From Haliotis rubra (lineage: Eukaryota): a stretch of 64,000 nucleotides of DNA. Positions within the stretch are counted from its first letter, which is position 1. Every line of letters begins with the position of its first letter. A program made the translations under genes and the position numbers. Shown one piece after another: positions 1-64,000 of this stretch. Location of the stretch: NCBI RefSeq assembly GCF_003918875.1, contig NW_025767333.1, forward strand, positions 1-64,000. Reading direction: 5' to 3'. Below the pieces are notes generated by a model. The model worked only from the letters and a program-made list of their open reading frames with translations, had not been told where the DNA came from and made no database searches.

Positions 1-429
1 TGCAAAGCCATATTGCTGGATAAAGAGATCAACATGTGCTTCCATCCATCTGCCCGTCCCCTGTTTTCGAGTAGAACTTCCAAACTGCAGAGTAAATTCA
101 TGATGACACTTATTATAATGAGTTGCGGTGAACCTGCTTCCTTTTGATGATTTGGGATATTTTGTATTCTATAACATTTATGTTTTCACTATGACAAAAA
201 GGTATTTGTATTGTAAATAAGAGTAGAGCAGAACTCCTAATACTTTGAATATTTCAAGATGAAATTTTTAAATTCACTGATCGGTCTTGTGGTGAACAGG
301 TGTCTTTGGATGCTTTGGGTTTTGCAAATACTGAACATTGTTAATTGTGTACCAAAACTTGGAACTATCTAATTACAGACCGCTAAATGTGGGGCAGAAG
401 CAGCCAAACTCCTTTAGTAACTTCTCTGC

Positions 430-815
430 CTCATTCTCTGCCTCACCTATCAGTCTTTCTACAACTCAGGACCTTCCTACCTTCAAGACCTTCTGACACA
501 TTACTTCCAGAAAGAACTCTGCGCCTCATCACAACAACTGTTACTTGCTGTCCTGAGCTACAATCTCAAATCATTTGGCTCAAGAACCTTTTCATAAGCA
601 GCGGCTTCTCTTCTGAACTCTCTCCTATCGAGTTAAAATCATCTCCCCTTCCCCAAGTAGATTCAAACACGACTAAAGACTCATCTATTTCTCCCGCTAC
701 AAGTGACTTCTAATCATCTGTACCTGCCATCTGTATATATTTTTACTTGAGCTCAGGAAGCTTTGAGCATATCCCAGTGACGTGGTAAGGCGCTACATAA
801 ATGTCCTATTATCAT
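430..815 (+). mobile_element. L2-clade LINE 3' fragment (degenerate ORF2 C-terminus plus tail)
   Basis: Frameshifted translation gives GPSYLQDLLTHY..PERTLR...KSFGSRTFS.AA...NSL, typical of the L2/CR1 ORF2 end. It finishes with gctttgagcat...aggcgctacataaatgtcctattatcatt and resembles the copy at 51935-52465. Confidence 0.65.
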
Positions 816-830
816 TTTTTACTGATTTAG

Positions 831-1495
831 ATGTAAAATGCAGCAGAGAGGGTTCATTATTATTAACTTCACCAGATCGGGTGATGTGTCATCTCTTGAT
901 GACTCTTGTTTCAGGCTGCAGAAGCCCTTGCTGCAAGAGTCTCCCATGCTTGATGAGGAACTGCCATGTATGGCCGCGTGCATCGACAGTATGTGAAACA
1001 GAGGCTGATGTCCGCTGTGGTGCTGGCTGTTGATGAGCAAGCAGAAACTGTGATGTCAATGGAATTTGCCAAGGAAGAGAGATCCAAGTAACTGATGTAT
1101 CTGGCAGTGAATCAAGACCTGATGTGTCAAACAGTAATCTGACACCTGGTGTTGCAGGCAGTGAACTGACACCTGATGTGTCAGGGCTGTAGGCCGACAC
1201 CTATGGATTGTGAAATGAATGAAACTGAAAATGTAAACGTTTCAGCGAAAACTCTATTATCCAAGGAGGAGAGTACAGGTTCTTCCATGGCTGAACTAGA
1301 TCATGTTCATTCAGATGCCACCGCCCTTGGCCATGTAGAGACAACTAGAGACAGAAACTTCAGTGTTAGAAGTAGCATCCCATGTGAAATGTAATGGATC
1401 TCAGACAAACGAGGAAGATATGAAGATTGAAGCTGCAAAAGATTCTTGCACAGGATCACCTAGGCCGATGGAACTGTGGTCTTGAAAACACCTTG
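831..1495 (+). CDS. Putative upstream exon of the ankyrin-repeat gene (low-complexity acidic region, frameshifted)
   Basis: Bounded by actgatttAG|831 and 1495|GTAAGC. Coding-like composition (DVSGSESRPDVSNSNLTPGVAGSELTPDVSG; NETENVNVSAKTLLSKEES) but no single open frame. Confidence 0.4.
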
Positions 1496-2658
1496 GTAAG
1501 CCTCTTTTAGTAAAGAATTTTTAGAACACTGAATAAAGATTCTTTTCAATCAGACATAAGTTTGATTGTTTGAATTTAAAGAGTGACATGGTGGGTGCTA
1601 CAGTGTAGGGCAGGAAATGCTTACCACTGACCACTGAACAATCTGGCAGTCAACACTGAGTTTTAGTGATCCATTCAGAACAAATTTCAGAGGACAGTCA
1701 AGACTGGATACACTATACTATAGTCCTTGAGTTTCATATAAATACTTCTCATAACGATAAGTGACTAACTTCACTTTTAACAAAGTTCATGACCAACCTC
1801 AGTGCAACTTGATTGCCATCCCAACTGAACATGTTCTGATACCATTTGTTCCAGATAAATCCCCTTATTACCTCATTCTGGTACCAAACTGGGAATGTAC
1901 TGGCTTGTTCCTGTATAAAATGGGGTTTTTAAAACATACTTTGTCATAAGTAACCCTTCCCTCAGAAAAAAGGTCAACTCTAGTCAATCAGAAAGCAGCT
2001 TTCACATGTAAGCATTATGGATCTTGTTACAAACAGCAACTTTCATTCCAGACTATACTTTGAAAAGTACTTGACAAATGTCTCGTTTCAAAGTAAAACC
2101 TGGACGAAAGAAGATTCTCTAATGTCTAATAAGTACTTTACGAATTTTTCTGGGACTATGGAAAGAATATGTTGTGTCAATTGAATTTTGACAGAATCAG
2201 TGGTAACCTTTTGTAGATCTATGATTAGAAATACATTCCAAATGTCACTTTACAGATCTGGTAAGCAACGCTCTTGATTGGTCTGAGGAAACTTGTTCTG
2301 ACAATAACCCGAATACGATATCCTCCATCATTATTCATCATGTTTAGTGGTAGGGAAGAACTGGGATAGTATTTTCACGAGATTGTTCATGATCTACCAA
2401 CACTGACATGATCTCAAAAGGTTGCCTTAATAAGATAAAAATATATGTCTGTTGAAAAGAAATTACAAATACCAGTAGCTTCTATGAATTCAATTTTTTA
2501 CATTTCTTTAGAGCCCTCAGTTTGTAGTTTGTGACTACCTATTTTCAAACAGGATATGAAAATCTATTTCCTGCTCGGTCCTAAAACTAAATTACCCCAA
2601 TATTGATGTATTGTCGCGGTAATATGATTCACGTTTTTTTAACCATCGTCTATTGCAG

Positions 2659-5600
2659 ATCATGTTTCAACACGGTCACAGTGTGAGGCTTTATTTGAAA
2701 GCCAGAAGCCAAACTTTACAGCTCTGACGCTACTTTGTTTGGAGAAAGGACAATTGATGATGTCAAACCTGGATGATGCAGCAGTAGAGTGCCCTCTACA
2801 GGGGGCACATGAGGTGGTCCTGTCAGTTGACCAGAATTGACGAAATGAGTAAAGATCAGTTTAGCCAGTGCTTACATGGCCTGACTGGGTCATTACTCAC
2901 ATCACAGGATACAGTAGTACAGTTCAGGTATAAAGATACACAATCTCATGTAGAAGCAATCATCAAGGCTGCAGCTGTTGAATATATCTGTGAACTAGAT
3001 CCTTTGTTTATATACAGACACGTGAAGGTGCTCTGGGCGTCTTTGAAGAATGACCCAGGATTTACCATTTACTTGGATAAGAGCAGACAGAAGGATTTGG
3101 CATTACACTTTGCAACAGAGATAGAAAAACACAACTTTGCTTTTACTTTGACTCATCAAGCTTGTGGAAAGCATACTTTTGCTTCAACATTAGTACGATC
3201 CATTGGAATGGGTACCTCAGTACACAGAAATGTAAGAGAACTTTTAAAACGTGTGATAAAACTCATGGTGGTACCTTCCTGAACTGGATATGTTTTGGAA
3301 GAAATGCTGAATTATACAAAGTGCTTTCTGCCACATGACTGAAGAGGAGAGGAAAGAGTGTGTCATACCGTGTTGTGTGAGTGGCAATTCAGAAATACTG
3401 CATCTACTTCTAGAAGATATGGAACTGGATGTAATTCTATCCTTGTCACCCAGCTTACAAGTAGTCTATGGCATTGACATTTGTAAGGGGCAAACTGGAA
3501 TGTCTCCAAACTCATCATCTCTTCCCCCTACATCTCGCCTCCCTATTACGGACATGCAGACATCGTTCAGCTGCTGCTTCAGTATGGATGTGATAAATGC
3601 CCAGCTGGAGCCCCAGCTGGATGAGGCAGGACACGTTGCCGCCAGATCAACACCAGCTGCTGTAGCAGCACACGGAGGACATACAGAAGTATTAAAGTGT
3701 CTGATGGAAAGCAAGGCTGATGTCAATCTGGTCGACTGCAACTTTAACACTCCCTCCACTTAGCTTGTGAAGCCGGCCATAAAAGGAGTGTTTTGATACT
3801 AGCAAAAATGTGTAAGATCTCTCCCAGGAATAAAGATGGAAACACACCTGTTCATCTAGCCTGCCAAGAGGGAAGAATAGATGTTGTTGATATTCTACTT
3901 AAAAGAAATGCAGATCTCACCATACTAAACTTTGACAACTGTTCACCATTACATGTTGTATGTAGTAAAGGTTATTCCAATGTTTTACAGCTATTGCTGG
4001 ATAGAATAGCATATCCATTGCCAGTTGATGGCTCCCAAACTCCCCTTGCATGTAGCATGTCAGAATGGACACTCAGAGATTGTGAGGACACTTTTACAAC
4101 ACGGCGCTGGCAGGTCCGTTTCAGCTGGTAAAACCACACCCCTTGGAATAGCTGTGAGAGAAAGACATACTGGTGGTGTTAAACTGTTGATAGAGAAAGG
4201 GGCTGATGTATCTGCTGATGGTCGTTATGGTGACACACTTCTGTCATGTGCCTGTAAGAATGGTCATATTGATATAGTCAAACTGTTGATAGAGAAAGGG
4301 GCTGATGTATCTGCTGCTGGTGGTTGTGGTTACACACCTCTGTCATGGGCCTGTAGGAATGGTCATATTGATATTGTCAAGCTGTTGATAGAGAAAGGAG
4401 ATGATGTATCTGCTGCTGCTGATTATGGTTTCACACCTCTGTCATGTGCCTGTAAGAATGGTCATATTGATATTGTCAAGCTGTTGATAGAGAAAGGGCT
4501 GGATGTATCTAAGCTGCTGATGATGATGAAGGTTTCACACCTCTGTCATGGGCCTGTGGAAAAGGTCATATTGATATTGTCAAGCTGTTGATAGAGAAAG
4601 GGCTGATGTATCTGCTGCTGATGTTGAAGGTTTCACACCTCCGTCATGTGCCTGTGAGAATGCTCATATTGATATTGTCAAACTGTTGATAGAGAAAGGA
4701 GCTGATGTATCTGCTGCTGATGGTGATGAAGGTTTCACACCTCTGTCATGGGCTTGTAAGAATGGTCATATTGATATTGTCAAACTGTTGATAGAGAAAG
4801 GGTTGCTGTATGTATCTGCCGCTGATGGTAAAGGTGAGCCACACCTCTGTCATGTGCCCGTAGGAGTCGTCATATTGATATAGTCAAACTGTTGATAGAG
4901 AAGCGGCTGATGTATCTGGTGATGGTTATGGTTACACACCTCTGTCATGTGCCTTTAGGAATGGTCATATTGGTATTGTCAAATCTGTTGATAGAGAAAG
5001 GGGCTGATGTATCTGCTGCTGATGATGATGGTTTCACACACCTCTGTCATGTGCCTGTAAGAATGGTCATATTGAAATTGTCAAACTGTTGATAGAGAAA
5101 GGGGCTGATGTATCTGGTGGTGATTGATTATGGTTTCACACCTCTGTCATGGGCCTGTAAGAATGGTAATATTGATATTGTCAAACTGTTGATGATAGAA
5201 AGGGGCTGATGTATCTGCTGCTGATGGTGAGAGGTGACACACCTCTGTCATGTGCCTTTGAGAATGGTCATATTGATATAGTCAAACTGTTGATAGAGAA
5301 AGGGCTGATGTATCTGCTGGTGGTGGTTGGGTGAAGTTTCACACCTCTGTCATGGGCCTGTGAGAATGGTCATATTGATATGATCAAACTGTTGATAGAG
5401 AAAAAGGGCTCATGTATCTGCTGGTGATGGTAATGGTTACACACTTCTGTCATGTGCCTGTAGGAACAGGTCATATTGATATAGTCAAACTGTTGATAGA
5501 GAAAGGGGCTGATGTATCTGGTGATGGTAATGTTTACACACCTCTGTCATGTGCCTGTGAGAATGGCCATATTGATATGAGTCAAACTGTTGATAGAGAA

Positions 5601-8600
5601 AGGCTGATGTATCTGGTGATGGTTGAAGGTGACACACCCTGTCATGTGCCTGTAAGAATGGTCATATTGATATAGTCAAACTGTTGATAGAGAAAGGGGC
5701 TGATGTATCTGCTGTTGGTAGTTTTGGTTACACACCTCTGTCATGGGCCTGTAGGAATGGTCATATTGATATAGTCAAACTGTTGATAGAGAAAGGGGCT
5801 GATGTATCTGCTGTTGGTAGTTTTGGTTACACACCTCTGTCATGGGCCTGTAGGAATGGTCATATTGATATAGTCAAACTGTTGATAGAGAAAGGGGCTG
5901 ATGTATCAAATGGTGGTTATGGTCACACACCTCTGTCATGGGCCTGTGAGAATGATCATATTGATATTGTCAAACTGTTGATAGAGACAGGGCTGATGTA
6001 TCTACTGCTGGTGCGGATGATGATTTCACACCTCTGTCATGGGCCTGTGAGAATGGTCATATTGATATAGTCAAACTGTTGATAGAGAAAGGGGCTGATG
6101 TATCTGATGGTGGTTGTGGTTACACACCTCTCAAGTCATTGGCCCGTGAGGAATGGTCATATTGATATTATCAAACTGTTGATAGAGAAAGGGGCTGATG
6201 TATCTGCTGTTGATGGTGCCGGTGACACACCTGTTGTCAGACTTTTAGGTAATTTGAACACATCGGCAGGTTGGTTTGCCAAAGAAGAAAGAGAAGTTGT
6301 CTCTTTGTTGCTGAAAGAAGTGTTACCTAAACATGTAACATCTTTGTCCGTCTGTTTTCACAGATCATTGATTGATTGGGTCTTTACTTCTGAACGTCAA
6401 GATATAGAAAAAAATGTTTGTGATAGATCTGATCAGAAATTTTTCCCAGGCAAGATATGTCAGTCTTTACTGGAGAAAGCTGTTGTGAAGGGTGATGCGT
6501 ATGGCGTTTGGTTGCTCACAGAATACGCCACGCCAGTGTTCTCTAATGATCTTCTCTTGAGTCTCATGTCAGAAGCTATAGAGAAGCGTCAAATTGCAGT
6601 TTTTCAAATGCTGCACTGCATCCCGCATGTTCATGATACCAGTGACACATTAGTTCAGAAAGCATGTCATTATGGATTGGTAGAAGTCTGTAATGTCCTG
6701 CTAAGATGTGGATCTAATCACTCTGGAGTATGTTTCACCAAAGCACTCAAAGTGAAAAATGTTGTTCTTGCCGAGCTGCTACTTAGCCGTGGTGTGGATG
6801 TCAATGCACGTGATGATGATGACAACACTTCACTGCACTTAGCATGTGAAGTAGGAGAATGTAGTTTAGTAAAGGTCATTGCCAAAAACATTGGTGTGTC
6901 ACTAACCAACAAACGATCGGAAACACCTTTGTTTGTTGCATGTCGTTACGGATATGTCAATGTTGCCAAACTGTTGTTAAGCGTTTTAGGTGCAGACATA
7001 ACAACAAAGGATTTCAGAAATACACCTTTGTTTGTTGCATGTCGTTACAGATATGTCAATGTTGCCAAACTGTTGTTAAGCTTAGGTGCAGACATAACAA
7101 CAAAGGATTTCAATGGAAATACAGTTCTGCACTCTGTGTGTCAGTCTGGACAAGAGAAATTACTTCAGCTGTTTCTTCATTATATTTGGGTGGAAACAGA
7201 CAATGGATATCCTGATCAAGCACAGGAACACTTTTGTAATCGTAGGTATGCTGGTGATGTTCTTCATCTTCTTAACAATGATGACGAAACACCCCTTCAT
7301 GTTGCATGTAGAAATAAACGTGCAGAAGTTGTTAAATTACTGCTTCAGTACAAGGCTTCTGTATTCATGACTGATAAAAACGGACACACATTCCTCTCTA
7401 TCATGCAATGAAACTAAAAACATTATTCAGTGTTCTTTGTTCAGTGACATGGGACATAAATGGGATGGATTCTGACGGAAATACCATTCTGCATATGGCA
7501 TGCATGAAAGGCTGTTTGAAAAGTGTTGATGTACTTTGTAGCAGAGGAGCAAGTGTGGTGGTTTGCAACAAGAATCACGAATATGCACTTCATAAGTCCG
7601 CAGAGAATGGAAATGCAGAAAGTATGAACATTCTTTAGCTCACCAAGCTGATGTAAATGTGATTGACAGGGACAAGCAGACCCCACTACATATTGCATGT
7701 GCTGAGGGCCATTTGAAAATAGTTGAAGTCTTGATTAAAAGTGAAGTCAATGTAAAAGTGTCTGATAAACATTTACTCGTTCCACTGCATCTCGCATGTA
7801 GAGACGGACACAGAGATATTGCTGATGCTTTGATGAAGTCATCAGCGGACATTGAACCATTTTCTGGGAAACGATACACACCGCTAATCTATGCTTGTGA
7901 AGCCGGGCATATTGACTGTGTTGCACTCTTGCTGGAGAATGGTGCTTGTGTCAACGTTGCAGGATTTCGGGGCAATACTCCTTTACACCGAGCATCTGTT
8001 GGGGGTCATGTGAATGTTGTGAAGTTGTTGCTTTCTTGTGGAGCTGACCCAATACGGGAAAATGACAAGGGAAAGCTTCCATTACACCATGCAGTTCTGT
8101 GGGGCCACCTTGCCATTGTTAACATGTTATTAGATAAAACAAGATTGTTCCTTCATAAAATGGAAAATGTCATGTCATTGCTTGAAGGGGCATGTGCAAG
8201 AGGACATGCTGAGATAGTGAAGAGGTTGATCGATTTCATTCCAGGCGGTTCTATGTCATTCCTTCCCATAACTTCTCTTGTCGCAAGTGTCATCCGCGCA
8301 AACCACATTAAACTTTTACCTGTACTATCGGATACAGGGCTGGACATCAAACTGCAAGATGAATTTGGAAGGAACGCATTGCAAATGTTATGTGAAATGG
8401 AGGACTGTGAAATAGACACGTTAGAGAAAGGTTTAAAGTTAGGATTTGATTTATCAAAGACAACTGGACTAGGGGAATCAATGCTTCATGTTGTCTGCAA
8501 AGTAGGAAATATTGAACTGGTGAATTACTTGATTGGTAAAGGAATAGATATCCAGACAAAAGACACCAATGGAGATACAGCTCTCCATGCAGCATGTGCT

Positions 8601-10873
8601 CGTGGTCACTTTGAAATAGCTGAAGTACTGATTGAGAAAGGACTTAGTTTCAATGAAAAGAACACAAGAGCTATGAGTCCACTTGATCTTGCAATCATCA
8701 ATACGCACTATGGAGTAACATGTGTATATGCCCTCTGGTATGTTGTGTCAAAGTGTCGTCCACGAATAAGCATGATATCCCTCCATCACATTTGCCGGGA
8801 CAACAAAATACAGTTACTTTACAATTCTGAGATTGTTTTTGCTGAAAAAGACAGTGATGGAAATTCTGCTCTTCATATTGCCTGTATGGAAGGATCGGAA
8901 GAGATAGTACAGTTATTGATAATAGCAGGAGCCTGGTTGCTTGCATTCAATAATCGTGGGGAGGCACCAGTGCATATTGCTTGCCATGGACCATGTCTTA
9001 AAGCTATGATGGATGCAATTCACAAGAAGATCAAGGTCAAGGTTTTGTCACTGTGTGACAAAAATGGAAATACTCCACTTCACCTTGTAACATGCGAACG
9101 GAATCTAGGAAACTTGTGCATTCTTTTGGATAACAATGTTGATGTTGAAATGGTAAACAGCTTTCATCAAACTGCTCTGCACATTGCCTGCTATGGTGGG
9201 AATGTGAACGTAGTTGAAAAACTCTTAGGAGCTGGAGCTAGTGCTTTAGCTATTGACAAAAGTGGTAATACTCCTCTTCATATAGTATGCAAGGAGGGGA
9301 ATCTACCATTGTTAAAGCTAATAGACAACACAGATGATGTGATTACTTCAAAGAATTATGAAGGAAGAACACCTTTCCACGAAGCAGTCAGCCATGGACA
9401 CTATGACATGATCCATTACATGATGACAGAATACTGTCACTTTTCTGCCATGGATCTGTCCGTGCCGCATCTTCAGCAGTTTATCAGACAGGTGGGCAGA
9501 GAAGACTTCACGAGACTGATGATGGCTGAAGAGATTGATATTGGCTCCCATGGTAACACACCCTTACACATTGCAGCAGAAACAGAGAGCCTTGAAATGG
9601 TGAGAACTTTGATCAGACGAGGGTACAGCTGCGATGCTAGAAATAAGCAAGGAAAGACACCCTTGTATAATGCATGTTCAAGTGGAAGTGCAAACATAGT
9701 AAAACTGATTTTGCAAGAATCGTCATTGTCTAGTGTCAGTGATTCTAACAATATGACACCTTTGCATGTAGCCAGTTGGAAGGGCCACGTGGATGTCGTG
9801 AAGCTTCTGCTGGAATCTGACCCTGATCTCCAGGCAAAAACCAATGACGGACAAACAGCACTTCATTTGTCTTGTCTGGAAGGACACAGGGATGTTGCTG
9901 AAGTTTTATTGAAGGCTGGATCAGATATGAATGCATTAGACAGTGCTCTTGATACACCTCTGCATTTAGCTGCCAGAGCTGGTGTGTGTGATGTCGTGGT
10001 TCTCCAGGCTAAGTGGGGAGCGAGGGACACACAGTGTAACAAGCACGGTGATACTGCTCTTCATGTAGCATGTCATGAAGGACATGCTGATGCTGTCAAA
10101 GCACTTCTCAACATGGGGAGTGATATTCTAGCAACAAACAATTCAGAAAAGACCCCTCTGATGTTAGCCTGTGATCGACAACATGAGTCCATTGTGGAGT
10201 TGTTGCTTCATCGGTCATGGCTGCAAATACAAGTTCAGTGTTCACAGAACCAAAATCAGGGCTTCTTACGGAGGAAAACATTCATGAACAATCTAAACTA
10301 CTGCCTTCTTGTGGCTTGTACGTACAATTACATTAACACAGTGAAACTGTTACTCAAGTATGATGTTGATATTAATCACAGACGTAGTGAGTCCGATATA
10401 GGGAACATATGTAGAGACAGGACTGAGGGCAGCTGTGCAAGTGACATGGACAAGGACAAGATGGAGGGTGGTTGTACAAGACATACGAACAGAGTTCAGA
10501 TGGACAGGGAGGCCGAACTTGATACCCCATTACATAGCTGCTGCTATGAAGGACATTCTGAATGTGTTGAGCTTCTCATACAAGCCGGGGCACTGCTGGA
10601 ACCAAGAACTGCTCGTGGGGACACGCCACTGCATGTGGCTTGCAAACAAGGACAAGCGTGTATTGTGGAAATGCTAATAGTAAATAGGGTCTCGCTATCG
10701 CCTGTGAATTCTGATAACAGTACTCCGCTACACTATGCCAGTGAAGGAGGATATGAAGGCCTTGTGTCGAGACTGTTGGAAGCAGGTGCAGATGCTGACG
10801 TCAGAGACGTTCACGGGAAATCCCCACTTGAAGTATGCAGCAGCCAAGGGGTGAAAAACATCCTCCATAAAAG
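2659..10873 (+). CDS. Giant ankyrin-repeat protein, main ~8.2 kb exon (many frameshifts: pseudogene or consensus errors)
   Basis: Acceptor tattgcAG|2659 and donor 10873|GTAAGT. Consecutive ORFs from 3335 to 10877 carry dozens of ankyrin motifs (G-x-T-P-L-H-x-A-C-x-x-G-H-x-x-I-V-x-x-L-L); the last ORF, 7659-10877, is 1072 aa uninterrupted. Confidence 0.9.
4180..6230 (+). repeat. Coding tandem repeat, ~96-102 bp unit (one ankyrin repeat per unit), about 21 copies
   Basis: Unit aaactgttgatagagaaaggggctgatgtatctgct...acacctctgtcatg(g/t)gcctgt..gaatggtcatattgatat.gtc encodes KLLIEKGADVSA-xxx-G-x-TPLS(W/C)AC(K/R/E)NGHIDIV. Confidence 0.95.
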
Positions 10874-10879
10874 GTAAGT

Positions 10880-10997
10880 GGGTTGTTGGTTTGTTGTTTA
10901 ACGCCGCACTCAGCAATATTCCAGCTATATGGCGGCGGTCTGTAAATAATCGGGTCTGGACAAGACAACCCAGTGATCAACAGCATGAGCATCGTTC
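10880..10997 (-). mobile_element. SINE-like repeat family A, partial (3' part)
   Basis: Reverse complement of the 3' half of the copy at 61049-61297 (gctggaatattgctgagtgcggcgttaaac tail). Confidence 0.85.
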
Positions 10998-11459
10998 TAC
11001 CTTAAAAAGTAAAAAGACAATGATGCAAAAAAATGCTACTGTTAGTAATAATATAATGTTGCATATTTATTTCGCCATTCAAATTCTTTAAACTCTCTTC
11101 ATGATTACTTGAAATATTATTTACCAGAAATATTATGAGTCTTTTAGTAGTAGTATCCTGTTTAAACGATTTACAATAACCAGCTCTAGAATTCTTCAGT
11201 ATGTGTTATAGGGAGAGGATATGATGTATGAAAAGTATTTTCTGAAACTGCTATAACGCTAGGATGCGCAGAGCATTATGTGAAACAGCACTGCAAATAC
11301 CTCATTCATGTTTAAATGTTCAGCCATAGCTGGTCACCATTACTTTCTGTGATCATCAGTAAGAGGTGAATTGATGGATCCAGTGGTCAGACTTGGTGAC
11401 GTGGTTGTTTGTTGATTGTTGCTCATGATATCAATCACTAGATTATCTTGTCCAGATAA

Positions 11460-11496
11460 TATATCTACAGGCTGAATATCTATCTAATTCTCTCTC

Positions 11497-11537
<41 letters not shown>

Positions 11538-11880
11538 ATCTAACTCTATCTATCTAACTCTCTCTCTTTATCTATCTATTTATATCTATCTATATATCTC
11601 TATCGATCTAACTCTCTTTCTATCTGTCTTTATCTCTATCTCTATCTAACTCTCTCTATCTAATCTACCTTCCTACCTATCTATATATCTATATCTGTCT
11701 CTTTCTATCTATCAATTTATATATCTATCTAACTCTCTCTCTATCTATCTATATATATATCTAACTATATATCTATCTCTATATCTCACTATCTATCTAT
11801 CTCTATCGATCTATCTATCGAACTCTCTCTATCCTACCTACCTACCTACCTATCTATCTATCTATCTATCTATCTATCTC
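11460..11880. repeat. Compound (TC)n/(TATC)n microsatellite
   Basis: Directly visible. Confidence 0.95.
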
Positions 11881-11959
11881 CAAACAAGAAGGAGTCATTC
11901 AATGTGTATGATGACTTCAAGTGTCTACGTTATGCTTATACGACATGTTATTTCCACAG

Positions 11960-12035
11960 GTATGGAAGAAAAAGAATTCAGGAAAGTTCACAGGAAGCTG
12001 AGGCTACCCCACTCAAAGTACCACGACACCAATGA
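11960..12035 (+). CDS. Terminal coding exon of the ankyrin-repeat gene
   Basis: Acceptor tttccacAG|11960 is phase-compatible with the donor at 10873 (AG+G=Arg). Reads RYGRKRIQESSQEAEATPLKVPRHQ-TGA. Confidence 0.65.
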
Positions 12036-12601
12036 AGGATCTAACTAGCTGAGGCTACCCCACTCAAAGTACCATGACACCAATGAAGGATCTAACTAGC
12101 TGAGGCTACCCCACTCAAAGTACCACGACACCAACAAAGGATCTAACTAGCTGAGGCTACCCCACTCAAGTACCACGACACCAATGAAGGATCTAACTAG
12201 CTGAGGCTACCCCACTCAAAGTACCACGACACCAACGAAGGATCTAACTAGCTGAGGCAACCCCACTCAAAGTACCATGACACCAACGAAGGATCTAACG
12301 AGCTGAGGCTACCCCACCCAAAGTACCACGACACCAATGAAGGATCTAACTAGCTGAGGCTACCCCACTCAAAGTACCATGACACCAATGAAGGATCTAA
12401 CTAGCTGAGGCTACCCCACTCAAAGTACCACGACACCAATGAAGGATCTAACTAGCTGAGGCTACCCCACTCAAAGTACCACGACACCAACAAAGGATCT
12501 AACTAGCTGAGGCTACCCCACTCAAAGTACCACGACACCAATGAAGGATCTAACTAGCTGAGGCTACCCCACTCAAAGTACCACGACACCAATGAAGGAT
12601 T
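11996..12601 (+). repeat. 51-bp tandem repeat, ~12 copies, overlapping the ankyrin stop codon
   Basis: Unit agctgaggctaccccactcaaagtaccacgacaccaatgaaggatctaact. Confidence 0.95.
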
Positions 12602-13429
12602 TGACTGGATTATGAGTAACCTATGAAAAAGATGAGACGTTTTCGTCTCTGCTGACACACACACACCTGGTAGAGAGTGAGTTAAATCTCAACTGGGTTG
12701 TTCCTGGATGCCTGACACTCCTGGTACATCATCTGTTAATTATGCAGATAAATGGATTATTCACATCATATGACAACTAACTGCATGTATATATTCAGTG
12801 TACATATCTAAACAGTGGGCACTAGTGGGACGTTAGTTTTGTGATCCAGTTGTACAGTGCTGATAAACTGAAATGTACATAGACTGTACACCATATCTGT
12901 CAACTCAGGAATGATAGTAGCACCTGTACTGAAACCTGAAGTCTGCATGACAATCCATATTTAAATGTGTATATTAATGGTGTTCAAATACAGAAAACAG
13001 CATTGTAGAAGGTGTATATACTTGTCTAGTAACTATCAGAAAGAAATCGGTCCACCAAGTTTTATATTACATTGACCACCTGCACCCCATGAGTGACCTC
13101 ATTTTGAACTATACTGATGGAAACAAATAAGGGAACACCACTTCATGGTAATGTTCCTTTATATATTTCTTAGATTTCCTCCCATGATCATTTGGTATTT
13201 GGGAGCTAGGGCTTTATAAAAAAAGGAAGTAAATGTTCACAGAAAGTGTTTGAAAAAATAATTATTGTTCACAATATCGACTAAAAATAACATCATATCT
13301 GCCACAAAAATTACATTTTTGAAAGGCTGTTATTTTTTCATAAAAAGTCCAACAACATTAAGGCTGGTAGTTCAGTTGGAAATACAAGTAGATTCAAACT
13401 ATCCAGCTTGCATAAAAACTTCAATCCGA

Positions 13430-16400
13430 GCCATTCCTGAATATATTTGATTAAACTATCTGAGCCATTGCTGTATATATTTGATAAAACTATCTGAAAC
13501 ATTTCTGTATATATTTGATTAGACCATCTGAACCATCACTGTATATATTTGATAAGACCATCTGAACCATTAATGTATATATTTGATAAGACTATCTGAA
13601 CAATCACTGCATATATTTGACAAGACTATCTGAACCAGTAATGCATATATTTGACAAGACTATCTGAACCAGTAATGCATAAATTTGATAAGACTATGTG
13701 AACCATTACTGCATATATTTGACAAGACTAACTAAGCCATTACTGTAGATATTTGATAACAATATCTGAACCATTACTGTATATATTTGAGAAAATTATC
13801 ATGTATTTGATAAGACCATCTGAACCATTACTGTATATATTTGACAAGAATGTGTGAACCATTACTGCATATATTTGACAAGACTAACTAAGCCATTACT
13901 GTAGATATTTGATAACAATATCTGAACCATTACTGTATATATTTGAGAAAACTATCATGTATTTGATAAGACCATCAGAACCATTACTGTATATATTTGA
14001 CAAGACTGTGTGAACCATTACTGCATATATTTGTCAAAACTGCCTGAACCATTACTGTATATATTTGAGAAAACTATCATGTATTTATTAAGACTATCTG
14101 AACCATTACTGCATATATTTGATGAGACTATCTGAACGATTACTGTATATATTTGATAAGACTATCTGAACCATTACTGCATATATTTGATAAGACCATC
14201 TGAACCATTACTGCATATATTTGACAAGACCATCTGAACCATTACTGCATATATTTGATAAGACTAACTGAACAATCACTGTATATATTTGATAAGACGA
14301 TCTAAACCATCACTATATATGTTTGACAAGACTGTGTGAACCATTACTTTAGATATTTGATAATACTGTCTGAACCATTACTGCATATATTTCACAGACT
14401 ATCTGAACCATTCCTGAATATATTTGATTAAACTATCTGAGCCATTGCTGTATATATTTGATAAAACTATCTGAACCATTTCTGTATACATTTGATAAGA
14501 CCATCTGAACCATTACTGTATATATTTGATAAGACCATCTGAACCATTACTGTATATATTTGATAAGACTATCTGAACAATCACTGCATATATTTGACAA
14601 GACTATCTGAACCAGTAATGCATATATTTGACAAGACTATCTGAACCAGTAATGCATAAATTTGATAAGACTATGTGAACCATTACTGCATATATTTGAC
14701 AAGACTAACTAAGACTATCTATCTGAACCATTACTGTATGTATTTGATAAGACTATCTGAACCATTACTGTATATATTTGATAAGACTATCTGAACCATT
14801 TACTGTAGATATTTGATAACATATAACCATTACTGTACTATCATGTATTTGATATCAGAACCATTACTGTATATATTTGACAAGACTATCTGAACCATTG
14901 TATATATTTGAGAAAACTATCATGTATTTATTAAGACTATCTGAACCATTACTGCATATATTTGATGAGACTATCTGAACATTACTGTATATTTTGATAA
15001 GACTATCTCGATCATATATTTGAACCATTGCACTGCATATATTTGACAAGACCATCTGAACCATTACTGCATATATTTGACAAGACTAACTGATCTGAAC
15101 CATTACTGCATATATTTGATAAGACTAACTGAACAATCACTGTATATCTTTGATATAGACTATCTGATCTAAACCATCACTGTATATGTTTCACCATTAC
15201 TGACTGTGTGAACCATTACTTTAGATATTCTGATAATACTGTCTGAACCATTACTGCATATATTTCACAGACTATCTGAACCATTATATTTGTATATTTG
15301 ATATTTGACTGAACTATCTTGAACCATTACTGCAAATTTGATAAGACTATCTGAACCATTAAACTGTATATGTTTGACAAGACTTTGATTAAGACCATCT
15401 GAACCATTACTGCTGTATTTCACAGACTATTTGATATATTTGATAAAACTATCTGAACCATTACTGCATATATTTGATAAGACTAACCTGCATATTTGAT
15501 AAGACTAACCTGCATATATTTGATAAGACTAACTGAACAGTCACTGTATATATTTGATAAGACCATCTAAACCATCACTGTATATGTTCGACAAGACTTC
15601 CTGAACCATTACTGCATATATTTGACAAGAATATCTGAACCATTACTGCATATATTTGACAAGACTCTCTGAACCAGTAATGCATAAATTTGATAAGACT
15701 ATGTGAACCATTACTGCATATATTTGAGAAAACTATCATGTATTTGATAAGACCATCTGAACCATTACTGTATATATTTGACAAGACTGTGTGAACCATT
15801 ACTGCATATATTAAATAAGACCATCTGAACCATTACTGTACATATTTGAGAAAACTATCATGTATTTAATAAGACTATCTGAACCATTACTGCATATATT
15901 TGATGAGACTATCTGAACAATTACTGCATATATTTGATAAGACCATTTGAACCATTTCTGCATATATTTGACAAGGCCATCTGAACCATTACTGCATATA
16001 TTTGATAAGACTAACTGAATAATCACTGTATATATTTGATAAGATCATCGATCATCTAAACCATCACCGTATATGTTTGACAAGGCTGTGTGAACCATTA
16101 CTTTAGCTATTTCACAGACTATCTGAACCATTACAGTATATATTTGACAAAACTATCTGAACCATTACTGCATATATTTGATAAGACCATTTGAACCATT
16201 ACTGTATATATTTGATAAACTATCTGAATCATTACTGCATATATTTGATAAACTATCTGAACCATTACTGTATATATTTGACAAGAACATCTGAACCATT
16301 ACTGCATATATTTGATAAGACTAACTGAATAATCACTGTATATATTTGATAAGACCATCTAAACCATCACTGTATATGTTTGACAAGACTGTGTGAACCA

Positions 16401-17330
16401 TTACTTTAGATATTTCACAGACTATCTGAACCATTACTGCATATATTTGACAAAACTGCCTGAACCATTACTGTATATATTTGATAAGACTATCTGAACC
16501 ATTACTGCATATATTTGATAAGACTATCTGAATCATTAGTGCATATATTTAACACGACCATTTGAACCATTACTGTAGATATTTGACAAGACTATCTGAA
16601 CCATTACTGTATATATTTGATAAGAACATCTCAACCATTACTGTATATATTTGATAAGACTATCTGAGCCATTACTGTATATATTTGATAAGACTATCTG
16701 AGCCATCACTGTATATATTTGACAAGACTATCTGAACTATTACTGCACATATTTGACAAGACTATCTGAACCGTTACTGCATATATTTGACAAGACTATC
16801 TGAACCATTACTGTATAAATTTGATAAGAACATCTCAACCATTACTGTATATATTTGATAAGACCATCTGAACCATTACTGTATATATTTGATAAACTAT
16901 CTGAACCATTACTGCATATATTTGGTAAACTATCTGAACCATTACTGTATATATTTGATAAGAACATCTGAACCATTACTGCATATATTTGTCAAAACTG
17001 CCTGAACCATTACTGTATATATTTGATAAGACTATCTGAATCATTAGTGCATATATTTGACACGACCATTTGAACCATTACTGTACATATTTGATAAGAC
17101 TGCCTGAACCATTACTGTATATATTTGACAAGACCATCTCAACCATAACTGTACATATTTGACAAGACTGCCTGAACCATTACTGCATATATTTGAGAAA
17201 ACCGTCTGAACCATTACAGTATATATTTGACAAGACTATCTGAACCATTGCTGTATATATTTGATGAGACCATCTGAACCATTACTGTATATATTTGATT
17301 AGATTATCTAAGCCATTACTGTATATATAT
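13430..17330. repeat. 34-bp AT-rich minisatellite (~3.9 kb), followed by (TA)n
   Basis: Unit actatctgaaccattactg(t/c)atatatttga(t/c)aag; (TA)n at ~17340-17375. Confidence 0.95.
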
Positions 17331-17337
17331 TACTTGT

Positions 17338-17376
<39 letters not shown>

Positions 17377-18279
17377 CTGTCTAATCTATTATTGAATAGC
17401 AGTGTTTGAGAGGAAAGTACGAATGATCACTGCATATATTTTATGTAACTATTTAGTCCATTATTGTTTACCAGTATTTGAGAGGTAAATAGGTGCCATC
17501 ACTGAGTATATTTTATGTAACTATCAAATTTCTTGTTGTATACCAGTATTTGAGAGGAAAATAGGACTCGTTACTGTTTATGTTTTATGTAACTATCAAA
17601 CTTCTAGTCGCCAGTCAACAAAGTTATATACTGTTATCATATAGCTGGGTGATGGCCGGGGGAAGGACATGTTTGTCTCTATGATCTCTGATATAATGTA
17701 TCTACTCACAGGGACAGAACATATTGTTAGTCAGCTGAGACAAGAGACACACATGAACATGTGTACATGTGCCCTATCTGAATAAGTGTCTACCACACAC
17801 ACATTAGATCTTTCTTCTAGCTGGTTATTTAGAAAGTTGGCCCCTTTGAGTATAACATCTTCTGGGATCTGAATCCCCAGGTTTATTCAGTGATCATACA
17901 GTGTAATGTTTAACTGCTCCTGACAATTTCTTTCACAAATGTTACCAAAAGTTCATTTTTTGTTGTCAGATGGCCAAGTCAGGTAGTGATGTTGAGTCTA
18001 ATGTCTCAAATCCCATATGAGTCAAAATGTTGTAGTTAATACCCAGGATTAAATGACAGCAGGTTTCAGGTGCTGATAAATTGGTTTGAAAGTGAAATAA
18101 GAACTGCACCTTGAGCATGTACTAGTGGATATGTGTACTATATAAATATCCTATAATATGATTATTATTGCAGTTATTTACAGTTGGTATACATGTATAT
18201 ATGTACACGTATGACACTTACGATTGTATCTATATTCAGTGTAATGTAAAACTGGCAATATGCTCCCAGTTACCCCCAT

Positions 18280-18392
18280 TGCCCTGATGAAGGAGTTAGA
18301 ATATACTCCGAAACTTTGTGTTCCTCAAATAAAGAAACTGACATCCGTTAATTCTTGCTTTTATGTGTATCACTTCTAAATGCCTTTCAAAG
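18280..18392 (+). ncRNA. Degenerate minimal hammerhead-ribozyme-like motif, probably from a Penelope-like element terminal repeat
   Basis: CTGATGA (18284-18290), a-GGAGT/ACTCC stem II, GAAA (18310-18313), then AATAAA at 18328. Stem III and the cleavage triplet are not canonical. Confidence 0.45.
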
Positions 18393-18614
18393 AGTGTGTG
18401 AGTGAGTTTAGTTTTACGCCGCTTTCAGCAATATTCCACATGTAAATAATTGAGTCTGGACCAGACAATCCAGTGATCAACAGCATGAGCATCGATCTGT
18501 GCAATACGGATACAATGACATGTCTCAACCAAGTCAGCGAGTCTGACTACCCGATCGCCTCTTATGACAAGCATTGGTTACTGAAGATCAATTCTAACCC
18601 GAATCTACATGGGT
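18392..18614 (-). mobile_element. SINE-like repeat family A, near full length
   Basis: Reverse complement of 61049-61297, with small deletions and a (GAGT)n tail. Confidence 0.9.
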
Positions 18615-19119
18615 ATCGTTCAAAGACTTAGATGTACTTTGTCGCGCCATTACTGTTAACGTACGAAATATCCATCTTGTTGGATCGACATCTGTAAATA
18701 TGGTTACCGGTAGCTAATACCAAGTGAGAAATGTTTTTGTTTTTCAAAAATTGTAAAAATAAAGTTAAAACATCGTCCACTGTTTCATCTCCATACTTCC
18801 CCGTGTATTTGTGATGAGTTACCATGGTTGTGGGTGTAATCGTGCCCCTTCAATCTTTTGTCAGTGATTTGATCTAACACTGGGAAAAACAATACTTCTG
18901 TTATACCACAGAGTGGCAACGTTCTGTCTTACACTGAAACTAGTCAATCTTCACCAGTTATCTACTACTAAAGAAGAAGTTAAGGATAACCCAACTATCC
19001 TCATCCATATCTCTCATCACCATAGTCAATCTTTCATGCCATGATATATGAACTATAGCAATATGAAAGAATCCTTTCAGTGGTATGTTTTACAAATAAA
19101 AGGTACTGAGAGGTATTTC

Positions 19120-19260
19120 TGTCCCTAAATCCCCACCAGGCAGTCTTGTCATCCAGACAATCCAAACAACACAAGACCACAATAAGAATCCCTAAATCCC
19201 CCTAAAGCAGTCTTGTCATCCAGAGAATCCAAACAACACAAGACCACAATAAGAATCTCT
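19120..19260. repeat. ~67-bp direct duplication
   Basis: ccctaaatcccc...gcagtcttgtcatccaga.aatccaaacaacacaagaccacaataagaat occurs twice. Confidence 0.9.
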
Positions 19261-19359
19261 AGTGTTTCCCACTGATATGGCAATGTCCCCCGCCACTATA
19301 GAATGGAATATCTATATTTACTACTTTAATTTTTTTGGGTCACATACAAGATGCTTTAA

Positions 19360-19800
19360 ATGACTGGTGTCTGCATAATCACCCAATGTTGGCTGTCGAC
19401 ATAATTGAAAACATTGGGTGCAATATTTTATGAGATATCGCGTTTAAATAAGTTTGAAAAGTGGTCAAAGTGTCGTGGTGACCTTGAAGATAAGGCCAAG
19501 GTCACCTAAATCAACTGGTGTCTGCATAATCCCTTAATGTAGGCTGTCACCAAATTTGAAGACATTGGGTACAACAGTCCATGAGATGTCGCATTAACAA
19601 GAGCTTGAAAAGTGTTCAGAGTGCCGTGGTGACCTTGAAGATAAGGTCAAGGTCACCCAAATCGACTGGTGTCTGGGAAATCCCCTAATGTAGGCTGTCA
19701 CCAAATTTGAAGATATTGGACACAACAGTGCATGTGATATCACGTTAAAACAGTTTGAAAAGTGTTCAGAGTGCCGTGGTGATCTTGAAGATAATGTCAA
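19360..19800. repeat. ~150-bp tandem repeat, 3 copies
   Basis: Each unit contains gactggtgtctg...tttgaaaagtg.tca.agtg.cgtggtgaccttgaagataaggtcaaggtcacc. Confidence 0.85.
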
Positions 19801-19818
19801 AAAAGTCCTTTTTCTTTT

Positions 19819-19958
19819 CTATGCATGTTTGTTTCTTTTGTACAGGTCTTGTACTTTCTCAGTCATATGAACTGTCACCTTGTCGCTTGCTCTGTTTACG
19901 TTACGTTTGTGGCGTGTCTGCAGGTAGCGTTTCTGATGAGCCAATATAGGGAACAATT
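19819..19958 (-). CDS. drosha: Drosha (ribonuclease 3), last coding exon
   Basis: Acceptor ttttacAG, phase 1. Reads (E)LFPILAHQKRYLQTRHKRNVNRASDKVTVHMTEKVQDLYKRNKHA-TAG, matching the Drosha post-dsRBD F-P-x-x-x-H-Q-K-R motif. Confidence 0.85.
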
Positions 19959-20394
19959 CTGTAAAACAAAAAAGGATTTACAAAGATAGACAAGGCTAAG
20001 AATCTGCGATCAATGCAGGCAAGATTTTTAGGATTTACCACAAGAACCATTTCAATATTTTGCATGTGTGTTCAACATATTACACAATACCATCCAGAAT
20101 ATGGTAACACACAAAATACTGGCTTGGATATGATGAATAAAGTTACAGGGCTTCAGTATAGATTTATAGACATTATCCACTTACGTATATGTAACAGGTG
20201 GTGTCATGAAATATCTCAAGCATCGTACAATTATATTCAGAGCTGTCTCCAATACTTGCTAATTTCACAATAGGTTCACAGACACAGATGATGTGGGATG
20301 AACTTGAGGATGCTAAATGGGACTAAGCCTCACTAGTTCTCAATCTGAGCAAGTTTGATTCCAGTCATTTAAAACCCACCAAACATACAATGAC

Positions 20395-21430
20395 CCACAC
20401 TGCCAGACAGGTCACACAACCAGACAGGTCACACAGCCAGACAGGTCACATTGTCAGACAGGTCACACACCCAGACAGGTAACATTGTCAGACTGGTCAC
20501 ATTTTCAGACTGGTCACACAACCAGACAGGTAACATTGTCAGACTGGTTACACAACCAGATAGGTCACATTGTCAGACTGGGCACACAACCAGACAGGTC
20601 ACACAACCAGACAGGACACATTGTCAGACTGGTCACACAACCAGACAGGTCACATTGTCAGACTGGTCACACAACCAGACAGGTCACATTGTCAGACTGG
20701 TCACACAACCAGACTGGTCACATAGTCAGACTGGTCAGACTGGTCACACAACCAGACAGGTCACATTGTCAGACAGGTCACATTATCAGACAGGTCACAC
20801 AACCAGACTGGTCACATTGTCAGACTGGTCACAAAACCAGACAGGTCACACAACCAGACAGGTTACACTGGTCACATACCAAGTCAGGCCACACTGTCAG
20901 ACTGGTCACACAACCACACAACCAGACAGGTCACAATGTCAGACTGGTCACAAAACCAGACAGGTCACATACCAAGTCAGGTCACACACCCAGACATGTC
21001 ACACAACCAGACAGGTCACACAACCAGACATGTCACACTGTCAGACTGGTCACAAAACCAGACAATTCACACTGTCAGATTGGTCACACTTTCAGACAGG
21101 TCACACTGTCAGACTGGTGACACAACTAGACAGGTCACACTTTCAGACAGGTCACACTGGTCACACAACCAGACAGGTCACACACCCAGTCAGGTCACAC
21201 TGTCAGACAGGTCACACTGTCGGACTGGTCACACTGTCAGACTGGTCACACTGTCAGACAGGTCACACTGTCAGGCCATCCTTGGGGGAACATAGGGACG
21301 ACAGAGAACACACAGCTTTCATTACCTGCTCTGTTCTGTAAGTCACACTGTCAGACAGGTCACACAACCAGACAGGTCAGACTGGTCACACTGTGAGACA
21401 GGTCACACTGTCAGTCAGGTCATACTGTCA
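20395..21430. repeat. 17-bp minisatellite in the last Drosha intron
   Basis: Units cagac(a/t)ggtcacacaac and cagac(a/t)ggtcacactgt. Confidence 0.95.
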
Positions 21431-21472
21431 GGCCATCCTTGGGGGAACATAGGGACGACAGAGAACACACAG

Positions 21473-21613
21473 CTGTTCTGTAAAGCATTTGTGGCAGCCT
21501 TCATCTCTGCCCGCTGTATGCTGTGCCCCATGCCAGTGGCTAGCCGCTCACCCTGGAAGTACACTGCCACCACGTACTGCCTTGTGTTGGTCGGACCACG
21601 GGACTCTATGACC
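21473..21613 (-). CDS. drosha: Drosha penultimate coding exon (dsRBD C-terminal half); splice donor missing at its expected position
   Basis: Acceptor ttccacAG. Reads (K)VIESRGPTNTRQYVVAVYFQGERLATGMGHSIQRAEMKAATNALQN, the Drosha dsRBD pattern GPxxxRxYxVAVYF...G.SIQ.AEM.AA..AL. Confidence 0.93.
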
Positions 21614-21929
21614 CTGTGGAAGAAATGTGATAATGTGATACATGGTCCAATTTAAACCTGATCACCTTCCTGATTCTTGGAGGGGTTGATTATGCACAAT
21701 ACCATAGATATCAACTGCAAAGAATTCCTCGTCATTCGGGTATACGCACTGAATGGAGTGTTCTCTGGAGCCTGCCAAAGCTTAGAGATCCGGCAACACT
21801 TGCCTATTTAAGTATGGCTGGCTCTCTTATTCATTTAACACTTACTGATAGGGTTAGACAACACTTACTTGTAGACAGGAATGTCTGGCTCTCCACCATC
21901 CAGCTCTCTCAACGTTAGACAACACTTAC

Positions 21930-22036
21930 TTGTAGACAGGAATGTCTGGCTCTCCACCATCCAGCTCTCTCAGGGTTAGACAACACTGTTGTAACTGAGC
22001 TTTCGGGTCTTTCCAGTCCTGATCCATGATGAACAT
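21930..22036 (-). CDS. drosha: Drosha exon (RIIIDb-dsRBD junction)
   Basis: ttccAG|MFIMDQDWKDPKAQLQQCCLTLRELDGGEPDIPVYK|GTAAGT (107 nt, phase 0 to 2). QDW.DPK.QLQQCCLTLR...EPDIP.YK is diagnostic for Drosha, and the phase joins the exon starting at 21613. Confidence 0.95.
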
Positions 22037-22067
22037 CTGGAAGAGACATTTGTGTTGGTTGACATCA

Positions 22068-22285
22068 TATCTCATTTACAACCTCTAGATGAGACAAATC
22101 TCACTTGCAACCTCTAGATGAGATATGTCTAACTTACAACCTCTGGATGAGATATATCTCACTTACAACCCCTGGATGAGATATATCTCACTTACAACCT
22201 CTGGATGAGACATATTTCACCAACAACCCCTGGTTGAGACATATCTCACTTACAACCTCTGGATGAGACATATCTAACTTACAAG
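22068..22285. repeat. 29-bp minisatellite, ~7 copies
   Basis: Unit acaacctctggatgagatatatctcactt. Confidence 0.9.
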
Positions 22286-22483
22286 AATATATTTCCTGAT
22301 AAAACTTAAGACTACTGCCAGATACACCTTATCTTCATTTTTGTGTATCGGTTGTGGAGAGAATGATCCGTGCAAGGTAACACAGTTGAAGACAGTCTGA
22401 TAGCATGGCTGTGGACTGGCCTCATGTATACAGGTATATCAGATACACAGGGCTACTGAGAATCTGGATACCTAGAACATGAT

Positions 22484-23288
22484 AGTAGTATTGTAGGTGG
22501 GAACAGACGGTCCTTTTGGTTGAGGGAGGTTGAGGGAAGGGTAAGGAAATGGATTGGCTGATGTAAGTCACGTGATCATAGCTGATAGGTAAATATAGAC
22601 AGCACGTCACAGGTCAGGAAAGTTCAATGAAAGGTGTGGGTGTTTTAAGGCAGTCGTGCAGAAAACTCTTCATTAAGCGAGAAAAACAAACAAAAGCAAA
22701 GTGTCCTGAATAGAGCTATGTATAGCATCCTGCCCTGAATAGACAGACAGACAGTACCCGTCAGCCCGGTTTTGAATTGAGCGCGGTTGACCACTCACGT
22801 GACTCCATCGTTTTAAATAGCCCGCGCTCGACAGAGCGTGCGACCTGTTTTGATGAATGTAGGGTGTGTGTTGAAAGTACATCGTATCACAATAGAGACG
22901 GGTTGTGTCAACATGGTTCGGAGACGGAATCTTCGAGTCATGTAAAATGTAGTTGAAAAACATTTCATACAGAACGCGTCCTGTACAAGTATAACACCAT
23001 CAAAGTAATGGAAAGTCGGTGTAGGTTTATATGTTATTTCATACTAGTTTTTTTTTTCCATCCAAATATAGCGTGATGAGAAATAAATGATTTTGAGCCA
23101 TGTACACTACTGGATACATTTTTAATTTTACTAGACAGCGAGATGTTTGAAAAAAGAGGCTTGAAATACACATGGATAGAAGCATATCAATATCATATAG
23201 CACACGTATAATACCATGAAAGTCACATCATTTGGAGAGAGACGAAAGAAATAGAAATGTAGAGGCTAGGAATCTGCTTATTGAAACA
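22484..23288 (+). repeat. Polinton left terminal inverted repeat (~805 bp)
   Basis: Reverse complement of 38816-39623 with scattered substitutions. Begins agtagtattgtaggtggg and contains CACGTG boxes and an inverted CCAAT. Confidence 0.95.
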
Positions 23289-23476
23289 GTTCTGTCCTGC
23301 CCTGTTCAGACAGAGAACAGATTTTAGAAATTTAGGACGTGACACCCTCCCACCTCATCATTTCCAAATGCGTAAACTGTGTTAGCTCATATAAAATAAA
23401 GATAGTTATACCTCAGTCCCAAAAAAGAACTCGCAAAATATCAGTGACATTTTGAAAATAACTAAATCCAGCTTCA

Positions 23477-23728
23477 GTTGTAGATAGCATCACATTATAG
23501 GCAACGTGATCAGACTGAAAAACCATAGTTCACAAAGTATACTCAGTACTCAAGGAGGACGACATGCATGACTGAACAGCCAATGCAACAGGCAGGTGTG
23601 TGTACTGAGGGCTGTGAAGGAAAAGGTTCAATGTCTTTTCCCGTGTGAGCATACATGGGTGGTCCCTATCCCAACCTGTCAGTCATGTCTACAGTGAGAT
23701 ACACAGACGCGTTGAATGGATAGTTATT
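23477..23728 (+). repeat. Inner inverted-repeat block (left copy)
   Basis: Reverse complement of ~37828-38093, e.g. gtatactcagtactcaaggaggacgacatgcatgactgaacag. Confidence 0.9.
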
Positions 23729-23934
23729 ATATGTCAATCATTCGTCAGAATAGTCCTATCAGACAAGTTTCAACACGTCTACGTCACGTGACCACACCCG
23801 CGATATATGAAACAGATTCGGTCGAATAGTGAATCATTTACAACATAGAAGTCTTCAGTACCACGCTGAATGCTTTTCACTTTGCTCAGTGTTATTGCTT
23901 ACTACCTAGAAGATCACATCTCTATCCTAGAGTT

Positions 23935-24438
23935 ATGGCAACGAGCAGTACAAGCCTATCTCAGGAACCCACAAAGCAAACAGTGGGTTCATCAGAAGAA
24001 CAGAGAGACGATCGAGAGAACATGTTTCATATCGGCAGTAGTCGGTATATCAAGACCACCCGTTGGAGTGGAGACTTGAAACTAGACCTTCGTCATTACG
24101 AATGGAGTGCTGAAGGTATACTCTATCCCACCAAAACAGGTATTTGTTTATCTCTCGATCAATGGGCGCAGCTGAAGGTTATTGAAAACACTGTCTCAGA
24201 CTCATTATCTCAAATCCTAAACAAAGAAGATTGTTCTGTCTGTCTACCGTTAAGCCGTAACGTTTTCCTAACCATGAATTCACCCAACAAAGTCGTGGAT
24301 ATACGGCAGTGGTGGCTACCCGATGGTGAATGAGAATTATAACCCACGCGTAAAGGCATGGCCCTTAAGCCGGAAGAATGGCCCCAGCTCCTCAAAGTCA
24401 GTGCTCTACTGGATGACTGTATAGCATACAATCCATGA
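23935..24438 (+). pseudogene. Tandem double PC4/Sub1-like ssDNA-binding domain protein (two in-frame stops in the second domain)
   Basis: Domain 1: FHIGSSRYIKTTRWSGDLKLDLRHYEWSAEGILYPTKTGICLSLDQWAQL, matching the PC4 pattern F.IG..RY.....G...D.R.Y.....G...P...GI.L..QW.QL. Domain 2: LSRNVFLTM...VVDIRQWWLPDGE*EL*PTRKGMALKPEEWPQL, in frame to TGA at 24436-24438. Confidence 0.85.
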
Positions 24439-24611
24439 AGTATGTGTAAGTTATAGTGAACTCAAATAAGCTACAGAAAGTTATGTTTTAGACATAGACT
24501 GTTTATGGTATTGTATCAATTATCCACAATACCACGCTTTGAGATAACAGTGGATTGAACTCGGCAATGTTATAATATAAGCGATGAACCATCAACGATC
24601 GCTTCATAAGA

Positions 24612-24872
24612 ATGGAGGAGCACGTAGAGGCACAACCTCTCACTAGGAGTAGCTCTGGAGAGCCTTGGAGACTATTCGGTAGGAAGACAGCCAAGCCAGA
24701 AACTGTATTTTTCTCTCAAATTTTCATTATCTATATCGTAGTGATTACCTGCATCGTGAATTTATCTTTGGAAAAAGGAAACTCTAATCTTTGGACTGCA
24801 CTTTTAAGTTCCTCTCTCGGATATCTCCTTCCCAACCTGAGAATTAAGTCTCAACCGTCACGAGTTAGTTGA
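24612..24872 (+). CDS. Small Polinton protein with two predicted hydrophobic segments
   Basis: Segments VFFSQIFIIYIVVITCIVNLSL and LWTALLSSSLGYLLP; AT-rich TATA-like sequence upstream and AATAAA at ~24912. Confidence 0.7.
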   Translation: MEEHVEAQPLTRSSSGEPWRLFGRKTAKPETVFFSQIFIIYIVVITCIVNLSLEKGNSNLWTALLSSSLGYLLPNLRIKSQPSRVS

Positions 24873-25158
24873 ACAACACCTACAACAGACGTGTGTCGAC
24901 ATCAGATATCGAATAAACATTTAGGTGTACCCTATCCTAGAGCCATGCAAACGAGCAGCAGAAATCCATCTTTTGGATGACTGAAGAGCATTCAATCCAC
25001 AGGGTGTGAGTATGTTATAGCTGTGCTGCAGATGTTCTGAATATAGCAGATATAAAAAGTACACCACGCATAGCGAATCATTCAGGGATGAGACTTCCTT
25101 ACGAGTCGCACCCTTCCCTGCATGCTTGCCGAGAAAGAGAACTAGCATCCTATATAGA

Positions 25159-25343
25159 ATGTCGAGTGAAACAATGACTTCTTCACCTGGAAGTACGTGC
25201 AACGCGAACCCGATCGTATCCACAAAACAGTCGTTATACAGTCAACTCAGTGGTTTCAACATCGGGAAAACTGTATACAAGATGCCGAGACGAAAGTCCC
25301 CAACGAGGATAAGAAGTTAAAACGAGTCATCACTAAGAAGTAG
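25159..25343 (+). pseudogene. Small Polinton hypothetical protein (frameshift near start), possible paralog of 30890-31126
   Basis: Restored frame: MSSE..NDFFTWKYVQREPDRIHKTVVIQSTQWFQHRENCIQDAETKVPNEDKKLKRVITKK. Confidence 0.35.
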
Positions 25344-25386
25344 AATCTGTTGAAGTGACTGACTACATGTTGTCGTTACTGACTCT

Positions 25387-25725
25387 ATGTTATACCTTGG
25401 AACTATGTCAAATTATATATTGTGTTTTGGATTTATGTTTGAACAAACTGACAGTCAGTACCATACGTGTCAGGACTTGTCCGACCAACACAAAATACAC
25501 CAATACATGAACACAGCCTTAGACGAAGTGAATGACGATCGTGTGATCGATCAGTGGATTCGATTGATTCACGAAGATCCGAGCCTGAACAACGTGTCTT
25601 CCCATGTCATCTGTCAGTATCGGTGTAAGGACTATCTGGACACTCACTTTAAAACATGTGACTGGTTAAAAGACATACAAGACCGTGTATGGAAAATGTT
25701 GTATTTAGAAAGAGCATTCCGGTGA
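25387..25725 (+). CDS. Polinton hypothetical protein
   Basis: 112-aa ORF co-oriented with its neighbours and followed by AATAAA at ~25795; no recognised motif. Confidence 0.5.
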   Translation: MLYLGTMSNYILCFGFMFEQTDSQYHTCQDLSDQHKIHQYMNTALDEVNDDRVIDQWIRLIHEDPSLNNVSSHVICQYRCKDYLDTHFKTCDWLKDIQDRVWKMLYLERAFR

Positions 25726-25843
25726 ACGGTATGCTGTTGTGTATGATCCGAAGTAACATTTCGCAAGCTCTACACTCATGTTTGTCTTATATGTAATAAA
25801 ACGATAGTATTGTACATTTCACGGGTCTGTTATCATTGACGTG

Positions 25844-25881
25844 TATATAAAAGAGAGTAGGTCTACACGAGGTTTACAGTT
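25844..25881 (+). promoter_or_regulatory. TATA box plus initiator-like site for the integrase unit
   Basis: TATATAAAA at 25844, preceded by TGACGT; ACAGTT about 32 nt downstream; ATG at 25906. Confidence 0.55.
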
Positions 25882-25905
25882 GAAATTACCTCACGAGATA
25901 GAAAC

Positions 25906-26991
25906 ATGTCATCGTCTCACCGGCAAGCCTTAGAGGGCTATTACTTTAACCCTAAGTCCCCAGGTGCGTATTACGGTGCCTCCAAATTTCTACAAAGTTT
26001 GAAAAGACTAGGGAAAAAGGTTACCGCATCCAAGGTAAAAACCGAGTTGAGTAAGCACGATGCTTACACGCTTCATAAGCCGGTGAAACACAAATTTCAA
26101 CGCCTCAGAGTACTTGTTAACAGAATAGATCAACAGTGGGATGTCGATCTGATGGACATGAGTCGCTATGCTAAAGCCAACGATGGTATACGTTATGTGT
26201 TGATAGCTATTGACATATTGTCACGCTATCTGTGGGTAGCCCCTTTAAGAAACAAGAAGCCCGAGTCAATCGTGCAGGCATTCAAAGACATTCTGTCACA
26301 CGGTCGCAAGCCGCAAACCATCAGAGTGGATAAAGGTACAGAATTCAAAGGCGTTTTCAAGGATTTTATAGAAAGTCAGTCCATCAAACTGTTCGTCACT
26401 CAGAACGAAGACATTAAAGCGAATTATGCGGAGAGGGTCATTCGAACGTTGAGGTCGCTCATAGCGAGGTATTTAACACACAAGAACACACAGCGCTATA
26501 TCGGTCTGTTAGCCGATTTAGTATATAATTACAATCACACCGTACACAGAAGTTTAGGCGAGTGGTCCCCTGCAGAAGTGAACCAACAAAACGAAGTCAA
26601 AGAATGGGGACATTTATACATGAATCCATCCACATTCATCACACACAAGTCCCGTTCATTTAAGTATAAAATAGGGGATATCGTGAGAATCAGTTATTTG
26701 AGAAAGCCGTTTGCTAAGGAACACAACTTGCGATGGACGGAAGAGTTATTTAAAGTAGCAACGTGTCATCGCCGACAAACCATCCCATTATACACACTGA
26801 AAGATTTTCACGAGCTCTTAAAGGGGCGCTTTTACGAAGAAGAATTACAGCGTGCCGATAAAGATCTAGATGCCGCATGGGATATTGAAAAAGTGTTAAA
26901 GAAAAAGAAAGACAAAGGGAAAGTGTACTATTTGGTCAGGTGGGCAGGCTGGCCATCGAATTCGATTCCTGGGCAGAAACAAGCTAAGTGA
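25906..26991 (+). CDS. Polinton retroviral-like (rve) integrase with C-terminal chromodomain
   Basis: DDE triad in WDVDLMDM, IRVDKGTEF and NYAERVIRTLR, plus YNHTVHRS. Chromo-like IEKVLKKK...YYLVRWAGWPS; a 1-nt shift near 26960 restores FDSW. Confidence 0.95.
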   Translation: MSSSHRQALEGYYFNPKSPGAYYGASKFLQSLKRLGKKVTASKVKTELSKHDAYTLHKPVKHKFQRLRVLVNRIDQQWDVDLMDMSRYAKANDGIRYVLIAIDILSRYLWVAPLRNKKPESIVQAFKDILSHGRKPQTIRVDKGTEFKGVFKDFIESQSIKLFVTQNEDIKANYAERVIRTLRSLIARYLTHKNTQRYIGLLADLVYNYNHTVHRSLGEWSPAEVNQQNEVKEWGHLYMNPSTFITHKSRSFKYKIGDIVRISYLRKPFAKEHNLRWTEELFKVATCHRRQTIPLYTLKDFHELLKGRFYEEELQRADKDLDAAWDIEKVLKKKKDKGKVYYLVRWAGWPSNSIPGQKQAK

Positions 26992-27003
26992 AGAATACGT
27001 AAA

Positions 27004-27429
27004 ATGGATAAATACATCAAGTTTAACAGTGCAGACTCACAGGAGTATTTCCCGGACAACACGCCTTACCGTTTCCGCGTGAAACTGTCTCAACATTTGA
27101 AACTAGAGGGCATGTGGATGGTGGCTCTGTTAGAAATGAAACTAGGCAAACTAGAGTTGAAAGATATCAATAATACCACCATTGATGTGATGTGTAACCT
27201 ATGGCGACAGTTCACACGTGGGTGAACATTATCTGCCTTTGTTGAGACGGCTCGATCTGAGAGACAAACCCAACTATTTTTTCATTATCCTTGGTACTTA
27301 CCCATCATCGTGAGAGACACCTCGGAAATCGAAGTGTATATAAAGTGTGCAGAAGGAATCCCTCATTCATTTCTGAGAGAGACCGTGAACGTATCACTCG
27401 TGTTGCGACGGTATCCCTTTCTGAGCTAA
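27004..27429 (+). pseudogene. Minor capsid protein (penton, single jelly-roll), two frameshifts
   Basis: N-terminus SQEYFPDNTPYRFRVKL...LEGMWMVALLE. Restored C-terminus YLPLLRR...WYLPII...EIEVYIKCAEG.P.SF....VSLVLRRYPF. Both halves match Polinton penton patterns. Confidence 0.8.
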
Positions 27430-27434
27430 GCACG

Positions 27435-27804
27435 ATAGACGGAAACTGTACATTCCCGACACCAAGAAGTTTGTGGACTTTTTAGTAAATCGCAAAAAAT
27501 AACCATGCGGGAAAACAGCTGATCAAAGGTCGACCCAGGTTCGCGTATCATTCCCATCGCACCCCAAGTCAAAGTACCACCTAGTCGCGACTCTAACTTG
27601 AACATAACAATGACATCACCTAATCAGAACGTGGTCCAGAGAGCCGAGGCAGCTCAGAAGCGGACCAAGGCTATAAAATGCAAAGCAGGGGACAAGATTG
27701 TCACTTTGAAGAAAGTACGTTGTGAAGGTAACAGCTCCAAACGATCCTTCATCGAGTTTAAAGATACTCCCGCTATCGACCCCAGAGACATCTTCAACCA
27801 GTAA
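27435..27804 (+). pseudogene. Basic putative virion core protein upstream of the major capsid gene
   Basis: LYIPDTKKFVDF... then TSPNQNVVQRAE...basic tract...RDIFNQ*. Position before the MCP and the terminal DIF resemble Polinton core-protein genes; the 5' part is disrupted. Confidence 0.45.
27672..27706 (+). promoter_or_regulatory. TATA box plus Inr for the major capsid gene
   Basis: TATAAAA at 27672 and TCACTT with its A at 27703 (31-nt spacing); ATG at 27807. Confidence 0.55.
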
Positions 27805-27806
27805 CC

Positions 27807-29114
27807 ATGTCTGTACTGACGGAGAAAGAGTTTACCGAAGCCCTGCCAAATAGCTTAGATTTATTCGACTTGCCACCCTATCAAACCAGCATCCTGCAAC
27901 ACTATTACGAAAACATTAGGCCACTGTCTGTCATCACCGATTCCAGTCCGGTGGAATTTCACATTCCCAACGGAGGTAAAGACTACATCAACTTGAGTCA
28001 GACTCGACTTCACGTCAAACTGAAGGTCACTCATATCGACAAAACACCCTTAGCCGATAAAGAAAAAGTAGGGCCCATCAACCTCACTCTGCAAAGCTTG
28101 TGGAGTCAGGTAAGCGTGTTTCTACAAGGTCAACAGGTCAGCTCCAGCAATGGCGGTTACCCTTACAAAGCCCTCATGGAAACCGTTCTCGACTATGGAA
28201 CAGATGCTAAGACCAGCCAACTGACTACTCAGCTGTATTACAAAGATTCAGGTGACACCGTAGACGAGTTCAACTCCGGGGACCCCTACGCCGGCGGGAA
28301 TGACAGTCTTGTCAACCGCGGAGGTTTTATCGCCGGGAGCAAGTCGCTTACCCTAACAGGACCTATCATGGAAGATGTGTTCGGTTTCCAACATCAACTG
28401 GTGAATGGTGTGGACGTGGGACTCAAACTGTTTCGTTCCAGCACATCCTTTGTCTTGATGTCAGAAGAGACCAATAAAGATTACACCGTCGAACTGCAAG
28501 ACGTGTACCTGAAAGTATGCAAACTCAGAATCAACGACGCTCTCATTGTGGCCCACAACAAACAGTTCGAAAAAGGTAATGCCATGTACCCGTACGAAAG
28601 ATCCGTGGTCAAGATGGCCTCGGTCGCCTCTTCCAGTCTGAGTTTTAACTGGGACGCCATGTTTCAAGACGAAGTTCCCAGTCGACTGATTATCGCCTTG
28701 GTGAGGTCCAATGGGGTGAACGGATCGTACATGGCTAATCCCTTCTGTTTCCAAGGAGACATCATTAAAAGCGTGGGACTGTACTTGAATGGTACCAGTG
28801 TACCACGACGCCCGTTTGAGTCGGATGACATCAAGGCTTACGCTAGCCTGTACGATTGGAATAACGAATGGCGCAAAGACAAAGGTTTGAACTTGGACAG
28901 CACAGAATTTCCCATAGGTCATGCCTTGTACGTGTTTAACCTGCAAGACATCGGAGCTGACAGATCGGAATATCTGAATCTGCTCAAGTCGGGTAATCTG
29001 AGACTAGAAGTCCAGTTTGCTCAGGCGGTCGCCCATACCTTCAACGTCATCGCCCTGGCCAAGTTTCCGGCACTTATCTAAATCGACCAAAGCCGGAACG
29101 TGTTTCTAAAGTAG
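27807..29114 (+). CDS. Major capsid protein (double jelly-roll, hexon-like); premature TAA near the C-terminus
   Basis: SLDLFDLPPYQTSI...PVEFHI...YINLSQTRLHVKLKV...LQSLWSQV...YPYKA...NPF.F...GNLRLEVQF. The ORF stops at 29081, but the frame continues IDQSRNVFLK* to 29114 (typical D..RNV ending). Confidence 0.92.
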
Positions 29115-29117
29115 TCA

Positions 29118-29618
29118 ATGTACAAACAACAGTTACAGTGTGCCATCCGTAGCGATCCCAGCCTCCGTAGTGTCATGGTGCACGTGGGTGTGTATACGAG
29201 AGATACCATAGCTAACATCGCTTCACCTTCCAGTGGAAGACCGTGGGGATGTGTGGTTAACACTGACTTAGCACGAGGCGAGGGACAACACTGGCTCGCT
29301 TTCTACTTTGACAGGAGTGGAGTCGGCGAGTTTTTTGACAGTTACGGACAGAAACCGAGTTACTATCATCGTGAATTTGAATACTTTGTAAAGAGACATT
29401 CTCGCAGTTATCAATATAACGCGACTGTTTTACAACAATCTAATTCGAGTGCTTGTGGATTCTATTGTTTATATTACTCGTTACAGAAATGTAGAAATAG
29501 TGCTACTTTACGTGATATCGTACATATGTTTAGTACAGACAAAGCACGCAATGATGCGTATGTCACTCAGTTTATCTGTGACTACTTTAAGTACTGTTTA
29601 ACATGTTCCATGACATAA
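29118..29618 (+). CDS. Adenain-like cysteine protease (virion maturation)
   Basis: VVNTD...GQHWLAF, EFFDSYG and LQQSNSSACGFYC give an intact His-Asp-Cys triad with the oxyanion Gln. Confidence 0.93.
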   Translation: MYKQQLQCAIRSDPSLRSVMVHVGVYTRDTIANIASPSSGRPWGCVVNTDLARGEGQHWLAFYFDRSGVGEFFDSYGQKPSYYHREFEYFVKRHSRSYQYNATVLQQSNSSACGFYCLYYSLQKCRNSATLRDIVHMFSTDKARNDAYVTQFICDYFKYCLTCSMT

Positions 29619-29793
29619 CACAATCCTTGTTCCTGTAGAGTGGTAGATGATCAAATAAAAAACAGAGAAAATGTCTATTGTGTTATGCCATGTATGTATG
29701 TATGGATGGATGGATGGATGGGTGAATGATTATTTAAGACTCAAGTTTCACGAGTAAGTTTCATTCTCGAGTGTGACATCGTTCGAGACAGTC

Positions 29794-30291
29794 ATGGCCA
29801 GATGTGTGCTGAGACATAACCTGTTTTACAGATAACTTCTTTCACTGAATGATTACGAAGAAACTTTGCGTGATATTCGTGGCATGAATAATGAACAAAT
29901 CAATGGTACTAAAGCCATTGTAAAGCGACTGCTCAATGCTCGCATACCAGTCACACGTGGAGAGCAACGCCGTTTCTTGCAGCCTAATCCCCACAACAAT
30001 TATTTGAGGATGTTGCGACGTATCGCTCGAGCGGAGACAACGGGTAGAAGCATTAAGCGAACCCTGTTAAACCATACTCCCTTGATTCGGTTTATATTCA
30101 AGTATAAACATGTCAGACAGGTCAGAGACGAAGCCCAAAGAGCTCTCCAAAGGCTGGCTAGGCGTCGTCAGCAACAACAGCCACTCATACGGAGTGATAG
30201 AATGCATCAGTTAAGACAGGCACTCCGTGAGCTAACACTATGTCCGAGAAATGTTTGCTCCCTATCGTCACACCTACCACCTTGTCCGTGA
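29794..30291 (+). pseudogene. Basic helical Polinton protein, paralog of 31123-31473 (in-frame stop at 29833)
   Basis: MARCVLRHNLFYR*LLSL...EQINGTKAIVKRLLNARIPVTRGEQRRFL...LRRIAR....KRTLL aligns by eye with the 31123 protein. TATTTAA at 29731 and Inr TCATTC at 29761. Confidence 0.6.
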
Positions 30292-30842
30292 TTGGGGGCA
30301 CGTGTAGTGGGAAAACCTATTGGATGAAACAGTTGTTACAGAATGCCAATACAGTGTTTGATAAGCCACCCAACCTAATCGTGTACTGTTACGGGGTGTG
30401 GCAGGATCTGTACGCCGACATGCAGCAATTGATCGCCAACATTCAGTTTCATGAATAGTTGCCCAGGGAAAGCGATTTACGTTTGTGGTCCGATCAGTCG
30501 AGCAAAAACATGATTCTCGTGTTAGACCATCTCATGATGGACATATGTACCAGCAAACTCATGTTAAATGTGTACACCACTTTATCACATCATCTAGGCA
30601 TTACCGTACTCAACCTGCTACAGTCTGTCTACCCTAAAGGTCCTTGTTCACGGACCGTGAGCGTGACTACGCATATGTTCGTATTAATGAGCAATCCCCG
30701 TTCCGCGCACGAATACAAGATTTTAGCCTCGCAACTGTTTCCAGGTCAAAGTCGTGGATCACCATACAGTGATCCGGAATACGGATGCTTACGCACCGGT
30801 ATCTTACCCGGCGAACTTTGCACCCTCTATTTTCCGAAATAA
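30240..30842 (+). pseudogene. FtsK/A32-like genome-packaging ATPase, inactivated
   Basis: Walker A GGTCSGKT; IVYCYGVWQ; in-frame TAG at 30456-30458; Walker B ILVLDHLM (DD expected); SHHLGITV..L.Q; apparent C-terminal deletions before LRTGILPGE. Confidence 0.9.
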
Positions 30843-30889
30843 AACCGATAAACACTCTTTGGTCGAGTCAGTCTTACAGCAGCCGCGCT

Positions 30890-31126
30890 ATGAGCAAGGT
30901 CTACTTTTGGACGATCGTGTGTAACCCACCACCATCTACCTTATCCGTAAGAGCTACCCCGCAGCAGGCTGAAGAGATCACCTTAAAGGAGAGCCCCACG
31001 TTCTTTTCATCGAAAGAGGCATGCATAAACTCACTTCGACAAGCTTGGTGCACCGGGGTAGACCTAGTTAATTCATACGGGGAACCTACGTGCTACATTT
31101 ACAAAAAGAATCGGTACACACCATGA
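30890..31126 (+). CDS. Small Polinton hypothetical protein
   Basis: MSKVYFWTIVCNPPP...ESPTFFSSKEACINSL...; the stop overlaps the next ATG (ATGA), as in compact viral genomes. Confidence 0.55.
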   Translation: MSKVYFWTIVCNPPPSTLSVRATPQQAEEITLKESPTFFSSKEACINSLRQAWCTGVDLVNSYGEPTCYIYKKNRYTP

Positions 31127-31473
31127 GTGAGTGTATTCGAGACAATGTGGATTTTCTCCACGTACTGAGACAATCTAAGCCTGTACAGCGTAAAACGTTA
31201 CTGTCTCATCTGACCAAACCCCAGTTTAAGACGATCATCACGTTGTTACATAACATCATCATCGGTTACATTCCCATGACGAATCAAGAGAAAAAGACCT
31301 TGTACCAGTACAGGAAGATTATTCGGCTACTGAACAGCAAACAAGGAGGATATCGAGCTAAAAGGGAGTTGTTGGTTTCTTTTCACTTTATATTACCACC
31401 TTGTGTACGAGCATTGGATCGATATTTCTATCAGTCGGACCATAATGAAACCCATGATTCTGTTATCTCGTGA
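31123..31473 (+). CDS. Conserved basic helical Polinton protein
   Basis: MSECIRDNVDFLHVL...QRKTLL...HNIIIGYIPMT...KKTL.QYRKIIRLL...KRELL resembles a recurrent Polinton ORF with an N.L.G.IPL.....K.L......R.L pattern. Confidence 0.7.
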   Translation: MSECIRDNVDFLHVLRQSKPVQRKTLLSHLTKPQFKTIITLLHNIIIGYIPMTNQEKKTLYQYRKIIRLLNSKQGGYRAKRELLVSFHFILPPCVRALDRYFYQSDHNETHDSVIS

Positions 31474-32053
31474 GACCTACCAACGTCTGGTTCAAGCTGC
31501 TCCGAAGATGGAAAGCGGCTCCCATCCGATCCTGAAACCCCCACCAGCTCCTATCCCCCAGCAGGAGCAGACTCCAGTAGTCAACACTACAGCTGAGGAA
31601 TCAGACATGGAGCGTGACACGTCCATCCACAATATCATAGCCTCACTACACAACCAGCTAACAGGAGGAGGAAATGCAACAGCAAGCCACCCCCTAGACG
31701 ATGTCCTAACACCACGCTATGTGTCGCTATGGCAGTATCTCAACCAGCAGAAAGAGCTCGGTCGCATTAACTGGAATGCTAAACTCGAATGGTTGGATGA
31801 ACATGGAGACCCTATAAAACATTCTAATGTGATTGACTGCATTCGACAGTTTGTGCTAAAGAGTGGTGATAGAAAAGATGTTGGATATCAAGCCTTTACC
31901 CGTCAACTGACACAACTAACCAACTCGCAAGCTTTTTACACTCAGGTGGGAAAAGGCAAGAGAAAACGAACTCAGCCCATGTACGTGCGTGGCAAAGTGA
32001 AGCACGGTGTTCCCGGTGCGAAGAAGTTCAAACCATTGGAAACTGCTTATTAA
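31445..32053 (+). CDS. Conserved Polinton hypothetical protein
   Basis: MKPMILLSRETYQRL... and INWNAKLEW..HGDPIKHSNVIDCI...VGYQAF..QL resemble the recurrent Polinton WN...E...G..I..SN..D motif; AATAAA at ~32194. Confidence 0.7.
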   Translation: MKPMILLSRETYQRLVQAAPKMESGSHPILKPPPAPIPQQEQTPVVNTTAEESDMERDTSIHNIIASLHNQLTGGGNATASHPLDDVLTPRYVSLWQYLNQQKELGRINWNAKLEWLDEHGDPIKHSNVIDCIRQFVLKSGDRKDVGYQAFTRQLTQLTNSQAFYTQVGKGKRKRTQPMYVRGKVKHGVPGAKKFKPLETAY

Positions 32054-32832
32054 AATAGTATTGAATCTCTCATGTGATTACAAGTTGTTAGTTTCAAACG
32101 TGAATGGATATAAAGTTTGTCTCATGTTGCCACTGGAATGTATTAAAATGACTATATTGTCTGAATATGTATCATCATAACAAGCTGTTAAAGTAATAAA
32201 CACTGAATAGATAGAATGGTAGTTTGTGTGAATGCTCTGCTGTATGCAGAGTCGCAGTACGCTGAGGTCGCTCTTAAAGGGTTTGTCCCCCATGGCGCCT
32301 ACAATAAGCATCCTGCCTACACCCCAATTCACTAACAATAAACATAATAGCACAAAGCATCGCTCTCGAGTCTTGGTACAGAATGGCTCCCATGAAACTT
32401 AGTCATAGCCTCGTTTCACCTACACCAAAGGGAACTAGTCTTATTTTCTCACAGTGTACTCTATACTGGAATCATAGACGGTATATTCCGTTCCAGTGGA
32501 TATGGCTTGAATGTAAATTGCTGTATTATTATTTTTTCATACACGACTTCTAGAAAGTAGACATACATATCATAAGACAAAACAACAAACACTTTCCAGA
32601 ATAACATAGATTTATTCACGTATATACATTTGACAAACATTAATTTGATTTATAATAATATTATAGGAAAATGGTTTGAGAAACCAAAATATCACAGCTG
32701 GTAAAGAGAATACTTTTGATAGAAATACTTGATATGTTTAACACAATATGCTTCTAATAATAAATAAATAAATAAATAACTACAATATGTACACTACTGG
32801 AGTTAAGGGAATGCAAGAGGGATGACCTTTTC

Positions 32833-35800
32833 TTAATTTTCAGCTAAATTTTCTAAAAGTTGGGCCAAAAAGGTGTCGGTGTCATCCAACCTACCATCGC
32901 GGGCAGGCCAGGGACAAAGCTCGAGGTCGAGAGGTGCCGTGTGAATGCCGTCGTTCAACACTCGACGTTTACAGTAGAGATAACTCAACCCCTGACGTTT
33001 CTGATGATAGGAACACATGATATTCCCCTTGAGTCGGAAACCTCTGTTCAACCCCTCGCCGGGTACTCGGGTATGTAAAACATCTCTAAACACTCTTAGT
33101 GGTGTTTTCAATGTTCGTTTTGAGATGCCTTTACAGCAGAATTTTACCCGGCGTTCGAAATGACCGACGATAGGGGTGGTTGAACGGAGGCATCGGGCCT
33201 TGTTATTGACGGGCTTGATGCGACCGAGCCGGTGGTGAGCTCGGCGTAGTAAACGTTGTGCCGTACGTACGCCCGAGCTCGGCGCTGGCTTTGGAGTTTG
33301 CTGAAGACTGGACTGTGACACCAAGTACGTTTTACTACACAGTCCGATCATCTCGTCTCCTTCGTACTCGAGTTTGAATAAACCCGGAGTACGTCTCGTG
33401 AAGGGTGTGGACAGAACAGCAACTGTGTGGAAACCAACGCGTGAGGTAGCTATCGTCCGGGTTATTGTCACCGAAGACCCTCTTCAACTGGTCCTGGTAC
33501 GCCAACTGTTTGCCGGGTTTAATGACATCGGACAGACATTTCGCGCTCAAAGCCATGTAAGCGTTGACCGTGTCCATCTCCATGTATTCAAAATCACTAC
33601 GATCCACGTACACGTCCATGCAATCGTAGTAAAATTGAAGCATGCGCAGTTAAGCGTACTGCAGGATAAAATACCCCAGCTGCACGTGCGTATCGAGGTG
33701 TAAGACTTTCTTGGCTTTCTCTACCTCGAAATAACGGAGTTGCCCGTAAGTTTAGCCGACTGGGTGCTGAGGGATCTCGGTTGGCTTCTCGTCGGGCTGA
33801 GCACACGTCCCGAACAAACTGCTAAAAACACGCGTTCGGGGTGTACTCAACGACTTGGTACATGCGATCGACCACCATGCCGTGCTGTAAATACCATTGC
33901 AACAGAGGGGTGGCGATCAGGATTTTCCCCGCCTTTAACCCGCCAATGAGCATACGGCACGGTTTTGTAGTCAAGTCGTTCTCCCTGATGTACTCCTGCA
34001 TGTGTTCCCCGAGAACCTCGAAAGGAACTTCTGCATTGCAGAACAGGGGAGTCATCTCTTGAAAGTACTCCCACGGGGAGAGACGAGTGCCGTGAGGGTT
34101 CTGTCCGGGCATCCAGTGATCGGGGACGCGAATGTCCACTTCCACCATACCGAACAGTTCCCCTTTTTCCACAGCGTTCAACATGTCCCGTTCCGAGACC
34201 TGCTTCCATCCTTTCTTTTGAGAAAAAGGTGGTTGTCGACCTCGGATTTCACACCATCGTCGAGGAAGGACTTCTGTTTGAGACTGGAATACCATGCCTC
34301 GCCCAGAGGGGGAAGCCGAGTCTCGTTTAGCTTTTCCGGAGTGTTGAGATACTCATACGGGAAAAATCCCTTTTTCTCTTGCACTCCGAATGCTTTCAGA
34401 AACTGAGCATAACTCGTTCCGGAAGAAAGATATTGCCTGACGTCAAGAAATTTGAAACTTTGATTACTTTGACACAAGTAAGCATTGTTTTTCTTCACGG
34501 TGAAAGCCTGAGATTCCTTGTCGTCTCGAGAGAGATGTTTGGGTAGTTTCTCCTTAATGGTATTCAGGTCGTAACAAGCTGAATTAAATCTGAAGATGGG
34601 GACTTGAGAACAGTACCCCAGAAGCTTCCCGCAGAGATCGCTCACATGCTTTCCCCACTTAGCCTCGGGTGTAGAGTGTGCGCGAGTAGGTTTGCCATGG
34701 GCGGGGTGGTTGTCACCCTCCCTGACGTTGACATCATCATTATCATCATCATAATCGTCAACAGTCGTCTGGTCCTCCACAGGCAACGACTTTATCCACT
34801 CGCGCAAGCTTTCTAACACCTCTTTATATTTTTCTTTGGCTAGCTTGTTAACGGCTTTGCCTATTTCCGTCATGTATGCCAACATGGCAGCAATCAATCG
34901 ATCCGGATCGGAATCGACGATGCAGTGTGGTGAAGTAAACCCTTCCACATTGGAACACACGCTGACTGAGATGGGGTGGTGTTCTTGTGTCCATCTCAGT
35001 TTCTGGGTTTCGGTATTAATCGGTTTAAAAAAACACTCAAAATCGAATACCATGAACCACGGAAAATATCTGTCTCTAGGCTCGACGACAAGTCGAACTC
35101 TTCCAGCTCATCAGACACGGTCTTTGGAGTGTGGTGGAAACCACCCGGGAACCGCAAAGTCATGCATTTAAATGCATGTGTTCCTGATACAACCCTCGAG
35201 ATTTATACACGGGTTGAGCTATCCCTGTTACGTCAAGAGTGAACACGCTCACATTCACACGGAAACAGGCTTCAAAGTGAGGTAAGAGAGCTGGGTCGAG
35301 ACCTTTATACTCTTCGGGACCAATCTTATAGAAAGACTGGAGATGATGGTCCCGACAGTACACGACCCACTGATAGTAAAGAGCTTTGGTAGGCTTTTCT
35401 AAAGCACCCCGACTTGTAGGATCTCGATGCAATGCCAAACACCGGAAAGCGCATAAGTGATCTTTATAAAGTTGTATAGTCTTCTTGTTATAATCTAAAG
35501 AAAGGATAGCTTTATGATTTTTAATATATTCGGGGAGAGGGGCTGGAGAGTGGCCGAGCGGAAAATTTGTTCTGTAAATAAAGAAATTCACATTGGTAAT
35601 CAAAACAGGTTTCCATTTGGTATCGGGGCGTTGTTTGAGGAGTAAAGACATGACATCTAAGCTTTCCAGTCTCTGGCGTAACCCGTTCGAGATCCTCCAA
35701 CTCGGTGATCTAGAGAGGACTAGTAAAGAGAGGATCGACAGTGTAAGGATGGAAATAGCGATAGCGTCCCGTCTCCACGTGCCGTAGGATGACACCGAAC

Positions 35801-36216
35801 GCTAAATTCATCCTAAAACTATGATTTAACGATTGATAGATATCCCTAGCGCGTTCCATCAACTCACCTGTGGAAAAGTTGTTGTTAAGGGGGAGGTTGT
35901 AGATTGAAAACACTTCGCCGGGTTGCCCCCGTGCGAGGATAAACGGAGCGTCCAGGTCATAGGCTTCCTGGAGTCCGGGGCTCCGTCACCTCTCCAGTGC
36001 TGTCGTCTACCCACGGGGCGGGACCTTCTCCCCATGGGCGTGGTTGGAGCTCACTAACAGCAGCATCGGTATCCATACTCCCGCCGGACTGCGATGGTAG
36101 GATACGGTGTCCCTCTATCATCTGATGACGGTAGAGAGACAACCGATCCTCGAAACGCCTATGACACGTCCGGCAAGTACAACCATCCGATGCTGCGATG
36201 CGGGAAGACGAGGGAG
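32833..36216 (-). pseudogene. Protein-primed family B DNA polymerase (pPolB), main exon; frameshifts, stops and internal deletions
   Basis: N-region LPEYIKNHKAI...DHLCAFRCLA; ExoI VFDFE; ExoII FNSACYDL; KGFFPYEY; LFGMVEVDI; truncated motif B KLTGNS; motif C degraded to EMDTVN; C-terminal RTPGLFKLE...LCSKTY...CKGI...KRRVLNDGIHT. ExoIII and motif A appear deleted near 34250. Confidence 0.93.
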
Positions 36217-36470
36217 CTGGTGACAGAGAAAAAATTCAATGTATGAATACTAAGTCTCATATAACAGCATCATTCACTCACTACGAGCTCTTATGCTTCA
36301 AATAAAACTCATGACTAACACATGGTATAATACTTCCAAAGCGAATACATATAAACACATTCTGTGATACTTCCAAAGCGAATACATATTAACACTATGA
36401 CGAACTGAATTAATACATAATTCAGGGCTACCTAAAACCCTTAGCATATAAAATACTATTCAACATCTAC

Positions 36471-37509
36471 CTCCACTGCCACGAGAGTTTCCCGCCCTTG
36501 CAGCCTGACCAGAGGAGGTGGACGGTGTCGGCTGGCTTGTCCCTGAAATACAAAAACAATATATTGAAAACATTCCCGGCCGGTGCTNNNNNNNNNNNNN
36601 NNNNNNNNNNNNNNNNNNNNNNNNNNNNNNNNNNNNNNNNNNNNNNNNNNNNNNNNNNNNNNNNNNNNNNNNNNNNNNNNNNNNNNNNNNNNNNNNNNNN
36701 NNNNNNNNNNNNNNNNNNNNNGGTACGAACCTCGGTAATACTAACCATCGTACATGGATGAATGAAGTGACAGAGAGATTACCCCCACTAACCGGCACTC
36801 CTCTCGAGGTAGACGGGCGTGCGTGAACATCTGTTTGCGTAGTTGTGCCTGTAAATATACATCATTATCTGTACATACTAAACTAAAACACACTCGAAAA
36901 TACACGGAAGCAGTACATAGACAAGATTAATGACGGAGATGAACATCAACTCACCGGAAGAATGAACGCGCCGAAAATGCACGCCCAGCTCACGGGGTGA
37001 AGGGAACACCTCGGGGCATTTCTGTATATAGAAGTAACATTTTTAAGCAAAATGCTCTGAATTATAGGGGAAGTTTGTCGCTATGTCGCTGTAACATTTA
37101 ACTTTACTGTTGATAACCACTGCGATACTATGTCAAAGTAACATTTGAAACTGTAGACAACATTGCTCAGGTCTTTAAAATATACACCTTATGAAACAGT
37201 CGGTTAAAGACATAGGAAGATAATATCTCTACATATGATCAAATATATCTGAAGATATTATAGCAGACAGAAGCGAGAACTTACACATAAATAATAAACA
37301 CTACTCACGCTACATCGATATTCCGATAGCCGTTGTTGCGACAAGGCACATTTGTGTTGCTTCAGTTTTTGATTTGAAGCAAAAGATTTTGTGCATGGAA
37401 AGCACACGTAACGTTCTCCCCGGTGAACTGATCGCACATGGCGGCAAAGGTTATCTTTTTTATTAAAACCTTTCCCGCACTGTGGACAGGTAAATTGTCT
37501 GAAAGACAT
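36471..37509 (-). CDS. Spliced 5' exons of pPolB (37509-37309, 37021-36955, 36848-36783, 36542-36471) encoding zinc fingers and an S/T/G linker
   Basis: All have GT..AG boundaries with compatible phases (0,1,1,1) and join in frame to 36216. Finger 3 is split by an intron (YRCS|KCPEVFPSPRELGVHFRRVH); finger 4 (CRTCHRRFEDRLSLYRHQMIEGH) opens the main exon. An N-gap could hide another exon. Confidence 0.8.
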
Positions 37510-37827
37510 AACGTTTCTTTCAATTCACGCTAGAGATACAAAAAATGTTTCTACAGGATTTCATAAACTTGGTCATGAAACTCATAATTACTATACTAAC
37601 ATATACCCTTTTATTGAAATCAAAACATTTGTTAGCTGTAGCATTCACATTTATAAAAATTAAATAGTGAGACCTCATTAAGAAGTATACTTACGCGTTT
37701 GTTGAGTCCATGTTCAGACTGGTCACGTAAAAGTTGATGAATTCTCGCTCGTTGTTGAAACTAAAATAACGCTCTGGTGTGCAGATGATGTCTATATAGG
37801 ATATTTTACGAATAATGATGGACAAAT

Positions 37828-38093
37828 AGTAACTATCCATTCAACGCGCCTGTGTATCTCACTGTAGATATGACTGACAGGTTGGGATAGGGACCACCCA
37901 TGTATGCTCACACGGGAAAAGACATTGAACCTTTTCCTTCACAGCCCTCAGTTCACACACCGAATGGTACACACACCTGCCTGTTGCATTGACTGTTCAG
38001 TCATGCATGTCGTCCTCCTTGAGTACTGAGTATACTTCGTGAACTATGGTTTTCAGTCTGATTACGTTACTTGGAATGTGATGCCATCTACAA
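37828..38093 (-). repeat. Inner inverted-repeat block (right copy)
   Basis: Reverse complement of 23477-23728 with a short insertion. Confidence 0.9.
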
Positions 38094-38815
38094 GTCTAAC
38101 CTGATTCGTTACTTTTCAAACACCTACACTTATATTTTCCGAGCATAATCCTTAATTTAGGTTGAAGTAAAATGTATTTATCATTATATTGTATGATGTT
38201 TCCAACGTCTAAATTCCTAAACTAGGTTCTCTCTTCGAATGAAGGGTAATTATTGTTAAACACGTTGCTCACCGCTAAATTTTCTCATTTCAAATTCTGT
38301 CTTTTTTCCCAACAAACCTAGCTGCATGCTGTCGCACTGNNNNNNNNNNNNNNNNNNNNNNNNNNNNNNNNNNNNNNNNNNNNNNNNNNNNNNNNNNNNN
38401 NNNNNNNNNNNNNNNNNNNNNNNNNNNNNNNNNNNNNNNNNNNNNNNNNNNNNNNNNNNNNNNNNNNNTTTAACATTGATATATATAGTTATCCATATGT
38501 ATTTCAAACCGTTAAACAACACGCCCTGAAATTTAGTCCTGAAGTAAAACTAAAATTGGATACATAGTTTCATATACACAATACAGTTTATTTGTTTCAT
38601 AAGCTTACATTTGCCGGGGGAAGGAAAAAAAAGCTCGCGTGAAATAACGTTTAAACATCGGCTTCAAGTCGGCACAGGGCTGAATAATTCAGCGCCTTCT
38701 TTACAAAGGGTGAACAATAGTCCAACGCTTTGCCCAGCGCGGGCTATTTGACGGTGATCACGTGACTTGGATCAGCCAATACATTTCCCTCCACCTTGCC
38801 TCCACCAAATACTAT

Positions 38816-39623
38816 TGTTTCAATAAGCAGATTCCTTGACTCTACATTTCTATTTCTTTCGTCTCTCTCCAAATGACGTGAATTTCATGGTATTATACGT
38901 GTGCTATATGATATTGATATGCTTCCATCCATGTGTAGTTCAAGCCTCTTATTTCAAACATCTCGCTGTCTAGTAAAACTAAAACTGTATCCATTAGTGT
39001 ACATGGCTCAAAATCATTTATTTCTCATCAAGCTATATTTGGATGGGAAAAAAACACACACTAGTATGAAATAACATATAAACCTACACCAACTTTCCAT
39101 TACTTTGATGGTGTTATACTTATACAGGACACGTTCTGTATGAAATGTTTTTCAACTACATTTTACATGACTCGAAGATTCCGTCTCCGAACCATGTTGA
39201 CACAACCCGTCTCTATTGTGATACGATGTACTTTCAACACACACACCCTGCATTCATCAAAACAGGTCGCACGCTCTGTCGAGCGCGGGCTATTTAAAAC
39301 GACGGAGTCACGTGAGTTGTCAAGCGCGCTCAATTCAAAACTGGCTGACGGGTACTGTCTGTCTGTCTATTCAGGGCAGCATGCTATACATAGCTCTATT
39401 CAGGACACTTTGCTTTTGTTTTTCTCTCGCTTAATGAAGAGTTTTCTGCACGACTGCCTTAAAACACCCACACCTTTCATTGAACTTTCCTGACCTGTGA
39501 CGTGCTGTCTATATTTACCTATCAGCTATGATCACGTGACTTACATCAGCCAATCCATGTCCTTACCTTCCCTCCACCTTCCCTCCACCAAAAGGACCGT
39601 CTGCTCCCACCTACTATACTACT
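38816..39623 (-). repeat. Polinton right terminal inverted repeat (~808 bp)
   Basis: Ends ...cccacctactatactact; reverse complement of 22484-23288. Confidence 0.95.
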
Positions 39624-41049
39624 AACAATGCAAATGTTATGTTTTTAATTCAATGTACAGGTAATCTTATCGTAAAAAATATCAATAAATGAATTTTTTG
39701 GATTTTCCATTGACAATTACAAGATAAAATGTATAAATAATTTCCATTAATATTATCAGTTTTACTTATAAGGTTTGAATTAAATCGCTGTCCATTAACT
39801 TGTTCATATGAAACTGCAATATTAGTCCCAATGTATTGACTATTGCAAACAATAGGACCTAATGTCAATGTTGCAGTTATGGCTACGCTTGATCTACTAA
39901 CACTTGTGTAAAGGGTTAAAATATGGTGTGATACTCTAAATGTGTCAGTTTCTTTTGTAACTTTTATTCAAACAATCGAAAACTTTCAAAAAATATAACG
40001 GTGTACCCTATATCCACGTATGATATGATATTGAACAAGGCCAAATGTAGGAACTGAAATTGGTTTCATGAAATTTTTTATCTGAATGATACGCAAAATA
40101 TACATCATAGTACTGAAAGTGTAATCAGAAGGATAGGACAAAATGGCGGCTTCGCTGACAAGGGTACACATGATTTTGCGAGGACTCTTCCCTTGATTCA
40201 GGGATCGTTTGTACATAAATATGAAATGTAAGTTATCAGAGTGACTCTGACTATCTGTGTATTGTTATATGTTTTCTTTGTAAGTAAGAGAAGAAGCCAG
40301 AAATGCTGATAATTACCGTTGTCGTTCTGCGTGATTTTGGGTCTGTTATGGCGTCACGCTGCATGGAAACTTTGTCAATTGCTTATGAAATATCAAATCA
40401 TTGCATTGTATCTATTTTTAATTTCCTCTTTCTTGCTATGATCGATACTCTTTCCATACATATTTTAAAGGTATTGAGCCATTGCAAGCAATGAATAGCC
40501 GGCTGCTACGCAGTATTAATCGGAATGTTTCTTTGTTTGTCTTCCGAGCACAGCGTTTGTTTTCACACCCAATATCCAGTTGGTATTGGTAACAAAGACC
40601 AACTGTGATTTGATTTTAAAATGTATGGGGAATTCATTGATGCATTTGTCTCAGCTGACTATGAAATATACGTGATGTGATAGGCAACTCAATACCGGCC
40701 TTTGCGAGACGTGGTTTTGTAAACACTATCCAATATGGCGGAAAGCGCACTTCGGCGTTCGTGTAAATATATTTTCGAAAACATCCAAACCGATTCTAGG
40801 TTCATCGGCAGCGTTTCAGATTATCATTAGTGATATCATGAAAAACTGATTTCAGTTATCATTAATATGTTATTTTTGAAATTCAGTACTCCCAGTAATT
40901 ATCCGATTTTCACATTTGAAAACATACTGTCTACACTGTAGAGCAAATAATGCTGTGAATCGTGATTTCGTATTGTGTATAAAATGGCGACATTTACGAT
41001 GAAGCCTATTTTGAAAGGTTATTTAAGCACTTTAGCTTTGTCTGAGATT

Positions 41050-41700
41050 TTAGTGGATGGTATCAAGAAACAGGGAATTTCCCGCAGAATACAACACTGC
41101 GAAGTATATTTGTGTGCGTGATATATTTAGAATTTTATTGGACTTCAAAGTGAGGGTTGAAGAGGAAGGACATATGTCCCTGTGGCACCCAGGGGTTTTT
41201 AGTCAAGTCCAGATACACGACCAGAGCACTAGCGGTGTCGCGGAGTATTCTTGACCCACTAGCTCGGGATACTCCATGGAGATCCCCGATTTCACTGAGG
41301 AAAACCCCTTTTGCCAAATACCTCTGTGTACACATCACTTGCAGGGAGGTCGGAATAGCATGTGAACGCCTTGTAGGTTTGTTCTGTTGGGGCTCTAACT
41401 TTCTGCACAGTTAGAAGACAACATGAGCGTCGAGCACGTTCGACCTGTCTCAAAATTTCTCAGGTCTTCTTTGTTTCCGTGTTTTAATCACTTTCAGTGC
41501 CATAATCGTTGACGCCATCTTTGTAGTATTTACGACCTCCTAAAGCATTTACGACAGGTCAATCGGGGTCCTAAATTTTGGGCTGTTTACGGCACAGTGT
41601 AAATATACGAGGTCTTTGTGAAACAGGGTAAAAAAGTAAGAGGTGGTCTACGACCTGCTTTACGAGGTCGTACCGGTAAGAGGGCTTTGTGAAACGGGCC
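41050..41700 (-). mobile_element. PIF/Harbinger transposon 5' fragment with degenerate HARBI1-like transposase
   Basis: PTRRSHAIPTSLQVMCTQRYLAKGVFLSEIGDLHGVSRASGSRIL is HARBI1-like. Terminus GGCCCGTTTCACAAAGCCC (minus strand) at 41700 with a subterminal copy near 41610; the other end was not found. Confidence 0.8.
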
Positions 41701-41701
41701 A

Positions 41702-41768
41702 GGACCAGACAATCCAGTGATCAACAACATGAGCATCGATCTGCGCAAATGGGAACCGATGACATGTG
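41702..41768 (-). mobile_element. SINE-like repeat family A, internal fragment
   Basis: ggaccagacaatccagtgatcaacaacatgagcatcgatctgcgcaa... Confidence 0.8.
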
Positions 41769-41858
41769 CAGAACACTAAATGATTACATTTCTTGAGCTG
41801 CCCTTGAGAATGGTGCTTGCTTCTCAGTTTATCATACCATACCGTGGAGGTGTGTGGT

Positions 41859-41977
41859 CCTGTGCAAAGAGCCCTGTGCATAGAGCCCTGTGCATAGAGC
41901 CCTGTGCATAGAGCCCTGTGCATAGTGCCCTGTGCATAGAGCCCTGTGCATAGAGCCCTGGGCATAGAGCCCTGTGC
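41859..41977. repeat. 14-bp tandem repeat, ~8 copies
   Basis: Unit agagccctgtgcat. Confidence 0.95.
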
Positions 41978-42011
41978 ACCAGTAGCCTGCAGATTTGGTG
42001 ATAGGTCTTGT

Positions 42012-45000
42012 CAAGGCTATGACAAGGTTACAGTGACAGTGTGAGGCTATGGTAAGGTTACATTGACAGTGTGCGGCTATGGTAAGGTTACATTGACAGA
42101 GTGAGGCTGTGACAAGGTTACAATGACAGAGTGAGGATATGACAAGGTAACAGTGAAGTGTGAGGCTATGACAAGGTTACATTGTCAGTGTGAGGCTGTG
42201 ACAAGGTTACATTTACAGAGTGAGGATATGACAAGGTAACAGTGAAGTGTGAGGCTATGACAAGGTTACAGTGACAGAGTGAGGCCATGACAAGGTTACA
42301 GTGACAGTGTGAGGCTGTGACAAGGTTAAATTGACAGTGTGAGGCTGTGACAAGGTTACATTGTCAGTGTGAGGCTATGACAAGGTTACATTGACAGTGT
42401 GAGGCTATGACAAGGTTACAGTGACAGTGTGAGGCTATGACAAGGTTACATCGACAGTGTGAGGCTATGACAAGGTTACATCGACAGTGTGAGGCTATGA
42501 CAAGGTTACAGTGACAGTGTGAGGCTGTGACAAGGTTACATTGTCAGTGTGAGGCTATGACAAGGTTACATTGACAGTGTGAGGCTATGACAAGGTTACA
42601 TTGACAGTGTGAGGCTATGACAAGGTTACATCGACAGTGTGAGGCTATGACAAGGTTACAGTGACAGTTTGAGCCTATGACAAGGTTACATCGACAGTGT
42701 GAGGCTATGACAAGGTTACAGTGACAGTGTGAGGCTATGACAAGGTTACATCGACAGTGTGAGGCTATGACAAGCTTACAGTGACAGAGTGAGGCTATGA
42801 CAAGCTTACAGTGACAGAGTGAGTCTATGACAAGCTTACAGTGACAGAGTGAGGCTATGACAAGGTTACATTGACAGAGTGAAGATGTGACAAGGTTACG
42901 TTTACAGAGTGAGGATGTGACAAGGTTACGTTTACAGAATGAGGCTATGACAAGGTTACATCGAGAGTGTGAGGATGTGACAAGGATACGTTTACAGAGT
43001 GAGGATGTGACAAGGTTACGTTTACAGAGTGAGGCTATGACAAGGTTACATGGACAGTGTGAGGCTATGACAAGCTTTCAGTGACAGAGTGAGGATGTGA
43101 CAAGGTTACGTTTACAGAGTGAGGATGTGACAAGGTTACGTTTACAGAGTGAGGCTATGACAAGGCTACATCGACAGTCTGAGGCTATGACAAGCTTACA
43201 GTGACAGAGTGAGGATGTGACAAGCTTACAGTGACAGAGTGAGGCTATGACAAGCTTACAGAGACAGAGTGAGTCTATGGCAAGGTTACATTGACAGAGT
43301 GAGGCTGTGACAAGGTTACAATGACAGAGTGAGGCTATGACAAGCTTACAGTGACAGAGTGAGGCTATGACAAGCTTACAGTGACAGAGTGAGGCTATGA
43401 CAAGGTTACAGTGACAGAGTGAGGCAATGACAAGGTTACAGTGACAGAGTGATTCTATGACAAGGTTACATCGACAGTGTGAGGCTATGACAAGCTTACA
43501 GTGACAGAGTGAGTCTATGACAAGCTTACAGTGACAGTGTGAGGCTATGACAAGGTTACATCGACAGTGTGAGGCTATGACAAGGTTACAGTGACAGAGT
43601 GAGTCTATGACAAGGTTACATCGACAGTGTGAGGCTATGGCAAGGTTACATCGACAGTGTGAGGCTATGATAAGGTTACATCGACAGTGTGAGGCTATGA
43701 CAAGGTTACAGTGACAGAGTGAGTCTATGACAAGGTTACATCGACAGTGTGAGGCTATGACAAGGTTACAGTGACAGTGTGAGGCTATGACAAGGTTACA
43801 TCGACAGTGTGAGGCTATGACAAGGTTACAGTGACAGTGTGAGGCTATGACAAGGTTACATCGACAGTGTGAGGCTATCACAAGGTTACAGTGACAGAGT
43901 GAGGCTATGACAAGCTTACAGTGACAGAGTGAGGCTATGACAAGGTTACATCGACAGTGTGAGGCTATGACAAGCTTACAGTGACAGAGTGATTCTATGA
44001 CAAGGTTACATCGACAGTGTGAGGCTATGACAAGCTTACAGTGACAGAGTGAGTCTATGACAAGCTTACAGTGACAGTGTGAGGCTATGACAAGGTTACA
44101 TCGACAGTGTGAGGCTATGACAAGGTTACAGTGACAGAGTGAGTCTATGACAAGGTTACATCGACAGTGTGAGGCTATGGTAAGGTTACATCGACAGTGT
44201 GAGGCTATGATAAGGTTACATCGACAGTGTGAGGCTATGACAAGCTTACAGTGACAGAGTGAGTCTATGACAAGCTTACAGTGACAGTGTGAGGCTATGA
44301 CAAGGTTACATCGACAGTGTGAGGCTATGACAAGGTTACAGTGACAGAGTGAGTCTATGACAAGGTTACATCGACAGTGTGAGGCTATGGCAAGGTTACA
44401 TCGACAGTGTGAGGCTATGATAAGGTTACATCGACAGTGTGAGGCTATGACAAGGTTACAGTGACAGAGTGAGTCTATGACAAGGTTACATCGACAGTGT
44501 GAGGCTATGACAAGGTTACAGTGACAGTGTGAGGCTATGACAAGGTTACATCGACAGTGTGAGGCTATGACAAGGTTACAGTGACAGTGTGAGGCTATGA
44601 CAAGGTTACATCGACAGTGTGAGGCTATCACAAGGTTACAGTGACAGAGTGAGGCTATGACAAGCTTACAGTGACAGAGTGAGGCTATGACAAGGTTACA
44701 TCGACAGTGTGAGGCTATGACAAGCTTACAGTGACAGAGTGAGGATGTGACAAGCTTACAGTGACAGAGTGAGTCTATGACAAGCTTACAGTGACAGAGT
44801 GAGTCTATGACAAGCTTACAGTGACAGAGTGAGGCTGTGACAAGGTTACAATGACAGAGTGAGGCTATGTCAAGCTTACAGTGACAGAGTGAGGCTATGA
44901 CAAGCTTACAGTGACAGAGTGAGGCTATGACAAGGTTACATCAACAGTGTGAGGCTATGACAAGGTTACATTGACAGAGTGAAGATGTGACAAGGTTACG

Positions 45001-47730
45001 TTTACAGAGTGAGGATGTGACAAGGTTACGTTTACAGAGTGAGGCTATGACAAGGTTACATCGAGAGTGTGAGGATGTGACAAGGATACGTTTACAGAGT
45101 GAGGATGTGACAAGGTTACGTTTACAGAGTGAGGCTATGACAAGGTTACATGGACAGTGTGAGGCTATGACAAGCTTACAGTGACAGAGTGAGGATGTGA
45201 CAAGGTTACGTTTACAGAGTGAGGATGTGACAAGGTTACGTTTACAGAGTGAGGCTATGACAAGCTTACAGTGACAAAGTGAGGCTATGACAAGCTTACA
45301 GGGACAGAGTGAGGCTATGACAAGGTTACATCAACAGTGTGAGGCTATGACAAGGTTACATTGACAGAGTGAAGATGTGACAAGGTTACTTTTACAGAGT
45401 GAGGATGTGACAAGGTTACGTTTACAGAGTGAGGTTATGACAAGGTTACATCGACAGTGTGAGGATGTGACAAGGTTACGTTTACAGAGTGAGGATGTGA
45501 CTTGGTTACGTTTACAGAGTGAGGCTATGACAAGGTTACATGGACAGTGTGAGGCTATGACAAGGTTACATGGACAGTGTGAGGCTATGACAAGCTTTCA
45601 GTGACAGAGTGAGGATGTGACAAGGTAACGTTTACAGAGTGAGGATGTGACAAGGTTACATCGACAGTCTGAGGCTATGACAAGCTTACAGTGACAGAGT
45701 GAGTCTATGACAAGGTTACATTGACAGAGCGAGGCTGTGACAAGGTTACAATGACAGAGTGAGGCTATGACAAGCTTACAGTGACAGAGTGAGGCTATGA
45801 CAAGCTTACAGTGACAGAGTGAGACTATGACAAGCTTACAGTGACAGAGTGAGGATGTGACAAAGTTACGTTTACAGAATGAGGATGTGACAAAGTTATG
45901 TTTACAAAGTGAGGATGTGACAAGGTTACGTTTACAGAGTGAGGCTGTGACAAGGTTACAGTGACAGTGTGAGGCTATGAAAAGGTTACATTGACAGAGT
46001 GAGCCTGTGACAAGGTTACGTTTACAGAGTGAGGAGGGTGACAAGGTCACGTTTACAGAGTGAGGCTATGACAAGCTTACATTGACAGAGTGAGAATATA
46101 ACAAGCTTACAGTGAAGTGTGAGGCTATGACAAGGTTACATCGACAGTGTGAGGTTATGACAAGGTTACAGTGACATTGTGAGGCTATGACAAGCTTACA
46201 GTGACAGAGTGAGGTTATGGCAAGCTTACAGTGACAGAGTGAGTCTATGACAAGGTTACATTGACAGAGTGAGGCTATGACAAGGTTACATTGACAGTGT
46301 GAGGCTATGACAAGGTTACATTGACAGTGTGAGGCTATGACAAGCTTACAGTGACAGAGTAAGGCTATGATAAGGTTACATCGACAGTGTGAGGCTATGA
46401 CAAGGTTACATCGACAGTGTGAGGCTATGACAAGGTTACAGTGACAGTGTGAGGCTATGAGAAGCTTACAGTGACAGAGTGAGGCTATGACAAGCTTACA
46501 GTGAGAGAGTGAGTCCATGACAAGGTTACATTGACAGAGTGAGGCTATGACAAGCTTACAGTGACAGAGTGAGGCTATGACAAGCTTACAGTGACAGAGT
46601 GAGGCTATGACAAGGTTACAGTGACAGAGTGAGGCTATGACATGGTTACATCGACAGTGTGAGGCTATGACAAGCTTACAGTGACAGAGTGAGGCTATGA
46701 CAAGGTTACATTGACAGAGTGAGGCTATGACAAGCTTACAGTGACAGAGTGAGGCTATGACAAGCTTACAGTGACAGGTGAGGCTATGACAAGCTTACAG
46801 TGACAGAGTGAGGCTATGACAAGGCTACAGTGACAGTGACAGTGTGAGGCTATGACAAGGTTACATTGACAGAGTGAGCCTGTGACAAGGTTACGTTTAC
46901 AGATCGAGGATGTGACAAGGTTACATTGACAGTGTGAGGCTATGACAAGGTTACATTGACAGAGTGAGCCTGTGACAAGGTTACGTTTACAGAGTGAGAA
47001 GGGTGACAAGGTCACGTTTACAGAGTGAGGATGTGACAAGGTTACAGGGACAGTGTGAGGCTATGACAAGGTTACATTGACAGAGTGAGCCTGTGACAAG
47101 GTTACGTTTACAGAGTGAGGAGGGTGACAAGGTCACGTTTACAGAGTGAGGATGTGACAAGGTTACATTTAGAGAGTGAGGATGTGACAAGGCTACGTTT
47201 AGAGAATGAGGCTGTGACAAGGTTACAGTGACAGTGTGAGGCTATGACAAGGTTACATTTACAGAGTGAGGCTATGACAAGGTTACATTGACAGAGTGAG
47301 GCTGTGACAAGGTTACATTGACAGAGTGAGGCTATGACAAGATGACATTGACAGGGTATGGCTATGGCAAGGTTACATTGACAGGGTGAGGCTATGGCAA
47401 GGTTACATTGACAGGGTAAGGCTATGGCAAGGTTACATTGACAGGGTGAGGCTATGGCAAGGTTACATTGACAGGGTGAGGCTATGGCAAGGTTACATTG
47501 ACAGGGTGAGGCTATGGCAAGATTACATTGACAGGGTATGGCTATGGCAAGGTTACATTGACAGGGTGAGGCTATGGCAAGGTTACATTGACAGGGTGAG
47601 GCTATGGCAAGGTTACATTGACAGGGTGAGGCTATGGCAAGATTACATTGACAGAGTGAGGCTATGGCAAGATTACATTGACAGGGTATGGCTATGGCAA
47701 GGTTACATTGACAGGGTGAGGCTATGGCAA
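42012..47730. repeat. 30-bp satellite, ~5.7 kb (~190 copies)
   Basis: Unit gaggctatgacaag(g/c)ttaca(g/t)(t/c)gacag(t/a)gt. Confidence 0.97.
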
Positions 47731-47898
47731 AATCACTTCGTAACATTGACGTTGAAGCCAAACCAATGCTACCAGGACTACAGCCGTGTTGTAGAAGCGA
47801 GTTTAAGCTGCATAAGCAACATTTTATAATCAGGCTCTGATATAGATAGGTATCATCGTGCATATCTCCATAGTGTTACCTGCGTGCTCATGTGAAGG

Positions 47899-48237
47899 GC
47901 CCGCCTCCGTGGCGTAGGGATTGGAGCTTCCGCCCGGAGAGTGGAAGGTTGCGGGTTCGATCCCACACCGCGTCATACCAAAAGACGTTAAATTTTGGTA
48001 CTTGTTGGTCCCTGCCTGGCGCTCGGCATTAATGGGTACATCAAGGACTGGTCGGCTCGGAGTCAGTATAATGTGTCTGAGTGGGGTATTCATGCTTCAC
48101 TACGGCATGGTATCTCAGTGGGCTAGCACTATAAAACCAGCTTCAGTCTGGGCTAGTACAAGCAGCCGCACCTACACATACACACGCATGCACGTCGTCA
48201 TATGAGCGACGTTAAACCCAATTTCACCTCACCTGAC
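47899..48237 (+). mobile_element. tRNA-derived SINE (Meta-domain-like centre)
   Basis: A-box tggcgtagggattgg; B-box ggttcgatccc; centre gtcataccaaaagacgttaaattttggtacttg...ggcgctcggcattaa; tail gacgttaaaccc...(cacct)n; imperfect TSD ctcatg(g)tga(a/g)gg. Confidence 0.8.
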
Positions 48238-48300
48238 CTCATGGTGAGGGAGATAACGAAGTGCTGTTGGAAGCTGCACATGCGATAACGTTACATAAAG

Positions 48301-51300
48301 ATGGCTGGCCTTGGTCTACTGGTGGTGTTGAGTGTCCTTGGGGTGTCCCGGGCTTTGAACAACGGCCTCGCCCTCACCCCGCCCATGGGTTTCCTGGACT
48401 GGGAGAGGTTCCGGTGTAATACGGACTGTGTCAATGACCCGGATAACTGCATCAGGTACGTGCTGTAACTGGGTAGTGACCTTGTGGTTACTGAGAAAAT
48501 CTTTAAACATAAAACTTCAATGTTTTAACGTATAAATTATGTTAGATGCAATCCCAATATTAAATACACCATAAAAGCATTATATTTTTAAAGAGGTTCA
48601 CCGTTGTCGGCCTAAAGGAAACTCTAATATTTTCGATTGAGGTATTTTCTTACTCGCAATTTTGTCATTCAAATTTATGAATAAAATATGTTTAAAACAA
48701 ACAATGACCAAAACAAGTGTTCATGAAATGTTTAACTGCTTCACAGCACATATCACAAACACATGCAAAGTCAGGTTAAATTGAATGAATCCCAGGAACA
48801 TATGCTATATATTTGTTAAACAAGTATGGTATTCAAGATATTTTTATGGATTAAACTTCTTTTAATTTCATTTAATTAATCCATTTAATTTTAATCCATA
48901 CAAATATCTTGGACATCAATGTACAACTTCTAAATGCCACTGAAAGACAAGTATGGTATTTACCATATGTCCCTGGGTTTCATTTATTGACCGAAAGACT
49001 AAGGGATTGAGCACAAATGCACCACTAATGGTCGTCTTTTCCCTTCTCATTGTTTAGAAAGCGATTCATAGACAGTACTCACTATGAAATCGGACTGTCA
49101 CAATGGACTTTTGAAATGTTTTTGACACCTTAAAGAAGACTTTTTCCGGGGAAAATGTTAATAGTGGGGTTTACATTGAGAGGATACCTATTCATATGAC
49201 ATGAGCTTAAATGACATGGAACATAAATCAGAATGCCAATATTACAAGTTAGAAAATACCTCAAACGAAAATAATACATTTTCTTTTAGGGTGACGGCGA
49301 AATATAATACTTGTTTTGCATGGTGTATTTAACTGTAGTAGTGTGGTTGCATCCTTCACTCTGGGAAGCGAACGTTTGTTATATCTGAAAGCATTCTGGT
49401 TCCTACATTTCCGTGAGACGCTGATGGAGTGATGAAAGCTTCTCTGAGAAGTTATCTGTAAAATAGTTGTTTGTCAGTATCATATTAATTGTACCATCAA
49501 AGGTCACCGACTATCATGTATACGCTTTAATCTTTCTGGCTTTCCGACAAAGTGAGCATTACTTACTTAATGTTCACCAATGGGCAGCTGTGGCTCTACA
49601 GACATGTCTGTGTTTGACAATCTCGATGATCAGGTTTGATTCTTACCTGGGCTAAAAGACGGATAGTTAGCAACGTTGGTATCTCCATGTGTCTTCCTCC
49701 ATGCATACATATAGGTTACACAAACTCAAATATTATCTCATTTTTTTTTTTTTTGAAAAACAAATTTCCCCATAATATTTATTTAAAAAAATAAAAAAAT
49801 ATTATCTCATTGACTTCTATACTAACGTTATATATTTTTTTAAAATAACTAAGATATCAACAGCTATTACATGTACACGTGTGCATAGTCTGACCTTAAA
49901 GAAGCAATAAAAATATAAAACATGAACACCTCATCCTTTTCCAAGTACAGGAAGCTAAACAGACCGACCCCAGTTCCGCACAAAATGTCAACTGCTTGAA
50001 GATAATGTGGTTACATTCAGTATAAGTCATCAACAAGACAGCACTGAATATAGAAAAACCATGATCAGCTTTAATTACTGGTTCGATGTATATTTAAAAA
50101 CACAAAAAACTTACACAAAATCACCCAATCACAGCTATCAGATGATTCAGTCTGCACTGAAGGTTCGGGATGAAAAGTGTGCGTTAAAATACTGATTCTG
50201 ATTTGGTGTAGTATACAGTAAAAATAGTGATCGATCTTAAGCAATGACATGATTTTTATCGCCATATTATATTTGGCCGCTTTTGCATGACATTACTAGT
50301 TAGGATTGGTGTTCAGCAACCCATGATTTTCGTGAGAGGCGACTAACGGGATCGGGTGGTCAGACTCACTGACCTGGTTGACTCATGTCATCGTATCGCA
50401 ATAGTGTAAATCGATGCTCATGCTGTTGATCACTGGGTTGTCTGGTCCAGACACAGCTATTTTCAGACCGTCGCAATATAGCTGGAATATTGCCGAGTGC
50501 GGCGTAAAACAAACAAGCAAAGCATTGCTCAGGTTCCATGTCAAGGCTAACTATAGGCCGTGTTGTCAACAGCTAGATATCATCAAGTTATCAACTATAA
50601 CGTCATCTCATAAACCATTGACCTAGTCCGTGGTGTTATTAACTCGTCAACTAACTGGGCCGTGTTATTATCTACTGCATAGGTCGCGTTATCGCCCGGT
50701 GCAAAAAGATAATTTTATTAGCACTAAAATATGCTATGGTCTCATCAACCAATCGAAAACAAGGTGTTATCGACTGATACAACAAGTCGTGATATCAACC
50801 AGTACAACAACACGCTTGTCGTAAGAGGCGACTAAAGGGATCAGTGTGCCGTTGTTCAAAACAACCTTAGCGCTAAGACACCTTAAGTCTATGTTAAGGT
50901 ATGGGAATTACGGTCACCTTAGCGCTAAGACACCTTAAGTCTATGTAAAGGTATGGGGGTTACGGTCACCTTAGCGCTTAGACACCTTAAGTCTAAGTTA
51001 AGGTATGGGAGTTACGGTCACCTTAGCGCTTAGACACCTTAAGTCTATGTAAAGGTATGGGAGTTATGGTCACCTTAGGGCTAAGATTACCTTAAGTCTA
51101 TGTAAAGGTATGGGAGTTACGGTCACCTTAGCGGTAAGATCGCTTTGCGAAACGGCACTGAGGTGGCCAGGATCGTTTATTTGGTTGACACATGTTATCG
51201 TATCAAAACGCGTAGGTTGATGCTCTAGATCCGGGGCCATATAGCGTTAAACAAGAAAGAAACAAATACTATTGTTTCCATAGTCGACTGGCATTGTTTA

Positions 51301-54300
51301 CGGGTGGGAGAGATGACGTATGGTTCATCACGGGAATGGTCCTCTTTAGAGTACAACTATTAAAATCACCAAGAATACATTTTTGAGCTTCCGGTCAAAG
51401 TGTCTCTAACTTCGGAATCGTGTGGTTGATCCTGTCTACAGGGGGACAGATGTAAGGGTACCAACTTATCTTCAGGAGTAGATTGTGGTGTGTGGTGGGC
51501 GCGGAGAGTACTTGGATGGGTGACCGTGTTTGGCAGCTTGACTCCTGAGAGTTTCTAGGACTTCAGTCCTGCCCCAAAATGAAGCACATGTGATATATGT
51601 GGTCTCACCTTGGGCAAGTGAGTTTGTTCAAAATTGCCTCTGTTCACCCAGCAGAAAATGGGTACCCGGTGGGGTAAGTCATGTGACTATTAACCTTTAG
51701 TCGCCTCACTGTCAGCTTGGGTTATGCAGGGTAATAATAATCAGATTGTGCGCTTTGAGCATCCTTATGTTTGGAAATAGCGCCATAGAAATACACTGTA
51801 ATTATTATTATAGTAGATATGGGACAGGAGAAGCTCGCGATAGCAGTGAGGGGAGTAGTCCGAGGTCTAACACCAAGGCCATGTGTTACCATGATGTTCA
51901 TGTAATAATAATAGTAATAATAATAAGATTACTTTTATCGCTGTATTAGCGCTACTGGGCATCTGTAAGGTGGATATTAAGCGCTTTACAAATGTACTAT
52001 TATATTATATAGCGCCTCGTCCACATCACTCAGGGACATGCTATAAGCGCGTAACACATATACAGGTTCTATGTACAGGAAAATTGGTGTATAGATAGAT
52101 ATAGATATTTCTTGAAGATGTGAGTTTTGAGCTTGGACTAAAGACTTGCAGTGACGGGGAGGTTTTAAGATCCGATGGAAGAGAGTTCCAGAGGTTGGCA
52201 GCAGCATGAGAATATGAATTTGCACCAAAGGTTTTGAGTTGGTACACGGGGACAAATAGCAAGAGTTGATCAGTGGAGCGAAGAGACCTTTCCGGTTTGT
52301 ACAGTGTTATCAAGTCCTGGAGGTATGCTGGTCCAGTGTCATTAATCGACTGATAGACAAGGGAGGGCGGTTTAAATTCAGTCCTCTCGCAGCAGCATGG
52401 TTCTGTATTTTCTGGAGGCGCTGTAATTGTTCATCAGAGATACCAAATAGTAAACTCTTACAGTAGTTAAAACTACAGTTCGAATGATGTAGGTCGCGCT
52501 CGTCATTTCAAACTATTATTTACATCAACATATTACATTCCAGCGAGAAGTTGTTCATGACGATGGCAGACATTATAGCGGAAGAGGGCTACCGCGAGCT
52601 CGGCTACGAATACATCGGCATCGACGACTGCTGGCCCTCCAAATCGCGAGACGCTGACGGCAACCTCGTGGCAGACCCAGAGAGGTTCCCCAACGGAATC
52701 CTCGGTCTCTCTCGATATGTAAGAGTTTAGATGAATCCCGTGCTCTGACTTTGGTGTCAATAGTCTTTCCTTTTGTTGCACATATTAGTGAGTGAGTGAG
52801 TGAGTGAGTGAGTGAGTGAGTGATACCATGGCGTGTCAACGACGTGCGGGAACGCTGCCTGAAATGATAAAGGGTTACACGTTTGACAAATTGAATTTAT
52901 TTTACAATCGTTACAAGGCTAACAAGACTAAAAACATACTGTCTTATTTGTTTCAGTTGAATCACCATCTAGTTGAGTATACCATATGTGCATACTTTTG
53001 TTTGTCCGGAATTTAGAACCATAATCAACCAAATCTTGAATATGGAATTTGAATTCACGATTATAGGTTAAACGCAACCCTCTACAGCAAACTGCGGCTT
53101 CTACTGTTCTATCCAAAGATACATGGTGTATTAGTAGAACCGCAGTATTTTGCCTTCGGTTCGGTATACCGTAATGCAATCCTAAAGTTCGATATGTTCG
53201 GTTTTCGTACCGTCGTTGTAGTAACCTTTTAAAATATTTTTTAAAATGTCTAGAAATGGAATCATGTTGTAAAAATCTATGCATTTCTTTGCCAGACGGT
53301 CGCTATTTTCCGGGAAGTAAGTTCTCATATATCCAACCCAAAAGGACCGAACCGAAGGCCTTGTACCATATTGCGCACCGTACTGTGGTAGAAGCGTACC
53401 GTTTCACCCATAGCGGTCACAATGTGTTTTTTTTTACCGAATATCTTAACACGTAAGAAAAATTCCAAAATGCTTCCATAATGGTTCCACAGATGCTCAA
53501 CTTCAGTTCTCAAAGATACCTTAATATCTCTATAACATATGTGCATTATTGATCGATTGAGTATATGCTTGACATCCTTTGTGTACTAGTTTCCAACATT
53601 GTTTCCAACCCTCTGTATGGCTGTTTAATGGTAAATTAAATGTAAACGAGATCTTTTATGCTGCACTTCAAAGGTCCATTCCCGTGGACTGAAACTAGGA
53701 AACCGACACATTCTTACCGTTTTGTACCGTGACCATATAATGCCGTATAATGGCAATATGTATTGGATCTGTCATGTTACTTTTCACAGGTACATTCACG
53801 TGGGCTAAAACTGGGTATCTATGGAGACGTCGGTACCAAGACATGCGCAGGGTACCCTGGCAGCCAAGACTACACGAAACAGGACGCCAAGACGTTTGCA
53901 AGATGGGAACTAGACTTGCTCAAGTTTGATGGCTGTAACACAGATGTAAACCGCTCGGCAATACGTGAGATATCAAGCAACAGTTTCACCTGAACTTTGT
54001 TTATGCATCCAAGTACAACCTAATGAATACTGTTCTAGTAAAAATCCAGTATGATTTTAGTATTCAGCATATCGCCCAGCATAACAAAAAACCCACATTG
54101 TATATCACCACGTGGAGTTTGCAGTCAGGACATTAGGAGACATCGAGTGATCAGGAACTGGTAGTGGTGCATTTTTGTGTTTCAGATTTCCCCTTAATGA
54201 GTCAAAGCCTGAACGCGACTGGCAGACCTATCCTCTTTACGTGTGAATGGTTTAGTGCAGACCTGACCAAGGTATGTATATGTCTAAGTCCTACCATGAA

Positions 54301-57300
54301 TTTGGAAAATTACTCGTTTCTAACTGGTCAGCAAAACCTCCCCAAATAACATGTTTGTTAATGGCTAAATTGATGACCGCATTACCGCGACAGGAGATAA
54401 ATACAGGTTATCACGCGAATGTGTTTTGGGATGGTTAATATCCTGCATTGGGAATAAACATTGTATTTAGCGAGCCTTGACGAGCGTGATAACCTATTTA
54501 TCATACAATGTAATTCTAATTTATAATAAAAAAAGCGATTTCAATTGCCACAAATCATGAAACGAACTTCATGGAATGTGCACAGATATCTATGACGTCA
54601 CAAATGTGCGCGTAGTAATACGTTGAGTCACAAGCTCGGTGACAATTTTCTTCTGATCACTCAATTGACTGCGTTGGGTCATCTAGTTCCCAGTACGTTT
54701 TTATGTTAAAGCAGGTATTCTTGCCAACAAATCTTAGCTTACGTTTGAAAAATAACAACAAACTTGTGTGGAACATCAGAAACTTTCATTTACCTTTTGA
54801 ACAACAAATTCACATTACTGTTCGCGGGACATTCTGCACCTGGATTCCTGTACCGCCTGCTCGCTAACACCAGGGCGACTATAAGACGTTGTAGATTATC
54901 CCTGCTAACACTGCCAGTCGGTCGGAGTACTGGTGTTGGTATCTTTGTAAGCCTATGAATTTCTATCTTCGCTTCGTGATCCACGCCATCTATCGTAACC
55001 AGACATGACTTTTCTTGAATCAAAGCACTGGCAGTACCGTAACCACAGCCGTCAATCTGGACACCATCGCCGACACGCTACGCCATGTTTGTTTACAATG
55101 TGAAAGTAGTCCCTTAAATTTGCACATGACCTCTCTAATTTACATAGATATCCGTCTATGACCCCAGCGGAAACCGAAAATATCCGTTGGCTTTATCCTA
55201 CAGAGAACGCTATTCATTGATTAGGGAAATATTTTTACAGGGTGAATCAGCCTGTCTGTGAGGTCTCTCTATCTGTCTGGGTGGTCTAGCTGCCTGTGTG
55301 GTCCATCTATCTGCCTGTGTGTATGCCACTTGGCCAGTATGTGTGTGGGTGTCTGTCTGCCTGTCTGTCTGTGTGTCTGCCCGTCCTTTTGTATCATTCG
55401 TCACCACTCGCTCCTTTCCGTAACCTCCAAGAAGACTCGTCCCCCTATCGATGCTTGTTATGTGCGAAAATACGACAAACCAATCAGAACGCGCGTAATG
55501 AGTGCAGTGCTTTGATAAAAATAATCCCGAGTACTTAAATCGTTAATGTCATTATGTCATTGTTTAAAAAATCATGAAAAATATATCTCGTCATATTGAA
55601 AGTACAAAGAACATAGCTAATAGGATTTTGCTGCCTATTATGAGGTTTTTAATAAGAATCATGCGATTGACGGTGAGAGATTCACGCACGTGCGTTTGTT
55701 GACATAACGGCTCTCATGGGTCCATCTGTGATTATTAAACCCTATTTAGAAATTTAACTTAATTGGAAATATAAGGCGAACAGCTGATAATAATTACGTC
55801 AGAATATGTCGTTAACAAATATATTTTTCACCTTTTAGTTGTTTCAAGGAGGTTTAATTCTTTAAAATCAATAAGCAAAATCAGCAATACAATGTATGAG
55901 TGCTTCGGTGGTATTACGTACCATTGGTATCAAACAAGAATAGAGTTATTGTTCCTGTTTGAAGTAGTTCTGATGTTCCTACGCCAATATGAAATCCTTC
56001 CAGAGGGGCACGAGTCGCTATTCGGCTTGTCCCGGAATAACACGAGTTGGTCTCGAATGCTCTTGCATGTGTGTATGTATGAGTCTGTATGTGTGTCTGT
56101 ATCACTGCCAGAGTAATATTTGCACATTTGATTTCATTGTCTGTTTCACACGTTTGTCACGATGGAATTTTGTAAATGCTTCGAGTCTTACCCCGCCAAC
56201 CCTCATTGCACCTACGTGTTTCTAGCACTCCCACTACATCAACAACAGCGAGTACTGCAACAGCTGGAGGACTCTGAAGGACGTCCAGGACAACTGGCCG
56301 TCAGTCCTTGGCATCATCCAGGCTTATGCCCAAAATGTCGGGGACTTCATCTCAGTATCAGGTCCAGGGTCCATCAACGACCCTGATCAGGTGAATATAT
56401 ACACACACAAAACGAGTGATTCAGTCATTATCAGTGACCGTCTCTCCATTACTTTCCTCTCTCTCTATTTTGCCTCTTTCGTGTCTTTCTGTTCAGGGGC
56501 GGTGGGGTAGCCTAGTGGTTAAAGAGTTCGCTCTTCACGCCGAAGACCCGGGTTCGATTCTCTACTTGGGTACAATGTGTAATCCCACTTCTGGTGTCTC
56601 CCGCCGTGATATTGCTTGAATAGTGCTAAAAGCGGCGCAAAATACAACTCACTCTCCTACTTTCTGAAAGTGTCTGTGAAGTTATTGGTGCTATATTTGT
56701 TTTTAAAGTTTTGTTTCGAAATAGCGAGGTTGGTTGAGTGATATTCGGGGCTCATTGGGAAAGTCATGGTTAAAGAGAAATGACATCCCAACGGTCAGCC
56801 TCGAGCAGTTGAGTGAGTGAGTATGGTTTTACGCCGCTTTTAGCAATATTCCAGCAATATCACGGCGGGGTACACCAGAAATGGGCTTCACACATTGTGC
56901 CCATGTGGGGAATCGAACCCGGGTCTTCGGCGTGACGAGCCAACGCTTTAACCACTAGTCTACCCCACCGCCCCCTCGAGCAGTTGAAGGGTAACCAGCC
57001 GTCAACTGCCCTCGTGCCATTCCTCTTTGCACAGGCGGCAATACTGGAATCGTTGACTTCAAACATAGGCCTTCAGATGTTAATATGGAAACAATGTTTG
57101 CCATCTGACTTTATTTACGATATCTCAGAGTGGAACTGAGAATGTGTGGAATGAACACCATACAGCGTGACATCACTTCATTCATCTCAAATTGAGGATT
57201 TCTAGTCAATTTGAGAAATTTCAAAGAAGATTAAGCTTTCTGTTGCTGTTCTGTATAAATTATATAATTCTATCTAAATGAGATTTATTCCCTCGAAATA

Positions 57301-60157
57301 TTACACATAATGCCATGAATAGAGACTGAGGCTTCTATTTGGTGTTTAGCTTATCATCGGGGACTTCAGTCTGAGTTATGACCAGGAGAGGGCTCAGTTC
57401 GGGATGTGGGCGATGTTTGCCGCCCCACTCTACATCTCCGCTGATCTGAGGACTATCAGACCACAGGCCAAGGCCATTCTACAAAACAGGGGCGTCATTG
57501 CCATCAACCAGGACCCACTTGTAAAGGGGGCCAATATGATAAAAGAGGTGAGATTATTTTGAAAACCAACAAAATGGACACGACTCTTTCCTTAGAAAAA
57601 ATAGTCGCCCCTAACGTCAACACCAATGACGAATTCATTATGAATTTGGAACAATAATTTGAAAAGAATTTGCATATTCCGTCAAATGGATTTATTTAAA
57701 TATGAAACACCAGGTATTGACTACTTTCAGCAAGTGATGTAGTCAATATATATTTATAATTTATATTACAGTGCACCCTGGTTATAATTCCACCCTGGAT
57801 ATAATGCCATGTTTTTGCCAGAACGGATTTCCTGACTATATTATACACTGGTTATAATGCCATACTGGATATAATGCCATTTGCCAAAGATTTTGGAACA
57901 AAAAGTCATTTTTCCCTGGTTATAATGCCAATTACACTGGCTGCAGGTAGTATAATACCTTACTTGGTTAGTTGACATAACTCAAATAAATTGACCAAAC
58001 ACATTAATGCTTTAAGTAGTTTTGTCATCCGAGATAGGATGACATATGTGACAATACACTTCCTGCCACCTACAACATAAAGTCACCTGCAGCCCTTAGA
58101 CGCTGGGATTATCCAGTCATTCAAGATTCATTACAGGAGACATCAACTCAATCACCTTGTTGATTGCATAGGGCCTCTTACTGTCCTACCTGATTATAAT
58201 GCCATCCTGGATATAATGCCACGTTTTCTCCTGGACAAATGTGGCATTATAACCAGGGTATACTGTATTTTTAACATAATAATATACTATAGTATACTAA
58301 TAATGTATATATTAGTTTTCACTAATCAAAATTATAACAAAAACAAAAAACACCATGACGTTTTCAGCAGTTCATTTCGATATATATTGACAGCAGTCGT
58401 CATTAAGACAATTCCTATGTTTGAATCCCGTTAATCATGTCGTGGTTGTTGTGTATTGCGCGCAAACGCATCCCAAAATGCGTTTGTAAACGTTTGTCAT
58501 AAACATTAAAACGATACATGAAAAGTGCATGCAGAAAACGTTTTCCACATGTGGAGAGACATCGAGGGAAACATGTGGAGAGACATCGACTATAAAGGCC
58601 AAACCAAATTCATAATTTCATTACAACATTTACGAAGATAATAAAATGCCAAGGCGTAATGCTACTGACCGAAATATCGCCTTTGGACGTTTGGAGGCAG
58701 GGAAGTCCCAGTCTACCGTTGCAAGACACTTCAACGTCCACCACAGCACCATACCTCGATTATGGTATCGATATACTCGCTTCATTTCGATCCAAGATCG
58801 TCCTAGAAGTGGAAGACTAAGAGTGACCACTCCTGCTCAGGACCGATTCATCCGGGTGTTCCACCTTAGTCACCGATTTGCTACAGCCACGGACACTGCG
58901 AGGTCAGGTGCCTGGTCTTCGAAGAATTTTGGACCAATAATTAAAAATCGTCTGAGAGAAGTGGGAATTCGAGCATATCGACCAAAAGTTGGACCTGTCC
59001 TGACGCAACTCCACCGACAACGATGTATCCAAAGGTGCAAGAGGGTACAGGTATGGAACTGGCGAACTGGCGTCTTTGGTTTCACGATGAATTGCGTTTC
59101 CTCCTCCAACGACGGGATGAGAGACAACGTCTATATATCGACATCGACACGAACGTTTTGCGTCGAACTGCGTTCGACAGGTGGGCAGATTTGGTGAAGA
59201 GCGCGTAATGGTGTGGGGAGATCAGAGCTAGAGGTGTTTCAAGTCAATCTTACACCAAATCGCTACATCGACCAAATCCTGCGACCTCACCACTTTCTAA
59301 CCGCCAGAAGGAGGTGTTTCAGCACGACAACGCTCGATCCCGCACAGGTCGTGTAACAGGTGCCTATCTCGCCAATGCAAACGTCAATGTCCTTCCAAAA
59401 CGTCTGATCTGAACCAAATCGAGCATTTATCCAACTTAATCGACTTATGTACACTTAAATACGTTTAATACATTTCCTTATTTTTGGCATGTGCGTTTCT
59501 TTTTTTAAAGAGTTTAATACAAACATACAAGTATAAATATTAATATCGGCAAAAACACTGAGCTCCAGTGACGCGTAACGTTTTTTATTCAGGCTATATC
59601 CATGAATGGATGAGTGAGGTTTTACAATTACAGGGGGCACCAGAAAAATATCCTCAACATACCGAGGTATCGAAGCGAACGAGCGAACGCTTTAACCACT
59701 AAGCTTATTCCTTTAATCTCAAACATCGTTTTCACAGGGAAAACAATGTCTCATATGCATCATCTGTCACTACGAGTGTCTGTGTCTGTCTGTGTGCATA
59801 TGTGTGTGCCTCTATTGATGTTCTCTTCTTGTGCTATTGGGTGTGTCTGTCTACGCGAAGACTTACAAGAATGTTCATGTCTGTTGTTTTCAATTGCAGA
59901 TTCAAAACGTGCAGGTCTGGCTGAAGCCTTTGGTGAAACCCGGAAGTTATGCAGTAGCTTTCTTCAACCCGAACTCTGCTGGCACGCCAACGCGCATGTC
60001 CCTGACCCTGGCGGATATCACACTGACCAATCAGAACGGCTATAACGTTACTGACGTGTTTGATGACGTCAGTATGGGAATGTTCAAGCCGAGTGGTCAG
60101 TTCAATGTGACTGTCAACCCAACAGGAATTGTGCTGGTCAAGGCGGTTCCTCTTTGA
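48301..60157 (+). CDS. NAGA: GH27 alpha-N-acetylgalactosaminidase / alpha-galactosidase A-like, 7 exons: 48301-48455, 52544-52718, 53790-53964, 54186-54271, 56226-56390, 57350-57547, 59900-60157 (403 aa)
   Basis: Signal peptide, then [27 protein letters not shown]; IDDCW; ERFPNG; [18 protein letters not shown]; nucleophile LKFDGC; acid/base WRTLKD; NDPDQL; AAPL..S.DLR; INQDPL. All introns are GT-AG and phase-consistent (1212 nt total). NAGA versus GLA assignment is uncertain. Confidence 0.95.
50305..50520 (+). mobile_element. SINE-like repeat family A
   Basis: gaggcgactaacgggatcgggtggtcag...gctggaatattgccgagtgcggcgtaaaac(aaac)n. Confidence 0.9.
50843..51160. mobile_element. MITE with an internal 52-bp tandem array (~5 units), inserted in a family A SINE
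   Basis: Imperfect inverted ends gtgccgtt..caaaac / cgctttgcgaaacggcac. Unit ccttaagtctatgt.aaggtatgggagttacggtcaccttagcgctaagaca. SINE A sequence resumes on both sides. Confidence 0.7.
51475..51812 (+). mobile_element. CORE-type SINE with a 5S rRNA-like segment and L2-type tail
   Basis: agtacttggatgggtgaccg (51507-51526) resembles the 5S internal control region; CORE-like ccttgggcaagt...gcctctgttcacccagcagaaaatgggtacc; tail gcgctttgagcat...agcgccatagaaat...(tta)n. Confidence 0.6.
51935..52465 (-). mobile_element. L2-clade LINE 3' fragment
   Basis: [23 protein letters not shown]... and [18 protein letters not shown]...[18 protein letters not shown] are typical of the L2 ORF2 C-terminus; L2-type tail present twice. 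Confidence 0.8.
56496..56655 (+). mobile_element. tRNA-derived SINE family B
   Basis: Head ggggcggtggggtagcctagtggttaaag...gacccgggttcgattc (A and B boxes); tail aaaagcggcg...actcactc. Confidence 0.9.
56811..56975 (-). mobile_element. tRNA-derived SINE family B with TSD
   Basis: Reverse complement of the 56496 copy, flanked by the direct repeat ctcgagcagttga. Confidence 0.92.
57769..58265 (+). mobile_element. pogo/Tigger-derived non-autonomous element
   Basis: TA|CAGTGCACCCTGGTTATAAT...ATTATAACCAGGGTATACTG|TA, with subterminal ctgg.tataatgcca repeats and an internal pogo DDD remnant [24 protein letters not shown]. Confidence 0.9.
58646..59435 (+). mobile_element. Tc1/mariner transposase pseudogene (element ends not resolved)
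   Basis: Paired-like HTH MPRR...[29 protein letters not shown]...DRPRSGR; LWFHDE; VMVWG; FQHDNA; DLNQIEHL, with frameshifts and deletions. Confidence 0.9.
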
Positions 60158-60254
60158 GACATATTAAGATAAAGTCACTGGTGTTTAATGGCTTTTTGAA
60201 CATAAATTATGAATACGTTCATTAGATGACGGTGGTCAAGGGGGTTGTAACATA

Positions 60255-60793
60255 CTATAGTCTGTTTGCAGTGAAAACGTACCGATGAATTTCACGTTAA
60301 ACAGAAAAGTAAATCAAATAAAGAAAAATTATGATTGCGAATCCTCATATCTTTACCTTGCCACTTTAACATAAAAATCTCAGAATTTTATTTAACTTAG
60401 GATAAAAGTTGTTTAACAAACGATCATGTTTCAAATCGATGTAATTGGTTTGTATTACAAGGGGGTATGCACATTAAATGAAGCCCCGAGAACAAGAAGG
60501 GTTGGTTTCTACGGTAGTCTTAGTTAACGCTCATCACGTACCGCACGTGCATTTGTTTCACTGTACCAACTACTGCGTGTACCCCCTGGTAATACATACC
60601 AATAATAGCGATTTGAAACAATGATCGTTTGTTAAACAACTTTTATCCTAAGTTGAATAAAATTCTGAGATTTAAATGTTCAATTGGCAAGGTAAAATTA
60701 TGAGGATTCGCAATCTTAATTTCACTTTATTTGATTTACTTTTTTGTTTAAAGTGAAATTCATCGGTACGTTTTCACTGCAAACAGACTATAG
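60255..60793. mobile_element. Foldback MITE with ~210-bp inverted arms and TA flanks
   Basis: ta|ctatagtctgtttgcagtgaaaacgtaccgatgaatttcac... versus ...gtgaaattcatcggtacgttttcactgcaaacagactatag|ta; arms at ~60255-60468 and ~60574-60793. Confidence 0.9.
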
Positions 60794-61048
60794 TATTTCT
60801 CTCGATTCGATTTGGTAAATTTGGTAAATGTATTTATCAGAAATAGCATTCATTCGTGTTCACAATAAAAGCCACTTTAACTGGAACTACCGAGCTTCTG
60901 TCGTGATCGTCAGTCAGAATGCAGTGTTTTGTCAGTATTATCTGCTTGGCGGGATTTACAATTTTTACGAATTCTGATTCTGCACGAGTGCATCCATAAA
61001 CATTTGCGGGCTACATTGTGTTTGTGGAAATGTTTTTCTTGTTTCTAG

Positions 61049-61297
61049 GACCCGTGAATGTCCGGGTTAGAATATTGATTTTCAGTAACCCATGCTTTTC
61101 GTAAGCGGCGACTAACGGGATCGGGTGGTCAGACTCGCTGACTTGGTGGACACATGTCATCGGTTCCCAATTGCGCAGATCGATGCTCATGCTGTTGATC
61201 ACTGGATTGTCTGGTCCAGACTCGGTTATTTACAGACCGCCGCCATATAGCTGGAATATTGCTGAGTGCGAAGTAAAACTAAACTCACTCACTCACT
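61049..61297 (+). mobile_element. SINE-like repeat family A, full length
   Basis: gacccgtgaa..ccgggttagaat...cgtaagcggcgactaacggg...gctggaatattgctgagtgcg...(actc)n; at least 6 related copies in the window. Confidence 0.9.
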
Positions 61298-61559
61298 GTT
61301 ACAGCGAGAGATATAAATGTGCAAACAGATATTAAAATATTCTGTATAATACGATTAAGAATGAACAGTTTTGTTAAGGAAAAATAGCTTTGATCAACAT
61401 CGATTTGAAGCGTTAATTGGCATGCAAAGAAAGTTTAATACAGATTTGTATTTGAGGGGGGCGTATTGCAAAGCGTTATTTTACCATTAGATTGTTTCAC
61501 CCTCTTCTGAAAGACTCGAGGGCAATCAGTCTGAAGCCATAGGCAAGTCACTATCTCCA

Positions 61560-62430
61560 GGATAAAGGAATACAAAAGCTACTGTGCTTATTTAACTGCA
61601 GTTCAATGTGATTGCAGGTAAAGGAATGCAAAAGCTACTGTGCTTATTTAACTGCAGTTCAATGTGATTGCAGGTAAAGGAATACATAAGCTACTGTGCT
61701 TATTTAACTGCAGTTCAATGTGATTGCAGGTAAAGGAATGCAAAAGCTACTGTGCTTATTTAACTGCAGTTCAATGTGATTGCAGGTAAAGGAATACAAA
61801 AGCTACTGTGCTTATTTAACTGCAGTTCAATGTGATTGCAGGTAAAGGAATGCAAAAGCTACTGTGCTTATTTAACTGCAGTTCAATGCAGTTCAATGTG
61901 ATTTAACTGCAGTTCAATGTGATTGCGGGTAAAAGGTGCTTATTTAACTGCAGTTCAATGTGACAGGTAAAGCATACTGTGCTTATTTAACTGCAGTTCA
62001 ATGTGATTGCAGGTAAAGGAATGCAAAGCTATTTAACTGCCAGTTCAATGTGATTGCAGGTAAGCTACTGTGCTTATTTAAGTGCAGTTCTTGTGATTGC
62101 AGGTAAAGGAATGCAAAAGCTACTGTGCTTATTTCAAGTTCAATGTGATTGCAGGTAAAGGAATACAAAAGCTACTGTGCTTATTTAACTGCAGTTCAAT
62201 GTGATTGCAGGTAAAGGAATACATAAGGCTACTGTGCTTATTTAACTGCAGTTCAATGTGATTGCAGGTAAAGGAATACATGTGTGCTTATTTAACTGCA
62301 GTACAATGTGATTGCAGGTAAAGGAATACAAAAGCTACTGTGCTTATTTAACCGCAGTTCAATGTGATTGCAGGTAAAGGAATACATAAGCTACTGTGCT
62401 TATTTAACTGCAGTTCAATGCGATTGCAGG
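61560..62430. repeat. 56-bp minisatellite, ~15 copies (degenerate middle)
   Basis: Unit gtaaaggaatacaaaagctactgtgcttatttaactgcagttcaatgtgattgcag. Confidence 0.95.
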
Positions 62431-62704
62431 ATAATGTATGCTATTTTCAAAAGGAACCAATGCAATTCTGTAGAAACCTACAAGTACCTGGCATTGTTGC
62501 GCTCACGATACTGCAACTATTGATTTCCCTGCATACACCTGGAAGCATGTAAGGACTGAAAAGTGCATCTACGTGTTCTTGTAGTCATGGGGTTTCAAAA
62601 TTGCACAGATTAATTTCGAAATGTGACTTGTGTAGAATTGTCGACGAGGAATCTGGCAAACCTTTCGTCAGACGTGCACATACTCTTCAGGAATTGTAAT
62701 GATT

Positions 62705-62902
62705 ATTTGTTTGCCACACGCAGCAATATTCTAACTATATATGTGGCGGCGGTCTGTAAACAATAGAGTCTGGACCAGACAATACAGCGATTGTAATGAG
62801 TATTTGCATCGACCCACGCACTTGGGATACGATGATATGTGTCAACCAAGTCAGCGAGCCTGACCACTCGATCCCGTTAGTCGCCTCTTACGACAAGCAT
62901 TG
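62705..62902 (-). mobile_element. SINE-like repeat family A
   Basis: Reverse-complement match to 61049-61297. Confidence 0.85.
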
Positions 62903-63134
62903 GGACCTATCTTGTTTTAGTTGTCTGTCACAGAATAGTGAACATTGAATTCGATACAAATCTTACACAAATTAACGTCACTCCGTGTGTGCAGCCCAAT
63001 AACAAACGATCCACGAACACCGTGCAGGATCTGATAATTGTACGATTTAGTGCCGCACACACATTCTTGCTGTGTGACATTGCATACACACATGATCAAC
63101 CTGAAATTATTTTTTAGTTGCTAAATGTTAAGAC

Positions 63135-63305
63135 TGACTGACTGACTGAGTTTGGATTTACGCCGCTTTTAGCAATATTCCAGCAACATCACGGCAGGGG
63201 ACACCAGAAATGGGCTTCACACATTGTGCCCATGTGGGGATTCGAACCCGGGTCTTCGGCGTGACGAGCCAACGCTTTAACCATAAGGCTACCCCACCGC
63301 CCCCC
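63135..63305 (-). mobile_element. tRNA-derived SINE family B with TSD
   Basis: Same family as 56496, with a (CAGT)n tail and flanking direct repeat aatgttaaga. Confidence 0.92.
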
Positions 63306-63535
63306 AATGTTAAGAGCATGTTCCACATCGCCGGAAGTCGTCTGCGTCACCGAACCTGACCACAAGATCCATTAAGACGCCTCTTTCGAAAAGCACAGCG
63401 ATGAATTCTTACTAGGTGTGGCGAAATTACATTACTAACACAAAAAAATCATCTGTATACATTTATCTAAGATTTGTAAACAGATCAGACGACAGCATTC
63501 ACCCATTGCCCGGAAGTAACATAATCAGCTGATAC

Positions 63536-64000
63536 TCAGGGTGGCCGTAAGGTTGAATTGAGATAGGTGTTGCAGAAGAAATAATATCGACCGGGACCAG
63601 TTTTCAGGTATGTCTGTAGTTTAAAAGGGTGCAGAAACACCCCTTTAGGGCTGTACATTTCTATATAGCGATCCCTGTTGTCCCACAAGCCAACATCTTT
63701 CACAAAATGTATAACCCGCCATCTCTGCAAGCCAAAGGCAATGTTAGCAAAACCTATCTCAATCATCACTTTATGTTTCAATAACAAATTTGCCATGATT
63801 GTGAAATTAGCTTTCAAAATGGCTGGCACATAAATAAAGTCGCAAGTCTGAATGAACAAATTTGTAAAATTACGGGAAACATTTTGAAAATTTCGTAAGA
63901 AACGATATTCAAGCCCTGCCTTTGTTCCGTGTTCTGCAGTATCCCGTATTTCGTTGAAAACAGCCTGTATTCTGGGTTTCACCTTTCTCCACCAACCCCA
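63536..64000 (-). CDS. 3' end of a STELLO/DUF288-like putative glycosyltransferase (runs off the window)
   Basis: Frame is open to the window edge: WGWW...CDFIYVP...HKVMIEIG...LWD.R...FLHPFKL, matching the W.WW / D..YVP / V..EI / HP.K pattern of animal DUF288 proteins. Confidence 0.6.
   Translation of the reverse strand, partial: WGWWRKVKPRIQAVFNEIRDTAEHGTKAGLEYRFLRNFQNVSRNFTNLFIQTCDFIYVPAILKANFTIMANLLLKHKVMIEIGFANIAFGLQRWRVIHFVKDVGLWDNRDRYIEMYSPKGVFLHPFKLQTYLKTGPGRYYFFCNTYLNSTLRPP

Follow-up and report, generated by a model that had tools for sequence, protein, structure and literature searches.

We describe a gene for a DNA polymerase B of the protein-primed type (pPolB) in an internally deleted Polinton, found in the window, a 64,000-nucleotide stretch of the Haliotis rubra genome (contig NW_025767333.1). 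The explanation that we favor, with some reserve, is that the leader of this gene was split by five predicted introns gained later, and that self-cleavage by a vOTU would leave the zinc fingers of the leader with the terminal-protein (TP) domain. Since a TP fold and a vOTU protease follow the leader, it would probably be retained at the 5' ends of the genome as a DNA-binding module. Host-type splicing of the finger exons to the pPolB exon is supported by contigs of probable RNA, and the exons are real.

The element and its pPolB gene

The Polinton/Maverick element spans positions 22484 to 39623 (approximately 17.1 kb). Its bounding inverted arms (22480-23759 and 37796-39627) are 95% alike over 816 nt, which, with AGTAGT at both ends, gives the element long terminal inverted repeats with 5'-AG ends. 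The right terminal inverted repeat region (37796 to 39623, minus strand) comprises homologous segments at 38816-39627 and 37796-38143, and its inner edge adjoins a TATA-like site. The 6-bp flanks of the window copy do not match each other; among the three full-length siblings with both ends located, the 6-bp target-site duplication is exact in two and agrees at 5/6 positions in one.

The element also carries an integrase gene and candidate protease, capsid-like, and ATPase genes. The integrase (25861-26991) matched rve at 33.5 bits (cut-off, 32.6), identifying it as retroviral type, with an additional chromo match below the cut-off. The capsid candidate (27762-29081) had no Pfam match and lies near clusters in which 22-30% of members have a DJR-like domain (score, 0.98). 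A Walker A motif at 30294 marks the packaging ATPase candidate, whose frame is broken, and the maturation protease candidate matched Peptidase_C5 below the cut-off (E, 0.0022). The polymerase was recognized as a protein-primed PolB through a close RefSeq homolog (PF03175, 28.7 bits; cut-off, 25.8); the same search with the window copy's own broken polymerase pieces gave no match. No relatives were found in viral_contigs or in phage records. The pPolB gene has spliced joints and so departs from the trait of intronless core genes, which is described for intact vertebrate elements and is not a taxonomic criterion; the element is therefore kept among Polintons as a variant.

The pPolB gene lies on the minus strand. 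Its predicted promoter is the TATA-like site TATATA (37793 to 37798), identified from sequence only. The gene is predicted to open with a mini-exon, E0, whose coding part (37695 to 37711; 17 nt, phase 2) begins with an ATG at 37711. This ATG is kept in 20/20 copies and the donor GT in 19/20, and RefSeq models have ahead of ZF1 the same short peptide that E0 encodes. A short leader exon had been suggested in the preliminary description; this exon is likely coding, which would give the gene five introns and not four. The start had instead been placed in an exon beginning at 37509. The ATG at 37509 reads CTG in the sister subfamily (2/20 copies) and lies within an acceptor, in the pyrimidine tract before the AG at 37500-37499, and it was rejected. 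In adenovirus, a tiny upstream exon provides the start codon.

Predicted intron 0 (37499 to 37694; 196 nt, phase 2; acceptor AG kept in 19/20 copies) is followed by exon E1 (37309 to 37498), which encodes ZF1 (C2H2, 37488-37423), ZF2 (C2HC, 37404-37348), and the first Cys of ZF3, and which matched zf-C2H2 at 34 bits against a cut-off of 25.2. Predicted intron 1 (37022 to 37308; 287 nt, phase 0) separates the two Cys residues of ZF3, so that the finger is cut YRCS | KCPE exactly as first described; its GT and AG are present in 20/20 copies, and its donor context is kept also in loci L025 and L142. The remainder of ZF3 is encoded by E2 (36955 to 37021), the first base of which is the point where a sister-subfamily RNA contig starts matching. 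After intron 2 (36849 to 36954; 106 nt, phase 1) come two exons, E3 (36783 to 36848) and E4 (36471 to 36542), each encoding an S/T/G linker with a PSTS motif. E3 has an alternative, out-of-frame donor after 36793, and an 11-nt deletion private to the window copy weakens its donor at 36783. Intron 3 (36543 to 36782; 240 nt, phase 1) separates these exons and keeps its GT in 19/19 copies and its AG in 18/18; intron 4 (36217 to 36470; 254 nt, phase 1) has lost its acceptor in 11/19 copies.

The last exon (32833 to 36216) is present as open reading frame pieces. With domains assigned from the RefSeq homolog, it comprises ZF4 (approximately 36175-36107), the TP domain with a candidate priming Thr codon (35621-35619), the vOTU with its Cys codon (35453-35451), the exonuclease, and the polymerase. 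The window copy no longer has this exon intact, a defect not mentioned in the preliminary description: it contains frameshifts and stops as well as internal deletions. Compared with full-length siblings, deletions lie near 35161-35166, 34245, and 33735, and the vOTU His region is gone. Each of the four exons initially proposed (201, 67, 66, and 72 nt, the first counted from 37509) is found in the sequence, as is the acceptor at 36216; the intron ends are GT-AG and the intron phases 0, 1, 1, and 1. Misassembly of the finger exons across the gap at 36588-36721, raised as a concern, is ruled out by sibling copies that show the same exon order unbroken.

Evidence for splicing

Contigs from two runs, X1 and X3, contain the joint 36471>36216, which removes intron 4, and cover E4; the shorter side of the joint measures 71 letters in X1 and 46 in X3. 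Runs X1 to X3 come from one study, their RNA status is a guess, and contig depth is 2.5-5; the analysis covered four of nine listed runs. Over 220 nt the X3 contig is identical to the window (0 differences), and 8 differences separate it from the closest of the 19 other copies; for the X1 contig the corresponding values are 1 and 6. The joint proposed at this position is thus seen in probable RNA that matches the window locus. The window copy is transcribed and spliced, yet it cannot yield a whole polymerase.

The joint proposed at 36955>36848 was recovered in the sister subfamily, where an X1 contig joins intron 2 of copy L021 at GT..AG with 66 letters on the short side. Neither this joint nor that of intron 4 is listed for the DNA-like run X4. 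For 36783>36542, a sister-subfamily X1 contig passes from E3 into 17 letters resembling the start of E4, which points weakly to removal of intron 3. Among window-like copies only one contig, also from X1, spans intron 3, and it is out of frame: it takes the donor at 36793, 10 nt before 36783, with 24 letters on the short side (below the tool's bar of 31), and this cryptic donor is missing from the sister subfamily. The introns have the GT-AG ends and donor consensus of U2-type introns. No joints for introns 0 and 1 were found among the X1 to X3 contigs, which do not cover exons 0 and 1 and so speak neither way; these two introns would be removed in the same manner. No skipping of E3 or E4 was seen among the few joints found, at a very low depth that provides too little RNA for a test.

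Conservation among copies was also assessed. Between the window and the sister subfamily (L021 and L022), intron 1 is 41-42% identical and intron 2 33%, against 78% for exon 2; none of the ten splice dinucleotides has changed, and at three donors GTAAGT and GTGAGT interchange. Among the 22 codons of exon 2, 7 have only synonymous changes and 4 have nonsynonymous changes. The exon/intron contrast is not uniform, since intron 0 (67%) and exon 1 (68%) have similar identity. The divergence test suggested in the preliminary description therefore holds for the splice sites and for introns 1 and 2 and fails for intron 0 against exon 1. The 20-row copy alignment leaves out L001 and L019 (the window's own place), L020 (the same copy as L012), and L023 to L025 (too diverged). 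All five introns are retained in full-length siblings with matching 6-bp flanks.

Two RefSeq Haliotis models, XP_048238897.1 (1676 aa) and XP_071085581.1 (1680 aa), contain both zf-C2H2 and DNA_pol_B_2. At every junction, that of the start mini-exon included, these and truncated Haliotis models have the same joined peptide as the one deduced here. The truncated models are named 'zinc finger protein 324A/835/567-like' and the others 'uncharacterized'; they are not named as Polinton polymerases. The product order first proposed, ZF1-ZF2-ZF3-linker-ZF4-TP-exonuclease-polymerase, agrees with the RefSeq abalone models and with intronless relatives, as does the fuller layout ZF1-ZF2-ZF3-linker-ZF4-TP-vOTU-Exo-Pol.

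Properties and origin of the finger leader

Structure prediction gave four high-confidence finger folds, the split ZF3 among them, followed by a linker that is predicted to be disordered; a fold made without an alignment (pLDDT 39) was discarded. The structures that the finger part resembles most closely are C2H2 arrays bound to DNA, a likeness that the fold alone would produce. By fold and Pfam type the fingers look like DNA binders, in line with the DNA-binding module first proposed. Only ZF1 has what we take to be a textbook-like recognition helix, and this helix differs between abalone families. Domain 278-395 of the homolog P0005 matched Y-family little-finger/PAD structures (Z 5.6, rmsd 3.3 over 93; for 4IR1, Z 5.5, rmsd 2.8 over 91); such matches made up 9/50 rows at Z 4.5-5.6, and a Z of about 5.5 is middling by the tool's own note. 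This homolog shows the PRD1-like TP fold, in which a hydroxyl residue lies in the stretch from helix 2 to strand 4. In 54/54 rows Thr or Ser occurs in the loop preceding the last TP strand, and in 49 of them the residue is Thr. The vOTU catalytic Cys is present in 52/54 rows and the His motif in 26 of the 32 homologs having the Cys motif; no vOTU structure appeared among the fold matches of the model, which spans only part of that domain. A VSR nuclease domain was suspected inside the polymerase at residues 1040-1180 of P0002; a search of this stretch matched only DNA_pol_B_2 and unnamed clusters and did not confirm it. Jeong et al. reportedly described, in 2023, a mollusc group of pPolB2 with a VSR insertion.

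The expression and action of such a gene can be pictured as follows. Transcription by host RNA polymerase II would begin at the TATA site where the terminal repeat has its inner edge. The spliceosome would splice together the 17-nt start exon, a pair of finger exons, a pair of linker exons, and the long last exon. By analogy with the proposal in the available text of PMC11071308, the vOTU would cut behind the TP domain, and finger-linker-TP would stay covalently on each new DNA end. The fingers may bind DNA, most likely the terminal repeat, either for primer placement at the origin or as a nuclear tether of the excised genome. The five introns would be additions of the abalone lineage, within the 5' 1.5 kb, that altered the expression of the gene and left its protein as before.

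Comparable leaders are common among relatives. At least two fingers stand in one unbroken frame with the TP domain in 12/20 other Polinton loci of the same genome and in 21/29 metagenome loci, the latter being those with at least 700 nt upstream (50 of 79 were left out for no usable match or less than 700 nt). Two or more fingers precede the TP in 27/36 non-abalone protein homologs, and two loci, L063 and L124, have the four-finger layout of the window without introns. The C2H2+C2HC doublet of the exon-1 type follows 10/45 fingers in intronless leaders, compared with 127/3530 in generic finger proteins. In the tree, the spliced clade (SH-aLRT 100) falls among single-frame leaders; this tree has no outside root and leaves out P0003, and the branch nesting the clade has an SH-aLRT of only 82. 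A tree of the own-genome loci alone cannot give direction. Because the leader of relatives is the same but intronless, the introns were likely gained later, and probably inside an ancestral leader. Introners are not their apparent source: 9 of 10 intron pairs were no more alike than shuffles and one pair reached 1 of 500, so the five are not copies of one another, although old insertions could have lost their likeness. Tandem duplication of E3 and E4 was likewise rejected, their exon-only likeness being matched by 882/2000 shuffles; with acceptors included only 6/2000 shuffles were as high, because of an AT-rich tract common to both.

These findings bear on two other accounts of the introns. 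The preliminary description held that the virus uses splicing to attach a finger module to its replicase, with exon skipping perhaps varying it; such a module might, for example, have been captured from a host gene. The introns do occur in the leader only, both E3 and E4 are symmetric (phase 1), and in a related family, L025, the linker seems to occupy a single exon and not two. The finger peptide of exon 1 also matches host-type finger proteins (54.7 bits) as well as it matches the best intronless leader (52.8 bits). In a phmmer search against representatives, generic finger proteins crowded out other matches. We nevertheless consider this account very unlikely: intronless relatives hold the same array, linker, and last finger in one frame, two of them with the same four-finger order and a similar third-finger helix, ZF4 sits inside the polymerase exon, and none of the joints found is a skipping joint. 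It seems highly improbable, although the uncertain root leaves room for it, that old introns disappeared from the intronless families. No clear intron pattern was seen in the 29 metagenome or 20 own-genome loci, which span several clades, and Polintons are not known to have a reverse-transcription step by which introns could be cleanly removed.

Two further accounts concern what the fingers do. In one, fairly unlikely in our judgment, they form a transcription factor acting on the terminal-repeat promoter, and the introns permit short finger-only products that tune or repress the family. The position of the TATA-like site, the contig using the 36793 donor, several truncated RefSeq finger-TP models, and the loss of acceptor 4, mostly in palindromic copies with finger exons at both ends, would suit such autoregulation. 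But the cryptic donor is absent from the sister subfamily, and its use agrees with the deletion found in the window copy alone; the loss of acceptor 4 is also compatible with relaxed selection acting on nonautonomous copies, many of which have exon-1 frameshifts. In the other, the C2HC fingers and linker motifs recruit host proteins such as USP7 to the TP, with DNA binding minor. PSTS, PSSS, or xGPS occurs in 10/39 linkers (shuffled mean, 0.9; 0/1000 shuffles as high), USP7 binds PSTS and EGPS motifs in viral proteins and in MDM2 according to the available text of PMC6955280, and recognition-helix residues vary widely between families. The motif set was picked after the sequences were seen, the rows are related, 29/39 linkers are without a motif, and the finger part resembles DNA-bound arrays, if by fold alone; we therefore find protein docking quite unlikely. 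Our preferred reading, a DNA-binding leader held on the TP, can be extended to a marine-invertebrate Polinton clade in which an end-capping TP bears a fast-evolving finger array as origin reader or chromatin tether, and in which long host-resident lineages repeatedly gain leader introns that make the replicase host-like and let the spliceosome switch between replicase and finger-only products. This extension is possible but doubtful. If true, it would give protein-primed replicons a built-in origin reader or tether that is undescribed for them.

Comparison with known systems

Core genes of Polintons are reported to lack introns, and they are annotated by open-reading-frame finders; spliced polymerases therefore escape notice or receive host zinc-finger labels, as RefSeq shows for abalone. 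In the abalone family, intron gain in a virus-like DNA element can be followed as a dated natural series, and the genome that holds it also holds intronless relatives. The finger array before the TP in most relatives examined suggests a testable answer to how the origin is found or the genome retained in the nucleus. Neither a spliced pPolB leader nor a finger leader was found in the literature searched, although Repbase entries and supplements could mention spliced POLB genes.

As described in the available text of Krupovic et al. 2024 (PMC11071308), the TP-vOTU-Exo-Palm pPolB likewise has a TP with the Y-family little-finger fold and a Ser/Thr in the loop before the last strand, and it shares with the abalone gene the vOTU Cys and His motifs and DNA_pol_B_2. 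Self-cleavage behind the TP and the covalent link to DNA are hypotheses there. The abalone pPolB differs in having a four-finger array and linker ahead of the TP and in its candidate priming residue, Thr here and Ser or Tyr in that work, and the portion of that text at hand does not contain the terms 'zinc' or 'intron'. The Alpha adintovirus PolB (Starrett et al. 2021, PMC8502044) also combines an OTU with a PF03175 (pfam03175) polymerase, in viruses with a chromodomain-bearing integrase. A finger gene, 'Ziftr', occurs in some adintoviruses (Buck et al. 2024, PMC11071296), but as a separate gene; the excerpts of these two papers mention neither splicing nor a PolB finger leader.

The vertebrate Mavericks of Barreat and Katzourakis 2021 (PMC8097293, in excerpt) have the same plan of terminal inverted repeats, 6-bp duplications, and core genes. 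The genes of intact vertebrate Mavericks show no introns in that account, whereas the abalone element has five in its pPolB leader, retained in full-length siblings. Spliceosomal-type introns are likewise reported, in the available part of PMC12166617, as introners in integrated Polinton-like elements, the dinoflagellate eupolintoviruses; the abalone introns differ in not being mutual copies and in being kept despite sequence divergence. The adenovirus E2B unit, as presented in the accessible text of PMC11304566 and PMC7070027, belongs to the same virus supergroup and, as here, is a protein-priming gene that uses host splicing and small 5' exons. Adenoviruses splice TP and polymerase as separate products, whereas the abalone gene encodes one polyprotein and its introns interrupt the finger array.

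Exon structure of the pPolB leader

The preliminary description placed four minus-strand exons ahead of the pPolB exon, and these were upheld (exons 1 to 4 at 37498-37309, 37021-36955, 36848-36783 and 36542-36471), with GT-AG ends, phases of 0, 1, 1 and 1 and an acceptor at 36216. A DNA search of the genome returned 60 matches, and the window was aligned with 19 other copies (17 close, 2 from a diverged sister subfamily). Nine of the ten splice dinucleotides are conserved with at most two exceptions among the 18 to 20 copies having the site; the tenth, the acceptor of intron 4, is kept in 8 of 19. At three donors the sequence alternates between GTAAGT and GTGAGT. The proposed comparison of exon and intron divergence held in part. 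Against the sister subfamily, introns 1 (37308-37022), 2 (36954-36849) and 4 (36470-36217) show 41-42%, 33% and 57-61% identity, compared with 78%, 70% and 84-86% for exons 2, 3 and 4, whereas intron 0 (37694-37499; 67%) does not contrast with exon 1 (68%). Among the 22 codons of exon 2, seven have synonymous-only changes and four non-synonymous changes; the 21 codons of exon 3 have 12 non-synonymous and 0-1 synonymous changes with the 66-nt length preserved, as would be expected of a linker. Several of the same splice sites, read by eye, are retained in three more distant, decayed copies (L023, L025 and L142). No intron is a copy of another, and no duplication of exons 3 and 4 is detectable at the DNA level. 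In the decayed family of L025 (2150-2030; contig C1035 of this genome), a single linker exon of three tandem PSTS-like units apparently replaces exons 3 and 4 (by eye).

The ATG at 37509 was rejected as the start codon: the sister subfamily has CTG here, and the codon falls within the pyrimidine tract ahead of the AG at 37500-37499. The suspected upstream leader exon is present but is likely coding, with an ATG at 37711 in 20 of 20 copies. Its coding part comprises 17 bases (37711-37695) and ends in phase 2, the phase of the acceptor at 37499, and its peptide matches the short peptide immediately ahead of the first finger (ZF1) in RefSeq models. Together these features indicate that the gene has five introns, with intron 0 predicted to be a spliced coding intron. 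The original observation thus stands with its start corrected and a fifth intron added; its interpretation is borne out in part. Intact-length RefSeq products of 1676 and 1680 amino acids carry zf-C2H2 and DNA_pol_B_2 at the peptide level and are annotated as uncharacterized; truncated ones are annotated as host finger proteins. Two models (P0001 and P0008) join a different first peptide to this ZF1 exon, pointing to a possible alternative first exon.

Presumed RNA contigs and the state of the window copy

Four of nine listed sequencing runs were aligned to the window and to a sister-subfamily copy, L021. Three, all from one study, are presumed to be RNA, a guess since none is recorded as such, and their contig depth is 2.5-5. 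Contigs from runs X1 and X3 omit precisely 36217-36470, with short sides of 71 and 46 letters, confirming the junction between 36471 and 36216; no intron-4 joint on the window is listed for the DNA-like run X4. The X3 contig differs from the window at 0 positions over 220 nt and from the closest of the 19 other copies at 8, and the X1 contig at 1 position, compared with 6 for the nearest other copy; the likely source is therefore the window locus or a near-identical allele. The intron 2 junction was confirmed on L021, where an X1 contig omits the intron with GT..AG ends (66 letters). For intron 3 (36782-36543) the support is partial: this L021 contig continues past exon 3 into a 17-letter stretch resembling the first bases of exon 4, a short match that fits the donor at 36783. 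Introns 0 and 1, both predicted, are covered by none of the contigs. One window-like X1 contig uses an out-of-frame donor at 36793 (24 letters on the short side); an 11-nt deletion at 36782-36770, found in the window copy only (1 of 19 having the site), weakens donor 36783 and may lie behind this cryptic use. The linker exons had been thought skippable, and no exon-skipping joints were seen in the aligned presumed-RNA contigs at this depth.

Long terminal inverted repeats with AGTAGT ends bound the 17.1-kb element at 22484-39623, which is a Polinton with the pPolB leader at its right end. Its genes include an integrase (rve, plus a weak match to chromo), protease-like and capsid-like genes, an ATPase that is broken and has a Walker A motif and, just inside the left terminal repeat, a PC4 gene of single-strand-binding type (23833-24333, plus strand; PF02229, E 6e-12). 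The 6-bp flanks of the window copy do not match each other; in three full-length siblings with both ends located, they match in two and at 5 of 6 positions in the third. The nearest named proteins, from Haliotis rufescens and H. cracherodii, share 91-93% identity across the ZF4 region, which points to a likely abalone host. Elsewhere in the window are a plus-strand 99-bp repeat array, presumably of ankyrin type, with open frames 441 and 1093 amino acids long after it (4177-10877), and a satellite of 190 copies of a 30-bp unit with long minus-strand open frames (42014-47730).

The last exon of the window copy consists of six open pieces and lacks ~130, ~850 and ~120 nt relative to full-length siblings. 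The ~130-nt deletion, at 35161-35166, takes out the His region of the vOTU protease and a further C2HC finger, and an X1 contig spans the same deletion, so the defective copy is transcribed. The window copy is transcribed and spliced, yet unable to yield a whole polymerase. Some small frameshifts in the assembly, absent from the presumed-RNA contigs, may reflect allelic differences or errors of assembly. Palindromic non-autonomous derivatives (C2338, ~259500-273500; C97, ~66200-76600; C2372, ~660400-677500) carry at both ends, inverted, the terminal repeat, the finger exons and the 5' part of pPolB, with other core genes absent; acceptor 4 is lost from all six arms. C649 and C2571 have paired matches of the same type.

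Age of the finger leader relative to its introns

A search of the same genome with the terminal-protein (TP) region gave 73 matches, and 20 of the distant ones were examined. In twelve, one open frame spans the TP region and at least two fingers; the remaining eight are frameshifted or decayed, several with fingers spaced as in intact kin. Among 36 non-abalone homologs (proteins only), 30 have at least one finger ahead of TP and 27 at least two. Of 79 metagenome DNA loci, 29 could be counted (a match plus at least 700 nt upstream): 21 have at least two fingers in frame with TP, two have frameshifted arrays, two have one finger and four distant ones are fingerless. A clear intron pattern was found in none of the 29. 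Two Polinton loci, L063 and L124, share the window's order of C2H2, C2HC, C2H2, linker and last finger, and the C2H2+C2HC doublet follows 10 of 45 fingers in the intronless leaders versus 127 of 3530 across 126 generic finger proteins. Scores by themselves do not place exon 1 (host-type 54.7 bits, best leader 52.8). A doublet much like exon 1, with a further finger 1.1 kb on, lies at L143:957-1160 (contig C2137), possibly a different Polinton family.

These intronless relatives with the same kind of leader (12 of 20 own-genome and 21 of 29 metagenome loci) speak against the claim that splicing attaches the finger module, and with it against capture of the module by splicing. Another, unlikely alternative is that the introns are old and were lost in other lineages. 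In a TP-region tree of 45 rows, the three abalone models group together as a clade (SH-aLRT 100) amid single-frame leaders; this tree has a midpoint root only, and the branch nesting the clade has an SH-aLRT of 82. An own-genome tree of 28 rows separates the groups and gives no direction. The simplest reading, which is not proven, is that the introns were gained in the abalone lineage inside an older finger leader. They may have been kept because they improve expression of an integrated gene or because transcripts lacking introns are prone to silencing. A bolder extension, in which finger-armed terminal proteins occur across a clade and introns gained repeatedly serve as a splicing switch, strikes us as rather doubtful.

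Possible role of the fingers and known systems

In a structure model of one homolog (P0005; 54 sequences, mean pLDDT 76.7), all four finger folds, the split ZF3 among them, are predicted well; the linker (128-185) is disordered, and ZF4 is followed by a compact domain. The finger part matches DNA-binding C2H2 arrays. For residues 278-395, 9 of 50 rows are matches to the little-finger/PAD domain of Y-family polymerases; the best has a middling Z of 5.6 (rmsd 3.3 over 93 aligned residues). Krupovic et al., in the accessible text, assign this fold to Polinton terminal proteins (PMC11071308). All 54 rows carry Thr or Ser in the loop ahead of the last strand, and 52 of the 54 retain the vOTU Cys. 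The accessible text also proposes cleavage by vOTU behind TP, with TP remaining joined to the new strand (PMC11071308). If so, everything N-terminal to TP, fingers and linker included, would stay on the DNA ends. Most likely, we infer, the fingers are retained there and read the terminal repeat, which would place the primer or tether the genome. G-rich short direct repeats (GGAGGGAAGG-like) lie at 22500-22545 and 39565-39600, less than 60 nt from both element ends, and are a candidate finger target because the ZF1 helix of many copies presumably resembles a GAG reader under the recognition code.

Less likely rival readings have the fingers autoregulate a promoter at the inner edge of the terminal repeat, or dock proteins through C2HC fingers and USP7-type motifs. 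PSTS/xGPS (USP7-type) motifs occur in 10 of 39 homolog linkers and favor docking, the choice of motif being post hoc. A basic NLS-like cluster occurs in 18 of the 39 (mean of 10.8 in shuffles, 3 of 1000 of which reached that count) and is absent from the two abalone spliced linkers.

A literature search on Polinton introns and fingers, with Repbase and supplements outside its scope, found neither a pPolB with a finger leader nor a spliced pPolB gene of an animal described in the accessible texts, which does not establish absence from print. As far as those texts extend, Starrett et al. describe neither fingers nor splicing for OTU-PolB (PMC8502044), and Jeong et al. report a VSR insert in mollusc pPolB2 with no mention of "finger" (PMC10748475 and preprint). 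Finger genes are present, as separate genes, in some adintoviruses (Buck et al., PMC11071296, in part), and dinoflagellate eupolintoviruses are described as containing introners (PMC12166617, in part). Adenovirus pTP and polymerase are encoded by spliced mRNAs, according to the accessible portions of PMC11304566 and PMC7070027. Intact vertebrate Mavericks are without introns in the accessible text of PMC8097293, whereas the Polinton described here has a pPolB leader with introns.
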